A stretch of 39,511 bases of DNA. It comes from an uncultured Candidatus Peribacteria bacterium (GTDB lineage Bacteria; Patescibacteriota; Gracilibacteria; UM-FILTER-43-11). The translations under genes were made by a program, and so were the position numbers. Position 1 is the first letter of the stretch, and each line of letters begins with the position of its first letter. Location of the stretch: positions 1-39,511 of the forward strand of contig CAZNDI010000002.1 of NCBI GenBank assembly GCA_964571805.1, written 5' to 3'. The notes beneath the pieces were generated by a model, which did not search any database, was not told the DNA's origin, and worked only from the letters and a program-made list of their open reading frames with translations. This document shows positions 1 through 39,511 of the stretch, one piece after another.

Positions 1-134
1 TATTTTGATGGAAAAAGTGGTCATAAGTTATTATTTAGTATGTACTTAGTATATCATAAGTAACTATATTGGCAAGATTTTCTTCACAGGATTGATTTTC
101 CTATGGCAAAAATAGCGATAAGCGGTTAGTGGCT

Positions 135-254
135 AGCAGTGAGCTAAACAAAATTCAGTTGCAGCAGGCTAAGCAACCCTAGGGGTCCCCTTTGGGGCTA
201 ACCGACCCAAAGGGTCTCCTTTGGGTCTAGCCACTAACCACTTGTGATGTAAGG
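135..254. repeat. Intergenic repeat family B, copy 1, with a nested 65-bp GC-rich hairpin insert
   Basis: 135-172 matches 36693-36730 at 32/38 positions. Similarity resumes at CCACTT after a 65-bp insert (173-237) flanked by CTAA on both sides. 13-bp inverted repeat GGTTAGTGGCTAG (124-136) / CTAGCCACTAACC (227-239). Confidence 0.6.
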
Positions 255-268
255 TAAATAAATATCCG

Positions 269-1363
269 TTATGCTGCCAGGGGCAACGACATGATCCCCT
301 TCTTGTCATGGGGAGAGGCTTTTTTTAAGCTCAAACCACTGGCAGAATCAAAAACTAGCACTAGCATTTGACCGTCTGGAAACTCAGCATTCGGAAAGCT
401 GAGGCGAACATCGGGATAGGGCATGAAGCGATTGATGATACCGTATTGTGAAGCTAAAAATAGAATTTTATTATAAATATCTGGCGTTATTTGGTTTAAA
501 TTAGAAGGTACATCGTTGAGAATTGAAGAATATAGGGCATTTAGTTTTTGGCTGTATTCATTATAGGTTATTGAATAGCCCCTCCCAGGGGTTATTTTTA
601 AATATTGCTCATCCAAAGTACTTTTATCGGAGGGTATTAAATTAGCTGATTCTCTGATTAAATCTTGAAGTGCCTTGAATATTTGAGGTAATTTTTTATC
701 TATCATGAGGCGATAATAAATAAGCCCTGCATTTAAATCGAGGGATTGAGTTTCGTTGGGATCAGGGGGATCACTTGCTACTTTTTCAATTGAGGAGGCT
801 GCGCTTGGGGTGCTTGGTTTGTTTACAAAACTTAATTGTGGGCTTTGAGGTGAGTGTTCATTAGGAGTGACCTGTATGATTTCCTCAAGATTTATGCCTT
901 TTGTGTAGCAGGGCAGAGTCTCTTTGGAAAAAAGCACGGGGAGCAATTGATGGGGAAGCAGGCCGCCTGGGTCAAAAATCATTTCCATGTCTTTCCATCG
1001 ACCAGGGTCAGCGCTCAATGCCCTCAGTTTTTCGGCAGCCTGAAGGGTCGCCTCCTCAAAACGCAGTCTTATTTCTTCTTCTGATTCGATCACCCCTGCT
1101 TGAATTAAAGCGGCTGTAAGCCCCCACAATCGATAACGCTCGACCATTTGCTCACGTTGTCTAGCCAAATCTAGCCCTTCCAATTCCTTGGCGAGGGTGT
1201 CAAAAGGAGTCGGCAGAGGCAATTCTGCTTCACTTCCTGCCACAGCCTGGTCTACCGCGCCTCGCACTTGTGCACCCGCTAGCCCTCCTTCATCAAGGGG
1301 TACAGCGTGCTCATTTGTTTCTGGAGTAGTAATTGGCATCATAATTGCTTTTACATCTCCCAA
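269..1363 (-). CDS. Hypothetical protein (ORFan)
   Basis: Long uninterrupted ORF. The first ATG pair (MMPITT..., about 1342) is a more likely start than the non-ATG codon at 1363. No motif recognised. Confidence 0.55.
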   Translation of the reverse strand: MGDVKAIMMPITTPETNEHAVPLDEGGLAGAQVRGAVDQAVAGSEAELPLPTPFDTLAKELEGLDLARQREQMVERYRLWGLTAALIQAGVIESEEEIRLRFEEATLQAAEKLRALSADPGRWKDMEMIFDPGGLLPHQLLPVLFSKETLPCYTKGINLEEIIQVTPNEHSPQSPQLSFVNKPSTPSAASSIEKVASDPPDPNETQSLDLNAGLIYYRLMIDKKLPQIFKALQDLIRESANLIPSDKSTLDEQYLKITPGRGYSITYNEYSQKLNALYSSILNDVPSNLNQITPDIYNKILFLASQYGIINRFMPYPDVRLSFPNAEFPDGQMLVLVFDSASGLSLKKASPHDKKGIMSLPLAA

Positions 1364-1423
1364 TTATACCATTTTATTCGCGATTTTCCTAAGAAAAATC
1401 AGGACTAATTAGAGGAATCACTT

Positions 1424-2233
1424 TTATTTTTTTGAAGCTTGATTGAGAGCTCTCTCTGCCATATCAGTCATGTATTGAACATTGCTATTATACTCTCCAA
1501 CACATGCGCTTTCTCCTTCCGGCGTCTCAGCTGCTATGACACAAGCCTCTTTATAGTCCATAAAACATGTAACTTCATTAGGCTCAAATTGATTTCCACT
1601 CTTCCGCCGCTTATCAACCTTTTCCATACAGGTAGCCACTACCCCCAACTTTTTTCTCATTCCAGCCAAAAAAATAAGCTGATGCTCTTTGATACTAGTG
1701 GCTTTTAAAAGCCTCCCAATATGAAGGTTTCCCCCGTCTCCATCTTCGGTTCTACCATCGCCAAGTGAACTTTCGTCTTGAGGAGGAGAAAGGGTAAAAT
1801 TATTTTTTACACTCGTATTTGAACTTGCCGACAGACTAGAGGCTTCCGCATGAACAACCGGCTTTGTTTGGGGGGCAGCAGGCACAGAGGGTAACGCTGA
1901 AGAGGGGGGTAAGCTTTGATTCACATCATAATCAACAGCAGGTTCTCGCAGGGCTAGGGGGCTAGCTAATTGATTGGAAGCTGAAATATTTCTCTGTTGC
2001 CTAGAGGCAGCGGCTGAAATATATTTCTGTTGCCTAGAGGCAGCGGCTGACCACCGTGTGCGATCAAGTGACACAGAAGGATTGCCCGTTTCAGGGGTTA
2101 AAGTTAACGTTGAGGTTGAGGCACAGCCAGTAAGGGCAAGTGATAAGCCTATGCGTCGCAATGTAGAAGCAGGAACTAATACTTCATACCACTTTGAATC
2201 TGGAGTATTATTGGGGAGGGTTGCTCTTTCCAT
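1424..2233 (-). CDS. Putative lipoprotein with Ser/Pro-rich linker
   Basis: ATG start. N-terminal hydrophobic stretch ends in the lipobox-like LALTGC. Low-complexity middle region. Contains an in-frame 33-bp tandem duplication. Confidence 0.6.
   Translation of the reverse strand: MERATLPNNTPDSKWYEVLVPASTLRRIGLSLALTGCASTSTLTLTPETGNPSVSLDRTRWSAAASRQQKYISAAASRQQRNISASNQLASPLALREPAVDYDVNQSLPPSSALPSVPAAPQTKPVVHAEASSLSASSNTSVKNNFTLSPPQDESSLGDGRTEDGDGGNLHIGRLLKATSIKEHQLIFLAGMRKKLGVVATCMEKVDKRRKSGNQFEPNEVTCFMDYKEACVIAAETPEGESACVGEYNSNVQYMTDMAERALNQASKK
1980..2045. repeat. 33-bp x2 in-frame tandem duplication inside the lipoprotein gene
   Basis: GCTGAAATATTTCTCTGTTGCCTAGAGGCAGCG followed by GCTGAAATATATTTCTGTTGCCTAGAGGCAGCG. 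Encodes AAASRQQ(K/R)(Y/N)IS twice on the minus strand. Confidence 0.85.
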
Positions 2234-2470
2234 AATTGACTTGAATTAATTTAAGTATAAAATCAACTGAACAATATTTTAATGTTTTTTTTAAGATTTG
2301 TCAATAATATTTGATTTTCTCTAGTGACAGAGGATAATCTGCCGAAAATTTTCCGGATTTCTTTCTCGCTAGGGATATACGAACTAATTGGATTTTAGTA
2401 ACAGTTTTTTTATTTCAAAAAATGAGTAAGATAGAAATAGTCACAAAATGACTTTAAATAAAGATTATTG

Positions 2471-2740
2471 ATGAACAAATTTTTTGATCAAATTAAGGAA
2501 GCACTCACTCAAAAAAATTCTCTCTATATAAAGGTTAAGGTCATCGCCAAATCGCCCCAGACAGAAATTGTGGATCTAATGGAGGATGAGACCTATAAGA
2601 TTAGAGTGGCGGCCATGCCTTTAAAGGGGGCAGCGAATGAAGAACTTTGTAAATTTCTCAAAAAAACCCTAAAGGCTAAAGAGGTTGCCATTGTCAGCGG
2701 AGGAAGAGACGCGGTCAAGCTAATTCGGATTAGCATTTAA
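2471..2740 (+). CDS. DUF167/YggU-family small protein
   Basis: About 89 aa. The pattern IKVKVIAKS...IRVAAMPLKGAANEEL..FL...L....V.IVSGGRDAVKLIRI matches the YggU/DUF167 signature. The ATG at 2471 directly follows the TTG at 2468. Confidence 0.6.
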   Translation: MNKFFDQIKEALTQKNSLYIKVKVIAKSPQTEIVDLMEDETYKIRVAAMPLKGAANEELCKFLKKTLKAKEVAIVSGGRDAVKLIRISI

Positions 2741-2978
2741 TTAAAACTATCGAGGCACTAGCTCTATTTCCTTCTTATCAATTGCAGCAAATAGTTCTAA
2801 GCCGAGCCTATACATCTCTTGGCCAATTTTGCGACGCACTTGAGGAGTTAATTCAGCCAAAATATTAATATAGCTATAATAATTATTAAATCAAATATGT
2901 CAACTTCTAGTGGATATTTCTTGCTTCAAACCTTGTTTTTAGGTAACCTTTTCAAGCATTAAAAAAATAATAATAGCC

Positions 2979-4247
2979 ATGATCGACCTCAAAAAACTCA
3001 GAGAAAATAAAACGGAATTCGAAGCCGCCTTCCAAAAGAAACACTTCAAAATGGACCTAGATCAACTTCTGAAGCTCGATGAAATGCATCGCGATTTGAT
3101 CGTACGTGTGGAAAGCATGCGAGCCAAAAAAAATGAAGTTTCCAAAATGATCCCCACCCTCCCTGTCGACCAAAGAGAAGCCAAAATTGCAGAGATGAAA
3201 GTCTTGGGAGACGAACTCGAAGGCATGGAATACGAACTGAACACAATTTTTGCTCAACTAAAAGAAATTCAAACCACCCTCCCCAACCCTCCGCACGAAT
3301 CAGTGCCTGCAGGGGAATCGGACGAAGACAATGTCGTCATCAAAACCGTAGGGACCCCTCGAAAATTTGATTTTGAACCCAAAGACCACATTGAACTTGG
3401 AGAATCCCTAGACCTCATCGACACCGAAACTGGAGCTAAGACCAGTGGAGCACGCTTCTACTACCTCAAAAATGAAGCCGTACTGCTCGAATTCGCTTTG
3501 GTCAACTGGCTCCTGCAAAAATACGTCGCCAAGGGCTTCACCCCAGTCACTGTGCCCATGCTCGTCAAAGAGGAGATGATGTATGCCACCGGGTTTTTTC
3601 CCGCGGATAAAAGTGAAATTTACTCCGTCAATCCAGGGGAAGATGATTTGTACCTTGTGGGAACTTCGGAAGTCGCCCTGGCAGGCCTCCACATGTTTAA
3701 ACCCCTAGAGGCAGAAAAACTCCCCAAGCGCTACATCGGCTTTTCCTCCTGTTTTCGACGAGAGGCAGGCAGCTATGGCAAAGACACCAAGGGAATTTTG
3801 AGAGTGCATCAATTCGATAAAATGGAAATGTTTTCTTTTTGTCATCCCGATAAATCGTGGGAAGAACATGATTTTCTCCTCAGCATGGAAGAAGAAATTC
3901 TGAGTGATCTTGAACTCCCCTATCAAGTCGTCAATATTTGTGGAGGAGATTTGGGGGCACCCGCGGCTAAGAAATACGATTGTGAAGTCTGGATTCCTAC
4001 GCAGGGAAAATACCGAGAACTCACCAGTTGCTCCAACTGCACCGATTTTCAAGCCCGACGAGGAGGCATCCGCTACAAAGACGAAACAGGTACCCATTTG
4101 CTTCACACTTTGAATGGAACCGCCATGGCTTCGACCCGAACGCTAATCGCCATCATGGAAAATTATCAGGAAGCAGATGGGAGCATTCGCATCCCAAAAG
4201 TGCTACAATCGTATATGAACGGATCAACAAAAATTAACCCCAAATAA
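2979..4247 (+). CDS. serS: Seryl-tRNA synthetase
   Basis: 422 aa. N-terminal coiled-coil arm and class II core motifs (GARFYYLK, LVGTSEV, FRREAGS, LNGTAMA). Confidence 0.95.
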   Translation: MIDLKKLRENKTEFEAAFQKKHFKMDLDQLLKLDEMHRDLIVRVESMRAKKNEVSKMIPTLPVDQREAKIAEMKVLGDELEGMEYELNTIFAQLKEIQTTLPNPPHESVPAGESDEDNVVIKTVGTPRKFDFEPKDHIELGESLDLIDTETGAKTSGARFYYLKNEAVLLEFALVNWLLQKYVAKGFTPVTVPMLVKEEMMYATGFFPADKSEIYSVNPGEDDLYLVGTSEVALAGLHMFKPLEAEKLPKRYIGFSSCFRREAGSYGKDTKGILRVHQFDKMEMFSFCHPDKSWEEHDFLLSMEEEILSDLELPYQVVNICGGDLGAPAAKKYDCEVWIPTQGKYRELTSCSNCTDFQARRGGIRYKDETGTHLLHTLNGTAMASTRTLIAIMENYQEADGSIRIPKVLQSYMNGSTKINPK

Positions 4248-4250
4248 CTT

Positions 4251-6128
4251 ATGGCTCAAACGCCACGCCCTGCGGGATCATCAAAATATGAACCGCCAAA
4301 AAAAGGCGGCAATAGCTTTATTTATGTCGTGATTTTCGCCCTGCTTTTGACCCTTTCTTACTATCTTTTTAGCCCCGATCAAGCCGAGGCAAAAAAACAA
4401 ACAGAAGTTCCCATCACTCAAATGGTGAAGGATTTTAAAGAGGGGAAATATGAAAAAATTAAGGTGGAGGGAGACAAAGTCATCGCCACCGCCAAAGATG
4501 GTGAAGTTTATTTGGCCTATCGAGATTTAAGTGAAGGAATCACTGAATTGGGACTGAGTGATGCCACGAATACCACTCCTGTCACAGTGAAAAGTAATAC
4601 CCAGACCAATTTTTGGATCAGTATCATTTCCAGCTGGCTTCCCATCATCCTTTTTGTCGCCCTCATCATCTTTATGGGCCGACAACTAGGGAAAGGAGCC
4701 AATAGCGCCTTCTCTTTTGGAAAGTCTCAAGCCAAAATTTATAATAAGGAAGGGAAAAAGAAGACCACCTTTGCAGATGTAGCCGGGATGGATGAGTCAA
4801 AGAGTGAGCTGGTTGAAATTGTTGATTTCTTGAAGCATCCCAAAAAGTACACCAAAATGGGTGCCAAAATTCCAAGAGGGGTCGTCCTAGTGGGTAATCC
4901 AGGCACTGGTAAAACCCTCCTCGCTCGGGCAGTCGCTGGTGAAGCGGATGTCCCCTTCTTCAGTATTTCGGGGTCAGAATTTGTGGAAATGTTTGTGGGC
5001 GTGGGAGCCAGCCGAGTACGGGATCTTTTTCAGAAAGCGAAAAATAATGCGCCTTGTATTATTTTTATTGATGAAATCGATGCGGTGGGTCGACAACGTG
5101 GCTTCGGCATGGGAGGGGGACACGACGAACGGGAGCAAACTTTGAATCAAATTTTGACGGAAATGGACGGCTTTGAAAATGAAACCAATGTCATCGTGAT
5201 CGCCGCTACCAACCGTCCCGACGTGCTGGATGCCGCCTTAATGCGACCGGGTCGTTTTGATCGACGGGTCATCATCGACATGCCCAACATCAAAGAGCGT
5301 ATTGAGATTCTAAACGTTCATGCCAGAAATAAAGTTTTCGACAAAACCGCAGATTTAGAACGAGTGGCCAAAAAAACACCCGGCTTCTCGGGAGCGGATT
5401 TAGAAAATCTCCTGAATGAATCGGCAATATTGGCCGCTAAAAATGACCGGACCGAGATCACAGGAGCCGACATGGAGGAAGCCATTGAAAAAGTAGGCCT
5501 TGGACCTGAGAAAAAATCTCGACGCCTCAGCGACGAAGAAAAGAAAATCACGGCCTATCATGAAGTGGGTCACGCGCTTGTGGGGAAATTACTTCCTGGT
5601 TGTGATCCTGTGGAAAAAGTTTCCATCATCCCCCGAGGGATGGCTTTGGGGGTAACCTGGTTTTTACCCGAGGAAGACAAACATCTGACGTCCGTTTCCA
5701 AATTTAAAGATCGCATGTGTTCTCTCATTGGAGGTCATGCGGCCGAGCAGTTTATTTTTGGTGAAGTGACCACAGGTGCCAGCAGTGATTTGAAACGAGC
5801 GACGGACATTGCGAGGCATATGGTCAAGAACTATGGAATGAGTGAATTGGGCCCTGTTATTTTTGGCGACCAGTCTTCGAGTTTCATGGGGGCCGAAGTG
5901 GGTTCAAAGGCTAATTATAGTGAACAAGTTGCCTTCCAGATCGATCAGGCCATTTCTAAATTGGTGCTCGAAGCTCAGAAAAAAACCATGGAAATTTTGA
6001 AAAAGAATAAAGCCTTATTGGATGCCATTGCCCAAGAGCTCCTAAAAAAAGAAGTCTTAACCAAAGAGGAATTCAATGCTTTTTTTGAACCAAAGAAAAG
6101 CACAGGTCGCACGAGTAAGACGGTGTGA
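4251..6128 (+). CDS. ftsH: ATP-dependent zinc metalloprotease FtsH
   Basis: Two TM segments, AAA+ Walker A GNPGTGKT, Walker B IIFIDEID, zinc motif HEVGHAL. Starts 3 nt after the serS stop. Confidence 0.95.
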
Positions 6129-6177
6129 GCGTTTCATCCCCTTCTCCTTTCAAAGCTCATTAATTCACGTTTAAGTC

Positions 6178-6612
6178 ATGAAAAATACTTTTGCTACTCA
6201 AACCTCTTCAGATCGAACGATTAAAATTGGCTCTGCTGCCACAGAGGAAATGAACATCAATACCCCAGACAATGTGGGTCAACTTCCTGTCGACGTCTTG
6301 GAAAATAAGCATGAAATCAAAATCATTGCCCCCCTCGCTGGAGTGGACATTGATGCCGTAGAAATTCTCATCAACGGGGATGTACTGACCATCAAAGGAG
6401 AACGCCTTTTGGACCAAGAGGTAACCAGCCTCAAAGGCGTGGATACCTATGTTCAAGAGTGCTACTGGGGCAATTTCAGCCGGAGTGTCATTCTTCCACT
6501 ACATGCCGACTCCGCTCAAATTGAAGCCACTCAAAAGAATCATATTTTGTACATCAGCATCCCAAAAAAAGCCACCGTCCAAATGCGGATTGTGAAGATT
6601 AAATCCAAATAA
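6178..6612 (+). CDS. Hsp20/alpha-crystallin family small heat-shock protein
   Basis: Alpha-crystallin domain pattern (LPVDVLENKHEIKIIAPLAGV...LTIKGER...GNFSRSVILP...IEATQKNHILYISIPKK). The start may be an internal Met. Confidence 0.85.
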   Translation: MKNTFATQTSSDRTIKIGSAATEEMNINTPDNVGQLPVDVLENKHEIKIIAPLAGVDIDAVEILINGDVLTIKGERLLDQEVTSLKGVDTYVQECYWGNFSRSVILPLHADSAQIEATQKNHILYISIPKKATVQMRIVKIKSK

Positions 6613-6678
6613 ATATTGTCTAGAATTCAAAACAATCCGCTAACTGTTCGTTGACCATCCGTAAGACCATCCGACATT

Positions 6679-7491
6679 ATGAAAATCAGAAAAGCAGTTT
6701 TGCCTGTGGCAGGCATGGGAACTCGATTCTTGCCAGTCACCAAGGTGGTCCCCAAAGAACTCCTTCCTATTGTAGATAAGCCTGTCATTCAATATTTAGT
6801 GGAGGAGGCTGTTTTGAGCGGAATTGAAGAGATTATTTTTGTGATCTCAAAAGACAAAGAACTGATCCGGGATCATTTTTCTCATCACCCAGAATTGGAA
6901 GCGATCCTTAAAGAAAGGGACAAACATCACATTGCAGAGAAGCTGAATTTGATTCACCGTTCAGCCAAATTCAGTTATGTTTATCAAAATGAGCCCTTGG
7001 GAGATGGTCACGCCATCTTACAGGCAGAAGCTTTGGTCGGAAATGAGCCTTTTTTGGTTCTTTTTGGCGATGACATTGTCAAGGGTGACGTCCCCGCTGC
7101 CAGGCAGTTGATGGATCATTTTAAAGGGGAAGCGATCATCGCGGTGGAGCAAGTTTCGAAAGATTGGATTTCTTCCTACGGAGTCATTGACCCTGGTGAA
7201 AAAAAAGGAAGGCTCTATGAGGTGAAAGGGATGGTGGAGAAACCCAACCCAAATGACGCCCCAAGTGATTTGGGGGTGATTGGAAAATATATTTGCCCTC
7301 CCGAAATTTTCGAAGCCATTCGGAAAAGTGCAACAGGAAAGGATGGCGAGTTGAGATTGATTGATGGCCTCATCAAACTAGGAGAAACTCAACCGATTTG
7401 GGCCTATCTCCTTGAAGGCGAACGCTTTGACACTGGAAAACCTTCGGGCTTGATTGCGGCAAACAATGCGTTTTTAAAGAATAAAGTGTGA
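6679..7491 (+). CDS. galU: UTP--glucose-1-phosphate uridylyltransferase
   Basis: N-terminal KAVLPVAGMGTRFLPVTKVVPKELLPIVDKP and the later GDGHAIL, VEKP motifs are typical of GalU. Confidence 0.9.
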   Translation: MKIRKAVLPVAGMGTRFLPVTKVVPKELLPIVDKPVIQYLVEEAVLSGIEEIIFVISKDKELIRDHFSHHPELEAILKERDKHHIAEKLNLIHRSAKFSYVYQNEPLGDGHAILQAEALVGNEPFLVLFGDDIVKGDVPAARQLMDHFKGEAIIAVEQVSKDWISSYGVIDPGEKKGRLYEVKGMVEKPNPNDAPSDLGVIGKYICPPEIFEAIRKSATGKDGELRLIDGLIKLGETQPIWAYLLEGERFDTGKPSGLIAANNAFLKNKV

Positions 7492-7574
7492 AAACGAGGC
7501 TTCACCCGGCGCTTGGAGCCACTATTGCAATGAGACAAGAAATAAGCTAAAATAAGGCAACCAATAAAAATGAT

Positions 7575-8192
7575 ATGACAAATCAACAACAAGACGATGA
7601 TTACCCCGATGATATCGCTCGGGCCCTCAATAGCATTGAGGAACTTAAAATGAATGGCCGGCATGAAGAATCGATTTCAGAAGCTGAAAGATTGCTTTTT
7701 GATAACCCTGATTGCGTAGAGGCTTTGGAGGAAATTGCCGACAACTACGTGAGTCTCGACAAGTTTGAAAAAGCCAAAAAAGCTTGTGAAAGAGCTTTAA
7801 AACTGGATGAAAAGAGCTATACGGCCAAATACATTCTTGGCTTCATTCATTCTCAAAAACAACAGTGGAAGCAGGCGGTGGAGTATCTCAAAAGTTCCAA
7901 CACCATTCATGGCAATAACCCTGAAATCTTACGTTGCTTAGGCTGGGCTCTTTTCAATGGAGGAAAACGCACTCAAGGAGTGGTGATTTTGGAGCGGTCG
8001 CTAAATTTAGATCCTGAGAACTCTTTGACCCTTTGTGATTTAGGGATTTGCTACATGCAGATGAAAAATTTTGACAAATCGATTCAACTCCTCAAAAAGG
8101 CCATGCAATTGGACCCTCATAACCGCCGGGTTCAAGACTGTTTCGAAGCCGCCAATGCGTTTCGAAATAAATTTATGGGATTGAAAAAGTAG
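7575..8192 (+). CDS. TPR-repeat protein
   Basis: Repeated 34-aa helical units with A/Y/L periodicity (AL..D....A.Y.LG..) throughout the 205 aa. Confidence 0.7.
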   Translation: MTNQQQDDDYPDDIARALNSIEELKMNGRHEESISEAERLLFDNPDCVEALEEIADNYVSLDKFEKAKKACERALKLDEKSYTAKYILGFIHSQKQQWKQAVEYLKSSNTIHGNNPEILRCLGWALFNGGKRTQGVVILERSLNLDPENSLTLCDLGICYMQMKNFDKSIQLLKKAMQLDPHNRRVQDCFEAANAFRNKFMGLKK

Positions 8193-8229
8193 TGATTTAA
8201 TAGTTCATCCACTGAATCTGTAAAATTTT

Positions 8230-8643
8230 ATGAAGAAAGGAGTTGTGGTCATGGGCTTCGGTACCTTTGATGGCCTCCATCCGGGGCATCTTTTTTATTT
8301 GAGCGAATTGAAGAAATTGGGAGATGAACTCATCATTGTGATCGCCAGAGATCGAAGCGTGAAACGGATCAAGGGGAAATCCCCTTTTTTTGGTGAAAAT
8401 AGCCGTCTTGAAGCCGTTAAAGAGCTTGATTTAGCCACCGAGGTCGTACTGGGGAGTGAAACAGACTTTTATGAAGTGGTCAGAAGTTTTAATCCTGATA
8501 TTTTGGGCTTTGGCTATGATCAACGAGTGAATGAGGATGAAATCAGGAAAAGCTTCCCAAACCTTCAAATGAAACGGATTGAAGGTCATCATCCTGAAAA
8601 ATATAAGTCCAGTCTCATCAAACGCGAGCAAGAAGACGGTTGA
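8230..8643 (+). CDS. Cytidylyltransferase-fold nucleotidyltransferase, RibL-like FMN adenylyltransferase
   Basis: GTFDGLHPGH (HxGH nucleotidyltransferase motif), GDELIIVIARD, PDILGFGYDQ. About 135 aa, like archaeal-type FAD synthetase. Confidence 0.6.
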   Translation: MKKGVVVMGFGTFDGLHPGHLFYLSELKKLGDELIIVIARDRSVKRIKGKSPFFGENSRLEAVKELDLATEVVLGSETDFYEVVRSFNPDILGFGYDQRVNEDEIRKSFPNLQMKRIEGHHPEKYKSSLIKREQEDG

Positions 8644-8731
8644 ACCACCGCATAGTTTTAAAATGGCTCACCGCTTGCTCGAGGATTGTTCTTTTGTTAT
8701 ATTTGAGGCCTAATAAAAATAGAAAAAAATA

Positions 8732-9697
8732 ATGAATCCTAGCCCCTTTCACCTTCAACGCTTTTTAAAACGATCTTTCGTTAACGCAGGGCACAGTTTA
8801 ATGAGAAATAAGCTCTTGATGATGGCCACGGTTTTTATCATTGCTCTGATGCTTTTTGTTTTTAATTTGATTTTGGCCCTCAGCTTCGCCAGCGATTCTG
8901 TGATTGAAAATGTGGAAGAGAAACTAGACATCAACATAGAAATTGTGGACGGTGCAGAAAGCTATAGCGTTGAAGCCTTCATTAAAACCTTGAAAAGTAA
9001 TCCAAAAATTAAGGAGGTCGTTTATATTAGCAAAGATGAAGCACTCAAAAAGTTTGGGAATAAATACCCTAATGTGATTACTTTTTTGGATCGAAACAAT
9101 TTGGACAATCCCCTTCCCGATAGCCTACGCGTGGTGACCCAAAGTTTGGCAGACAACAATAAAATCATCGCGTTTTTGGAAGAACCTCAGTTCAGCTCTC
9201 TTGTCGATCAGGAGAAGTTATTAAAAAATGCGGAACAAAAACAAAGGAACGAAAAGATTTTAGCCATCACCACCAGCATTAAAAACACAAGTCTATGGCT
9301 CATTCTTATTTTTGCACTAGTGGGAGTCATGATCATTTTCAATAGCATCAACATTAAGATCCATACCCATGAAAAGGAAATTCAAATCATGAAATTAGTG
9401 GGAGCTAAATACAGCTTCATCCGGGCGGGATTTGTGATGGAGGGGATTATTTTTGCTTTGCTTGCCTTGGTCATTAGTCTCATTTTTTCAAGGCTAGTCT
9501 TGGCTTATTTAGCGAGCAATTTGGTGACCATCATCGACAATGAAACCCTTATGGCAGGGCTGAATGCCATTCTTGTTCATTTTCAGGATCAATTTTGGAT
9601 GACTTTAGTTTGGCAGTTTTTAGCCACGCTGGTGGCTGGATTTTTGAGCAGCTACTTGGCCATTGAATTGTATTTGAGGAGAGCTCATAATTTTTAA
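8732..9697 (+). CDS. ftsX: FtsX-like permease (cell division / ABC transporter permease family)
   Basis: N-terminal TM segment, a roughly 130-aa extracytoplasmic domain, then three C-terminal TM segments. KLVGAKYSFIRAGF resembles the FtsX box. No ftsE adjacent. Confidence 0.7.
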   Translation: MNPSPFHLQRFLKRSFVNAGHSLMRNKLLMMATVFIIALMLFVFNLILALSFASDSVIENVEEKLDINIEIVDGAESYSVEAFIKTLKSNPKIKEVVYISKDEALKKFGNKYPNVITFLDRNNLDNPLPDSLRVVTQSLADNNKIIAFLEEPQFSSLVDQEKLLKNAEQKQRNEKILAITTSIKNTSLWLILIFALVGVMIIFNSINIKIHTHEKEIQIMKLVGAKYSFIRAGFVMEGIIFALLALVISLIFSRLVLAYLASNLVTIIDNETLMAGLNAILVHFQDQFWMTLVWQFLATLVAGFLSSYLAIELYLRRAHNF

Positions 9698-9711
9698 TTT
9701 TAAAGCGAGAC

Positions 9712-10449
9712 TTGGAACATCAAATCAAAACCAGAGGTATCGTATTGAGGCGCATTGATTTCGGTGAAGCGGATCAAATTGTCACGGTGCTGACAGAAGA
9801 TCAGGGGAAAATTGCTCTGGTGGCAAAGGGGGCAAGGCGACTGAAGAGTAAATTTCTGGGAAAACTAGAACTCCTGTATGAGGCTGAACTTAATTATTTT
9901 ATGGGGCGTGAGCTGGGGCATTTGAATGAAGCGGTAAGCCATATTTTGCTTGATGAAAGGGATTTGGATTTGAAGTCAAGGAGCCTTCTTTTTTACATGG
10001 CCGAAACGACTCATAAACTCGTGGCGGAAGAACAGGAGTGTCAAAAAATTTATCATCTTTTGAGGGAGGCCTTGATGAATTTTGATACCCTTTCCTCGGA
10101 GTCTATTTTTTATGCCTATCTGGTCAAGCTTTTGACAGAACTAGGCTTCATGGCGGATTGGAGTAGGTGCAGTGAAACCAGTGAAAAACTCGATTTAAAT
10201 CGCCCTTACTTTTTGTCGACTCACGACGCAAGTCTGACCACCAATGTTCAACTGTCTTTGTCTGGGACTCCACTGAGTACCTCAATCATCAAATGGGTCA
10301 ATTATACTCAAAAAAATGAGCTGCCTCAGTTAAAAAACATTCGACCTAGCGAACGGGAACGGGCCGAAATTTTCTTCATCTTAAAATCTGTGATGGGAAC
10401 GCTTTTGAACCACCCCTTCAAATCTGAAGCCTTCATGCAATCAATTTAA
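9712..10449 (+). CDS. recO: DNA repair protein RecO
   Basis: TTG start. The N-terminal OB-fold pattern GIVLRRIDFGEADQIVTVLTEDQGKIALVAKGARRLKSKF is typical of RecO. Confidence 0.85.
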   Translation: MEHQIKTRGIVLRRIDFGEADQIVTVLTEDQGKIALVAKGARRLKSKFLGKLELLYEAELNYFMGRELGHLNEAVSHILLDERDLDLKSRSLLFYMAETTHKLVAEEQECQKIYHLLREALMNFDTLSSESIFYAYLVKLLTELGFMADWSRCSETSEKLDLNRPYFLSTHDASLTTNVQLSLSGTPLSTSIIKWVNYTQKNELPQLKNIRPSERERAEIFFILKSVMGTLLNHPFKSEAFMQSI

Positions 10450-10460
10450 TTTCTCGGCAA

Positions 10461-11498
10461 CTACTGATCAGCCTTTTTTCTCCCGGTATCAGCGGCATAG
10501 AATTGATAGAGAGTGCCCAAAAAAGTGATGATGAGGGGGCCATAGACGAGCCCCATGGACCCAAAGGCTCCAACCCCTCCAACGAGGGCAAAAAAGACCA
10601 TGATGGGATGAAACTTTAGCTTGTCTTCAAGGATTTTTCCTCGAATCCAGGTTTCCCTAAGGAGCATTTCGACGACTACAAAGTACACTGCCATTGATAC
10701 AGCGGCCACCCATCCGTCCGTGAAAGCCAAAAGAACGATTCCTGTCAAATAAATGAGGAGAGTGCCCACTGTGGGAATGAAGGAAAAAATGGCGGCCAGC
10801 AATCCCCATATCAAGGCCCCTTTGAAGCCGAAAATAAGGAAGCCTAAGTAGGCCACTAAGCCCGCGATTAGGGCACACAGGGTGTTTCCGTAAAAAATAG
10901 TTTTAGAAATCTCATGAAAAGAGGTGAAAAGTGTTTTTTGTTGAGCTTTTTCGTATGGCAAGACGTTTTTCAAATTCTTCAAAAGTGTATTCTGATCACG
11001 CAGGAAATAGAAATAAAGGAGTAAAAAGACGAAAAAGAGAAAAAGTGAATTTGAAATAGAAGAAAGGAGGGTGAGGCTTTTAGAAGAGGCATAACTCCCC
11101 AAACTGCTTAATGTTGAAACTAAATTTTCCTTTAAAGCGGTTAAGTCTATTTGATATCCAAAAATATTCCAGGTGGTGAGGCTGTTGAAAGCTTGATTTA
11201 GGGCCTCAAAATCAATGGTTTTGGCAAAGACGATGGCTTCTTTGGTGAGGAGGGTAAGCAGGAGGGTAAGGGGCAGGATGATGAAAAGGAGGGTCAAAAG
11301 GACGGTCAAGAAGGCTGACATTGAATCGCCTAAGCCCACTTTCTTCCTGAAGATTTGAGTGAGGGGGGCAGCCACGATGGCAAAAGCAAGGGCTAATACA
11401 AGGGCAGGAATGAAGGGTTTGAAGATGAGAAAAAACAAATAGGCAAAAAGGATGAAAACAAAAATTTTCACCATGGCGTTGAATTGAATTTTATTCAT
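10461..11498 (-). CDS. AI-2E family transporter (PerM/UPF0118)
   Basis: 345 aa, about 8 TM segments. Conserved C-terminal half (IPTVGTLLIY..., FFALVGGVGAFGSMGLVYGPLI). Confidence 0.85.
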   Translation of the reverse strand: MNKIQFNAMVKIFVFILFAYLFFLIFKPFIPALVLALAFAIVAAPLTQIFRKKVGLGDSMSAFLTVLLTLLFIILPLTLLLTLLTKEAIVFAKTIDFEALNQAFNSLTTWNIFGYQIDLTALKENLVSTLSSLGSYASSKSLTLLSSISNSLFLFFVFLLLYFYFLRDQNTLLKNLKNVLPYEKAQQKTLFTSFHEISKTIFYGNTLCALIAGLVAYLGFLIFGFKGALIWGLLAAIFSFIPTVGTLLIYLTGIVLLAFTDGWVAAVSMAVYFVVVEMLLRETWIRGKILEDKLKFHPIMVFFALVGGVGAFGSMGLVYGPLIITFLGTLYQFYAADTGRKKADQ

Positions 11499-11507
11499 GG
11501 CAATGGG

Positions 11508-11565
11508 GTTGGATGAAGAAACTCAAACCCTCGACCTGTCCGGTGTCCATCGGACCGCTCTAACC
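11508..11565 (-). pseudogene. tRNA-like 3' fragment (anticodon arm, T arm, acceptor 3' strand; no 5' half)
   Basis: Minus-strand read: GGTTAGAGCG GTCCG ATGGACAC CGGAC AGGTC GAGGG TTTGAGT TTCTT CATCCAA C. It parallels tRNA-Gly at 19986-20062 and has the identical T loop. It has an 8-nt anticodon loop and no matching 5' acceptor or D stem upstream. Confidence 0.55.
11521..11537. repeat. Left direct repeat (att-like core) ACTCAAACCCTCGACCT
   Basis: Identical 17-mer at 20002-20018. Extending leftwards gives 24/27 matches. Confidence 0.8.
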
Positions 11566-11719
11566 TATCTCTTTATATTTTCTGGAGCTCCATGTTGGCC
11601 GAAGTGCGGACTTTTTCAAGTAGTGAAAATGTCCAAGGAACTCAAGTGTTTACGCATCAAAATCTACACGTAATTGATATTTAGGGCAATGCCTAAAGTT
11701 TTTAATATTCAAATAATAA

Positions 11720-12151
11720 ATGATTTACTTAAAAGAACTAAAAATAACATATCATCGAAAACGAGTTCAGGATGACTTTATTAGCAAGCGGGCCAAAAGC
11801 CCTGAACAAATTTATAAGCTCTTTAAATGGATGAGTCATGAAACACGTGAAAAGGCTCTTTGTCTTCATCTTAATCCACAATTGGAAATTATTTCTTATG
11901 AACAGGTTGGGATGGGTGATGCCATGGGCCTTACTTTAGATATACAGGGTATTTTCCGAGGGGCTTTGCTAAGCATGGCTACTTCAATAGTCCTTATTCA
12001 TAATCATCCTCATGGATGCAGGAAGCCATCAGAAAAAGATACCGCTGCCTTTGAGCACTTAAAATTGATTGGCGAGTTGCATAAAATCAAGCTCCAAGAT
12101 TTTATAATTATTAGTGAGGAAGGTTATTTTAGCTTTGAGGAAGAAATTTAA
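11720..12151 (+). CDS. RadC-like JAB/MPN domain protein (DUF2466)
   Basis: JAMM-type motif VLIHNHPHGCRKPSEKD (HxHPxGxxxPSxxD). About 140 aa, like the stand-alone RadC C-terminal domains common on mobile elements. Confidence 0.85.
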   Translation: MIYLKELKITYHRKRVQDDFISKRAKSPEQIYKLFKWMSHETREKALCLHLNPQLEIISYEQVGMGDAMGLTLDIQGIFRGALLSMATSIVLIHNHPHGCRKPSEKDTAAFEHLKLIGELHKIKLQDFIIISEEGYFSFEEEI

Positions 12152-12166
12152 GTCACTAGAATGCTT

Positions 12167-13648
12167 TTAATAATTTTCTTCCACATAAGATTCGCAGCCT
12201 TCAATAAAGGAATCCGAATTACCTTCGCAGTCATAAGTATCTTGAATGTCATTTTCTTCTGCCCATTCATATCCGGCCTCATGGCCACTGCAATCTTCGG
12301 TGCAATCATAACTATAAAAAGTATTGTAACCACTATAGTTCTTCTTTACATACTCATTACACCCGTCTTCGGAAAATCCCGTTCCAAACTTACTTTGACA
12401 AGCATCAAAACTGCTTACGCTATTATCAGAAGCCCACTGATAGCCATCCCAAAAATTAGGGAGAGTGTTAGCGGGATTACTTGGAATGAAGTTATTTTCT
12501 TGAGGAATATAAATTGTTGTTTGATCTGAGACGAAAAGATCATTGCATCTAGCCATAAAAAAGTAGGAATTTAAGCCAAAGTCAATGTTATCCCAATCTT
12601 CTCGAATACCATATTTAAAACTTGTATCTCCTTTTTTATATTCAGTTAAATCATATTCATTACGCCTTCCTGTATCTGAATTTATCGCAGTAATAGTAAT
12701 TTTTTCACAATTGTTTGAAGTTTTTCCATTTATATAGAAAGCATTATTTTCTGACCTAACTATTTGTCCAGACTCAGGAATTGAAATGAATGATTCATCA
12801 TTAGTAGCAGGCTTTTCATTTTCAACCTCAGCTATTGGTGGAGAAATTTCCTTTTCAAGATTGCTTATTGTATTTTGATTTAGGTCATTATTTTCAGCTT
12901 CTCCAATAGATTTAGATGGGCTTTGAACAACTTTTGTGGGATCAATTTTAATTGATTTAATCATTTCATCAATAACTTTTTCATTATCTTCAAATCCCTT
13001 TAGATTTTGATTATTAATCGGTTTTCCCTTTTGAAAATAATCTATTACTTCCTGCCAAGCTTCTTCTATTTTTCCTGACTTCCAATTTTCAGGAATATTT
13101 TCGTAAGCATATGCTTCTGAGCCATCACCTCTCATTGTTGCTAAATATTCCCCCAATTTGCCAAAGTCATAATTAAAAACAACTTCATAGACTTGATCAT
13201 ATTGATCTACAAAAATTACTTGTTTGTAAAACGTAGATAAACTGCCCACTTCTTGATATAAAGCTTTATTATAAACAATGGCATTCATACCATCTACTTT
13301 GGTATATTCATTACTTATATTTCCATTTGTATTGCCACAAGTCATACTGTCGTAATCAGCTAGTTGCGGATTTTTACCGTAGTCTTTTAAATCTTCTAAT
13401 AATTTTCTATAATCTTGTATTTCTCTACCTCGATCTTCATCTAAATCGACACAGGGTTGGATAAATTCTGAAATTGGCTTAATTGTAATACTGATATCTG
13501 GATCGGGTTCATAAATAGGCATTTCATCGGCTGAAACTTTTAAATTCTGAGGATTTGAAAAACTAACTCCATTGATTGTTGTTTGTTCACTATTTGCTGA
13601 GCAACCTGCTAGTAAAATTAAAGCGACAAATGAAATAATTCTTTTCAT
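12167..13648 (-). CDS. Secreted lipoprotein with duplicated C-terminal Cys-rich module
   Basis: MKRIISFVALILLAGCS signal peptide with lipobox; the ATG at 13648 is preferred over the track start at 13696. The C-terminus carries two copies of a GY.WA..N...(D)C....F.E.GC..YV..NY module. Confidence 0.7.
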   Translation of the reverse strand: MKRIISFVALILLAGCSANSEQTTINGVSFSNPQNLKVSADEMPIYEPDPDISITIKPISEFIQPCVDLDEDRGREIQDYRKLLEDLKDYGKNPQLADYDSMTCGNTNGNISNEYTKVDGMNAIVYNKALYQEVGSLSTFYKQVIFVDQYDQVYEVVFNYDFGKLGEYLATMRGDGSEAYAYENIPENWKSGKIEEAWQEVIDYFQKGKPINNQNLKGFEDNEKVIDEMIKSIKIDPTKVVQSPSKSIGEAENNDLNQNTISNLEKEISPPIAEVENEKPATNDESFISIPESGQIVRSENNAFYINGKTSNNCEKITITAINSDTGRRNEYDLTEYKKGDTSFKYGIREDWDNIDFGLNSYFFMARCNDLFVSDQTTIYIPQENNFIPSNPANTLPNFWDGYQWASDNSVSSFDACQSKFGTGFSEDGCNEYVKKNYSGYNTFYSYDCTEDCSGHEAGYEWAEENDIQDTYDCEGNSDSFIEGCESYVEENY

Positions 13649-13874
13649 ACTAATGAGGCTAAATAACTTAAAAGAGGGTGAACCAGGTACGTCCAATCAC
13701 TTGCTCCAAAGAGTAGCCTATCGGCTGATTCACCCACCTCTAGGCGATAGAACACCTTTTGGTAAGCAAAAAACTCCTTGGAGGGAAAGTTTGTGATTTT
13801 GGACGTACATTCACATATTATTGTCTAAGACTTTTCCAGGCAAGAAGAAAATGTCAGAATAGGTTCATATTAAT

Positions 13875-14936
13875 ATGTATATGAAGATGAGCCCCATTCC
13901 ATATAGAATGTATGCGGAAAGCAATTTTGACTTTTTCCTGGTACTACTCTCACATTTTAATCTTTCTGACTTTTACTCGAAAGATTCTTTGGACTTGGAA
14001 ATTTCTTTATTTGAATTGGGTTTTAGTAATGAAAATCTTTATGGATGTGAGAATAGCTGTCTCTTAAGTCTTTTTGAAAGTGCAAAGTTAATTTCTACTG
14101 ACCAAGATACTCTAAAAGAAGTTGAGGAGCTCTCCAGACAGAAGCCCATGGAGCAGGGCGCTCTAAATAAAAGAAGGAAATTCAGTATTAATTGTAGTGA
14201 CTTTTTGAAGTATATCGAATTAATCCTTAATGACTTTAGACTAGGTAAGATCGGTCTTAAATCCTCTGTGGACCAAAGTTATTACAACTATGAGCGTCAG
14301 ATCGAGATTTTTGACTTATTTATAGAGAGTTTATTGAAAAAATTCCCGAATTCATTTAAGACAAATCTAGATGAATTTATAGAATGTCTTGCCTTCCCGT
14401 GCCCTTTTGCTTTAGATGGTAAACTGGACACAAATTTATTTCTTTTTGATGCGTTGATTGTAGATAAGATTTTCAAGAAAGAGTTGGAAGTATCTAATAT
14501 TGTACGAATTCCGAGTAAGCACAGAGTCTTGGAGCCTGACAAAATTCCTACTCACGTAAAGAAAATGACTTGGCATGTTTTAGAGGGTCTCACAAATGAT
14601 GTAATTCCTATAAAATCAAAAATTGATTGGAATAGTAATGGCAATGATGCGTTGAATCTGAGTCTATGCAATAAATACTTATTACTAAATGGAAAGGTGT
14701 ACGAATTTGCTGTGAATGCTCGTAATCCTCAGAAAATATTAAAAGGGCTCATTGAAAATAACGGTGAGTTGAATATTACAGAGTTTTCAAAACTAATTCC
14801 AAAAGCAAAGAATGTCTATAAAAAATACTATGAATCATTTATTACGAGTTTATTTAATGCTACCAATCTAAAGAAATCTGAACTCGAAACAACTTTTATG
14901 TTTGATGTGGTGAGCAAGAAGATTTACAAAAAGTAG
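13875..14936 (+). CDS. Hypothetical protein (element cargo, ORFan)
   Basis: 353-aa ORF in AT-rich DNA. No motif recognised. Confidence 0.5.
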   Translation: MYMKMSPIPYRMYAESNFDFFLVLLSHFNLSDFYSKDSLDLEISLFELGFSNENLYGCENSCLLSLFESAKLISTDQDTLKEVEELSRQKPMEQGALNKRRKFSINCSDFLKYIELILNDFRLGKIGLKSSVDQSYYNYERQIEIFDLFIESLLKKFPNSFKTNLDEFIECLAFPCPFALDGKLDTNLFLFDALIVDKIFKKELEVSNIVRIPSKHRVLEPDKIPTHVKKMTWHVLEGLTNDVIPIKSKIDWNSNGNDALNLSLCNKYLLLNGKVYEFAVNARNPQKILKGLIENNGELNITEFSKLIPKAKNVYKKYYESFITSLFNATNLKKSELETTFMFDVVSKKIYKK

Positions 14937-14948
14937 CAAAGTCTATTT

Positions 14949-14959
14949 AAAGTGACTTT
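14949..14959. promoter_or_regulatory. 11-bp palindrome AAAGTGACTTT, copy 1 (operator-like)
   Basis: The reverse complement differs only at the central base. It repeats 60 bp downstream (15009-15019) and 10/11 at 20086-20096. Confidence 0.4.
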
Positions 14960-15008
14960 GACGCCTTATTTAAGCTAAAAAATGTGTTTTAGCTAACATG
15001 ACCCCCGC

Positions 15009-15019
15009 AAAGTGACTTT
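15009..15019. promoter_or_regulatory. 11-bp palindrome AAAGTGACTTT, copy 2 (operator-like)
   Basis: Identical to 14949-14959, and both copies are followed by GA. Lies upstream of the small gene at 15161. Confidence 0.4.
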
Positions 15020-15160
15020 GATGGCTTTGATACGGGGAAATCCGATTAAAAATTGCGTGGTTTGAGAATTAAGACTTTGCTCTATTTTGCTTGAAAGAGA
15101 AATTGTTAGTGCCTAGCATCACAGCAATATGATGCCTTTTTAAGAATAAACAAAATTACT

Positions 15161-15388
15161 ATGCAAAAACTATCTGACATCTCAATTTCTGCCGCTCTCA
15201 TATCAATTGGGGCGAAATTTAAAGGCATTGAGAAAAACTCAAGCGGCCGCGCCGACTTTCTTTTTAATGAAGATGAAGATTTTATCACAGAATCCGTTGA
15301 CCTCTACTACAGAAATGAGCTCAAAGTCAGTGCCTTAGCCTTCGCAAATAATTTTAGAAATCTAAAGAACCTCATTCACCAAAACTAA
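15161..15388 (+). CDS. Small hypothetical protein (75 aa)
   Basis: ATG ORF. Its stop overlaps the next ATG (TAATG at 15386-15390), which suggests translational coupling. Confidence 0.5.
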   Translation: MQKLSDISISAALISIGAKFKGIEKNSSGRADFLFNEDEDFITESVDLYYRNELKVSALAFANNFRNLKNLIHQN

Positions 15389-15543
15389 TGCAGCTCTCAT
15401 CCGAATCAATCAAAGGTTTTCAAGAAGCCTACAAGATCGATTTTGGGATCAGTTTGAACGAATTGGAAGCTCAAGAAATGGCTCAAAACCTACTTAGTTT
15501 CTATCAATTAATCACTCCAAAAAATGAAAAGACTTGTTCTTAA
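15388..15543 (+). CDS. Small hypothetical protein (51 aa), below the ORF-track threshold
   Basis: Hand translation: MQLSSESIKGFQEAYKIDFGISLNELEAQEMAQNLLSFYQLITPKNEKTCS. The start overlaps the upstream stop. Confidence 0.3.
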   Translation: MQLSSESIKGFQEAYKIDFGISLNELEAQEMAQNLLSFYQLITPKNEKTCS

Positions 15544-15750
15544 GCCGCCATAAAAAAAGAGGTCAAAGAATTTAATCCATAACCTCTCTTAGCCAATGAG
15601 AAATATATCAAAGAATATCTCTTTGGACAATATTCCGTCCAAAGAAAAATTCAAAACCTGCCACCGTAACCGTGGCATGAATATTTATACTTTCTATGCC
15701 TATTCACAGCAAATTAGAGATAGAAAGCCCGAAGATTTAAATTAATATTT

Positions 15751-17202
15751 ATGAAAAAATTAACAACATTACTTCTTAATGATTCAAAAATCTACAAACT
15801 CCGCTTAACAGGAATTTGGGCCGAAATGTTTTACCACGTCATCTTTGTGAATGATGGAGCTACTTATGCGCCCTTTGTCCTCTTTGAAAATGGCAATAGC
15901 ATTCCTTTAAAGACAGATACAAAGGAGGGCTATACATTTTTTGATGACTTAGAAAGTAAGCACTGCATCATTGATACAGGAGAACCTTTGTGGTTTGCCG
16001 ATGGAGTCGTCAATACAGTTGGAATTGGAGGCTTAGTCTCAGTCGTAAAACAATCTAAAATTGACCCAAATGGTATCTATGAATCTGTCACTAAGATTTT
16101 GGCTGATTATTATGATTTCTATAATTCTTACGAGCTCCAAATCATTTTTGCCCATATAATTCACACTTACATCCTAGGTCTTCTTGGAAAAACATTTTAC
16201 TTGATGCTTGAGGGTGAGCGAAATACAGGTAAATCAAGTCTACAAAGTGTTATGGCCCATCTACAACATAATGGATGCTTTAGTGGCAAAGTTACTATGG
16301 CTAGCCTTATTAGGAAAATCCATTTCTTTGGAGCTTCAGTTAACATTGATGAATTGGATAAACTCCACAAAGATGAACTTAAAATGGCTACGGGCATTCT
16401 CAATAGCGGCATGTATGCCAGTGGAACTTATGAGATCGTCAATTTGGACAGCAAGAAGTCAAAAAATCAGCTCAAAATATATAAAACCTTTGGCTCCAAA
16501 ACCTTTTCTGCAAATAAATCTTTCTTCGACGATTCCCTTTTAAGCCGTTGCATTGTGATCAATACTGTTCGCAATCGAAAGCAGGTTAAAAGCATATATG
16601 AAATAACTGAGCAGGAATTAAATCATTTCCAATATCTTAGGAATCAGATGTTTGCTTATTGTTTGATGAATGGCAAGGGAATCCATGCAGATATAAAAGA
16701 AATGCAAGCCTATTTATCAGCTCAAGGCAAGTACGGAAGGCGCTCCGATATTTTTTCGATTGTGGCTGGCATCCTAAAGCACTTTGGAGCTGATTACAAA
16801 CCAGTTCTTGAATATCTTGATGATCGGGAAAGCTTTGATGAAGAAGCTTCTTTTGACAATCGTTTTTATCTAACTTTAGGTTTCCTAGTTGAAAAAATGG
16901 AATCAGAGCTAAAGCAAAAACTAGTATTTAGCAATGAAGACCTGAGAAGTTATCTCATTGACCAATTAGATATGGAAACCCAATCTCAATATAGTCCGAC
17001 TCCAAGAAGTGTCGGTAGCCTTTTAAAAAAGCACCGTATTATCGAGAACAAGAATGAACGTCAAAGAATTACCAGTGGCATTGATAAGGGAAAGTACCAA
17101 TATTTTCTTGATACTGTAAAAATTCTTGAGCTTATTGATCGAACCGAATTTGATGATTTAAAAGAAAGAATTGGAAAGTTTGATTTTAATGTACTGAAAT
17201 AA
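15751..17202 (+). CDS. P-loop NTPase, replication/helicase-like (SF3- or DUF3631-like)
   Basis: Walker A GERNTGKS, Walker B-like VNIDELD about 45 aa later, then ILNSG...G and SRCIVIN, as in plasmid/phage primase-associated ATPases. The family assignment is tentative. Confidence 0.6.
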   Translation: MKKLTTLLLNDSKIYKLRLTGIWAEMFYHVIFVNDGATYAPFVLFENGNSIPLKTDTKEGYTFFDDLESKHCIIDTGEPLWFADGVVNTVGIGGLVSVVKQSKIDPNGIYESVTKILADYYDFYNSYELQIIFAHIIHTYILGLLGKTFYLMLEGERNTGKSSLQSVMAHLQHNGCFSGKVTMASLIRKIHFFGASVNIDELDKLHKDELKMATGILNSGMYASGTYEIVNLDSKKSKNQLKIYKTFGSKTFSANKSFFDDSLLSRCIVINTVRNRKQVKSIYEITEQELNHFQYLRNQMFAYCLMNGKGIHADIKEMQAYLSAQGKYGRRSDIFSIVAGILKHFGADYKPVLEYLDDRESFDEEASFDNRFYLTLGFLVEKMESELKQKLVFSNEDLRSYLIDQLDMETQSQYSPTPRSVGSLLKKHRIIENKNERQRITSGIDKGKYQYFLDTVKILELIDRTEFDDLKERIGKFDFNVLK

Positions 17203-17213
17203 CGTTAACTTGC

Positions 17214-17268
17214 TTCACTCCTTCACTTAATCTTTTCCCTTATTAAAAACAATCAGTGAATGAGTGAA
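17214..17268. promoter_or_regulatory. Inverted repeat built from four TTCACT hexamers
   Basis: TTCACTCCTTCACT (17214-17227) and AGTGAATGAGTGAA (17255-17268) are complementary at 13/14 positions, with a 27-nt spacer. Lies between the P-loop gene stop and the next start. Confidence 0.45.
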
Positions 17269-17296
17269 CATTGATTTAAAAATTAACTATATTACT

Positions 17297-17947
17297 ATGA
17301 ACAATAAATTGATCAAAAAACCATCAAAATCATTAGAAAAACCCCCTGAAATCAAGGCCATTGAAGATTTTAAAAAAATGATCATCGAATCTATTCGCTT
17401 TGAAGAATGTGACCCAAAGCATATTTTTAAGGAGGCATTTGATTTATTCAATCAGCAAGAACATGCCAAAACCAAGAAGGAAAAAAAGAAAATACGAAAA
17501 GAGCTTGAAGGCAAGGCAGGCAAGCTTTCTAAAGTTTTAGGTCTAGATACGAAACATCAATTAACCGAAGCTGTGCGAGATGATTACATCGCCTTTGCCA
17601 TTGAAATGTGCCAATCATTGGAAAAAGAATACGATATTAAAACTTCTTCCGAAAAGGCTCTCGTACAAGCAACCGTGCTTGCCTATTGTCAGATGCAAGA
17701 ATGCAGCCGATTATTCTTGTCACGGCTGTCTCCAGAGTACCTCTCACATGAAAAAGCACATTACCTTGGCATTACCACCAAAGGAATCGATAATGCTTAT
17801 AGGCGCTTTCTACAGGGCATTCAAATGCTAAAGCAAATAAAGACACCTCCTTTAAAAGTGAATATAAAGACTGAGAATGCTTTTTTAGCTCAGAATCAAC
17901 AAATTAATAACCCAATCCCTAATCATGAAATCAATACCCCCCAATGA
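17297..17947 (+). CDS. Hypothetical protein (element)
   Basis: The ATG at 17297 (MNNKLIKK...) is preferred over the GTG at 17264. Lys-rich N-terminus. Overlaps the next gene by 23 nt. Confidence 0.5.
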   Translation: MNNKLIKKPSKSLEKPPEIKAIEDFKKMIIESIRFEECDPKHIFKEAFDLFNQQEHAKTKKEKKKIRKELEGKAGKLSKVLGLDTKHQLTEAVRDDYIAFAIEMCQSLEKEYDIKTSSEKALVQATVLAYCQMQECSRLFLSRLSPEYLSHEKAHYLGITTKGIDNAYRRFLQGIQMLKQIKTPPLKVNIKTENAFLAQNQQINNPIPNHEINTPQ

Positions 17948-18254
17948 TTTAGGAAAATTTTTGGTAGAACAATGCCAACATATTGATGTGAATGATTTTG
18001 TACATAAAGCAAAACAGAAGCTCAAAAATGAGTTCGTTTATACTAGTTTGAAAATTGATGGTTATGAAGTTGATTTAGCGACTTCCGACTTATCAAATGG
18101 CGGGTCTAGAATTTGGTTTATTTGCTCTCTATGTAGGCGAAAAGTTGGAAAGCTTTATAAGCATCCGCAAAATCAAACTATTGCCTGTCGAATATGCCTC
18201 AAGCTTGAATACCGTTCAAGGAGGTATAAAGGAATGATTGAAAATGTGGTATAG
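17925..18254 (+). CDS. Zinc-ribbon protein (CxxC...CxxC)
   Basis: WFICSLCRRKVGKLYKHPQNQTIACRICLKLEY has two CxxC pairs forming a 4-Cys ribbon. Translationally coupled to the upstream ORF. Confidence 0.55.
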   Translation: MKSIPPNDLGKFLVEQCQHIDVNDFVHKAKQKLKNEFVYTSLKIDGYEVDLATSDLSNGGSRIWFICSLCRRKVGKLYKHPQNQTIACRICLKLEYRSRRYKGMIENVV

Positions 18255-18270
18255 GAGTGTATAATCTTGG

Positions 18271-18367
18271 TGCAGTTCCACATTATCAATTCAGCCAAAG
18301 CTCTATTTTGTTGTCCCTAAGGGGCGACTCATCCAACAAAAGTGCTTTGGCATTGATGTGGACTGCA
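18271..18367. promoter_or_regulatory. Nested imperfect palindrome upstream of the recombinase gene
   Basis: Outer arms are TGCAGTTCCACATTATCAATTCAGCCAAAGC (18271-18301) and GCTTTGGCATTGATGTGGACTGCA (18344-18367). Inner arms are TTTTGTTG (18306-18313) and CAACAAAA (18334-18341). A TATAAT sits at 18260-18265 just upstream. Confidence 0.5.
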
Positions 18368-18398
18368 ATGAGTCGTCCCTTTAAGTAACTAAAATTTA

Positions 18399-19997
18399 AT
18401 GAAATATATTATCTATGTAAGAAAAAGCACCGAAGACCGAGAAGACAGGCAAGTGCTCTCTATCGACTCCCAAATTGAAGCCATTCAAAACAAATTCCCA
18501 AACCTTGAAATAGTTGAAGTAATCAAAGAATCCAAAAGTGCCTACAAACCCTACAATCGCCCAGAATTTCAAAGAATGGTTGAACTCTTTGAGAGCGGAA
18601 CAGTCCAAGGGTGCCTGGCGTGGCACCCAGACCGCCTAAGCCGTGAGCCCATCAGTGGTGGAATGATTATGCACTTGTTAGATCGTGGGGTGATTAAAGA
18701 TTTAAAATTTGCCTCCTACAATTTCGATAATTCGCCAGAGGGAAAGATGATGCTTTCCTTCGTACTCTCGCAATCCAAATACTTTTCGGAAAAACTCAGT
18801 ATCGATGTAAAGCGGGGCATGTTGAAAAAATGTAGAAATGGCCATATGCCTACCAGGGCACCGGTTGGCTATATGCCAGACTACATGGCGGAAAAAGGAG
18901 AGAAACGGGCCCTTGTAGACCCTGATCGTTTTGATTTAGTAAGAAAGATGTGGGATTTAATGTTAACAGGCCAATATTCAATTCCAAAAATTCAACAGGC
19001 AGCGGAATCAATAAGCCTTACACATCGTACTACCAGAAGGACTCCAGCTAAATCGATTTCGAAGAACGGCTTTCATAAGATGTTTTCGAATATATTCTAT
19101 ACGGGTCAATTCATTTGGGATGGCGAAATGTACAAAGGCAGTCATCCTGCCATGATTAGCATGGAAGAATTTGAAAAAGTTCAAGCCATTGTTGGAAGGC
19201 GTCATGTACCTAGAACACAAAAGTATGAATCGCTTACCTCTGGCCTTGTTAGATGTGCCTGTGGTTCTGCTATTGTTGTGGATCAGCGAAAGAAAAGGAT
19301 TAAGAAAGCACAGCTTGATCGCATTTACAAATACGCTAGATGCACACAGCAGAAAAAGAAAGGTAAGTGCAAAGAGTCCACGCTTTGCTTATTGACACTA
19401 GAAAACCAAATTGTTGACTATCTAGGTCAAATCAAAGTCTCGCCTGCCTTGCATCAATGGGCGATAAAGAATATCAATAAAGAAAATGAAAATGAGCTAG
19501 AGAATCAGCAGAAAGAACGGAATCGGCTTAAGCGTGCCCATGAGAATTGTCAAAAGAGGCTAGATAATCTATTAAAGCTAAAAATTTCTCCAGAAAATAC
19601 AGACGGTGGGTTATTGAGCGACGAAGAATTTAAGTTTCAAAAGCAATCCATCACCAAAGAGCGTGAACAATATACGGATATGATAAAGCAATTTGATGAT
19701 CGGGCTGACAAGTGGATGAATATTACAGCGGATGCTTTTGACACAGCTTGCAATGCCTTAACTGTTTTCCAAAAGGGAACCACTCAAGAAAAGAAGGTAC
19801 TTCTTGCGAAAATTGGGGCAAACTTTATTTTGAAAGATAAGAAATTGTCTATAGAAGCCAAATATCCCTACTTCATCTTAGAAAAGTATATGCCTCTCAG
19901 TCACAAATTAGAAAGAAAGATGGGCGGACTAAAAAAACATCAAGAACAAGCCAAAAATAGCATTTCTGAACAATTAAATACTATTTGGAGCGGGTGA
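18399..19997 (+). CDS. Large serine recombinase (integrase)
   Basis: Resolvase-type N-terminus YVRKSTEDREDRQVLSIDSQ (catalytic Ser), HPDRLSRE, recombinase domain (PVGY), Zn ribbon (CACGS...YKYARC) and a C-terminal coiled coil. 532 aa. Confidence 0.9.
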   Translation: MKYIIYVRKSTEDREDRQVLSIDSQIEAIQNKFPNLEIVEVIKESKSAYKPYNRPEFQRMVELFESGTVQGCLAWHPDRLSREPISGGMIMHLLDRGVIKDLKFASYNFDNSPEGKMMLSFVLSQSKYFSEKLSIDVKRGMLKKCRNGHMPTRAPVGYMPDYMAEKGEKRALVDPDRFDLVRKMWDLMLTGQYSIPKIQQAAESISLTHRTTRRTPAKSISKNGFHKMFSNIFYTGQFIWDGEMYKGSHPAMISMEEFEKVQAIVGRRHVPRTQKYESLTSGLVRCACGSAIVVDQRKKRIKKAQLDRIYKYARCTQQKKKGKCKESTLCLLTLENQIVDYLGQIKVSPALHQWAIKNINKENENELENQQKERNRLKRAHENCQKRLDNLLKLKISPENTDGGLLSDEEFKFQKQSITKEREQYTDMIKQFDDRADKWMNITADAFDTACNALTVFQKGTTQEKKVLLAKIGANFILKDKKLSIEAKYPYFILEKYMPLSHKLERKMGGLKKHQEQAKNSISEQLNTIWSG

Positions 19998-20062
19998 AGG
20001 GACTCAAACCCTCGACCTCTGCCTTGGCAAGGCAGCGCTCTAATCAACTGAGCTACACCCGC
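19986..20062 (-). tRNA. tRNA-Gly (anticodon GCC), CCA encoded
   Basis: Hand-folded cloverleaf: GCGGGTG TA GCTC AGTTGATTA GAGC G CTGCC TTGCCAA GGCAG AGGTC GAGGG TTTGAGT CCCTT CACCCGC T CCA. All four stems pair. 77 nt. Confidence 0.9.
20002..20018. repeat. Right direct repeat (att-like core) inside the tRNA-Gly T arm
   Basis: Identical to 11521-11537. Confidence 0.8.
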
Positions 20063-20077
20063 ATTAAGTGCCATGAA

Positions 20078-20105
20078 ATTCTATCAAAGTGACTTCTTTT
20101 TGCAA
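20078..20105 (-). promoter_or_regulatory. Candidate sigma70-type promoter of tRNA-Gly
   Basis: On the minus strand: TTGCAA (20105-20100), 16-nt spacer, TAGAAT (20083-20078). The -10 ends 15 nt before the tRNA 5' end. The spacer contains the AAAGTSACTT palindrome. Confidence 0.4.
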
Positions 20106-20232
20106 GGTGTTTTTGTCTTGATTTAAAGCTCTTTTCTTAAGGGGTTAACCACGTGATACGAAAAATACCTTGAGTTTTGGCACCCATCTCATTTTTTAAG
20201 CATGTTAAAAACGTCATGACTTTTAACTTTTA

Positions 20233-21624
20233 TCAACCATCAAAGCCATCTAAAGAGTCTACAGGATTCTTATTAACTCTTATTCCACCTTTTGGTTTTT
20301 GCTTGGCCTCGGCGTCAAGTCTTGCTTTCAACTCAGAATCTGTAATGGTGACTTTTGCAGGGTCAACTTTGGCAGGCACTTCGGGGGGAGTGGCTTCGGG
20401 GGTTGCTGGTTTGGAAACTCTGGCTTCGGGTTTTGGAGGACTGACATCGGTTACCGCGTCGACTTTTTTGGGTGCCTTTTGAATTTCATCCGGTGTGACA
20501 GGTTTAAGATTCTCGGGTCGAACTTGATTTACGGCGACGAGAGGTGGTTTTTCTGGGGTAGCGGGACTAGCTTCAGACGTGCTTGTAAAAAGCTTATCCA
20601 GCTCAGGATCACCGGTTATCGTTTTCTTCCGCGTCTCAGCTAATTTAGCGGCTTCTTCGCTCACTTTTTCGTTGGCCTTGGCCTCGAGACGTTTTTTATA
20701 GTCTCTTTTGGCCGTTGCGATTTGATCAAAGCTCATGGCTGTATCAAAGGTTCCCGTCTCCACCATCTTATCTGTCCTGACAGCCAACTCTGTAGCCACT
20801 TTTAAATTCTCATCCAAAGCTTTTTCTAGTTCTGCATTGGCTTTTCTTGTCATTTCCTTTCGAGCCAGTTTTTCCTCCTCTGTTTCAGGGATGGCCGCAG
20901 TAGGCTCAACTTGGGCCTGTTCCACTTGTGCGACAGACTCAGCGGCCACGTCGGGTGAGGAAGTGACAGATTCAGGGCCACGTGATGCCATTTTTGTTGA
21001 ATTTTGAGCCATGGCTTGGGCGAGGAATTCTTCAAAAGGTTTTTCTTTTAGGCTAAAAACTGCAATGCGGTCGAGGGCTAGTTGGGCAACTTCTCCGTGG
21101 ACTCCAGGTTGTCCTTTTGTGGCTTCGAGCATTTTCATCATGGCTTGCATGGCGGGGAAGTTTGCGGCTTGCTTGTAGGATTCAAATTGATCGGCAATGG
21201 CGTACATGCCTTCGGTTTTTTCGGTGAGGGCGAAAAGGTTGTCGAGGAGCTCTTTTTCATTTAGGGGGACTTTTGCTTTGATTTGATCTATGGTTTGTTG
21301 GGCCAGTGTGGCTTTTTCACCGCCTTCATTTACAAAATCTTCTAAAGTTCCAAGCATGAGCTTGATGGTTTCTTCTCTGCCACCCTCTTTGACTAAGGTG
21401 TCAACGACGTTTAAAAGGAGGTCAATATTCCCACTGGTAATCAGATCTTTTGTGATTGTTTTTTGCTGCTCAGCTTCCGCTTCAGAAACCTTTGTATCTC
21501 CTTCATCTTCAATGATCACAATATCCTCCATTCCTACGGATGGTTTTGGGGATTCCGGGGGCTTAGGGCCTTGACCCATTGCCTCCTTGATATCCTGTGA
21601 TTCTCGGCCCTTGGGTCCTGACAT
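20233..21624 (-). CDS. Hypothetical acidic protein with Pro/Lys-rich C-terminal tail (operon gene 7)
   Basis: 463-aa ORF. No TM segment or signal peptide by eye. Helical repeat-like N-terminal half, coiled-coil middle, PxxP/K-rich tail. Confidence 0.6.
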   Translation of the reverse strand: MSGPKGRESQDIKEAMGQGPKPPESPKPSVGMEDIVIIEDEGDTKVSEAEAEQQKTITKDLITSGNIDLLLNVVDTLVKEGGREETIKLMLGTLEDFVNEGGEKATLAQQTIDQIKAKVPLNEKELLDNLFALTEKTEGMYAIADQFESYKQAANFPAMQAMMKMLEATKGQPGVHGEVAQLALDRIAVFSLKEKPFEEFLAQAMAQNSTKMASRGPESVTSSPDVAAESVAQVEQAQVEPTAAIPETEEEKLARKEMTRKANAELEKALDENLKVATELAVRTDKMVETGTFDTAMSFDQIATAKRDYKKRLEAKANEKVSEEAAKLAETRKKTITGDPELDKLFTSTSEASPATPEKPPLVAVNQVRPENLKPVTPDEIQKAPKKVDAVTDVSPPKPEARVSKPATPEATPPEVPAKVDPAKVTITDSELKARLDAEAKQKPKGGIRVNKNPVDSLDGFDG

Positions 21625-21629
21625 ACTAA

Positions 21630-22262
21630 TTAATTTTTTGATTGTCTATAAAGCGTCCCGTTTTTTGAGTAAACATAGAGAGTATCACCGTATTTATTTC
21701 CATAAACATCATTATTTTTGCCAATCTTTTTACTCAACTGTGCAGCAATTTTTTCTTCCTCGGGTGTTTTATTTTCAACTTCTTCATAACTTCTCATGCC
21801 AAAAGCATCTTCTACTGCCTTTTCAATAGCTTCACTGTCTTTTGTAGCTTCTTGATCATTATCTTCAATTTTATCCCCCCTAAAAGCATACCATTCGTCT
21901 CCTGATCTTTTGATTTCACTCAAATCACCCTTTTTTACGATAGTCCCAACTCTAAATAATACTACCTTGTATTCATAATTGTTATATTCTACCCCCACTG
22001 GCACACCAGCTACTAAGCCCTGAGGATTTGCTTCCTTTGCCAATTTAATTGCTGCCTTTCCATCCGTTTTTTTAGATACATCCTCATAATCTTTATACTT
22101 TTCAAGTTCAGCCCTCATATCTTCTTCCGTATGAAGAGTTTCTGACTTAGAATGCTGATTACTCATTTGTTCTCCACGTAGAGGCATGACTCCTTCAAGC
22201 TTTTGCTGAGCACTCTTACCTTCTGGGCCTCTTTTTAGGGCTTCAAAATCTTTATTTTCCAT
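21630..22262 (-). CDS. Hypothetical protein (operon gene 6)
   Basis: 210-aa ORF with a 5-nt gap to the next gene. No motif recognised. Confidence 0.6.
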   Translation of the reverse strand: MENKDFEALKRGPEGKSAQQKLEGVMPLRGEQMSNQHSKSETLHTEEDMRAELEKYKDYEDVSKKTDGKAAIKLAKEANPQGLVAGVPVGVEYNNYEYKVVLFRVGTIVKKGDLSEIKRSGDEWYAFRGDKIEDNDQEATKDSEAIEKAVEDAFGMRSYEEVENKTPEEEKIAAQLSKKIGKNNDVYGNKYGDTLYVYSKNGTLYRQSKN

Positions 22263-22297
22263 TTTATTTTTATTAGTTTTTAAATCTCAGTATTATA

Positions 22298-22348
22298 TCA
22301 CGAATTGAAGAATTCATCAAGGACGTCGGAGGCGTTTTTTTCGTCTTC
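22298..22348 (-). pseudogene. Displaced original 3' end of the IS-interrupted gene
   Basis: Removing the IS and one TSD copy joins ...EALHKQ to EDEKNASDVLDEFFNS* in frame, with the stop at 22298-22300. Confidence 0.7.
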
Positions 22349-22356
22349 TTGTTTAT
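22349..22356. repeat. Target-site duplication TTGTTTAT (left)
   Basis: The identical 8-mer lies immediately outside both IS ends. Confidence 0.85.
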
Positions 22357-22385
22357 GGATCACCGTCTTTTTAGGGGGATTAAAT
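22357..22385. repeat. IS left terminal inverted repeat
   Basis: GGATCACCGTCTTTTTAGGGGGATTAAAT versus the reverse complement of 23788-23816, GGATCACCCTCTTTTTCGGGGGATTAAAT. Confidence 0.85.
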
Positions 22386-22443
22386 AAATCTACCTTTTAT
22401 TGGTTTATAATGGGTATGGTTTATTTTCTTACCTACATGATTT

Positions 22444-22797
22444 ATGGACCCTGATCTACTGAGCCTGTTCTTACCAAAAGGTATTCTGGAATGGTTTATT
22501 GTAAAAAACATTGAACAACATGGAGAAACGGTGAGGGTTACTTTTGAGGAGAAGAATCTAGTTCCAGAAATACCAGAGAAACATAGAGGCAAGAAAATAA
22601 GTTCTAAAGGTTTCAAAGAGCTCCTGGTCGATGACTTTCCCATTAGAGGAAGGAAAACTGAGCTGCTGTTTTTGAGACGGAGCTGGGAAATTGAGGGGGT
22701 TGAAGAAAGGCTCAAGCGAAACATTAGCCTTTGCGCTCCGGGAACCAAACTGGAAAAAGAATTCGCTGATTTTTTAAAAGAAATGGATCGAGTCTGA
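22444..22797 (+). CDS. ISL3/ISAon1-like transposase, N-terminal region protein (orfA)
   Basis: 117 aa. LLSLFLPKGILEWF...FEEKN..PE....SKGF......DFPIRGRK..L...RR.W...G matches the N-terminal-region proteins of this IS group as I recall them. Confidence 0.75.
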   Translation: MDPDLLSLFLPKGILEWFIVKNIEQHGETVRVTFEEKNLVPEIPEKHRGKKISSKGFKELLVDDFPIRGRKTELLFLRRSWEIEGVEERLKRNISLCAPGTKLEKEFADFLKEMDRV

Positions 22798-23785
22798 ACC
22801 CGTTGAGATCAGTCGCATAGCTAAATGGAACCTCCTAAACCCTGAAGTCCTCCAGAAACAGTACAAAGATCACCTGAGTGATTTCCCGGAGTGGGATCAA
22901 AAGGATCATTGCCTGACCTATCTCCTCTTCCCTGATAACTTAGGCTCAAGGCTCAGCATTGATGAAACCGCCTTGAGTAACGGTGAGCTTTACACCATCA
23001 TCACCAACAAGGATGCCAAAGGAAGGAAGGGATCTCTTGTAGCCATGGTCAAAGGAACCAAGGCAAGCATAGTCAGTGAGATCTTGATGAAGCTACCAGT
23101 CAGTGAAAGGATGAAAGTCCTAGAAGTAACATTGGACATGAGTAACGCGATGGATTGGATCACCCGGGAGAGTTTTCCCAACGCCCAAAAGGTCACGGAT
23201 AGGTTCCATGTCCAAAAGCTCGTATCTGAAGCCCTTCAGGAGATGAGGATTAAAGAAAGGTGGAAAGCCATCGATGAGGAAACAGAGCTCATACTAAAAT
23301 GCCAAAAGGAAAAAAGAAGCTACAAGCCCGAGCTCTACAAAAACGGAGACACAAAAAAGCAGCTTCTGGCCAGAAGCAGATACCTTCTCTTCAAGCCCCA
23401 GAGCAAGTGGAAAGAATCACAAAAACAAAGGGCCCAGATCCTGTTCACTGTCTTCCCTGAGCTGGAAGAAGGTTACAAGCTCTCCATGATGTTCCGTTCC
23501 TTCTACCATCACAGTAAGACCAGGGAAGAAGGAAAAGAAAGGTTGAATCAGTGGTATGGGAAGGTGGAGGAAAAGATTGAAAATAAAGATTCCTTCAAAA
23601 CCTTCACCACCGCGATGCAATCAGTGAAAGCCCATGAAGGCACCATCCTCAACTACTTCCCTGAAAGATCTACTAATGCTTCAGCGGAATCCTTCAATGC
23701 AAAACTCAAGGGATTTAGAGCTCTAGTGCGAGGAGTGAGTGACATGAAGTTCTTCTTATACAGAATCACTACTTTTTTTGGTTAA
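22778..23785 (+). CDS. ISL3-family transposase catalytic region (orfB; no canonical start codon, +1 frame relative to orfA)
   Basis: The frame is open from 22778. The ORF track starts at the TTG at 22973. Motifs: LSIDETAL, VTLDMSNAM...FPNAQKVTDRFHVQK, STNASAESFNAKLK. Confidence 0.8.
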   Translation, partial: KKWIESEPVEISRIAKWNLLNPEVLQKQYKDHLSDFPEWDQKDHCLTYLLFPDNLGSRLSIDETALSNGELYTIITNKDAKGRKGSLVAMVKGTKASIVSEILMKLPVSERMKVLEVTLDMSNAMDWITRESFPNAQKVTDRFHVQKLVSEALQEMRIKERWKAIDEETELILKCQKEKRSYKPELYKNGDTKKQLLARSRYLLFKPQSKWKESQKQRAQILFTVFPELEEGYKLSMMFRSFYHHSKTREEGKERLNQWYGKVEEKIENKDSFKTFTTAMQSVKAHEGTILNYFPERSTNASAESFNAKLKGFRALVRGVSDMKFFLYRITTFFG

Positions 23786-23787
23786 AC

Positions 23788-23816
23788 ATTTAATCCCCCG
23801 AAAAAGAGGGTGATCC
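23788..23816. repeat. IS right terminal inverted repeat
   Basis: See the left inverted repeat; 27/29 complementary. Confidence 0.85.
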
Positions 23817-24077
23817 TTGTTTATGGAGGGCTTCTTCTTGCCTCATGGCCCCTACTTTTTCTTTCGCCTGAAAAAAGACATCTTGTTTTTTCTCTGATTC
23901 TGCGAGGATTTTTTGGTCTTCAGCCCGGATGTTCTCCATAGCTATTTCAAGATCAGCATCGGGGCGATCGCTATAATTCAAACAAGCCTTCTGAATTTCC
24001 TCATCCGTTAAGCCCTTAAAATAGAGCGAGCTTTTGGCGACATGGAAGAGGGATTGTAAGGTCGATTCGGAGGCCAT
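23790..24077 (-). pseudogene. Operon gene 5, 3' end replaced by IS-derived codons
   Basis: The ORF runs into the IS right end. The last 8 codons (GSPSFSGD*) are encoded by the IS inverted repeat. Confidence 0.7.
23817..23824. repeat. Target-site duplication TTGTTTAT (right)
   Basis: Identical to 22349-22356. Confidence 0.85.
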
Positions 24078-24088
24078 TTTTTGCTGTA

Positions 24089-24244
24089 TTAACTTTTTTT
24101 GACTAGGCTATACAAGTCTTCGATTAATTTTTCCGCAATTGCTTGACCAATCACGTTGCTGTAGGCCTGCTGATAGCTTTTTCCCAGCTTCATTTGGGCT
24201 ACAATTTGATCGCCAAAAAGTTTTATAAGGGCTTCATCTTTCAT
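24089..24244 (-). CDS. Small hypothetical protein (51 aa; operon gene 4), below the ORF-track threshold
   Basis: Hand translation: MKDEALIKLFGDQIVAQMKLGKSYQQAYSNVIGQAIAEKLIEDLYSLVKKS. The ATG directly follows the upstream TAA. 11-nt gap to the next start. Confidence 0.45.
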   Translation of the reverse strand: MKDEALIKLFGDQIVAQMKLGKSYQQAYSNVIGQAIAEKLIEDLYSLVKKS

Positions 24245-24796
24245 TTAAGCGTTTAAACGTTGAGTTACATACTTCTGAATTTCTTCTTGATTTGCAGTGG
24301 CTTTGGCAGCGAATTCTTGTATATCCTCAGCAATAGTCACTGCTCGTTCGGGATAATTTTTTAATTCTGTCGTAAGATTACCCTTTAAAATTGCCACCAC
24401 GTCATTAGCCAAAGCTCTTTCTGCGGTATCTAGATTGAGCTGCGGGTGACTTATGATTGCCTCGACCACCTCTCCTAAATCAAGTTGCTCCTTTGAATTT
24501 GAATTAGACTCGGTTCTGGAGACGGTTGAAAGAGGTGTTAATGGCCTAGGGGTTTTAATTTTTGTTTGATCCACATTCTTTTCTTTCTTTTGCAATTCAC
24601 GCCTAAGGTCTTCTAAATCTTCCTGCCTCTTCCTTTCACGCTCTTGTTCTCCATGTGTGATTCTTTCTAATTCTTCTTGTTGAAGAGTGTCAGGGATATC
24701 CTGGATGTCCCTATAATTTGGCAATTCTGCCAACCCACGGTCATCATCCTCTTCACGACCCGTCGCTCCATTTAAATTTAATCCATCGAGTGCCAT
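24245..24796 (-). CDS. Hypothetical acidic coiled-coil protein (operon gene 3)
   Basis: 183-aa ORF with highly charged E/R/K/D stretches. No motif recognised. Confidence 0.6.
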   Translation of the reverse strand: MALDGLNLNGATGREEDDDRGLAELPNYRDIQDIPDTLQQEELERITHGEQERERKRQEDLEDLRRELQKKEKNVDQTKIKTPRPLTPLSTVSRTESNSNSKEQLDLGEVVEAIISHPQLNLDTAERALANDVVAILKGNLTTELKNYPERAVTIAEDIQEFAAKATANQEEIQKYVTQRLNA

Positions 24797-24856
24797 TTTT
24801 GTTTATTTTAGAAATATTTATATATTCTTCTACCTCCCAATTAAATTAAAAGAGAA

Positions 24857-25210
24857 TTATGAATTGCCTTTGTCTAATTTATCTTTATTTTTAGGTTTTT
24901 TTGTTTCTAATGCTACCTTGGGATCATCCTTATTTTCTGCATATAATTCGTAAGTGGGCATGGATGCTTCGTAGGTAGGTATTGACGCTTCATAAATCGG
25001 AATGCCATCAAAGCCTATACCCAATACCCCTTTAACCAGCTTACTAGCCCTTTCTTGAGCAATTCTTGTTTGCATTTCTGCTTCACTTTTTAATCCTAGA
25101 GTTTTTCTTTGTGCTTCATTTTTCCCATCATGCAGGCGCGGACTTAAATCACTTAAATTTCTAGCTTTTTCATTATCTCCCCGTGGCATTGACTCTGCAT
25201 GGTCAGCCAT
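24857..25210 (-). CDS. Hypothetical protein with YEAS(I/M)PT repeat (operon gene 2)
   Basis: 117-aa ORF containing IPIYEASIPTYEASMPTYELY. Confidence 0.55.
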   Translation of the reverse strand: MADHAESMPRGDNEKARNLSDLSPRLHDGKNEAQRKTLGLKSEAEMQTRIAQERASKLVKGVLGIGFDGIPIYEASIPTYEASMPTYELYAENKDDPKVALETKKPKNKDKLDKGNS

Positions 25211-25254
25211 AATAGGTTTTAATTTTTATTAATCTTTTCATTATACCAAAATTC

Positions 25255-25581
25255 CTACAGACTTGCAAGCTCCTGTTCCAAATCAAAACTTTGGGTCTCC
25301 TGTTCTTTTCTAATCTCCTCCAACGCTTGACGCATCTTGGAGGATTGAAAATTAAGCAACTGCTTCAACTCCGACAAAGTCCCATCCAACTCCCCCTTCT
25401 GATCGAGCAAAATCCTCTCCCGCCCCTCCTTATCCTCCTCCGGCACCCCCTCCAATTTCTTCAAGGTCTTCTTCTTAATATCCTCACAATGCCCCTTAAA
25501 CGCCACCCGCACATGCTCAAAAAAATCATGATACTTCGTCATCGTCTCTTCATACCGCAATTGAAATTCATCGTTGTTCAT
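25255..25581 (-). CDS. Hypothetical coiled-coil protein (operon gene 1)
   Basis: The ATG at 25581 (MNNDEFQLRYEE...) is preferred. The longer track ORF would read through the GC-rich repeat at 25619-25645. Confidence 0.6.
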   Translation of the reverse strand: MNNDEFQLRYEETMTKYHDFFEHVRVAFKGHCEDIKKKTLKKLEGVPEEDKEGRERILLDQKGELDGTLSELKQLLNFQSSKMRQALEEIRKEQETQSFDLEQELASL

Positions 25582-25618
25582 AAAGTTTAAGTTAAAGTTA
25601 TTTGAACCTCCATCGCAG

Positions 25619-25645
25619 ACCTCCCCAACCCCTCCCAAGGAGGGG
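25619..25645. repeat. GC-rich palindromic repeat family A, copy
   Basis: ACCTCCCCAACCCCTCCCAAGGAGGGG, with hairpin CCCCTCC-CAA-GGAGGGG. Near-identical copies at 29625-29657 and within 39247-39470. Confidence 0.8.
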
Positions 25646-25664
25646 CTTTAATATTATTATTGTT

Positions 25665-25705
25665 TGTCATTCCATGACGGAGTTTACGAAGATCATGGAA
25701 TCGTC
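25665..25705 (+). repeat. Hairpin element H1 (TGTCA-stem-loop-stem-TCGTC)
   Basis: TGTCA TTCCATGA CGGAGTTTACGAAGA TCATGGAA TCGTC. Confidence 0.7.
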
Positions 25706-25746
25706 TGTATTCTTAATTCCTAGTTATTCTAGTTCTTTAGAATAAA

Positions 25747-25786
25747 GACGACTCTAGGATCGCACTCCGTTTGTCCTAGAGTGACA
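25747..25786 (-). repeat. Hairpin element H2, same architecture as H1 with compensatory stem changes
   Basis: Minus strand: TGTCA CTCTAGGA CAAACGGAGTGCGA TCCTAGAG TCGTC. A second copy lies at 39476-39511. Confidence 0.7.
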
Positions 25787-25814
25787 ATTAAAACTTATCT
25801 TACTTATCTTTGCT
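25751..25814. repeat. 64-bp repeat, inverted partner of 39448-39511
   Basis: The reverse complement of 39448-39511 matches 25751-25814 at 63/64 positions (mismatch at 25807). Confidence 0.85.
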
Positions 25815-26100
25815 TCCGCCGCGGCGGACTGGGGGAGGTCCCTTGCCAACTGAAAACGGTCCCCTTTTCGGATCATTATAACACAATTCTTGAATCAATT
25901 CAAGTTCTATCAAATGAAAAACAGTAGAAAAGAAAATCCGGGTTAGGTAGTATCTTCATTAGCGTAATTAAAATTTCAAAGTTACGGTCTAAAACACATC
26001 CAAAAAAACAAAAAAATTATTTCACCTACCCATTACCCTTTGACCCCCTCTATTTTGGAGGAACAGAGGAAGGTCCCCTTTAATTTTTAATTTTCGAGGT

Positions 26101-28704
26101 ATGAAGCAAGTTTATTTTTTTGGAGAAGGATCCCAAAATGATGCCGACCTCCTGGGAGGCAAAGGCGCCAATTTAAATGAAATGACTCGGCTGGACATCC
26201 CCGTTCCCCCGGGCTTCACGTTGACCACCAAAGTCTGCAATCAATACCTTGAAAATCGAAACGAGTGGCCCGAAGGGCTCGAAAAAGCGGTGGAAGAAAA
26301 CCTTCAACGCCTCGAAAAAACCATGAACAAAGGCTTTGGCCACAAGCAAAATCCCCTCTTGGTCTCTGTTCGCAGTGGAGCCAAAATCTCCATGCCGGGC
26401 ATGATGGACACCGTGTTGAACCTCGGCCTCAACGATGAAACCCTTCAAGGCCTCATTGAAAGCACTCAAAATGAACGCTTCAGCTGGGATTCCTATCGAC
26501 GCTTCATCCAAATGTTCTCTAATGTCGTTTTGGGCATGAACATGGAAGCCTTTGACGAAATCCTCGACGAAAAGAAGAAGCACGCTCACGCTCAATTTGA
26601 CAGCGACCTCTCGTCCGACGACCTCAAAGACATTGTGAGACAATATAAAATTCATATTGAACAAAAACGCGGTGAACCCTTTCCTCAAGACCCCAAAGAA
26701 CAACTCCGCATGGCCATCAACGCGGTCTTCGACTCGTGGAATGTGCCGCGAGCCATCAGCTATCGGACCATCCACAAAATTCCCCACGATCTTGGCACAG
26801 CGGTCAGTGTTCAGTCGATGGTCTTCGGGAACATGGGAGACACCAGTGGAACCGGAGTGGCTTTTACGCGGAACCCCAGCACGGGAGAGCGCAAATTTTA
26901 TGGAGAATTTTTGATGAACGCCCAAGGTGAAGACGTGGTCGCAGGCATTCGGACGCCGGACTCTATTGAAAAACTCGAGCAAGTGATGCCCGAAGCTTAC
27001 AAACAACTGGTAGACATCTATCAACGCCTAGAACTGCATTATAAAGACATGCAAGACATTGAGTTCACCATCGAAAAAGGGGTGCTTTACATGCTTCAAA
27101 CGCGGAGTGGAAAACGAACGGCCCAGGCATCGGTGCGAACGGCTGTGGAAATGGTTGCCGAAGGCCTGATCGACAAAAAAACAGCCCTCAAGCGCTTAGA
27201 TGCCGATCAAATTGAGCAATTGCTGCACCCCACTCTGACGCCCAATCATGGCAAGCCCGTGATTGCCAAAGGCCTTCCCGCCAGCCCAGGAGCTGCCAGT
27301 GGAAAAGTGGTCTTTGAAAGTGAAGTGGCGGTCGAAATGGCGGCTAAGGGGGAAAAAGTGATTTTGGTCCGAAAAGAAACCAGCCCCGAAGATATCGAAG
27401 GCATGCATGCGGCCCAAGGGATCTTGACAGCCACAGGAGGCATGACCTCTCATGCGGCCGTCGTCGCCCGAGGCATGAACACCTGTTGTGTATCAGGATG
27501 CATGGACATTGTGGTGAATCCTAAAGCTGAAAAATTTGTGACTGCCAGTGGCGTCGAAGTGAAAGCGGGAGACATCATCACCTTAAATGGAAATACAGGG
27601 GAAGTCATTTTGGGCGAGGTGCCCACCACAAAAGTCGAATTGGATGAGAATTTTGAAACCATCCTCACCTGGGCTGATGAGCACGCCAAACTCATCGTTC
27701 GAGCCAATGCAGACACCCCCAAAGACGCTGAAACGGCCTTCAAGTTTGGGGCCAAGGGCATTGGTCTTTGTCGGACCGAACACATGTTTTTTGATTCAGA
27801 ACGCATCCCGGTGATGCAAGAAATGATTTTGGCCACCAGTAAAGAAGGCAGGGTGAAAGCTTTGGACAAATTAGGGATCATGCAAACCGAAGATTTTAGA
27901 GGCATCTTTAAAACCATGAAGGGGCACCCTTGTACCATTCGCTTGCTTGACCCTCCCCTTCACGAATTCTTACCCCACAAAGACACCGACATTCAAGCCT
28001 TGGCCGACAAAGCCGGTCTCACTTTTGAAAAACTCAAAGACATTATCGTCGGCCTCAATGAAGTCAACCCCATGCTCGGTCACCGCGGGTGCCGCTTGAT
28101 GATCACCTATCCGGAAATCACCGAAATGCAAGCCCGAGCCATCATGACAGCCGCCTGTGATTTAGCAGAACAAGGGCTCGAAGTGAACCCCGAAATCATG
28201 ATCCCTCTCGTAGGAACCTTGGATGAATTCACCATCATCAGCCAAGACATTCATCGTATTGCCAAAGAAATTCTTTCGGAACGAAAAGTAGAAGTGAATT
28301 ATAAAGTGGGCACCATGATTGAAATTCCGCGGGCCTGCTTCCGGGCGAAAGTGATTGCTGAAAATGCCGACTTCTTCAGCTTTGGAACCAATGATCTGAC
28401 TCAAATGACCTATGGCTACAGTCGGGATGATGCAGGCAAATTCATTCCTGAATACTTGGAGCAAGGCATTTTGAAAAAGGACCCCTTCGTGAGCATCGAT
28501 GTCAAAGGCGTGGGAGAACTCGTCAAAATCTGCGTGAACGAAGGCCGAAAATCTGCTCCCAAATTGAAGATCGGTGTCTGTGGAGAGCACGGAGGAGACC
28601 CTGATTCCATCACTTTTTTCCATGGGGTGGGACTGAACTATGTTTCTTGCTCCCCTTATCGGGTGCCGGTGGCAAGGATTGCAGCAGCGCAAGCGAATCT
28701 CTAG
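26101..28704 (+). CDS. ppdK: Pyruvate, phosphate dikinase
   Basis: 867 aa. N-terminal GGKGANLNEM, phosphohistidine motif GGMTSHAAVVARG, PEP-utilising domain GLCRTEHMFF, FFSFGTNDLTQ. Confidence 0.95.
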   Translation: MKQVYFFGEGSQNDADLLGGKGANLNEMTRLDIPVPPGFTLTTKVCNQYLENRNEWPEGLEKAVEENLQRLEKTMNKGFGHKQNPLLVSVRSGAKISMPGMMDTVLNLGLNDETLQGLIESTQNERFSWDSYRRFIQMFSNVVLGMNMEAFDEILDEKKKHAHAQFDSDLSSDDLKDIVRQYKIHIEQKRGEPFPQDPKEQLRMAINAVFDSWNVPRAISYRTIHKIPHDLGTAVSVQSMVFGNMGDTSGTGVAFTRNPSTGERKFYGEFLMNAQGEDVVAGIRTPDSIEKLEQVMPEAYKQLVDIYQRLELHYKDMQDIEFTIEKGVLYMLQTRSGKRTAQASVRTAVEMVAEGLIDKKTALKRLDADQIEQLLHPTLTPNHGKPVIAKGLPASPGAASGKVVFESEVAVEMAAKGEKVILVRKETSPEDIEGMHAAQGILTATGGMTSHAAVVARGMNTCCVSGCMDIVVNPKAEKFVTASGVEVKAGDIITLNGNTGEVILGEVPTTKVELDENFETILTWADEHAKLIVRANADTPKDAETAFKFGAKGIGLCRTEHMFFDSERIPVMQEMILATSKEGRVKALDKLGIMQTEDFRGIFKTMKGHPCTIRLLDPPLHEFLPHKDTDIQALADKAGLTFEKLKDIIVGLNEVNPMLGHRGCRLMITYPEITEMQARAIMTAACDLAEQGLEVNPEIMIPLVGTLDEFTIISQDIHRIAKEILSERKVEVNYKVGTMIEIPRACFRAKVIAENADFFSFGTNDLTQMTYGYSRDDAGKFIPEYLEQGILKKDPFVSIDVKGVGELVKICVNEGRKSAPKLKIGVCGEHGGDPDSITFFHGVGLNYVSCSPYRVPVARIAAAQANL

Positions 28705-28727
28705 TGAATTCGGTTTGTAATTGGCCT

Positions 28728-28757
28728 CGTAGGCACGCGATTAATCGCGTGCCTACG
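28728..28757. terminator. Perfect 30-bp palindrome after ppdK
   Basis: CGTAGGCACGCGAT TA ATCGCGTGCCTACG, 23 nt after the ppdK stop, followed by a T-rich stretch. Confidence 0.55.
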
Positions 28758-28777
28758 GGTGCATTATTTCTAAAATT

Positions 28778-29626
28778 ATGAAAAATCAATCCGGAATCAA
28801 ATTGGCCCAAATGCTCAAAAACGGCGTCATCATGGACGTTTCCACCCCCGAACAGGCAATAATCGCTGAAAAAGCAGGAGCTTGCGCGGTGATGGCCTTG
28901 GAGAGAATCCCTTCACAAATCCGGCGAGAAGGAGGAGTGGCTCGCATGAGTGATCCCAAGATGATTTTGGAAATTCAAGCGGCTGTTTCCATTCCTGTGA
29001 TGGCCAAAGTGCGCATCGGACACTTTATGGAAGCCCGGGTTTTGGAGGCTATCGAAATCGATTTTATCGATGAATCCGAAGTTTTGACGGACGCGGATGA
29101 CCAGTATCATGTGGATAAAAACCTATTTCAAATTCCTTTTGTCTGCGGGGCTCGAGATTTGGGTGAAGCCCTGAGGCGCATTGAAGAGGGAGCCAGCATG
29201 ATTCGCACCAAAGGAGAAGCGGGTACCGGTAATATTTTGGAAGCGGTACGACATCAACGTGCCATTCACGCTCAAATCGATCAATTGACGAATTTGGATG
29301 ACCTCGCTTTGATGAAACAAGCCAAAGCCCTGGGAGTGAATGTGGAACTCTTGAAAGAAGTCCAAAAATTAAAACGCCTGCCCGTCGTGAATTTCGCCGC
29401 AGGTGGAATTGCCAGCCCCGCGGATGCTGCCCTAATGATGGCCCTAGGGAGTGATGGCGTCTTTGTCGGCTCAGGAATCTTTGAAGCCGAAAGTCCTGAA
29501 AAAACCGCCCACGCCATCGTTCAAGCCGTCACGCATTGGAGGGATGCTAAAAAGGTGGCAGAAGTGTCAAAAGGATTGGGAGAGGCAATGAAAGGGGTGA
29601 GTACGGAAGAATTAAGAGTTAAGTGA
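28778..29626 (+). CDS. pdxS: Pyridoxal 5'-phosphate synthase subunit PdxS
   Basis: [36 protein letters not shown] and GTGN motifs are typical of PdxS. Confidence 0.95.
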
Positions 29627-29657
29627 CCTCCCCCAACCCCTCCCAAGGAGGGGGGGG
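29625..29657. repeat. GC-rich palindromic repeat family A, copy overlapping the pdxS stop codon
   Basis: GACCTCCCCCAACCCCTCCCAAGGAGGGGGGGG begins within the TGA at 29624-29626. Confidence 0.8.
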
Positions 29658-29728
29658 CAAAATGAGGATGATATTTGGAAAAAGAACATGGCTTTAGAAT
29701 TCAGGAAAAATAAGCAAATTATAAAGTT

Positions 29729-30301
29729 ATGACTAAAATTCATTGTGGCATCTTGGCTTTTCAGGGTGATGTGGAGGAGCATGAAGCAGCTTTTTTGCGA
29801 CTAGGAATTAAGGCGGATCGAGTTCTTAACCCAGAACAACTTGCACCCCTCACTCACTTGGTGATCCCGGGAGGAGAAAGTACGGTGATGAGTCAATTTT
29901 TGAAAGATTCAGAGGTCAAAAAAATGATCATTGAACGCGTCCAATCGGGACAACTCTCCATTTTTGGGACTTGCGCGGGAGCCATTTTACTGGCCAAAAA
30001 CGTCCAGCCACCGGAGAAAGTGGAGAACATGGCACTGATTGATTTAGACGTGGACCGGAACGCCTATGGCTCTCAACTCCATTCCTTTGAAGAAGAGGTC
30101 AAGTTTTTGCCGACTGAGGAGAAAATCCAAGCCACCTTCATTCGAGCACCCAAATTCACCCGAATAGGAGAAGGGGTCGAAACACTCGCCTCTCATCAGA
30201 ACACTCCGATCTTGGTCCGTCAAAAAAATGTGCTGGCAGGGAGTTTTCACCCTGAATATTTGGAAAATCCCATTGTTCACAACTATTTCCTTCAAATGTG
30301 A
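29729..30301 (+). CDS. pdxT: Pyridoxal 5'-phosphate synthase glutaminase subunit PdxT
   Basis: GILAFQGDVEEH, catalytic Cys in GTCAGAILLA, FHPE near the C-terminus. Confidence 0.9.
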   Translation: MTKIHCGILAFQGDVEEHEAAFLRLGIKADRVLNPEQLAPLTHLVIPGGESTVMSQFLKDSEVKKMIIERVQSGQLSIFGTCAGAILLAKNVQPPEKVENMALIDLDVDRNAYGSQLHSFEEEVKFLPTEEKIQATFIRAPKFTRIGEGVETLASHQNTPILVRQKNVLAGSFHPEYLENPIVHNYFLQM

Positions 30302-30305
30302 ACCA

Positions 30306-30330
30306 GTAGTATGTAGTATGTAGTATGTAT
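30306..30330. repeat. 7-bp microsatellite (GTAGTAT) x3.5
   Basis: GTAGTATGTAGTATGTAGTATGTAT directly after the pdxT stop. Confidence 0.8.
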
Positions 30331-30422
30331 TAATTATTCAATAATCGAAGTTGTGAAGCATAGGAGGTGATAGCTTTAAAAAAAGCTTACCGCTCTCCGC
30401 TCACCGCTCTCCGCTTTAATTT

Positions 30423-31247
30423 ATGATAGGAATCTTCGACTCAGGCTTCGGTGGTCTCACCGTGATGAAAGAGTATTTAAAAAAATACCCTGAGTTTGAT
30501 TATGTTTATTTGGGCGATCAGGCCAATAGCCCTTACGGACCGCACAGCAAAGAAAGAGTGGAACGACTGACCCTGAAAGGAATCGATTTTTTAGTTCAAC
30601 AAGGGTGTCATCTCATCATTGTGGCCTGCAACACCGCTAGTGCAGATGCTTTGCGAGCCGCCCAAGCTAAGTATCAAGGAAGCCCTGTAATTTTAGGGGT
30701 CATCGTGCCGGCGGTAGAAGAGGCCTTGAAACAGAGTCGCTTTGGCAATGTTGGACTGCTCGCAACCCGGAGCACCGTCGACTCAAAGGCTTATGACAGA
30801 GAATTGGAAAAATATGGTCAACTTTATAGCGCAAAAGACAAGAGGGCTCGAGATAAAGTGAAAGTCTACCCTCAGGCCTGCCCCCTCCTCGTTCCCCTCA
30901 TTGAAGAAGGACTGATCAAAAACCCTGCGACTCGAATGATTTTAAGAAACTATTTACGCCCTTTGAAACATGCCAAAATCGACACCCTCATTTTAGGCTG
31001 CACCCACTACCCCCTTTTAGAAAAGGAAGTGATCCGAATGATGGGAAAAAACTGTCAGGTCATCTCCTCGGCCAGCGCTGCCGTGAGAGCGATCGGAAGT
31101 TATTTTGAAAGACACCCTTCGCTCTTAGAACAATTGAGCAAAAATGCCACGCGTCGTTACTTGACGACTGATTCTGTGGAACGATTCACAGAACTAGGCA
31201 GCCGATTTCTTGGACAAAAAATAGAGGTTGAAAAAGTGGATATTTAA
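30423..31247 (+). CDS. murI: Glutamate racemase
   Basis: IGIFDSGFGGLTV, VACNTAS (Cys 1), LGCTHYPLL (Cys 2). Confidence 0.9.
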   Translation: MIGIFDSGFGGLTVMKEYLKKYPEFDYVYLGDQANSPYGPHSKERVERLTLKGIDFLVQQGCHLIIVACNTASADALRAAQAKYQGSPVILGVIVPAVEEALKQSRFGNVGLLATRSTVDSKAYDRELEKYGQLYSAKDKRARDKVKVYPQACPLLVPLIEEGLIKNPATRMILRNYLRPLKHAKIDTLILGCTHYPLLEKEVIRMMGKNCQVISSASAAVRAIGSYFERHPSLLEQLSKNATRRYLTTDSVERFTELGSRFLGQKIEVEKVDI

Positions 31248-31288
31248 CGATATCATTTCACCCATAGGAAAAATTTTAATTTTCTCAA

Positions 31289-31687
31289 ATGAGCGAAAAG
31301 ATCGGAACCACAAGCCGTCTTGATCAGAGTCTGAAAAGTCTTTTAAGCTATCGAGGCAAAACCCCGGGCATTGAAACCGTGCCAGGAATGATGATTAAGC
31401 CCATTCTTACTCTTGCTGCCCAGGAAAATTTGTCTGCCTTTGAGCTGGCAAAGCTTCTTGCTGAACGGATGCCTTTTTTGGGAGATATCGTCACGATCTT
31501 ACACCGTCTTGAAAAATTCAACACAGAAAAAGTCATCCGGGACACGCGAAGAGGGATTGTAGAAATAAGGATCATCAATCCAAATGAAGTTGTAGGAGGA
31601 AATGCTGCTAACACCCCAAGTGAAGTTATGAAGAATGAGCTACTTCCGACTCCTAATAATATTTCTCATGAACAACAAGGCGGGTGA
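31289..31687 (+). CDS. Hypothetical protein
   Basis: 132-aa ORF. No motif recognised. Confidence 0.5.
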   Translation: MSEKIGTTSRLDQSLKSLLSYRGKTPGIETVPGMMIKPILTLAAQENLSAFELAKLLAERMPFLGDIVTILHRLEKFNTEKVIRDTRRGIVEIRIINPNEVVGGNAANTPSEVMKNELLPTPNNISHEQQGG

Positions 31688-31919
31688 CACCTACCCCCCA
31701 AACATCACCCTAGAAGCAGCCGTCGATTTATTGAGTCGTTTTGAGTCACTCAGAGAAATTCCAGACCATTCTTTCAGGCTGATTTCCGCTATCTTACGAA
31801 GGGATCAGAGGTCTATGGCAGAAGTCTGTCGCCTCATCAAAGAAAAGTTTGGGCCAGAAAATCTCATTCTTGTCATAAAGTCAGTGAGGGAAAAACTGAG
31901 TGCTTGTGCCTCCAAATAG
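31668..31919 (+). CDS. Hypothetical small protein
   Basis: The in-frame ATG at 31668 (MNNKAGD...) is preferred over 31635. Overlaps the upstream gene by 20 nt. Confidence 0.4.
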   Translation: MNNKAGDTYPPNITLEAAVDLLSRFESLREIPDHSFRLISAILRRDQRSMAEVCRLIKEKFGPENLILVIKSVREKLSACASK

Positions 31920-31933
31920 TATTGCATTAAAAA

Positions 31934-32000
31934 ATCCCTGTAGGTCCAACATCGTAGTGCAACCTTACAGGGATGTAGGACCACACCATGGTGTGGTCCT
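31934..32000. terminator. Two adjacent hairpins between convergent genes (likely bidirectional terminator)
   Basis: ATCCCTGTAGGT (31934-31945) pairs with ACCTTACAGGGAT (31962-31974) with one bulge. A perfect 24-bp palindrome AGGACCACACCATGGTGTGGTCCT lies at 31977-32000. Confidence 0.55.
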
Positions 32001-32015
32001 ATTTAAGTAGCCCTA

Positions 32016-33800
32016 CTATTTAAGGGTCACCGCAATGGTATCGGTCGCTGAAGTTTGGCCTTCTTTTTCGGAGTAGACACTAAAATTATTGAGACCTGGC
32101 ACAAGGGTCACCCCCATGCTCCATTTCTCCAACCCAGGAGCATAACCCTCGACCTTACTGCCATTCACATAGACGGCCTCTGGCTCACCAGTCACAGCCC
32201 CTCCTATCGTGATTTGATTCAATGTGGTCTCGTAGGCAGATGCAGTGCTAGGAAGGTTGATCGAAGCCGATAAAGCCCCCGATTGAGCTGGCTTTGCGTC
32301 AGTTGGCGGAGTTTCTGAAGCCGTGCCCGAAGTGTCGATCGTGATCGAAGCGGACCCTAATTTTTTGCCATCCTCATCAAAAGCTTCCACATTATAAACA
32401 TTCTTTTGCCCTGTCTTGAGCGTCCCTACGGCTGTGTTCGCATTGTATTTAAAACTAGTATCCCCCAAGCTAAAGGCCTTCAACTGATAGCCATTGACCA
32501 TGACTTTTGCTGCCTTTGAAGGTGTGGTACCGGCAATCACAAAACTCGTTTCACCGGTGACCAGATTCTTTCCCCCATTGGGTGAAGTGATGGCTACATC
32601 TCCGGTGGAAGTGGCTTCGACTGTATCGTCTTTCAATCCGGCGTCATCCCATACTTTTTGAGGGAGGATTAAAGTGATTTTGGCCACCTTGCTTTTATCT
32701 CCTGCCTTATTCTCTGCCGTGACAGTAAAGACATTTGAACCGACCTTTAAATTTTTGATGGTGGCACTGGCTTTATAAGTAAATTTACCGGAACCAGGCA
32801 CGTACTGATCGAGGGTGTATTCATTCACAATCACTTTTTCGGTATCTTCACTCACGGTTCCAGAAATAAACTGATCTGTTTTTTTGAGGGTCACCTCATC
32901 CCCATTTTCTCCAGGGACGGTGATTTGAGGGGTGTCAGGACCTTCTCCATTTTCTTTATCTTCTTCATCAGGGTCTTTCTCCTCTTCATCTGTCGTCGTT
33001 TCATCGTCAGAAGGAGTCACCTCCTCCTCGTCAGCCGTTCCTCCGTCTTTCTTTTGGTTCCAACTGTACCAATCGGAAGCTTTGAAGGTTTTATCCAATT
33101 CAAAGACCACTTCTTTATTCAAGCCCTTAACAAGATTTGAAACCACAGCATCCGTGACCACCAATTGCTGTGCGGCTTTTACCGTGAGGGTTTTGACGAC
33201 CTTAGAGCCGTCCAAAATGTCAGCTTTGACTTGGCCCTTGAGAACATAAAGGCTGTCGGGCGCGGTGAGTGCAAATTTTGATCCTGAAGGGGCGGTGACC
33301 GTAAACGTATCTGTTTCAACGGTAAATTCACTGTCTGTCATATTGCCATTCGTCAGGTCGACCCACAAATTTCCCTTTTCTAAGGTGAGCCCCACTTGAG
33401 AAGAAGTCGTTCCTTTGGTCAACTCATCGACGGCTAAAGTGGAGGAATCATCCAAACGGGCGGTATTCCCATCAAAAAAAGTGAGAGACAAGCGCCCGTC
33501 TGATAGGGTTTGAAGCTTTTCTTGCTCAAAAATATCAATGTCTCCTGGTAGCGCCTTCCACTCATCCCCTTCGGAAGCCATGACTCTGGCGGCACCTGAA
33601 TCTATTTCAACCTTCACCTTGGCTTCCACCGATTCAGGAGAAACTGTCTCATCACTTCCTCCGAACAAACTGCCCAAAAGCTTCCATGCAGCGATGATGA
33701 TGGCAATAAAAACAACGAGGACAAGGAAGGGTTTGATGTAATCCGAACCTTTTCTACCTTCCGGAACGCGACGCTTATTATTATATTGGTAATAATTCAT
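32016..33800 (-). CDS. Membrane-anchored surface protein: N-terminal TM, FecR-like domain (tentative), acidic linker, Ig-like repeats
   Basis: TM segment FLVLVVFIAIIIAAW. The GDEWKALPGDIDIFEQEKLQTLSDGRLSLTFFDGNTARL pattern resembles a FecR domain. D/E-rich linker. Repeated beta-rich segments (VTL.., Y.V.A.D..G). Confidence 0.6.
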   Translation of the reverse strand: MNYYQYNNKRRVPEGRKGSDYIKPFLVLVVFIAIIIAAWKLLGSLFGGSDETVSPESVEAKVKVEIDSGAARVMASEGDEWKALPGDIDIFEQEKLQTLSDGRLSLTFFDGNTARLDDSSTLAVDELTKGTTSSQVGLTLEKGNLWVDLTNGNMTDSEFTVETDTFTVTAPSGSKFALTAPDSLYVLKGQVKADILDGSKVVKTLTVKAAQQLVVTDAVVSNLVKGLNKEVVFELDKTFKASDWYSWNQKKDGGTADEEEVTPSDDETTTDEEEKDPDEEDKENGEGPDTPQITVPGENGDEVTLKKTDQFISGTVSEDTEKVIVNEYTLDQYVPGSGKFTYKASATIKNLKVGSNVFTVTAENKAGDKSKVAKITLILPQKVWDDAGLKDDTVEATSTGDVAITSPNGGKNLVTGETSFVIAGTTPSKAAKVMVNGYQLKAFSLGDTSFKYNANTAVGTLKTGQKNVYNVEAFDEDGKKLGSASITIDTSGTASETPPTDAKPAQSGALSASINLPSTASAYETTLNQITIGGAVTGEPEAVYVNGSKVEGYAPGLEKWSMGVTLVPGLNNFSVYSEKEGQTSATDTIAVTLK

Positions 33801-33804
33801 ACAA

Positions 33805-33832
33805 AAATTTTAAATTTTAAATTCTAAATTTT
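33805..33832. repeat. 7-bp tandem repeat (AAATTTT) x4, one variant
   Basis: AAATTTT AAATTTT AAATTCT AAATTTT in the divergent intergenic region upstream of secA. Confidence 0.75.
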
Positions 33833-33930
33833 AAAGGACGGCACAGAGTGACTTTTAAAATTCAGGATTCATCATTTATTATGTAAAAATTAAGGAAGGC
33901 GTATTGAAATTCTACAAAATCATATTTCGT

Positions 33931-33959
33931 TTGTCAATTTACCCTTGAGCCCTTATACT
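33931..33959 (+). promoter_or_regulatory. Candidate sigma70 promoter of secA
   Basis: TTGTCA (33931-33936), 17-nt spacer, TATACT (33954-33959). Ends 28 nt before the secA ATG. Confidence 0.5.
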
Positions 33960-33987
33960 CATTGAGTGCCAATAACCTAAAATAGAG

Positions 33988-36627
33988 ATGCTCAAAAAAC
34001 TCATCAACGCGATCATCGGGGACCCGAATGAAAAGTTGATCAAAAAAAAATTACCTCTCGTGCAAGCCATCAATAAAAAAGAGGAGGAATACCAAGCGTT
34101 GACAGACGAAGCTTTAAAAGCCAAAACTCAGGAATTTATCGACCGAATCGAGGCAGGAGAAACCCCCGACCAAATCTTGGTTGAAGCCTTTGCCGTGGTC
34201 AAGAATGCCTGTCGTCGTTTGAATGGAAAAACGTTTACGGTGGGAAAGGAAGAAAAAAAATGGGACATGATCCCCTACGACGTTCAACTTTTGGGAGGCA
34301 TCATGATTCACGAAGGAAAAATTGCGGAGATGAAAACGGGAGAGGGAAAAACATTGGTCGCCAGCTTGCCACTTTATCTGAATGCCTTGACCAAAAAGGG
34401 AGCGCACCTGGTGACCGTCAATGATTATTTGGCCCGTCGAGATTCGGAATGGATGGGGGTTTTATATCATTTTTTGGGCCTTTCTACAGGTGTGATTGTG
34501 CATGGCATCAACCAAACGGAGCGAAAAGAAGCCTACAATGCAGACATCACTTATGGAACCAACAATGAATTTGGCTTCGATTATTTGAGGGACAATATGG
34601 TGGGCTCCATGGAAAACCGAGTTCAACGGGAATTGAATTATGCCATTGTGGACGAAGTGGATTCAATTTTGATCGATGAAAGTCGGACCCCCCTCATCAT
34701 TTCTGCCCCTGCTGAGCAATCGACTCAAAAATATTATCAGTATGCTCAGCTCATTGAACAATTGGTGAAAGATGTGGATTATAATATTGATGAGAAAGCT
34801 CGTTCCGCCACCCTCACCGAAGAAGGGGTAGCTAAAATGGAGCAACTTTTGGGGATCGAAAATATTTATACCGAAGCAGGATTCATGGAGGTTCACCACA
34901 TTGAACAATCATTGAAGGCAAAAGCCATCTTCCAGCGAGACAAAGACTATTTAGTCAAGGATGATGAGATCATTATTGTGGATGAGTTTACGGGCCGCCT
35001 GATGCCTGGTCGACGTTATAGCGATGGCCTCCACCAAGCCATTGAAGCCAAAGAAAATGTTGAAGTAAAGCGGGAAAGTCGCACCTTGGCCACGATCACG
35101 TTTCAGAATTTTTTTAGACTTTACGACAAATTAGCAGGGATGACCGGAACGGCTAAAACTGAGGAGGAGGAATTTTACAAAATTTATGGACTAGAAACAG
35201 TAGTCATCCCCACGAACCAGGCCGTTACGCGGCAAGATTTGCCTGATTTGCTCTTTAAAAATGCCCGGGGCAAGTGGAATAATGTGGTCAAAGAAATCAA
35301 AGAGCATCACGAAAAGGGCCAACCGGTGCTCGTGGGCACCATCAGCGTGGAAAAATCGGAGATGCTTTCTCAGTTGTTGAAATTGGCGGGAGTGAGGCAC
35401 GAAGTCCTCAATGCCAAGCAGCATGAGCGGGAGGCCGAAATTGTGTCGCTGGCGGGACAAAAAGATGCAGTGACTATTGCCACCAACATGGCGGGCCGAG
35501 GAACAGACATCAAGTTGGGAGAAGGCGTGCGTGAGTTGGGAGGTTTGGCGATCATTGGAACCGAGCGTCACGATTCTAGGCGTATCGACAACCAGCTCCG
35601 AGGACGAGCGGGACGCCAGGGGGATCCGGGATTCTCACGATTTTTCATTTCGATGGATGATGATTTGGCTCGTCTTTTTGGTCAGGATCGGATGAAAAAT
35701 ATGATGGAGCGCTTGAATATTGATGAAAACATGCCTATTGAAAGTGGCTTGCTGAGCAGAGGGATTGAATCCGCTCAAAAGCGAGTGGAGGGCAATAATT
35801 TCGACATTCGAAAGCACCTTTTGGAATATGATGATGTGATGAATAAGCATCGAGGAATCATTTATTCTCGTCGCTTAAAAGTCTTGAAATCGGATGACAT
35901 TGCCGAAGACATTGAAAAAATGCTGCACGCCGAGGCCCATCATGTAGTGGTTTTACACACGTCTGAACCCATTCGATTGGATTGGGATTTGGAGGGGTTG
36001 GTCAAAAGTCTCAACACGATTTTACCCGACCGCATGAAGCCTTTGGACGGGGTCGATTTTGAAAAAATTGAAGAACGAGAAACCCTGGTCGAAAATGTGC
36101 AAAACATTTTTGTGGGGGAATATCGTCGTAAGACGGAAGCTCTTCCTGACCCTGCTATTTTTAGGAAAATCGAAAAGCAGGTCTCTTTAAGGGTGATGGA
36201 CACGCTTTGGATGGAACATATCAATCTGATGACGGAACTTCGAGAAGCGGTTTCATTGCGGGGCTATGCTCAGCGCAACCCCTTGATGGAGTACAAACAG
36301 GAGGCCTATCAGCTTTTTGCTAAGCTTTTGGAAACGATTCAGCACAACGTGGTAAATACCCTCTTTAAACTTGAAGTGAAGACCGAAACTCCCCTTCAAG
36401 AAAAAGAAATCTCTCCCGAACAATTTCAAACCAATGAAGCAGAAATCGAAGCCAATGTGACTCAGCCTCGGCTGACCCGAGACAGCTCCGAGAATTCAGT
36501 TCAAGCCGCCGTAGCTCAACGCATTTCTGCCGAAACCCCTGCCACCCCCGCTGCTCCAGAAGTGGGGCGAAATGAGGATTGTCCGTGCGGGAGTGGAAAG
36601 AAATATAAGAAATGTCACGGGGTGTGA
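33988..36627 (+). CDS. secA: Preprotein translocase ATPase SecA
   Basis: 879 aa. [11 protein letters not shown] Walker [15 protein letters not shown]-like box, [11 protein letters not shown]-terminal zinc motif [14 protein letters not shown]. Confidence 0.95.
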
Positions 36628-36692
36628 CCCCCACCCTTTCGCCTGAGGCGTAATAACTCATGTTACCCACCTACCTGATTTTATGAGCGGAG

Positions 36693-36740
36693 AGCGGTGA
36701 GCCAAACACAATTTAGTTCTAGCAGGCTAACCACTTATAA
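36693..36740. repeat. Intergenic repeat family B, copy 2 (no insert)
   Basis: 32/38 identity to 135-172, then CCACTT as at 238-243. The preceding GAGCGGAGAGCGGTGAGC also occurs inverted at about 30388-30413. Confidence 0.6.
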
Positions 36741-36766
36741 GGCAAGGTGAATTATAAAAATAAAAC

Positions 36767-37195
36767 ATGAACCCTGATTTAATTCCAGTCATCGGCAAGT
36801 ATACTTTTTTAGTGATTGGAATTGGCCTCTTGAGCGGCGCTTTTTTTATGTATAGGAATATTCATCAGTTCATTGAAGAGAGCGTGGCCACAACGGGTAG
36901 GGTCGTTGACTATGAAACGGATTACAAAAAAGGCGAGAAGGAAACTTATTATCCTATTGTGGAATTTCAAACCCAAGCGGGTGAAACTCTGCAATTTCGC
37001 TCCGATTACGGCGGCTCCCCTGCTCCGTTTGAAAAAGACGAAATAGTGAAGGTACTTTACAACCCCAACACTCCTCAAGAGGCCAAGATCAATAGCTTCA
37101 TGTCTCTTTGGTTGGGTCTTGCCATTGTTGGCCCTCTTGGAGTCATTTTCTTCACCGTGGGCCTGGGATCGATCTTTTTTAAATGGGGCGAATAA
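36767..37195 (+). CDS. DUF3592-like membrane protein
   Basis: N- and C-terminal TM segments flank TTGRVVDYE...YYPIVEFQT..GE...F.S......PFEKDEIVKVLYNPNTPQEA, the DUF3592 pattern. Confidence 0.6.
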   Translation: MNPDLIPVIGKYTFLVIGIGLLSGAFFMYRNIHQFIEESVATTGRVVDYETDYKKGEKETYYPIVEFQTQAGETLQFRSDYGGSPAPFEKDEIVKVLYNPNTPQEAKINSFMSLWLGLAIVGPLGVIFFTVGLGSIFFKWGE

Positions 37196-37245
37196 AAAAT
37201 GAATTCCTCTTTCTTGAGCTCGCTTATTTTTAGTGGTCCCAAAAA

Positions 37246-37274
37246 TTTGACAAATTAATGTTTTTTTAATATTA
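37246..37274 (+). promoter_or_regulatory. Candidate sigma70 promoter
   Basis: TTGACA (37246-37251), 17-nt spacer, TATTAT (37269-37274). Confidence 0.5.
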
Positions 37275-37470
37275 TGTCTACCCTTGACTTCCTGGGCTCA
37301 TGACATCCTCCAGTTTTAGCCTCCACACGGCTAAAAAATTGTCACCCTGGGAAATTTATTTAAATTGAACAGGGTTTTATGACAACATTAGCTGACCAGA
37401 AAAATTTCAGGCAGAAACTGAAGGCTTACCACCCCCTCAGCCAGGAGGAAGGCGTTTTGACCCAATTTAT

Positions 37471-37884
37471 TTGGTCGACTGGCTCGCATTGAGTAAAGAA
37501 ATCCAAGCAAAAATATTAGCCGAACACCTCGCCCCAAGTGGCCTCACACATGACTGCGTCAATTTAATTGCAGAAGCAGCCCATAAAATTGAATTTTTAG
37601 AGGATCCAACAGAATCTGATTTGGAGCCAATTGATGGCCCACAGAGCCTTACTTTGGACAATTATGAAGGGTATATTGCACGTGCTTTTGGAAAAGAAAG
37701 GGGCTACGCAGCCAATTTTTGGAGAGGGATACTCCACGTGAGTGATCCTGAGGCAAAAAAACAGTTGAATACTCTGATTGAGGGCTACAATAAATCAATT
37801 ATAGCCGCAGCATCAGGCACCCGAAGACAATTGTGTGAACATTTTATGCAGGCCGGTTTAAAATTGGTGAGACCAGAATACTAA
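37471..37884 (+). CDS. Hypothetical protein (start uncertain)
   Basis: The ORF has only a TTG start. The frame is open from 37396 with no ATG. It is overlapped by a 37-codon ATG ORF (37379-37492) in another frame. Confidence 0.45.
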   Translation: MVDWLALSKEIQAKILAEHLAPSGLTHDCVNLIAEAAHKIEFLEDPTESDLEPIDGPQSLTLDNYEGYIARAFGKERGYAANFWRGILHVSDPEAKKQLNTLIEGYNKSIIAAASGTRRQLCEHFMQAGLKLVRPEY

Positions 37885-37973
37885 AATAAACATCAATTTC
37901 TAGCCCTAAAAAATTTATATCAGCCTCTCAAAAAAGTGGTTTTTTGGCTTATTTAAGCTTTAAAATAAGTATG

Positions 37974-38001
37974 TTGACAATTTTAATTGAGAACCTATAA
38001 T
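37974..38001 (+). promoter_or_regulatory. Candidate sigma70 promoter
   Basis: TTGACA (37974-37979), 16-nt spacer, TATAAT (37996-38001). Ends 29 nt before the ATG at 38031. Confidence 0.55.
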
Positions 38002-38030
38002 ATTGCACTAATAATTTATAACTTAATTTT

Positions 38031-38429
38031 ATGCTTAATCACGAACGCGCATTAGCTGAAGCAGAAGATGTCCTAAGAACATCATTAGATCGATTGAGAC
38101 ACTCAGACTCAAAAGAAGAGCTTTTAGACATAATTAAAATTGAAGCACGGCGAGCTATTGCACAGTATCTTAGCCCTCAAGAATTAGAAGACTTTATAAG
38201 AGATAGGATAGACGCTGGAAATACAGCTTTCTCCAATGGAATCGTTACAAGGAGACAGGAACTTAGGGTCGCAATTGATCAGGCAAATCAACTAACGAGA
38301 GTTGCAGATAATACCCTTCGCTTTGAAACCCTTAGAAAAATTAGCACATTGATAGCTGCTGACTTTGAACAAGAAAGACCAGGCGCATTTCCTAAATCTT
38401 TATTAGAGGGGGTTGAGGCAAGCACCTAG
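38031..38429 (+). CDS. Hypothetical helical protein
   Basis: 132-aa ATG ORF behind a consensus promoter. No motif recognised. Confidence 0.55.
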   Translation: MLNHERALAEAEDVLRTSLDRLRHSDSKEELLDIIKIEARRAIAQYLSPQELEDFIRDRIDAGNTAFSNGIVTRRQELRVAIDQANQLTRVADNTLRFETLRKISTLIAADFEQERPGAFPKSLLEGVEAST

Positions 38430-38480
38430 ATTGACAAGTTTCTCGTCTTGCGGCGACGGCAATCTTTTGGCAAAATAGCG

Positions 38481-38507
38481 TTAGCACTTCACTTTAGATG
38501 CTGCTAA
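38481..38507. promoter_or_regulatory. CIRCE-like operator (degenerate)
   Basis: TTAGCACTT-CACTTTAGA-TGCTGCTAA versus the consensus TTAGCACTC-N9-GAGTGCTAA. The left arm matches 8/9 and the right arm 6/9. The outer hexamers TTAGCA/TGCTAA are perfectly inverted. Sits directly upstream of hrcA. Confidence 0.5.
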
Positions 38508-38524
38508 CGCTTTTTGCCCTAGCT

Positions 38525-39232
38525 ATGGACCTACGACGACAAAAAATACTGGAAGCCATCATTGAAGCCTTCATCCAAAACGCCCTACCGGTAGGCTCCA
38601 AGCACCTCACTGAGGCCTACGATTTCAATGTGAGCTCCGCCACCATCCGGAACGAAATGGCTGAACTCGAAAAAGAAGGCTACATCCGCCAGCCCCACAC
38701 CTCCGCAGGACGCGTGCCCACCAGCCGAGCCTATCGCTTACTGGTCGACGCCCTCAAGGAAGAAAAAACGGTCATCAAAAAAGCTCAAGACGACATGCTG
38801 AGGATCGAAACTCAATATTATTTAAAGAAAACCAAACAAAAGCTCTACGATACGGTTTCCATCCTGGCCACCGCCACCCAAAACATCAGCTTTGCCACCT
38901 TACCCGACAAAGGGCAGTTCTTTTACATTGGCATTAGCCATATGCTCAAGCAACCCGAATTCATAGCCGAACCCGAAAAGGTGACCAAAGTCATCGAAAT
39001 CCTCGAACACCAACTGGCCAACGTCCTCTCCACCATGGACATCACCGAAAGCGGCTCCATCTATATAGGCGAAGAAAACCTCCTCCCCGAATTTCAGAGC
39101 TGCAGCCTCCTCGCCATCCCCTACTCTCACCAAGGCTTCTCGGGCATCATGGGCATCTTGGGTTCTACACGAATGAATTATGCCTACAATATCGCCGCCC
39201 TCAAGAGCGCAGTACAGATTTTGTATGAATAA
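38525..39232 (+). CDS. hrcA: Heat-inducible transcription repressor HrcA (short, about 235 aa)
   Basis: RRQKILEAII..F......VGSKHL......NVSSATIRNEMAELEKEGYIRQPHTSAGRVPTSRAYR is the HrcA wHTH signature. The ATG at 38525 is preferred because the track start at 38498 lies inside the CIRCE-like site. Confidence 0.85.
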   Translation: MDLRRQKILEAIIEAFIQNALPVGSKHLTEAYDFNVSSATIRNEMAELEKEGYIRQPHTSAGRVPTSRAYRLLVDALKEEKTVIKKAQDDMLRIETQYYLKKTKQKLYDTVSILATATQNISFATLPDKGQFFYIGISHMLKQPEFIAEPEKVTKVIEILEHQLANVLSTMDITESGSIYIGEENLLPEFQSCSLLAIPYSHQGFSGIMGILGSTRMNYAYNIAALKSAVQILYE

Positions 39233-39246
39233 AGGGGGTTAAGAGG

Positions 39247-39470
39247 CCTCCCCCGGCCCCGCGGAAGCTAAGGGACCTCCCCCGGGCCCTCCGAAGGAGG
39301 GGAGCTATCGCAAATCTCCCCTAACCCCTCTTTATCAAGAGGGGAATACCGCCCCAGTCCGCCTCGGAAGCTAAGGGACCTCCCCCGGCCCCTCCCAAGG
39401 AGGGGAGCAAAGATAAGAGACCTCCCCCGGCCCCTCCCAAGGAGGGGAGCAAAGACAAGTAAGATAAGTT
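39247..39470. repeat. Array of mosaic GC-rich repeat modules (family A and relatives) after hrcA
   Basis: Contains CCTCCCCCGGCCCC..., CCCTCCGAAGGAGGGG and CCCCTCTTTATCAAGAGGGG hairpins. Two tandem 42-bp units (39377-39418 and 39419-39460) match at 40/42. Confidence 0.8.
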
Positions 39471-39511
39471 TTAATTGTCACTCTAGGACAAACGGAGTGC
39501 GATCCTAGAGT
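39448..39511. repeat. 64-bp repeat, inverted partner of 25751-25814, truncated by the window end
   Basis: 63/64 match to the reverse complement of 25751-25814. Includes the H2 hairpin. Confidence 0.85.

Follow-up and report, generated by a model that had tools for sequence, protein, structure and literature searches.

A compact element integrated at tRNA-Gly points to a family of mini mobile elements in CPR/Patescibacteria that appears to be undescribed

Introduction

Staphylococcal SCC elements follow a pattern in which genes for small proteins are followed by a helicase gene and then by the gene of a large serine recombinase (LSR), and replication after excision has been proposed for them (PMC7581432). 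Here we analyze an 8.5-kb segment within a 39,511-nucleotide stretch (hereafter the window) of an uncultured Candidatus Peribacteria bacterium, whose organization resembles SCC/SCCmec pattern 1 (LP1413 - Cch - CcrAB). Both feature LSR-driven integration into the 3′ end of a housekeeping gene that is restored in the process, one or several small-protein genes and an MCM-like self-loading helicase directly upstream of the recombinase, a variable cargo bay, no recognisable transfer genes, and replication after excision that is proposed but unproven. The present element differs from SCC in its target, a tRNA gene instead of rlmH, which the LSR gene overlaps, in its size (8.5 kb versus 20-60 kb) and in its host (CPR versus Staphylococcaceae). 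Furthermore, it encodes a single LSR that is distant from Ccr (62 bits against NCBIfam CcrB, for which the cut-off is 900), a helicase with no Pfam DUF927 match, and different small proteins, namely DUF5659, a 51-aa ORF, p227 and Zn109.

SaPI/PICI and Vibrio PLE islands are likewise small and devoid of structural genes, and combine an integrase with a helicase or primase-helicase initiator and cis repeats near the rep gene. While SaPIs and PICIs use tyrosine integrases, unlike the present element, Vibrio PLE satellites use an LSR. The present element differs from all of these in having no recognisable packaging or helper-interference genes and no known helper. Islander-type tRNA islands (T-loop and 3′-end sublocations of Williams 2002) share with it an integrase gene beside the tRNA gene, a tRNA 3′ part supplied by the element and a partial tRNA repeat at the far end. 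Unlike in those islands, the recombinase here is of the serine and not the tyrosine type, its ORF ends inside the tRNA gene, and the identity block covers tRNA positions ~44-60, stopping short of the 3′ end. Finally, the AICEs pSAM2 and SLP1 (11-17 kb) are very small elements that integrate into tRNA genes and replicate autonomously once excised (PMC2440964). The present element resembles them in its very small size and tRNA-gene integration, and probably also in replicating after excision. AICEs have a tyrosine integrase, an initiator of the RepSA type and, for transfer, an FtsK-like Tra protein, all of which are absent from the present element.

Results

A first-pass annotation of the window had proposed an AT-rich integrative element bracketed by a 17-bp direct repeat. 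The exact 17-mer ACTCAAACCCTCGACCT indeed occurs only twice in the window, at positions 11521-11537 and 20002-20018, against a chance expectation of 0 (100 shuffles, even with 2 mismatches allowed), and the leftward extension that had been reported is real (24/27 matches by eye, 22/24 by blastn). GC content is 0.358 within 11538-20001 and 0.442 in the remainder of the window, the 8.46-kb interval with the lowest GC of the whole sequence starts at position 11701, and the tetranucleotide distance inside the segment is twice that outside. GC3 falls from 0.51 in the permease gene to 0.31 and 0.21 in the genes coding for RadC and the lipoprotein, respectively. All three compositional breaks coincide with the 17-bp repeats.

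As had been noticed at first pass, one repeat copy falls within the T arm of an intact tRNA-Gly(GCC) gene (19986-20062, minus strand), which is recognized by both ARAGORN and Rfam (69 bits). On the tRNA strand, this copy runs from the last part of the variable region through the 5′ half of the T stem and the T loop. This attR-type site is divided into a chromosomal 5′ part (20019-20062), the core (20002-20018) and a functional 3′ end supplied by the element (19986-20001). The adjacent LSR gene (18399-19997, plus strand) encodes 532 aa with Pfam domains Resolvase, Recombinase and Zn_ribbon_recom, and its product matches a PHROG integrase with an E value of 3e-61. The LSR stop codon is located 12 nt inside the 3′ end of the tRNA gene, whose CCA is complementary to the codon of the C-terminal Trp. 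Residues Y6, R8, S10, R79 and R82, which include the catalytic R8 and S10, are invariant across the element family described below.

The distal, attL-type site (11499-11580, minus strand) contains the left 17-bp core in a tRNA-like remnant. Although called by neither ARAGORN nor Rfam, this remnant resembles the tRNA over ~55 nt on both sides of the core, including TTAGAGCG and an anticodon-arm-like hairpin. That hairpin and CGCTCTAA belong to the element-side arm (11538-11580), and the host-side arm (11499-11520) is 9/16 identical to the tRNA 3′ end. The orphan tRNA-like 3′ fragment announced at this end stands as a tRNA-like remnant, but beyond the core it is not a clean displaced 3′ end. A tRNA-like left site is also what would be seen if the 17-mers were simply the T arms of two paralogous tRNA genes, one of them a pseudogene, in a native AT-rich block. 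We strongly disfavour this hardly credible reading given the compositional break at the repeats, the LSR gene abutting the tRNA gene, and the homologous backbone found at other tRNA genes and inside comM. Moreover, the possibility raised earlier that the 17-mer is common to many tRNA T arms was not borne out, as it is absent from the tRNAs of 24 fetched loci (copies of the present contig excluded).

The attB site as reconstructed would encode a tRNA with G1.A72 and C2.A71 mismatches, C73 and G53.U61. The G1-C72 and C2-G71 pairs and U73, which this tRNA lacks, are GlyRS identity elements in bacteria. Because the displaced chromosomal 3′ end is only 9/16 matched, precise excision would leave a crippled tRNA. 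The poor left arm and the mismatched attB therefore suggest either an old integration that is now locked in, or a junction that did not arise simply from one integration event. In the former case, the chromosomal tRNA 3′ end would have degenerated and the island would be domesticated, persisting vertically through a tRNA-based addiction, with the host now relying on the element-borne 3′ end for tRNA-Gly(GCC); we regard this joint scenario as a tentative one, more doubtful than not. The presence of the element in all four assemblies that encode its proteins, which derive from different samples, speaks for it, as does a possibly homologous and more decayed remnant upstream of a 63%-identical permease at another locus (L012), but this last similarity is short and without statistical support. 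Against it, all ten ORFs of the element are intact, the catalytic residues of the LSR and the motifs of the helicase are conserved, and a perfect 17-bp core beside 7/16 changes would be rare under neutral decay (~5e-5, our own estimate). Two checks along the lines suggested by the first-pass annotation returned nothing: searches of genomes and metagenomes with the permease found no empty site in which it directly neighbours tRNA-Gly, and a search of IMG/VR did not retrieve the attP junction predicted for the element. With no positive result in either decisive test, present-day mobility of this particular copy is unproven.

The genes described at first pass were all found, namely those coding for a RadC/JAB protein, a lipoprotein, an ORFan, coupled ORFs, a P-loop protein, a 4-Cys protein and the LSR. 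The first is a short RadC-like JAB/JAMM protein of 143 aa (11720-12151, plus strand; Pfam E 1e-27) with an HNHPHG...S..D motif; RadC is a recurrent accessory gene of the element family and is also cargo in L024 and L025. It is followed by a Cys-rich lipoprotein gene with an LLAGC lipobox (12167-13648, minus strand), for which the length of 493 aa depends on the chosen start, MKRIISFVALILLAGC, the mechanical ORF reaching 13696. The N-terminal part of this cargo protein shares 56% identity with that encoded by the equivalent gene of the L019 element. The next gene (13875-14936, plus strand; start placed at 13908 by gene callers) codes for a 353-aa ORFan that matches itself alone among 5.8 billion proteins. 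L019 carries an unrelated 220-aa ORF in this slot, though its helicase is 89% identical to that of the window. In relatives, the cargo consists of restriction-modification systems or SLH wall proteins. Comparison of gene content shows that only RadC, the lipoprotein and the ORFan are variable, the far end of the element being a cargo bay. These were rightly counted as cargo at first pass, whereas the tiny ORFs, the 227-aa ORF and the Zn-ribbon ORF belong to a conserved backbone. An ISL3 transposase gene lies near the element.

The backbone operon is preceded by an intergenic region (14937-15160) with a dyad and four copies of GACTTTG, three direct and one inverted, within 143 nt, out of 13 in the window. 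This cluster is not conserved in L019; the region is a candidate operator or iteron region. The first conserved gene encodes a 75-aa DUF5659 protein (15161-15388, plus strand; Pfam) that recurs in relatives. It is translationally coupled through an ATGA overlap to a 51-aa ORF (15388-15543, plus strand) whose conservation is detectable in L019, L005, L016 and L022; ORFs of 48-58 aa occupy the same position in L023, L024 and L029. The following conserved non-coding region (15544-15750) is ~85% identical to L019 (by eye, from the printed alignment) and contains a hairpin with a 13-bp stem (15613-15652), in which one G-C pair is replaced by A-T in a compensatory manner. It is a candidate cis element, either an origin or a regulatory sequence, the alternative being a doubtful 49-aa ORF (15596-15745).

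Downstream of the P-loop protein gene lies that of p227, a conserved helical protein (17264-17947, plus strand; 216 aa if ATG 17297 is the start). The next gene downstream always encodes a Zn-ribbon protein, here Zn109 (17925-18254, plus strand), whose ORF is coupled to that of p227. This conserved 109-aa protein consists of a helix and a CxxC...CxxC zinc ribbon, and shows the highest identity (45-54%) among the backbone proteins compared across distant elements. Its relatives form 31 clusters, of which the named ones are mostly from CPR MAGs. The best sigma-70-like match of the element, TTGAAA-16-TATAAT (18238-18265), spans the end of the Zn109 gene, and the region upstream of the LSR gene (18255-18398) contains inverted repeats at 18294-18351 and 18319-18381. 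Backbone conservation was observed with both blastp and tblastn. No origin, primase or recombination directionality factor (RDF) was identified in the element.

The 483-aa P-loop protein (15751-17202, plus strand) comprises an N-terminal beta domain, a P-loop ATPase domain with Walker A motif GERNTGKS at residues 155-162, and a C-terminal winged helix; N198, D200, E201 and R266 are invariant. Its AF2 model (pLDDT 74) has SCCmec Cch (5dgk) as its top PDB fold match (E 1.7e-4, prob 0.99), with a low global TM-score (0.28), followed by MCM, ORC and poxvirus D5. In BFVD, the model is closest to phage Toprim/DUF927 primase-helicases (E 6e-15, TM 0.59). Fusions to DnaG-type primases (CHC2 + Toprim) are seen in homologues P0022-25 and in many remote homologues, and in P0094 an AEP-type prim-pol domain is matched below threshold. 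Fold matches and primase-fused homologues thus point to a predicted Cch/DUF927-like replicative helicase or initiator. No phage in INPHARED and no plasmid in PLSDB carries this helicase.

At least ten distinct relatives were found by data mining. They come from Peregrinibacteria, Gracilibacteria, Nealsonbacteria and unbinned metagenome contigs, and all share a backbone made of DUF5659, a ~50-aa ORF, the replicative P-loop helicase, p227, the Zn-ribbon protein and the LSR. In L005, L023 and L024-27, a tRNA-Gln gene is convergent with and overlapped by the LSR 3′ end. The target is tRNA-Leu in L008 (distal repeat of 15 bp) and L020 (~18 bp), in which the elements measure 9.3-9.7 kb, tRNA-Arg in L016 and, for a second time, tRNA-Gly(GCC) in L029, a Nealsonbacteria MAG. 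The L010 element is located inside comM and splits its Walker A codons, the halves reading ...GGHHLL|..LMHGPPGTGKS. Wherever both ends are defined, element size is 8.5-10 kb. The earlier view of a compact integrative, possibly replicative element at tRNA-Gly is supported by this recurrence and by the helicase. Equally upheld is the lack of capsid, terminase, portal, relaxase and T4SS genes, for which Pfam, PHROGs, NCBIfam and PADLOC gave no match in the element. The absence of transfer genes, the imperfect left attachment site and the nearby ISL3 transposase could be taken for marks of a remnant left by a larger prophage or ICE after decay of its structural or transfer genes. Such an origin is very improbable, given that this compact backbone is found again, with no adjoining structural genes, in ten or more independent contexts belonging to several CPR lineages, that all genes are intact, and that the helicase is foreign to INPHARED and PLSDB.

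Discussion

We consider it likely that the region from ~11538 to 20001 is an integrated small mobile element of a CPR/Patescibacteria family, SCC-like and probably replicating after excision. This reading starts from the anatomy of the segment, the recurrence of the family at different target sites, the helicase fold and the primase fusions; excision, episomal replication and transfer are what we infer. Integration would have occurred by LSR-mediated recombination between a tRNA-like attP and the tRNA-Gly(GCC) gene, with a crossover in or beside the 17-bp T-arm core. The functional tRNA 3′ end is now provided by the element-borne arm, in which the last LSR codons are also encoded. Once excised, the circle would probably be replicated by its own module composed of DUF5659, the 51-aa protein and the Cch/DUF927-like self-loading helicase, in line with the replication proposed for staphylococcal SCC elements and demonstrated for SaPIs. 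p227 and Zn109 are conserved partners, our best guess being a role in excision control (RDF) or as replication accessory factors.

With regard to transfer, the element could be a phage satellite like the PICI/SaPI or PLE islands: it would integrate and replicate on its own but travel in virions hijacked from a helper phage that infects the CPR host. Possible helper-sensing or packaging-redirection factors would then include p227, Zn109 and DUF5659. A size of 8.5-10 kb, an integrase associated with a helicase or primase-helicase module, and the lack of structural genes are typical of satellites, the LSR is shared with PLEs, the helicase fold weakly matches the SaPI5 primase-helicase, and a near-threshold TerS-like match (25.9 bits for a cut-off of 26.1) lies upstream of the L028 backbone. 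However, TerS, capsid-size-redirection, Ppi-like and other PHROG structural or packaging families are absent from the window element and nine relatives, we know of no helper phage for such an element, and just two IMG/VR contigs encode a detectable relative, one of which is a weak match. We hold a satellite lifestyle to be unlikely, yet it is compatible with the SCC-like mobile element favoured here because it only specifies the transfer route.

The segment is thus best viewed as a member of a family of mini mobile elements in CPR/Patescibacteria that seems not to have been described before. These elements have no recognisable means of intercellular movement and carry their own integration enzyme and their own predicted replication helicase.

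Boundaries and composition of the integrated element

The AT-rich block next to tRNA-Gly(GCC) is indeed an integrated element and is best classed as an integrative replicon of SCC-like or satellite-like type. The 17-mer ACTCAAACCCTCGACCT occurs in exactly two copies in the window (11521-11537 and 20002-20018), with 0 copies expected by chance in dinucleotide-preserving shuffles when two mismatches are permitted. The exact 17-bp direct repeat described in the first-pass annotation is thus borne out, and its leftward extension at 24/27 positions is real. The sole tRNA found by ARAGORN and Rfam is tRNA-Gly(GCC) on the minus strand (19986-20062). Read on the tRNA strand, the right-hand repeat covers the last part of the variable region together with the T loop and the 5′ strand of the T stem. 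The 17-mer was not found in the tRNAs of 24 fetched loci (copies of the window contig left out), and it is therefore not a generic T arm. The compositional profile proposed as a check on the AT-richness first judged by eye shows a break. GC content is 0.358 in the bracketed block against 0.442 in the rest of the window, position 11701 begins the 8.46-kb stretch with the lowest GC of the entire sequence, the tetranucleotide distance to the remainder rises twofold within the block, and GC3 drops from 0.51 in the flanking permease gene to 0.31 in the RadC gene and 0.21 in the lipoprotein gene.

Outside the element, two neighbouring minus-strand genes lacking a Pfam match lie directly past the tRNA (20233-22262). 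The first encodes 463 aa and by eye is apparently of low complexity, with much Glu, Lys, Pro and Ala; the second (210 aa) has an element-like GC3 of 0.25 even though it lies outside the repeats. An ISL3-family transposase gene 2.4 kb to the right of the tRNA (22444-23785) is split into ORFs of 117 and 270 aa and is probably a frameshifted pseudogene.

Gene content and the recombinase embedded in the tRNA gene

Searches of Pfam, PHROGs and NCBIfam agreed with the gene content first described. They support a short RadC/JAB protein (11720-12151), a lipoprotein with the lipobox LLAGC, and a 51-aa ORF coupled to the gene of a DUF5659 protein (15161-15388). The fourth is a large serine recombinase (LSR; 18399-19997), in which the R8/S10 catalytic set is intact and the domains Resolvase, Recombinase and Zn_ribbon_recom are all present. 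The Pfam Resolvase match covers LSR residues 4-149 (E 7.6e-18), the matches to Recombinase (PF07508, E 1e-7) and the zinc beta-ribbon (PF13408, E 1e-5) both pass their cut-offs, and the PHROG 95 integrase profile aligns with residues 1-501 (E 2.8e-61). Residues Y6, R8, S10, R79 and R82 are invariant in 7 family members, and phmmer returned no match to PDB sequences. The protein is accordingly predicted from its sequence to be a large serine recombinase of the serine integrase type. No ORF of the element matched a capsid, terminase, portal, relaxase or T4SS protein in Pfam, PHROGs or NCBIfam, in keeping with the earlier remark that virion and conjugation genes are lacking.

The LSR stop codon lies 12 nt within the tRNA, and the end of the gene, TGG AGC GGG TGA, is the complement of the acceptor 3′ strand, the discriminator and CCA. 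Wherever the tRNA encodes CCA (the window and the loci L016, L024, L005 and L023), the LSR frame reads its complement as Trp, with tails such as ...IWSG*, ...WLRG* and ...WYTR*; the segments concerned are 19984-19997 in the window, 5594-5608 in L016, 11883-11897 in L024, 14813-14875 in L005 and 5967-6080 in L023. The tRNA of L029 has no encoded CCA, and the LSR there ends in ...IMSG* (12103-12112). In L005, L023 and L020, the LSR ORF runs on into host-side tRNA DNA, so that its tail would change on excision. Just 5′ of the LSR gene in the window, two nested inverted repeats lie within 18238-18381 together with TTGAAA-16-TATAAT, which of all sites in the element comes closest to a sigma-70 promoter; this segment may control the expression of int.

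A family of elements in unrelated insertion sites

Homologues of the 483-aa P-loop protein (15751-17202) and of the zinc-ribbon protein Zn109 (17925-18254) led to at least 10 distinct elements with a common backbone, composed of DUF5659, an ORF of ~50 aa, the P-loop protein, p227 (17264-17947), Zn109 and LSR. Where a host is named, it is a Peregrinibacteria, Gracilibacteria or Nealsonbacteria MAG, and the element of the window belongs to this CPR-wide family, in which the LSR gene is embedded in the restored tRNA end. The insertion sites are tRNA-Gln(TTG) in L005 and L023, tRNA-Gln(CTG) in L024-27, tRNA-Leu(GAG) in L008 and L020, tRNA-Arg(TCG) in L016 and tRNA-Gly(GCC) in L029 (Nealsonbacteria contig); in L022, a tRNA 3′ end lies at the contig edge. 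In all tRNA cases the LSR gene is convergent with the tRNA and overlaps its 3′ end. This includes L029, whose LSR shares 38% identity with that of the window and ends ...SG* on the complement of the acceptor stem. Distal repeats of the last tRNA nucleotides, 15 bp in L008 and ~18 bp in L020, set the element lengths at 9.67 kb and ~9.3 kb, respectively; no distal att site could be defined for L005 or L029. An element of ~10.3 kb in L010 splits the comM/Mg-chelatase gene at its Walker A codons, leaving an N part that ends ...GGHHLLVLGS* (4651-5475) and a C part that reads ..ILMHGPPGTGKS (15799-16443). A shared backbone at target sites that have nothing in common strongly indicates that the family is or was mobile by LSR-mediated site-specific integration. 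Our literature search on Peregrinibacteria and serine recombinases, DUF5659 and CPR integrative elements did not find a description of such a family.

The helicase and the probable replication module

The 483-aa protein has no sequence match in Pfam, PHROGs or PDB. Its Pfam matches at E < 0.1 were noise, so that DUF927 (PF06048) was not found, and the helicase profile gave no match to PDB sequences. The family alignment reveals an invariant Walker A motif (G155, T159-G160-K161-S162) and Walker B region (N198, D200-E201), and the AF2 model (pLDDT 74) predicts a P-loop core between an N-terminal beta domain and a C-terminal winged helix. The best Foldseek match of this model in PDB is SCCmec Cch (5dgk_B, E 1.7e-4, prob 0.99, TM 0.28), followed by MCM, ORC/Cdc6 and poxvirus D5/E5. 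Among viral models (BFVD), phage Toprim::DUF927 primase-helicases rank first (E 6e-15, TMq 0.59), with top matches of this type ranging from E 6e-15 to 1e-5. An exhaustive HMMER search yielded 4202 representatives, and the remote homologues sampled include DnaG-primase fusions, some of which match DUF3631. Four homologues (P0022-25) are fusions of ~820 aa that carry an N-terminal CHC2 zinc finger and Toprim primase and occupy the helicase slot in their own elements, and another (P0094) matches an AEP-type prim-pol domain below threshold. On the strength of these predicted fold matches and of the primase fusions among its homologues, we assign the 483-aa protein as a putative primase-associated, Cch/DUF927-like replicative helicase/initiator. 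The same fold and fusions identify the P-loop protein as a helicase and speak against an inovirus-type pI/Zot-like ATPase; likewise, the 51-aa and 49-aa ORFs contain no hydrophobic segment, as small transmembrane coat proteins of an inovirus would. Relatives of the helicase numbered 0 in 50,697 phage records and 0 in 72,556 plasmid records.

Two relatives differ in this module. The helicase slot of L024 (7641-9203) and L028 (7664-9331) holds an unrelated protein of 520 and 555 aa, respectively, for which hhalign detected no relation to the helicase. In L024 the protein combines a CxxC...CxxC finger at its N terminus with the Walker A motif APSSTGKS; a Walker A motif was not found in that of L028. 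Judged by sequence, the replication protein seems to have been exchanged for a non-orthologous one while the backbone was kept, a pattern typical of the replication modules of mobile elements.

Two non-coding stretches of the window are candidate cis sites. The first, at 14937-15160, contains four GACTTTG motifs; this cluster, examined as a possible iteron, is not conserved in L019, the closest relative. The second candidate is the region 15544-15750, which includes a strong hairpin with a 13-bp stem (15613-15652) between the 51-aa ORF and the helicase gene; the hairpin is kept in L019 with one compensatory change from G-C to A-T and one change to G.U. A doubtful 49-aa ORF called by JGI (15596-15745) overlaps this hairpin. 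Two 18-nt direct repeats (8110-8139) lie 5′ of the DUF5659 gene of L010.

Cargo and conserved small proteins

The suggestion that the element carries cargo holds for RadC, the lipoprotein and the 353-aa ORFan, which lie at the LSR-distal end, because cargo varies among relatives; the small coupled ORFs, p227 and Zn109 belong to the backbone. Even L019, whose helicase is 89% identical, retains a related lipoprotein and has an unrelated 220-aa ORF in place of the ORFan. Elsewhere, the cargo consists of RadC, HTH_17 and a type I R-M system (L024/25), DNA methyltransferase/specificity genes of R-M type (L028 and L029), or SLH-domain wall proteins and peptidases (L005, L008 and L022). PADLOC detected no defence system in the window cargo or any ORF of the element. 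The ORFan has no homologue other than itself among 5.8 billion proteins and is unrelated to the primase part of the fusions or to its positional equivalent in L005, for which reasons the idea of a CCPol-like primase was abandoned.

Zn109 shows the highest identity among the backbone proteins compared (45-54% across distant elements) and falls into 31 clusters, the named ones mostly from CPR MAGs. Its model (pLDDT 82) predicts a helix and a zinc ribbon, with no significant match to PDB folds, and the Zn109 and p227 profiles returned noise only against PDB, Pfam and PHROGs. Both proteins are missing from the two primase::helicase fusion elements, which had raised the possibility that they substitute for the primase domain. 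They are present in L024 and L028 beside a non-homologous P-loop protein and absent from L005, a distribution that reduces this idea to a weak lead.

The left junction and the fate of the tRNA

The first-pass annotation placed one repeat copy in the T arm of tRNA-Gly(GCC), which is correct, and the other in an orphan tRNA-like 3′ fragment; the left copy is no clean displaced tRNA end. Aligned with the tRNA 3′ end, the left site has a perfect 17-bp core followed by 16 host-side nt of which only 9/16 match. With respect to the Islander definition, a tRNA adjoins the integrase gene, and the identity of the left fragment is confined to the 17-bp T-arm core. The element-side arm of the left site is also tRNA-like (TTAGAGCG and a hairpin), and the host-side arm serves as 5′ leader for the permease gene, which has its ATG at 11498. 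Under uniform neutral decay, a perfect core beside 7 changes in 16 nt would be improbable (~5e-5 by our estimate). Possible accounts are that the core was kept by selection or cycles of recombination as the arm drifted or adapted, that the history of the site is more complex, or that the crossover is located elsewhere. A 58-aa plus-strand ORF that crosses this remnant (11497-11673) has no family match and is probably spurious.

When the host arms are joined in silico, ARAGORN still calls a tRNA-Gly, with mismatches G1.A72 and C2.A71, C73 for U73 and a G53.U61 pair. Bacterial GlyRS recognizes G1-C72, C2-G71, G3-C70 and U73 as identity elements; judged by these, the reconstructed tRNA should be charged poorly or not at all.

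The empty site proposed as a check was not found in the available collections: every contig retrieved by exact-protein look-ups of the permease and LSR has the element in place, a permease scan of genome contigs gave no match, and a scan of metagenomes gave one 63%-identical AI-2E permease on a contig (L012) ending 56 nt upstream. These 56 nt (L012 1-56, AGGTC..TTTCTT..ACCATG) look like a more decayed version of the left tRNA-like remnant of the window; the similarity is weak, and the stretch may be an ancient remnant or a recurrent integration hotspot. The predicted attP junction was not found in IMG/VR, nor was a circular junction of this copy in the available collections, so that excision of this copy today is a prediction.

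Proposed cycle and comparison with known systems

Beyond the anatomy of the element, the recurrence of its family and the identity of its helicase, documented here, we infer, as the most likely course of events, a cycle of excision, replication and transfer. The circular element would carry a tRNA-like attP overlapping the 3′ end of its own LSR gene, and LSR would integrate the circle into tRNA-Gly(GCC), replacing the 3′ end of the gene. Excision probably needs an excision-control factor (RDF), for which position and conservation make Zn109 or p227 candidates. From a nearby origin, the self-loading helicase would replicate the excised circle together with its small partners, the DUF5659 and 51-aa proteins, and a primase from the host or another source, and cell-to-cell spread could occur via a helper phage, transformation or vesicles.

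The closest analogue is pattern 1 of SCC elements, in which a small protein, the Cch helicase and LSR follow in this order; SCC elements integrate in the 3′ end of a housekeeping gene, lack transfer genes and have been proposed to replicate after excision (PMC7581432). The element is nonetheless not an SCC member, because its recombinase belongs to the same superfamily without being a Ccr orthologue (NCBIfam scores of 61.9 bits for CcrB and 40.9 bits for CcrC, where the cut-offs are 900), its target is tRNA-Gly(GCC) rather than the 3′ end of rlmH (orfX), and DUF927 is not detectable at the sequence level. The helicase has Cch as its best PDB fold match and matches no PDB chain or Pfam DUF927 in sequence; with DUF927/Cch-type helicases as a class it shares fold layout and primase linkage without a match to PF06048. 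PICI and PLE satellites and small actinomycete AICEs are similar in design, but the element lacks their defining packaging or Tra genes, as well as the tyrosine integrases of PICIs and AICEs (PLE apart). Pfam and PHROGs searches of the element found no PICI/SaPI packaging or helper gene (TerS, capsid-size redirection or Ppi). The sole hint of a packaging gene in the whole family is a 147-aa ORF of L028 (953-1396), past the methylase cargo and ~6 kb upstream of the DUF5659 gene, which matches Terminase_2 (small terminase subunit) at 25.9 bits against a cut-off of 26.1.

A bolder interpretation, to which we give a low probability, is that the family is a new CPR-specific class of mobile replicon, capsid-less or a satellite of CPR phages, that the LSR gene is embedded in a restored tRNA end on which the host relies for a chargeable tRNA-Gly(GCC), and that DUF5659, the 51-aa protein, p227 and Zn109 are new excision, replication or transfer machinery. 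The 3′ end of the chromosome's own tRNA would have degenerated in this copy, making the host dependent on the element; if true, this dependence would amount to a tRNA-based addiction mechanism.

Implications for gene exchange in CPR bacteria

The most promising leads are the left junction and four conserved backbone proteins. These proteins, DUF5659, the 51-aa ORF, p227 and Zn109, are defined targets in the search for an RDF, an origin-binding factor or a new transfer mechanism. The LSRs of the family represent a serine-integrase clade with natural attB sites in tRNA genes and could find use as compact integrases or in the genetic manipulation of CPR. The family would also extend the SCC-like design, LSR and a self-loading helicase with no transfer genes, far beyond Firmicutes. 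Little has been charted of the mobile elements of CPR/Patescibacteria, whose tiny genomes and dependence on host cells make gene exchange among them an open question. The family described here would provide a concrete, recurrent vehicle by which CPR lineages pass on R-M systems, RadC-like proteins and proteins of the cell surface.

Follow-up and report, generated by a model that had tools for sequence, protein, structure and literature searches.

Much of bacterial diversity belongs to the Patescibacteria (CPR), which rely on host cells; their mode of action on these hosts is largely unknown. Their genomes encode about two VirD4-like coupling proteins (T4CPs) each, mostly far from virB4, without relaxases, and with unknown substrates; in the sole genetically studied patescibacterium the T4CP was reported to be non-essential for epibiotic growth (PMC12102498). 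Such orphan chromosomal T4CP modules, with multiple VirD4-like genes per genome, are a phenomenon of the whole phylum to which the present case belongs, and the part of that study drawn on here mentions no neighbouring small-protein families and names neither the A and E families nor the variable block that we describe below (PMC12102498).

The closest described parallel is the Legionella DotL system, in which a VirD4-family ATPase is encoded together with acidic, soluble proteins of small size, about 100-200 aa (IcmS, IcmW and LvgA), as is the case for our block in related genomes. C-terminally tagged effectors handled by T4CPs likewise resemble the putative clients proposed here in being variable, fast-evolving and partly disordered, in lacking Sec signals, and in carrying an acidic/hydrophobic C-terminal tip. 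A second parallel is the WXG100/ESAT-6 family of type VII secretion, which resembles the first protein of the block (A) in forming a helix-turn-helix hairpin about 100 aa long and in being encoded with variable partners and a translocase-like P-loop ATPase. However, the turn in A (LEGVPEEDKEG) lacks the WXG motif, and the type VII ATPase EssC is of the FtsK/SpoIIIE type, whereas the ATPase neighbouring the block in relatives is VirD4/TrwB-like.

The window, a stretch of 39,511 nucleotides from an uncultured Candidatus Peribacteria bacterium, contains seven co-directional minus-strand ORFs at 20233-25581 (Table 1), which start at 25581, 25210, 24796, 24244, 24077, 22262 and 21624 and are separated by gaps of 44, 60, 0, 11, 35 (with an insertion sequence, IS, removed) and 5 nt. 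A previous sequence-only reading reported this arrangement, and recomputation from the ORF coordinates reproduces both its starts and its gaps. The same reading saw no TM segment in the seven proteins, in agreement with 19-residue hydropathy windows that peak at 1.08, and both the Pro/Lys-rich tail of G and the YEAS(I/M)PT repeat of B that it described are present. Its description of the proteins as only acidic does not hold for B (pI 6.75) or D (pI 7.98). Disorder-promoting residues account for 51-62% of the block proteins, and no Sec signal was found in any of the seven.

Table 1. Coordinates of the block genes, the inserted element and the upstream promoter match in the window
Feature	Coordinates	Strand	Basis
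Best sigma-70-like promoter match upstream of A	25875..25903	-	TTGAAT-17-TATAAT, extended -10; consensus match only
Gene A, first operon gene, 108 aa, small helical-hairpin protein	25255..25581	-	ORF; ATG at 25581 backed by homologue alignment
Gene B, 117 aa, near-neutral pI, Tyr-rich YEAS(I/M)PT repeat	24857..25210	-	ORF
Gene C, 183 aa, acidic	24245..24796	-	L130 and L133 have 33-34% identical homologues at this position
Gene D, 51 aa, slightly basic, 0-nt gap to C	24089..24244	-	Homologues 50-53% identical in L130 and L133
Gene E, 5' part, codons 1-87	23817..24077	-	E-family profile matches residues 1-88
ISL3-family IS within E, 1,460 bp	22357..23816	+	DDE_Tnp_ISL3 at 1.9e-45
Gene E, 3' remainder, codons 88-103 and stop, conserved C-terminal tip ...DVLDEFFNS	22298..22348	-	Flank joining
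Gene F, 210 aa, disordered N-terminus (MP.R.E.M), then alpha/beta domain	21630..22262	-	ORF, AF2
Gene G, 463 aa, acidic, with a helical N-terminal half, a disordered tail rich in Pro/Lys and the C-terminal tip ...NPVDSLDGFDG	20233..21624	-	

The IS that had been recognised as hitting the block interrupts gene E. It is flanked by an 8-bp target duplication (TTGTTTAT, at 22349-22356 and 23817-23824), has inverted ends of about 28 bp, and carries a transposase split into ORFs of 117 aa and 270 aa; the transposase domain, inverted ends and duplication together place it in the ISL3 family. It is present in a single copy in the genome, and the identical insertion occurs in L129, a second assembly of the same organism. 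The E-family profile also matches residues 69-103 at 22301-22405, and joining the flanks without the IS yields an E protein of 103 aa that aligns end to end with 103-aa homologues at 49-55% identity. The family is constant in length, at exactly 103 aa in nine genomes of four genera with 21 invariant positions, and comprises 55 database clusters.

Gene A is still more widespread, with homologues in 26 of the 31 genomes of the bacterial family and 123 representative clusters among 1.84 billion representative proteins; on genomic evidence it is a near-universal gene of its family. Residues F28 and C32, within an 'AFxxHCExI' motif, are invariant in an alignment of 25 homologues, and the AF2 model (pLDDT 92) consists of antiparallel helices spanning residues 2-44 and 51-107. 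Genus-level relatives also carry homologues of the remaining genes, B, C, D, F and G, and the earlier label of ORFans is thus wrong for the whole block. Homologues of B were found only in L148, the closest relative, as two tandem paralogues that are 51% identical to it over the first 65 aa and share the N-terminus MAxxAExMPRGE. The B slot is the most variable position of the operon, and other relatives carry unrelated acidic proteins of 124-668 aa there. Homologues of C and D are fused in L148 (250 aa, with a D-like C-terminus) and in L135. F has homologues (29-34% identical) in G001, G002, L133 and L148, where they come after E, and its AF2 model has a pLDDT of 72, rising to about 80-89 across residues 41-210. 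G shares 32% identity with L133_372 (E = 3e-38) and has weaker matches in G001 and L130; its counterpart in L148 is divided into two genes. Relatives carry G in the final or penultimate position of the block, ahead of the T4CP-1 region introduced below. A and E are conserved small soluble proteins; the remaining genes diverge quickly, and their products are mostly acidic and largely disordered.

Sensitive searches, which the sequence-only reading had recommended, were run with sequence profiles and, for A and F, with AF2 models and Foldseek, and matched no known family: the seven proteins have no matches in Pfam, NCBIfam, PHROGs, PADLOC or the PDB, and the best Foldseek matches are no better than E = 0.4 for A and E = 0.2 for F. 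Membership of A-G in the IcmS/IcmW/LvgA family was rejected on these grounds, and no sequence or fold similarity of block proteins to known adaptors, chaperones or effector domains was found. A was also considered as a WXG100 protein and rejected; the hairpin is present, but the alignment contains no WXG, there is no Pfam WXG100 match, and the ATPase is VirD4-like.

Could these be chance open frames or decaying, functionless pseudogenes? Several members are of low complexity and biased composition, no Shine-Dalgarno motifs are visible at the block genes, and E is interrupted. However, synonymous sites are saturated relative to all relatives (pS 0.64-1.03), and frames, lengths and order are nevertheless preserved; the A and E families show deep conservation and contain invariant residues, and the model of A is confident. 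This reading is already contradicted for A and E, and for the block as a whole we regard it as scarcely credible. The sequence comparisons show that the block consists of genuine genes whose frames selection keeps open. They evolve quickly: PpdK has a dN of 0.13, against 0.20-0.32 in A, 0.36-0.47 in E and 0.49-1.15 across C, D, F and G. At the protein level the block genes diverge 1.5 to 8 times as much as PpdK. We interpret the block as a rapidly evolving operon specific to the lineage of an uncultured, ultra-small Gracilibacteria/Peregrinibacteria-like (CPR) bacterium.

Homologues of all seven genes occur in the same order in genus-level relatives, where the block lies between ppdK and a gene for a VirD4/TraG-like coupling ATPase, T4CP-1. 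The operon is placed directly upstream of this ATPase gene in relatives, and the two frequently share a strand. The earlier picture of a tightly packed, coding, co-directional block of undescribed protein families whose gene order might be kept in relatives is thereby borne out, and because the order is conserved, a shared function of the seven genes is plausible. The order is A, a 463-aa protein, C, D, E, F, G, an MGMT-domain gene on the opposite strand and the T4CP gene in L133, and A, B, B', C+D, E, F, G-N, G-C in L148, with T4CP-1 a further 220 bp on along the same strand; G001, G002 and L130 have variants of this layout. From A to the ATPase, gene content differs from species to species through gains, losses, fusions, splits and duplications.

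The sequence-only reading had viewed the block as an accessory locus beside an integration hotspot; spelled out, the block would be a horizontally acquired island, for example one with defence or mobile-element cargo. Here a tRNA-Gly with a serine-recombinase element does flank the block, an IS has inserted, and gene content varies among species. The tRNA-Gly/island adjacency is limited to this organism (the window and L129), though, and in every genus-level relative examined the block adjoins ppdK-pdxST-murI with neither tRNA nor island. None of the seven proteins matches a PADLOC defence model or a PHROGs phage family at E <= 0.01; an anti-phage defence system and phage structural or other phage proteins were rejected as identities accordingly. 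The GC content of the block (0.39-0.46) lies inside the range of the window, the genes have no paralogues or second copy, and A is near-universal in the family. The conserved synteny contradicts an island origin, which we consider very improbable.

In all six related loci that extend past it, the block ends near a T4CP gene, which is reached directly in L148 and after the MGMT gene in L130 and L133. T4CP-1 has an N-terminal DUF8128 domain, and the G001 protein scores above the cut-offs for TrwB_AAD_bind (35.4 bits against 20.5), T4SS-DNA_transf (30.6 against 20.1) and TraG-D_C (22.9 against 22). On these domain matches, the neighbouring gene in relatives is classified as a VirD4/TraG/TrwB coupling protein, as is its ortholog in the present genome, which is 79% identical to that of G001 and located on contig C80; the block adjoins no T4CP here. 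Because the NCBIfam equivalogs for TraD/CD1115 score far under their cut-offs, this is a distant subfamily of coupling proteins. No more than 8 kb separates A from T4CP-1 in 10 of the 26 A-bearing family genomes, representing five genera; the two are co-directional with a 162-nt gap in L114 and separated by one gene in L140, and in L149 the order runs E, F, A, one gene, T4CP-1. The linked A genes form a single clade, with weak support (83/61), so that the linkage counts as one retained ancestral arrangement and not as repeated convergence. In G002 the E-F pair lies 20 nt downstream of another paralogue, T4CP-2 (T4SS-DNA_transf, 51.8 bits, 7.7e-14), and this adjacency is a second, independent link to coupling ATPases.

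A short acidic-hydrophobic D-x-L-D/E-x-F/L/I tip ends several unrelated block members (the E and G families and L130_424), and g2_110 has a similar motif near its N-terminus; the pattern occurs in the last 25 residues of 9 of the 1,228 proteins of the proteome. It was defined post hoc from the sequences and is based on about four independent families.

One rival reading is that the block proteins are cytoplasmic scaffold or regulatory proteins, such as disordered hub binders of the cell-division or chromosome machinery, unrelated to secretion, with T4CP adjacency representing inherited synteny without function. The tip resembles the acidic-hydrophobic tails by which FtsZ and SSB contact their partners. 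This organism's own FtsZ ends in ...EEDLDVPAFMRKSLKK, one G002 block protein has DDALDDLFLRK, and A is a generic coiled-coil hairpin. Moreover, A is not near T4CP-1 in 16 of the 26 family genomes, lying beside rpmA where its neighbours were examined, which is the arrangement in most genera, and acidic disordered proteins still follow it there. Against this, linkage to T4CP-1 has been kept over five genera despite saturated synonymous sites, E-F is separately linked to T4CP-2, core scaffolds of the cell do not usually show such extreme gene turnover from one species to the next, and the FtsZ-like resemblance concerns one sequence only. We consider a scaffold role a serious competitor but a fairly unlikely one.

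A further possibility is that the proteins are not exported and serve the nucleic-acid handling of the ATPase in DNA uptake or transfer, as relaxosome-accessory-like factors or acidic DNA mimics. T4CPs are ancestrally DNA-transfer motors whose genes usually lie by relaxase and accessory genes, according to the part of the published account used here (PMC12102498). In many relatives the gene that separates the block from T4CP-1 has an MGMT domain, which is a DNA-repair domain, and DNA mimicry is possible for strongly acidic proteins. However, the searches detected neither a relaxase nor an HTH, RHH or other nucleic-acid-binding domain among the block members, the MGMT gene, which L148 and L149 lack, runs on the opposite strand, and acidic charge speaks against direct DNA binding. 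We judge this role to be unlikely, more so than that of scaffolds.

The explanation we prefer, tentatively and at somewhat less than even chance, is that A and E are conserved small adaptors, and the other proteins variable disordered clients, of the orphan coupling ATPase T4CP-1. The operon would belong functionally with this VirD4/TraG-type ATPase, and its proteins may be partners or cargo of the motor. The helical hairpin A and the constant-length E would act as adaptor or chaperone-like subunits, analogous in role, though not in sequence, to the IcmS/IcmW/LvgA adaptors of the DotL complex. B, C/D, F and G would be clients recognised by terminal peptide motifs and passed to a translocation channel, plausibly for delivery to the host cells that sustain bacteria of this kind. 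Indirect evidence for T4CP-dependent export directed by a C-terminal signal consists of the shared tip, the gene linkage to T4CPs and the lack of a Sec signal. The setting differs from that of Legionella in the monoderm-like CPR host, in T4CP genes that are mostly far from virB4, and in an ATPase gene that is not adjacent here. Translocation is putative. So is the channel, because no VirB4 of the PF03135 type was found in this genome and the score of its one AAA_10 ATPase falls exactly on the Pfam threshold. A rearrangement would have parted the operon from T4CP-1, now on contig C80, and with E cut by the IS the module may be partly disabled in this genome. A bolder version, which we think improbable, is that A/E and the variable proteins are the first identified adaptor-and-cargo set of the orphan coupling ATPases that occur throughout the Patescibacteria, injected into or displayed to hosts, with the terminal peptides as export signal and the turnover reflecting a host arms race.

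The block provides concrete adaptor and cargo candidates for one of the orphan T4CPs, in the form of the compact conserved A and E and the common peptide tip. A functional link would open the cargo of CPR orphan T4CPs to direct testing. Without one, the block would still add several new protein families of narrow distribution and be an example of extreme gene turnover at a chromosomal position that stays fixed.

Across the region, promoter-like sites are no more numerous than expected from shuffled sequence. The T4CP context, the most informative feature of the locus, is invisible in the window, and the sequence-only reading missed that the operon ends at, or continues into, a T4CP gene in relatives.

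The window comprises the entire contig C2 of a metagenome-assembled genome (1.06 Mb in 127 contigs, 88% complete), and the seven minus-strand genes, here A to G, lie exactly where the sequence-only reading had placed them, as their coordinates and the recomputed gaps (44, 60, 0, 11, 35 and 5 nt from A to G, the fifth with the insertion sequence removed) bear out. No TM-like segment occurs in any of the seven proteins, as had also been proposed; the description of them as only acidic applies to five of the seven, B (pI 6.75) and D (pI 7.98) being the exceptions. The 25 nt upstream of each start are A/T-rich and contain no recognisable Shine-Dalgarno sequence, and no paralogues of A-G were found in the studied genome. 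The block has indeed been hit by an insertion sequence: E is split by an ISL3-family element with inverted ends of about 28 bp and an 8-bp target duplication (TTGTTTAT), present as a single copy in the assembly. The two transposase frames are about 175 nt apart, and the element is probably already decaying. No IS-free copy of the locus was found, and the sole other assembly of the organism has the same insertion.

Coordinates of the block genes, the insertion sequence and related loci (L, loci of relatives in the same bacterial family; C, contigs)
Feature	Coordinates	Strand	Remark
A	25255-25581	minus	108 aa
B	24857-25210	minus	117 aa
C	24245-24796	minus	183 aa
D	24089-24244	minus	51 aa
E	start 24077	minus	103 aa once flanks of IS joined
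F	21630-22262	minus	210 aa
G	20233-21624	minus	463 aa
ISL3-family IS	22357-23816	plus	interrupts E
ISL3 transposase, first ORF	22444-22797	plus	117 aa
ISL3 transposase, second ORF	22973-23785	plus	270 aa
T4CP-1 ortholog, studied genome	C80:109-2685	minus	intact, Pro-rich C-terminal tail
T4CP-2 locus, relative G002	L136:5695-8921 (contig C16)		E and F homologues after gaps of 20 and 42 nt
MGMT-type gene	L091:1841-2146; L092:3595-3894; L130:6744-7043; L133:5772-6059	opposite to block	
200-aa protein	L143:6144-6761; L144:9961-10560; L145:155-802; C18:3959-4537 (studied genome)		
Acidic disordered paralogues after A	L121:5343-7403; L124:5342-7569; L125:12750-14652; L116:1492-4976		
630-800-aa proteins near T4CP-1	L144:2948-4852; L145:6577-8931		
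FtsZ, studied genome	C20:2706-3989		C-terminal peptide EEDLDVPAFMRK; ends ...EEDLDVPAFMRKSLKK

In all comparisons with relatives the saturation of synonymous sites (pS 0.64-1.03) precludes estimates of dN/dS. Values of dN are 0.13 for the housekeeping neighbour PpdK, 0.20-0.32 for A, 0.36-0.47 for E, and 0.49-1.15 for C, D, F and G, and protein evolution in the block runs at 1.5 to 8 times the pace of PpdK. That open frames, lengths and order persist at saturated divergence shows that the block genes are maintained by selection, and the notion that they are spurious ORFs is scarcely credible. Nor are they the ORFans they were taken for. A is present in 26 of the 31 genomes of the family (15/17 genera), all of them small (0.7-1.9 Mb), and accounts for 123 clusters in a set of 1.84 billion representative proteins, almost always at a length of 95-120 aa; E forms 55 clusters, all unnamed, in a collection of 5.8 billion proteins, with homologues labelled ‘Patescibacteria group bacterium’; and B, C, D, F and G have homologues at matching positions in genus-level relatives. 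In A the motif ‘AFxxHCExI’ contains a Phe and a Cys that are invariant, and the C-terminus is conserved as ‘(F)DLExELAx(L/V)’. E measures exactly 103 aa in nine genomes of four genera; 21 of its positions are invariant, and its tip is conserved as ‘(I/V/M)L(D/E)(D/E)(L/F/I)F(N/K)x’. An alignment search of 5.8 billion proteins for F homologues gave already known sequences only, and the G profile found no relatives outside the genus; a whole-genome search missed even the true G homologue of the relative G001, because G diverges too fast for the method. As a taxonomic marker, ppdK was uninformative, being too widely exchanged.

Scans of all seven proteins with Pfam, NCBIfam, PHROGs and PADLOC gave nothing above noise, which goes against a known phage or defence system, and 25 A homologues scanned singly gave generic coiled-coil noise only (e.g. 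Apolipoprotein, Exonuc_VII_L). In the PDB, profiles built from the A, E, F and G alignments had no match with an E-value under 0.049. AlphaFold2 confidently models A as a hairpin of two antiparallel helices (pLDDT 92), and Foldseek searches with this model and that of F (pLDDT 72) gave no match below E = 0.2, the best for the hairpin being Rad50 coiled coils at E = 0.4, with no specific structural neighbour. A relationship between the A and E families was ruled out by profile-profile comparison. The A-G protein families are undescribed, being nameless in every source and without a model in four libraries.

Gene order is conserved among relatives, with genes duplicated, fused, split, replaced or lost. 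The closest relative (L148) has murI-pdxT-pdxS-PpdK, A, B, B', a C+D fusion, E, F, G split in two, and a coupling ATPase (T4CP), with the entire block and T4CP on one strand. The order is PpdK, A, 463, C, D, E, F, G, MGMT(-), T4CP in L133; PpdK, A, 424, C, D, G, MGMT(-), T4CP in L130; and PpdK, A, 124, 668, 185, 153, E, F, G, 116, MGMT(-), T4CP in G001. The sequence-only reading took the block for an accessory locus, drawing partly on the tRNA-Gly and its element beside it. This tRNA-Gly/serine-recombinase island, which flanks G, is absent from every relative and is a local rearrangement in the studied genome, not the context of the block, so that an accessory island is now a very unlikely explanation. 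A search for the breakpoint, in which the intergenic DNA from G to the tRNA was compared against relatives and contig C80, yielded no informative match. The MGMT-type DNA_binding_1 gene, of about 100 aa, lies between the block and the ATPase on the opposite strand in several relatives, and is missing in L148 and L149.

The gene downstream of the block in relatives matches TrwB_AAD_bind, T4SS-DNA_transf and TraG-D_C above Pfam cut-offs, and DUF8128 is present. With the G001 ATPase as query, at least one match was found in all 31 family genomes, in about four identity groups, named T4CP-1 to T4CP-4, of which T4CP-1 is nearest the query (mostly 70-85% identity) and T4CP-2 is at ~47-50%. Of the 26 A-bearing genomes, 10 (from five genera) have T4CP-1 within 8 kb of A: in L114 it follows A co-directionally after a 162-nt gap, in L140 it comes after one intervening gene, the order is E, F, A, one gene, T4CP-1 in L149, and the whole block precedes T4CP-1 in L148. 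A tree of A groups the linked copies into a single clade, with weak support (83/61), and the linkage is therefore one ancestral arrangement long retained and not repeated convergence. In the remaining A-bearing genomes A is away from T4CP-1, beside rpmA where neighbours were examined, and one to three acidic disordered paralogues still come after it. An independent link is seen in G002, where an E-F pair, no longer in the ppdK-linked block, lies immediately downstream of the different paralogue T4CP-2. The T4CP-1 ortholog of the studied genome, 79% identical to that of G001, adjoins a divergent 570-aa signal-peptide protein on C80, a separate 4.6-kb contig away from the block, and the ancestral linkage has therefore been broken here. 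The surroundings of T4CP-1 were examined in three rpmA-type genomes (G003, G007 and G012), and in each of them the gene immediately upstream of T4CP-1 encodes a highly conserved 200-aa protein without a Pfam match; its C-terminus, ‘DLExELDI’, resembles that of A, ‘FDLEQELASL’.

In type IV coupling complexes such as Dot/Icm, small, acidic adaptor proteins come together at the coupling protein with unfolded clients that bear a C-terminal tag. The best-supported reading of the block, which we hold tentatively, would follow the same logic: A and E, two conserved small soluble proteins, may act as adaptors of an orphan VirD4-type ATPase, and the disordered and mostly acidic proteins beside them, which lack Sec signals and differ from one relative to the next, may be the clients that it binds and exports. 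Both groups are genetically coupled to the ATPase. The linkage, the pattern of conservation and the motifs are observed, whereas binding and export are inferred. T4CP-linked accessory or cargo genes as a kind of system are already known from other bacteria. Against the adaptor/client reading, the linkage amounts to a single origin and is absent in most genera and in the studied genome, no PF03135-type VirB4 was found in the latter (one AAA_10 ATPase has a score equal to the Pfam threshold), and no similarity of the block proteins to a known adaptor or effector was found. That the block instead encodes DNA-handling accessory factors of the ATPase is improbable. PMC12102498 describes about two T4CPs per genome in Patescibacteria, mostly away from virB4, without relaxases and with substrates unknown, and reports from one species studied that epibiotic growth does not require the T4CP. 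As possible partners of the orphan T4CPs in CPR bacteria, the block proteins are specific candidates that can be tested.

An acidic-hydrophobic motif ends, or sits within, otherwise unrelated block proteins: DVLDEFFNS at the tip of E, DSLDGFDG at the end of G and DPELDKLF within it, NDPLAGIS in G of G001, DDPLDGL and DDPLEGI in L130, and DDALDDLF in G002. A loose tip pattern occurs in the last 25 residues of 6/37 block proteins from five scanned loci (G and restored E of the studied genome, G and E of G001, L130_424 and L130_337) and of 9/1,228 predicted proteins of the studied genome, a sharing that is suggestive only, because the motif was defined after inspection and the homologues are not independent. 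L133_372 has the pattern near its end and g2_110 twice near its N-terminus. The tips also faintly recall the C-terminal peptide of FtsZ, which would fit proteins that act in the cytoplasm as scaffolds or hub binders and adjoin the T4CP gene through passive synteny, an alternative that we regard as rather unlikely. Some tips, notably DDALDDLFLRK in G002 (L092:3229-3561), resemble the partner-binding peptide of FtsZ. An N-terminal ‘GP[EKS]/PRG’ motif (12/45 block proteins vs 22/1,228 in the proteome) is post hoc and inflated by homology, and is not relied on. In other genera, the one to three paralogous acidic disordered proteins downstream of A share a conserved N-terminus, MKELFNKLSNLFSFGKExRL or MKNLFKNFIDLLFNKRF, that differs from the block tip motif, and a similar motif heads the 630-800-aa proteins near T4CP-1. 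Repeats such as GPFEPLDL or GPFEPLDLSEE are present in them as well, and those of one genus have the motif ‘...TRKPRQ’ at the C-terminus.
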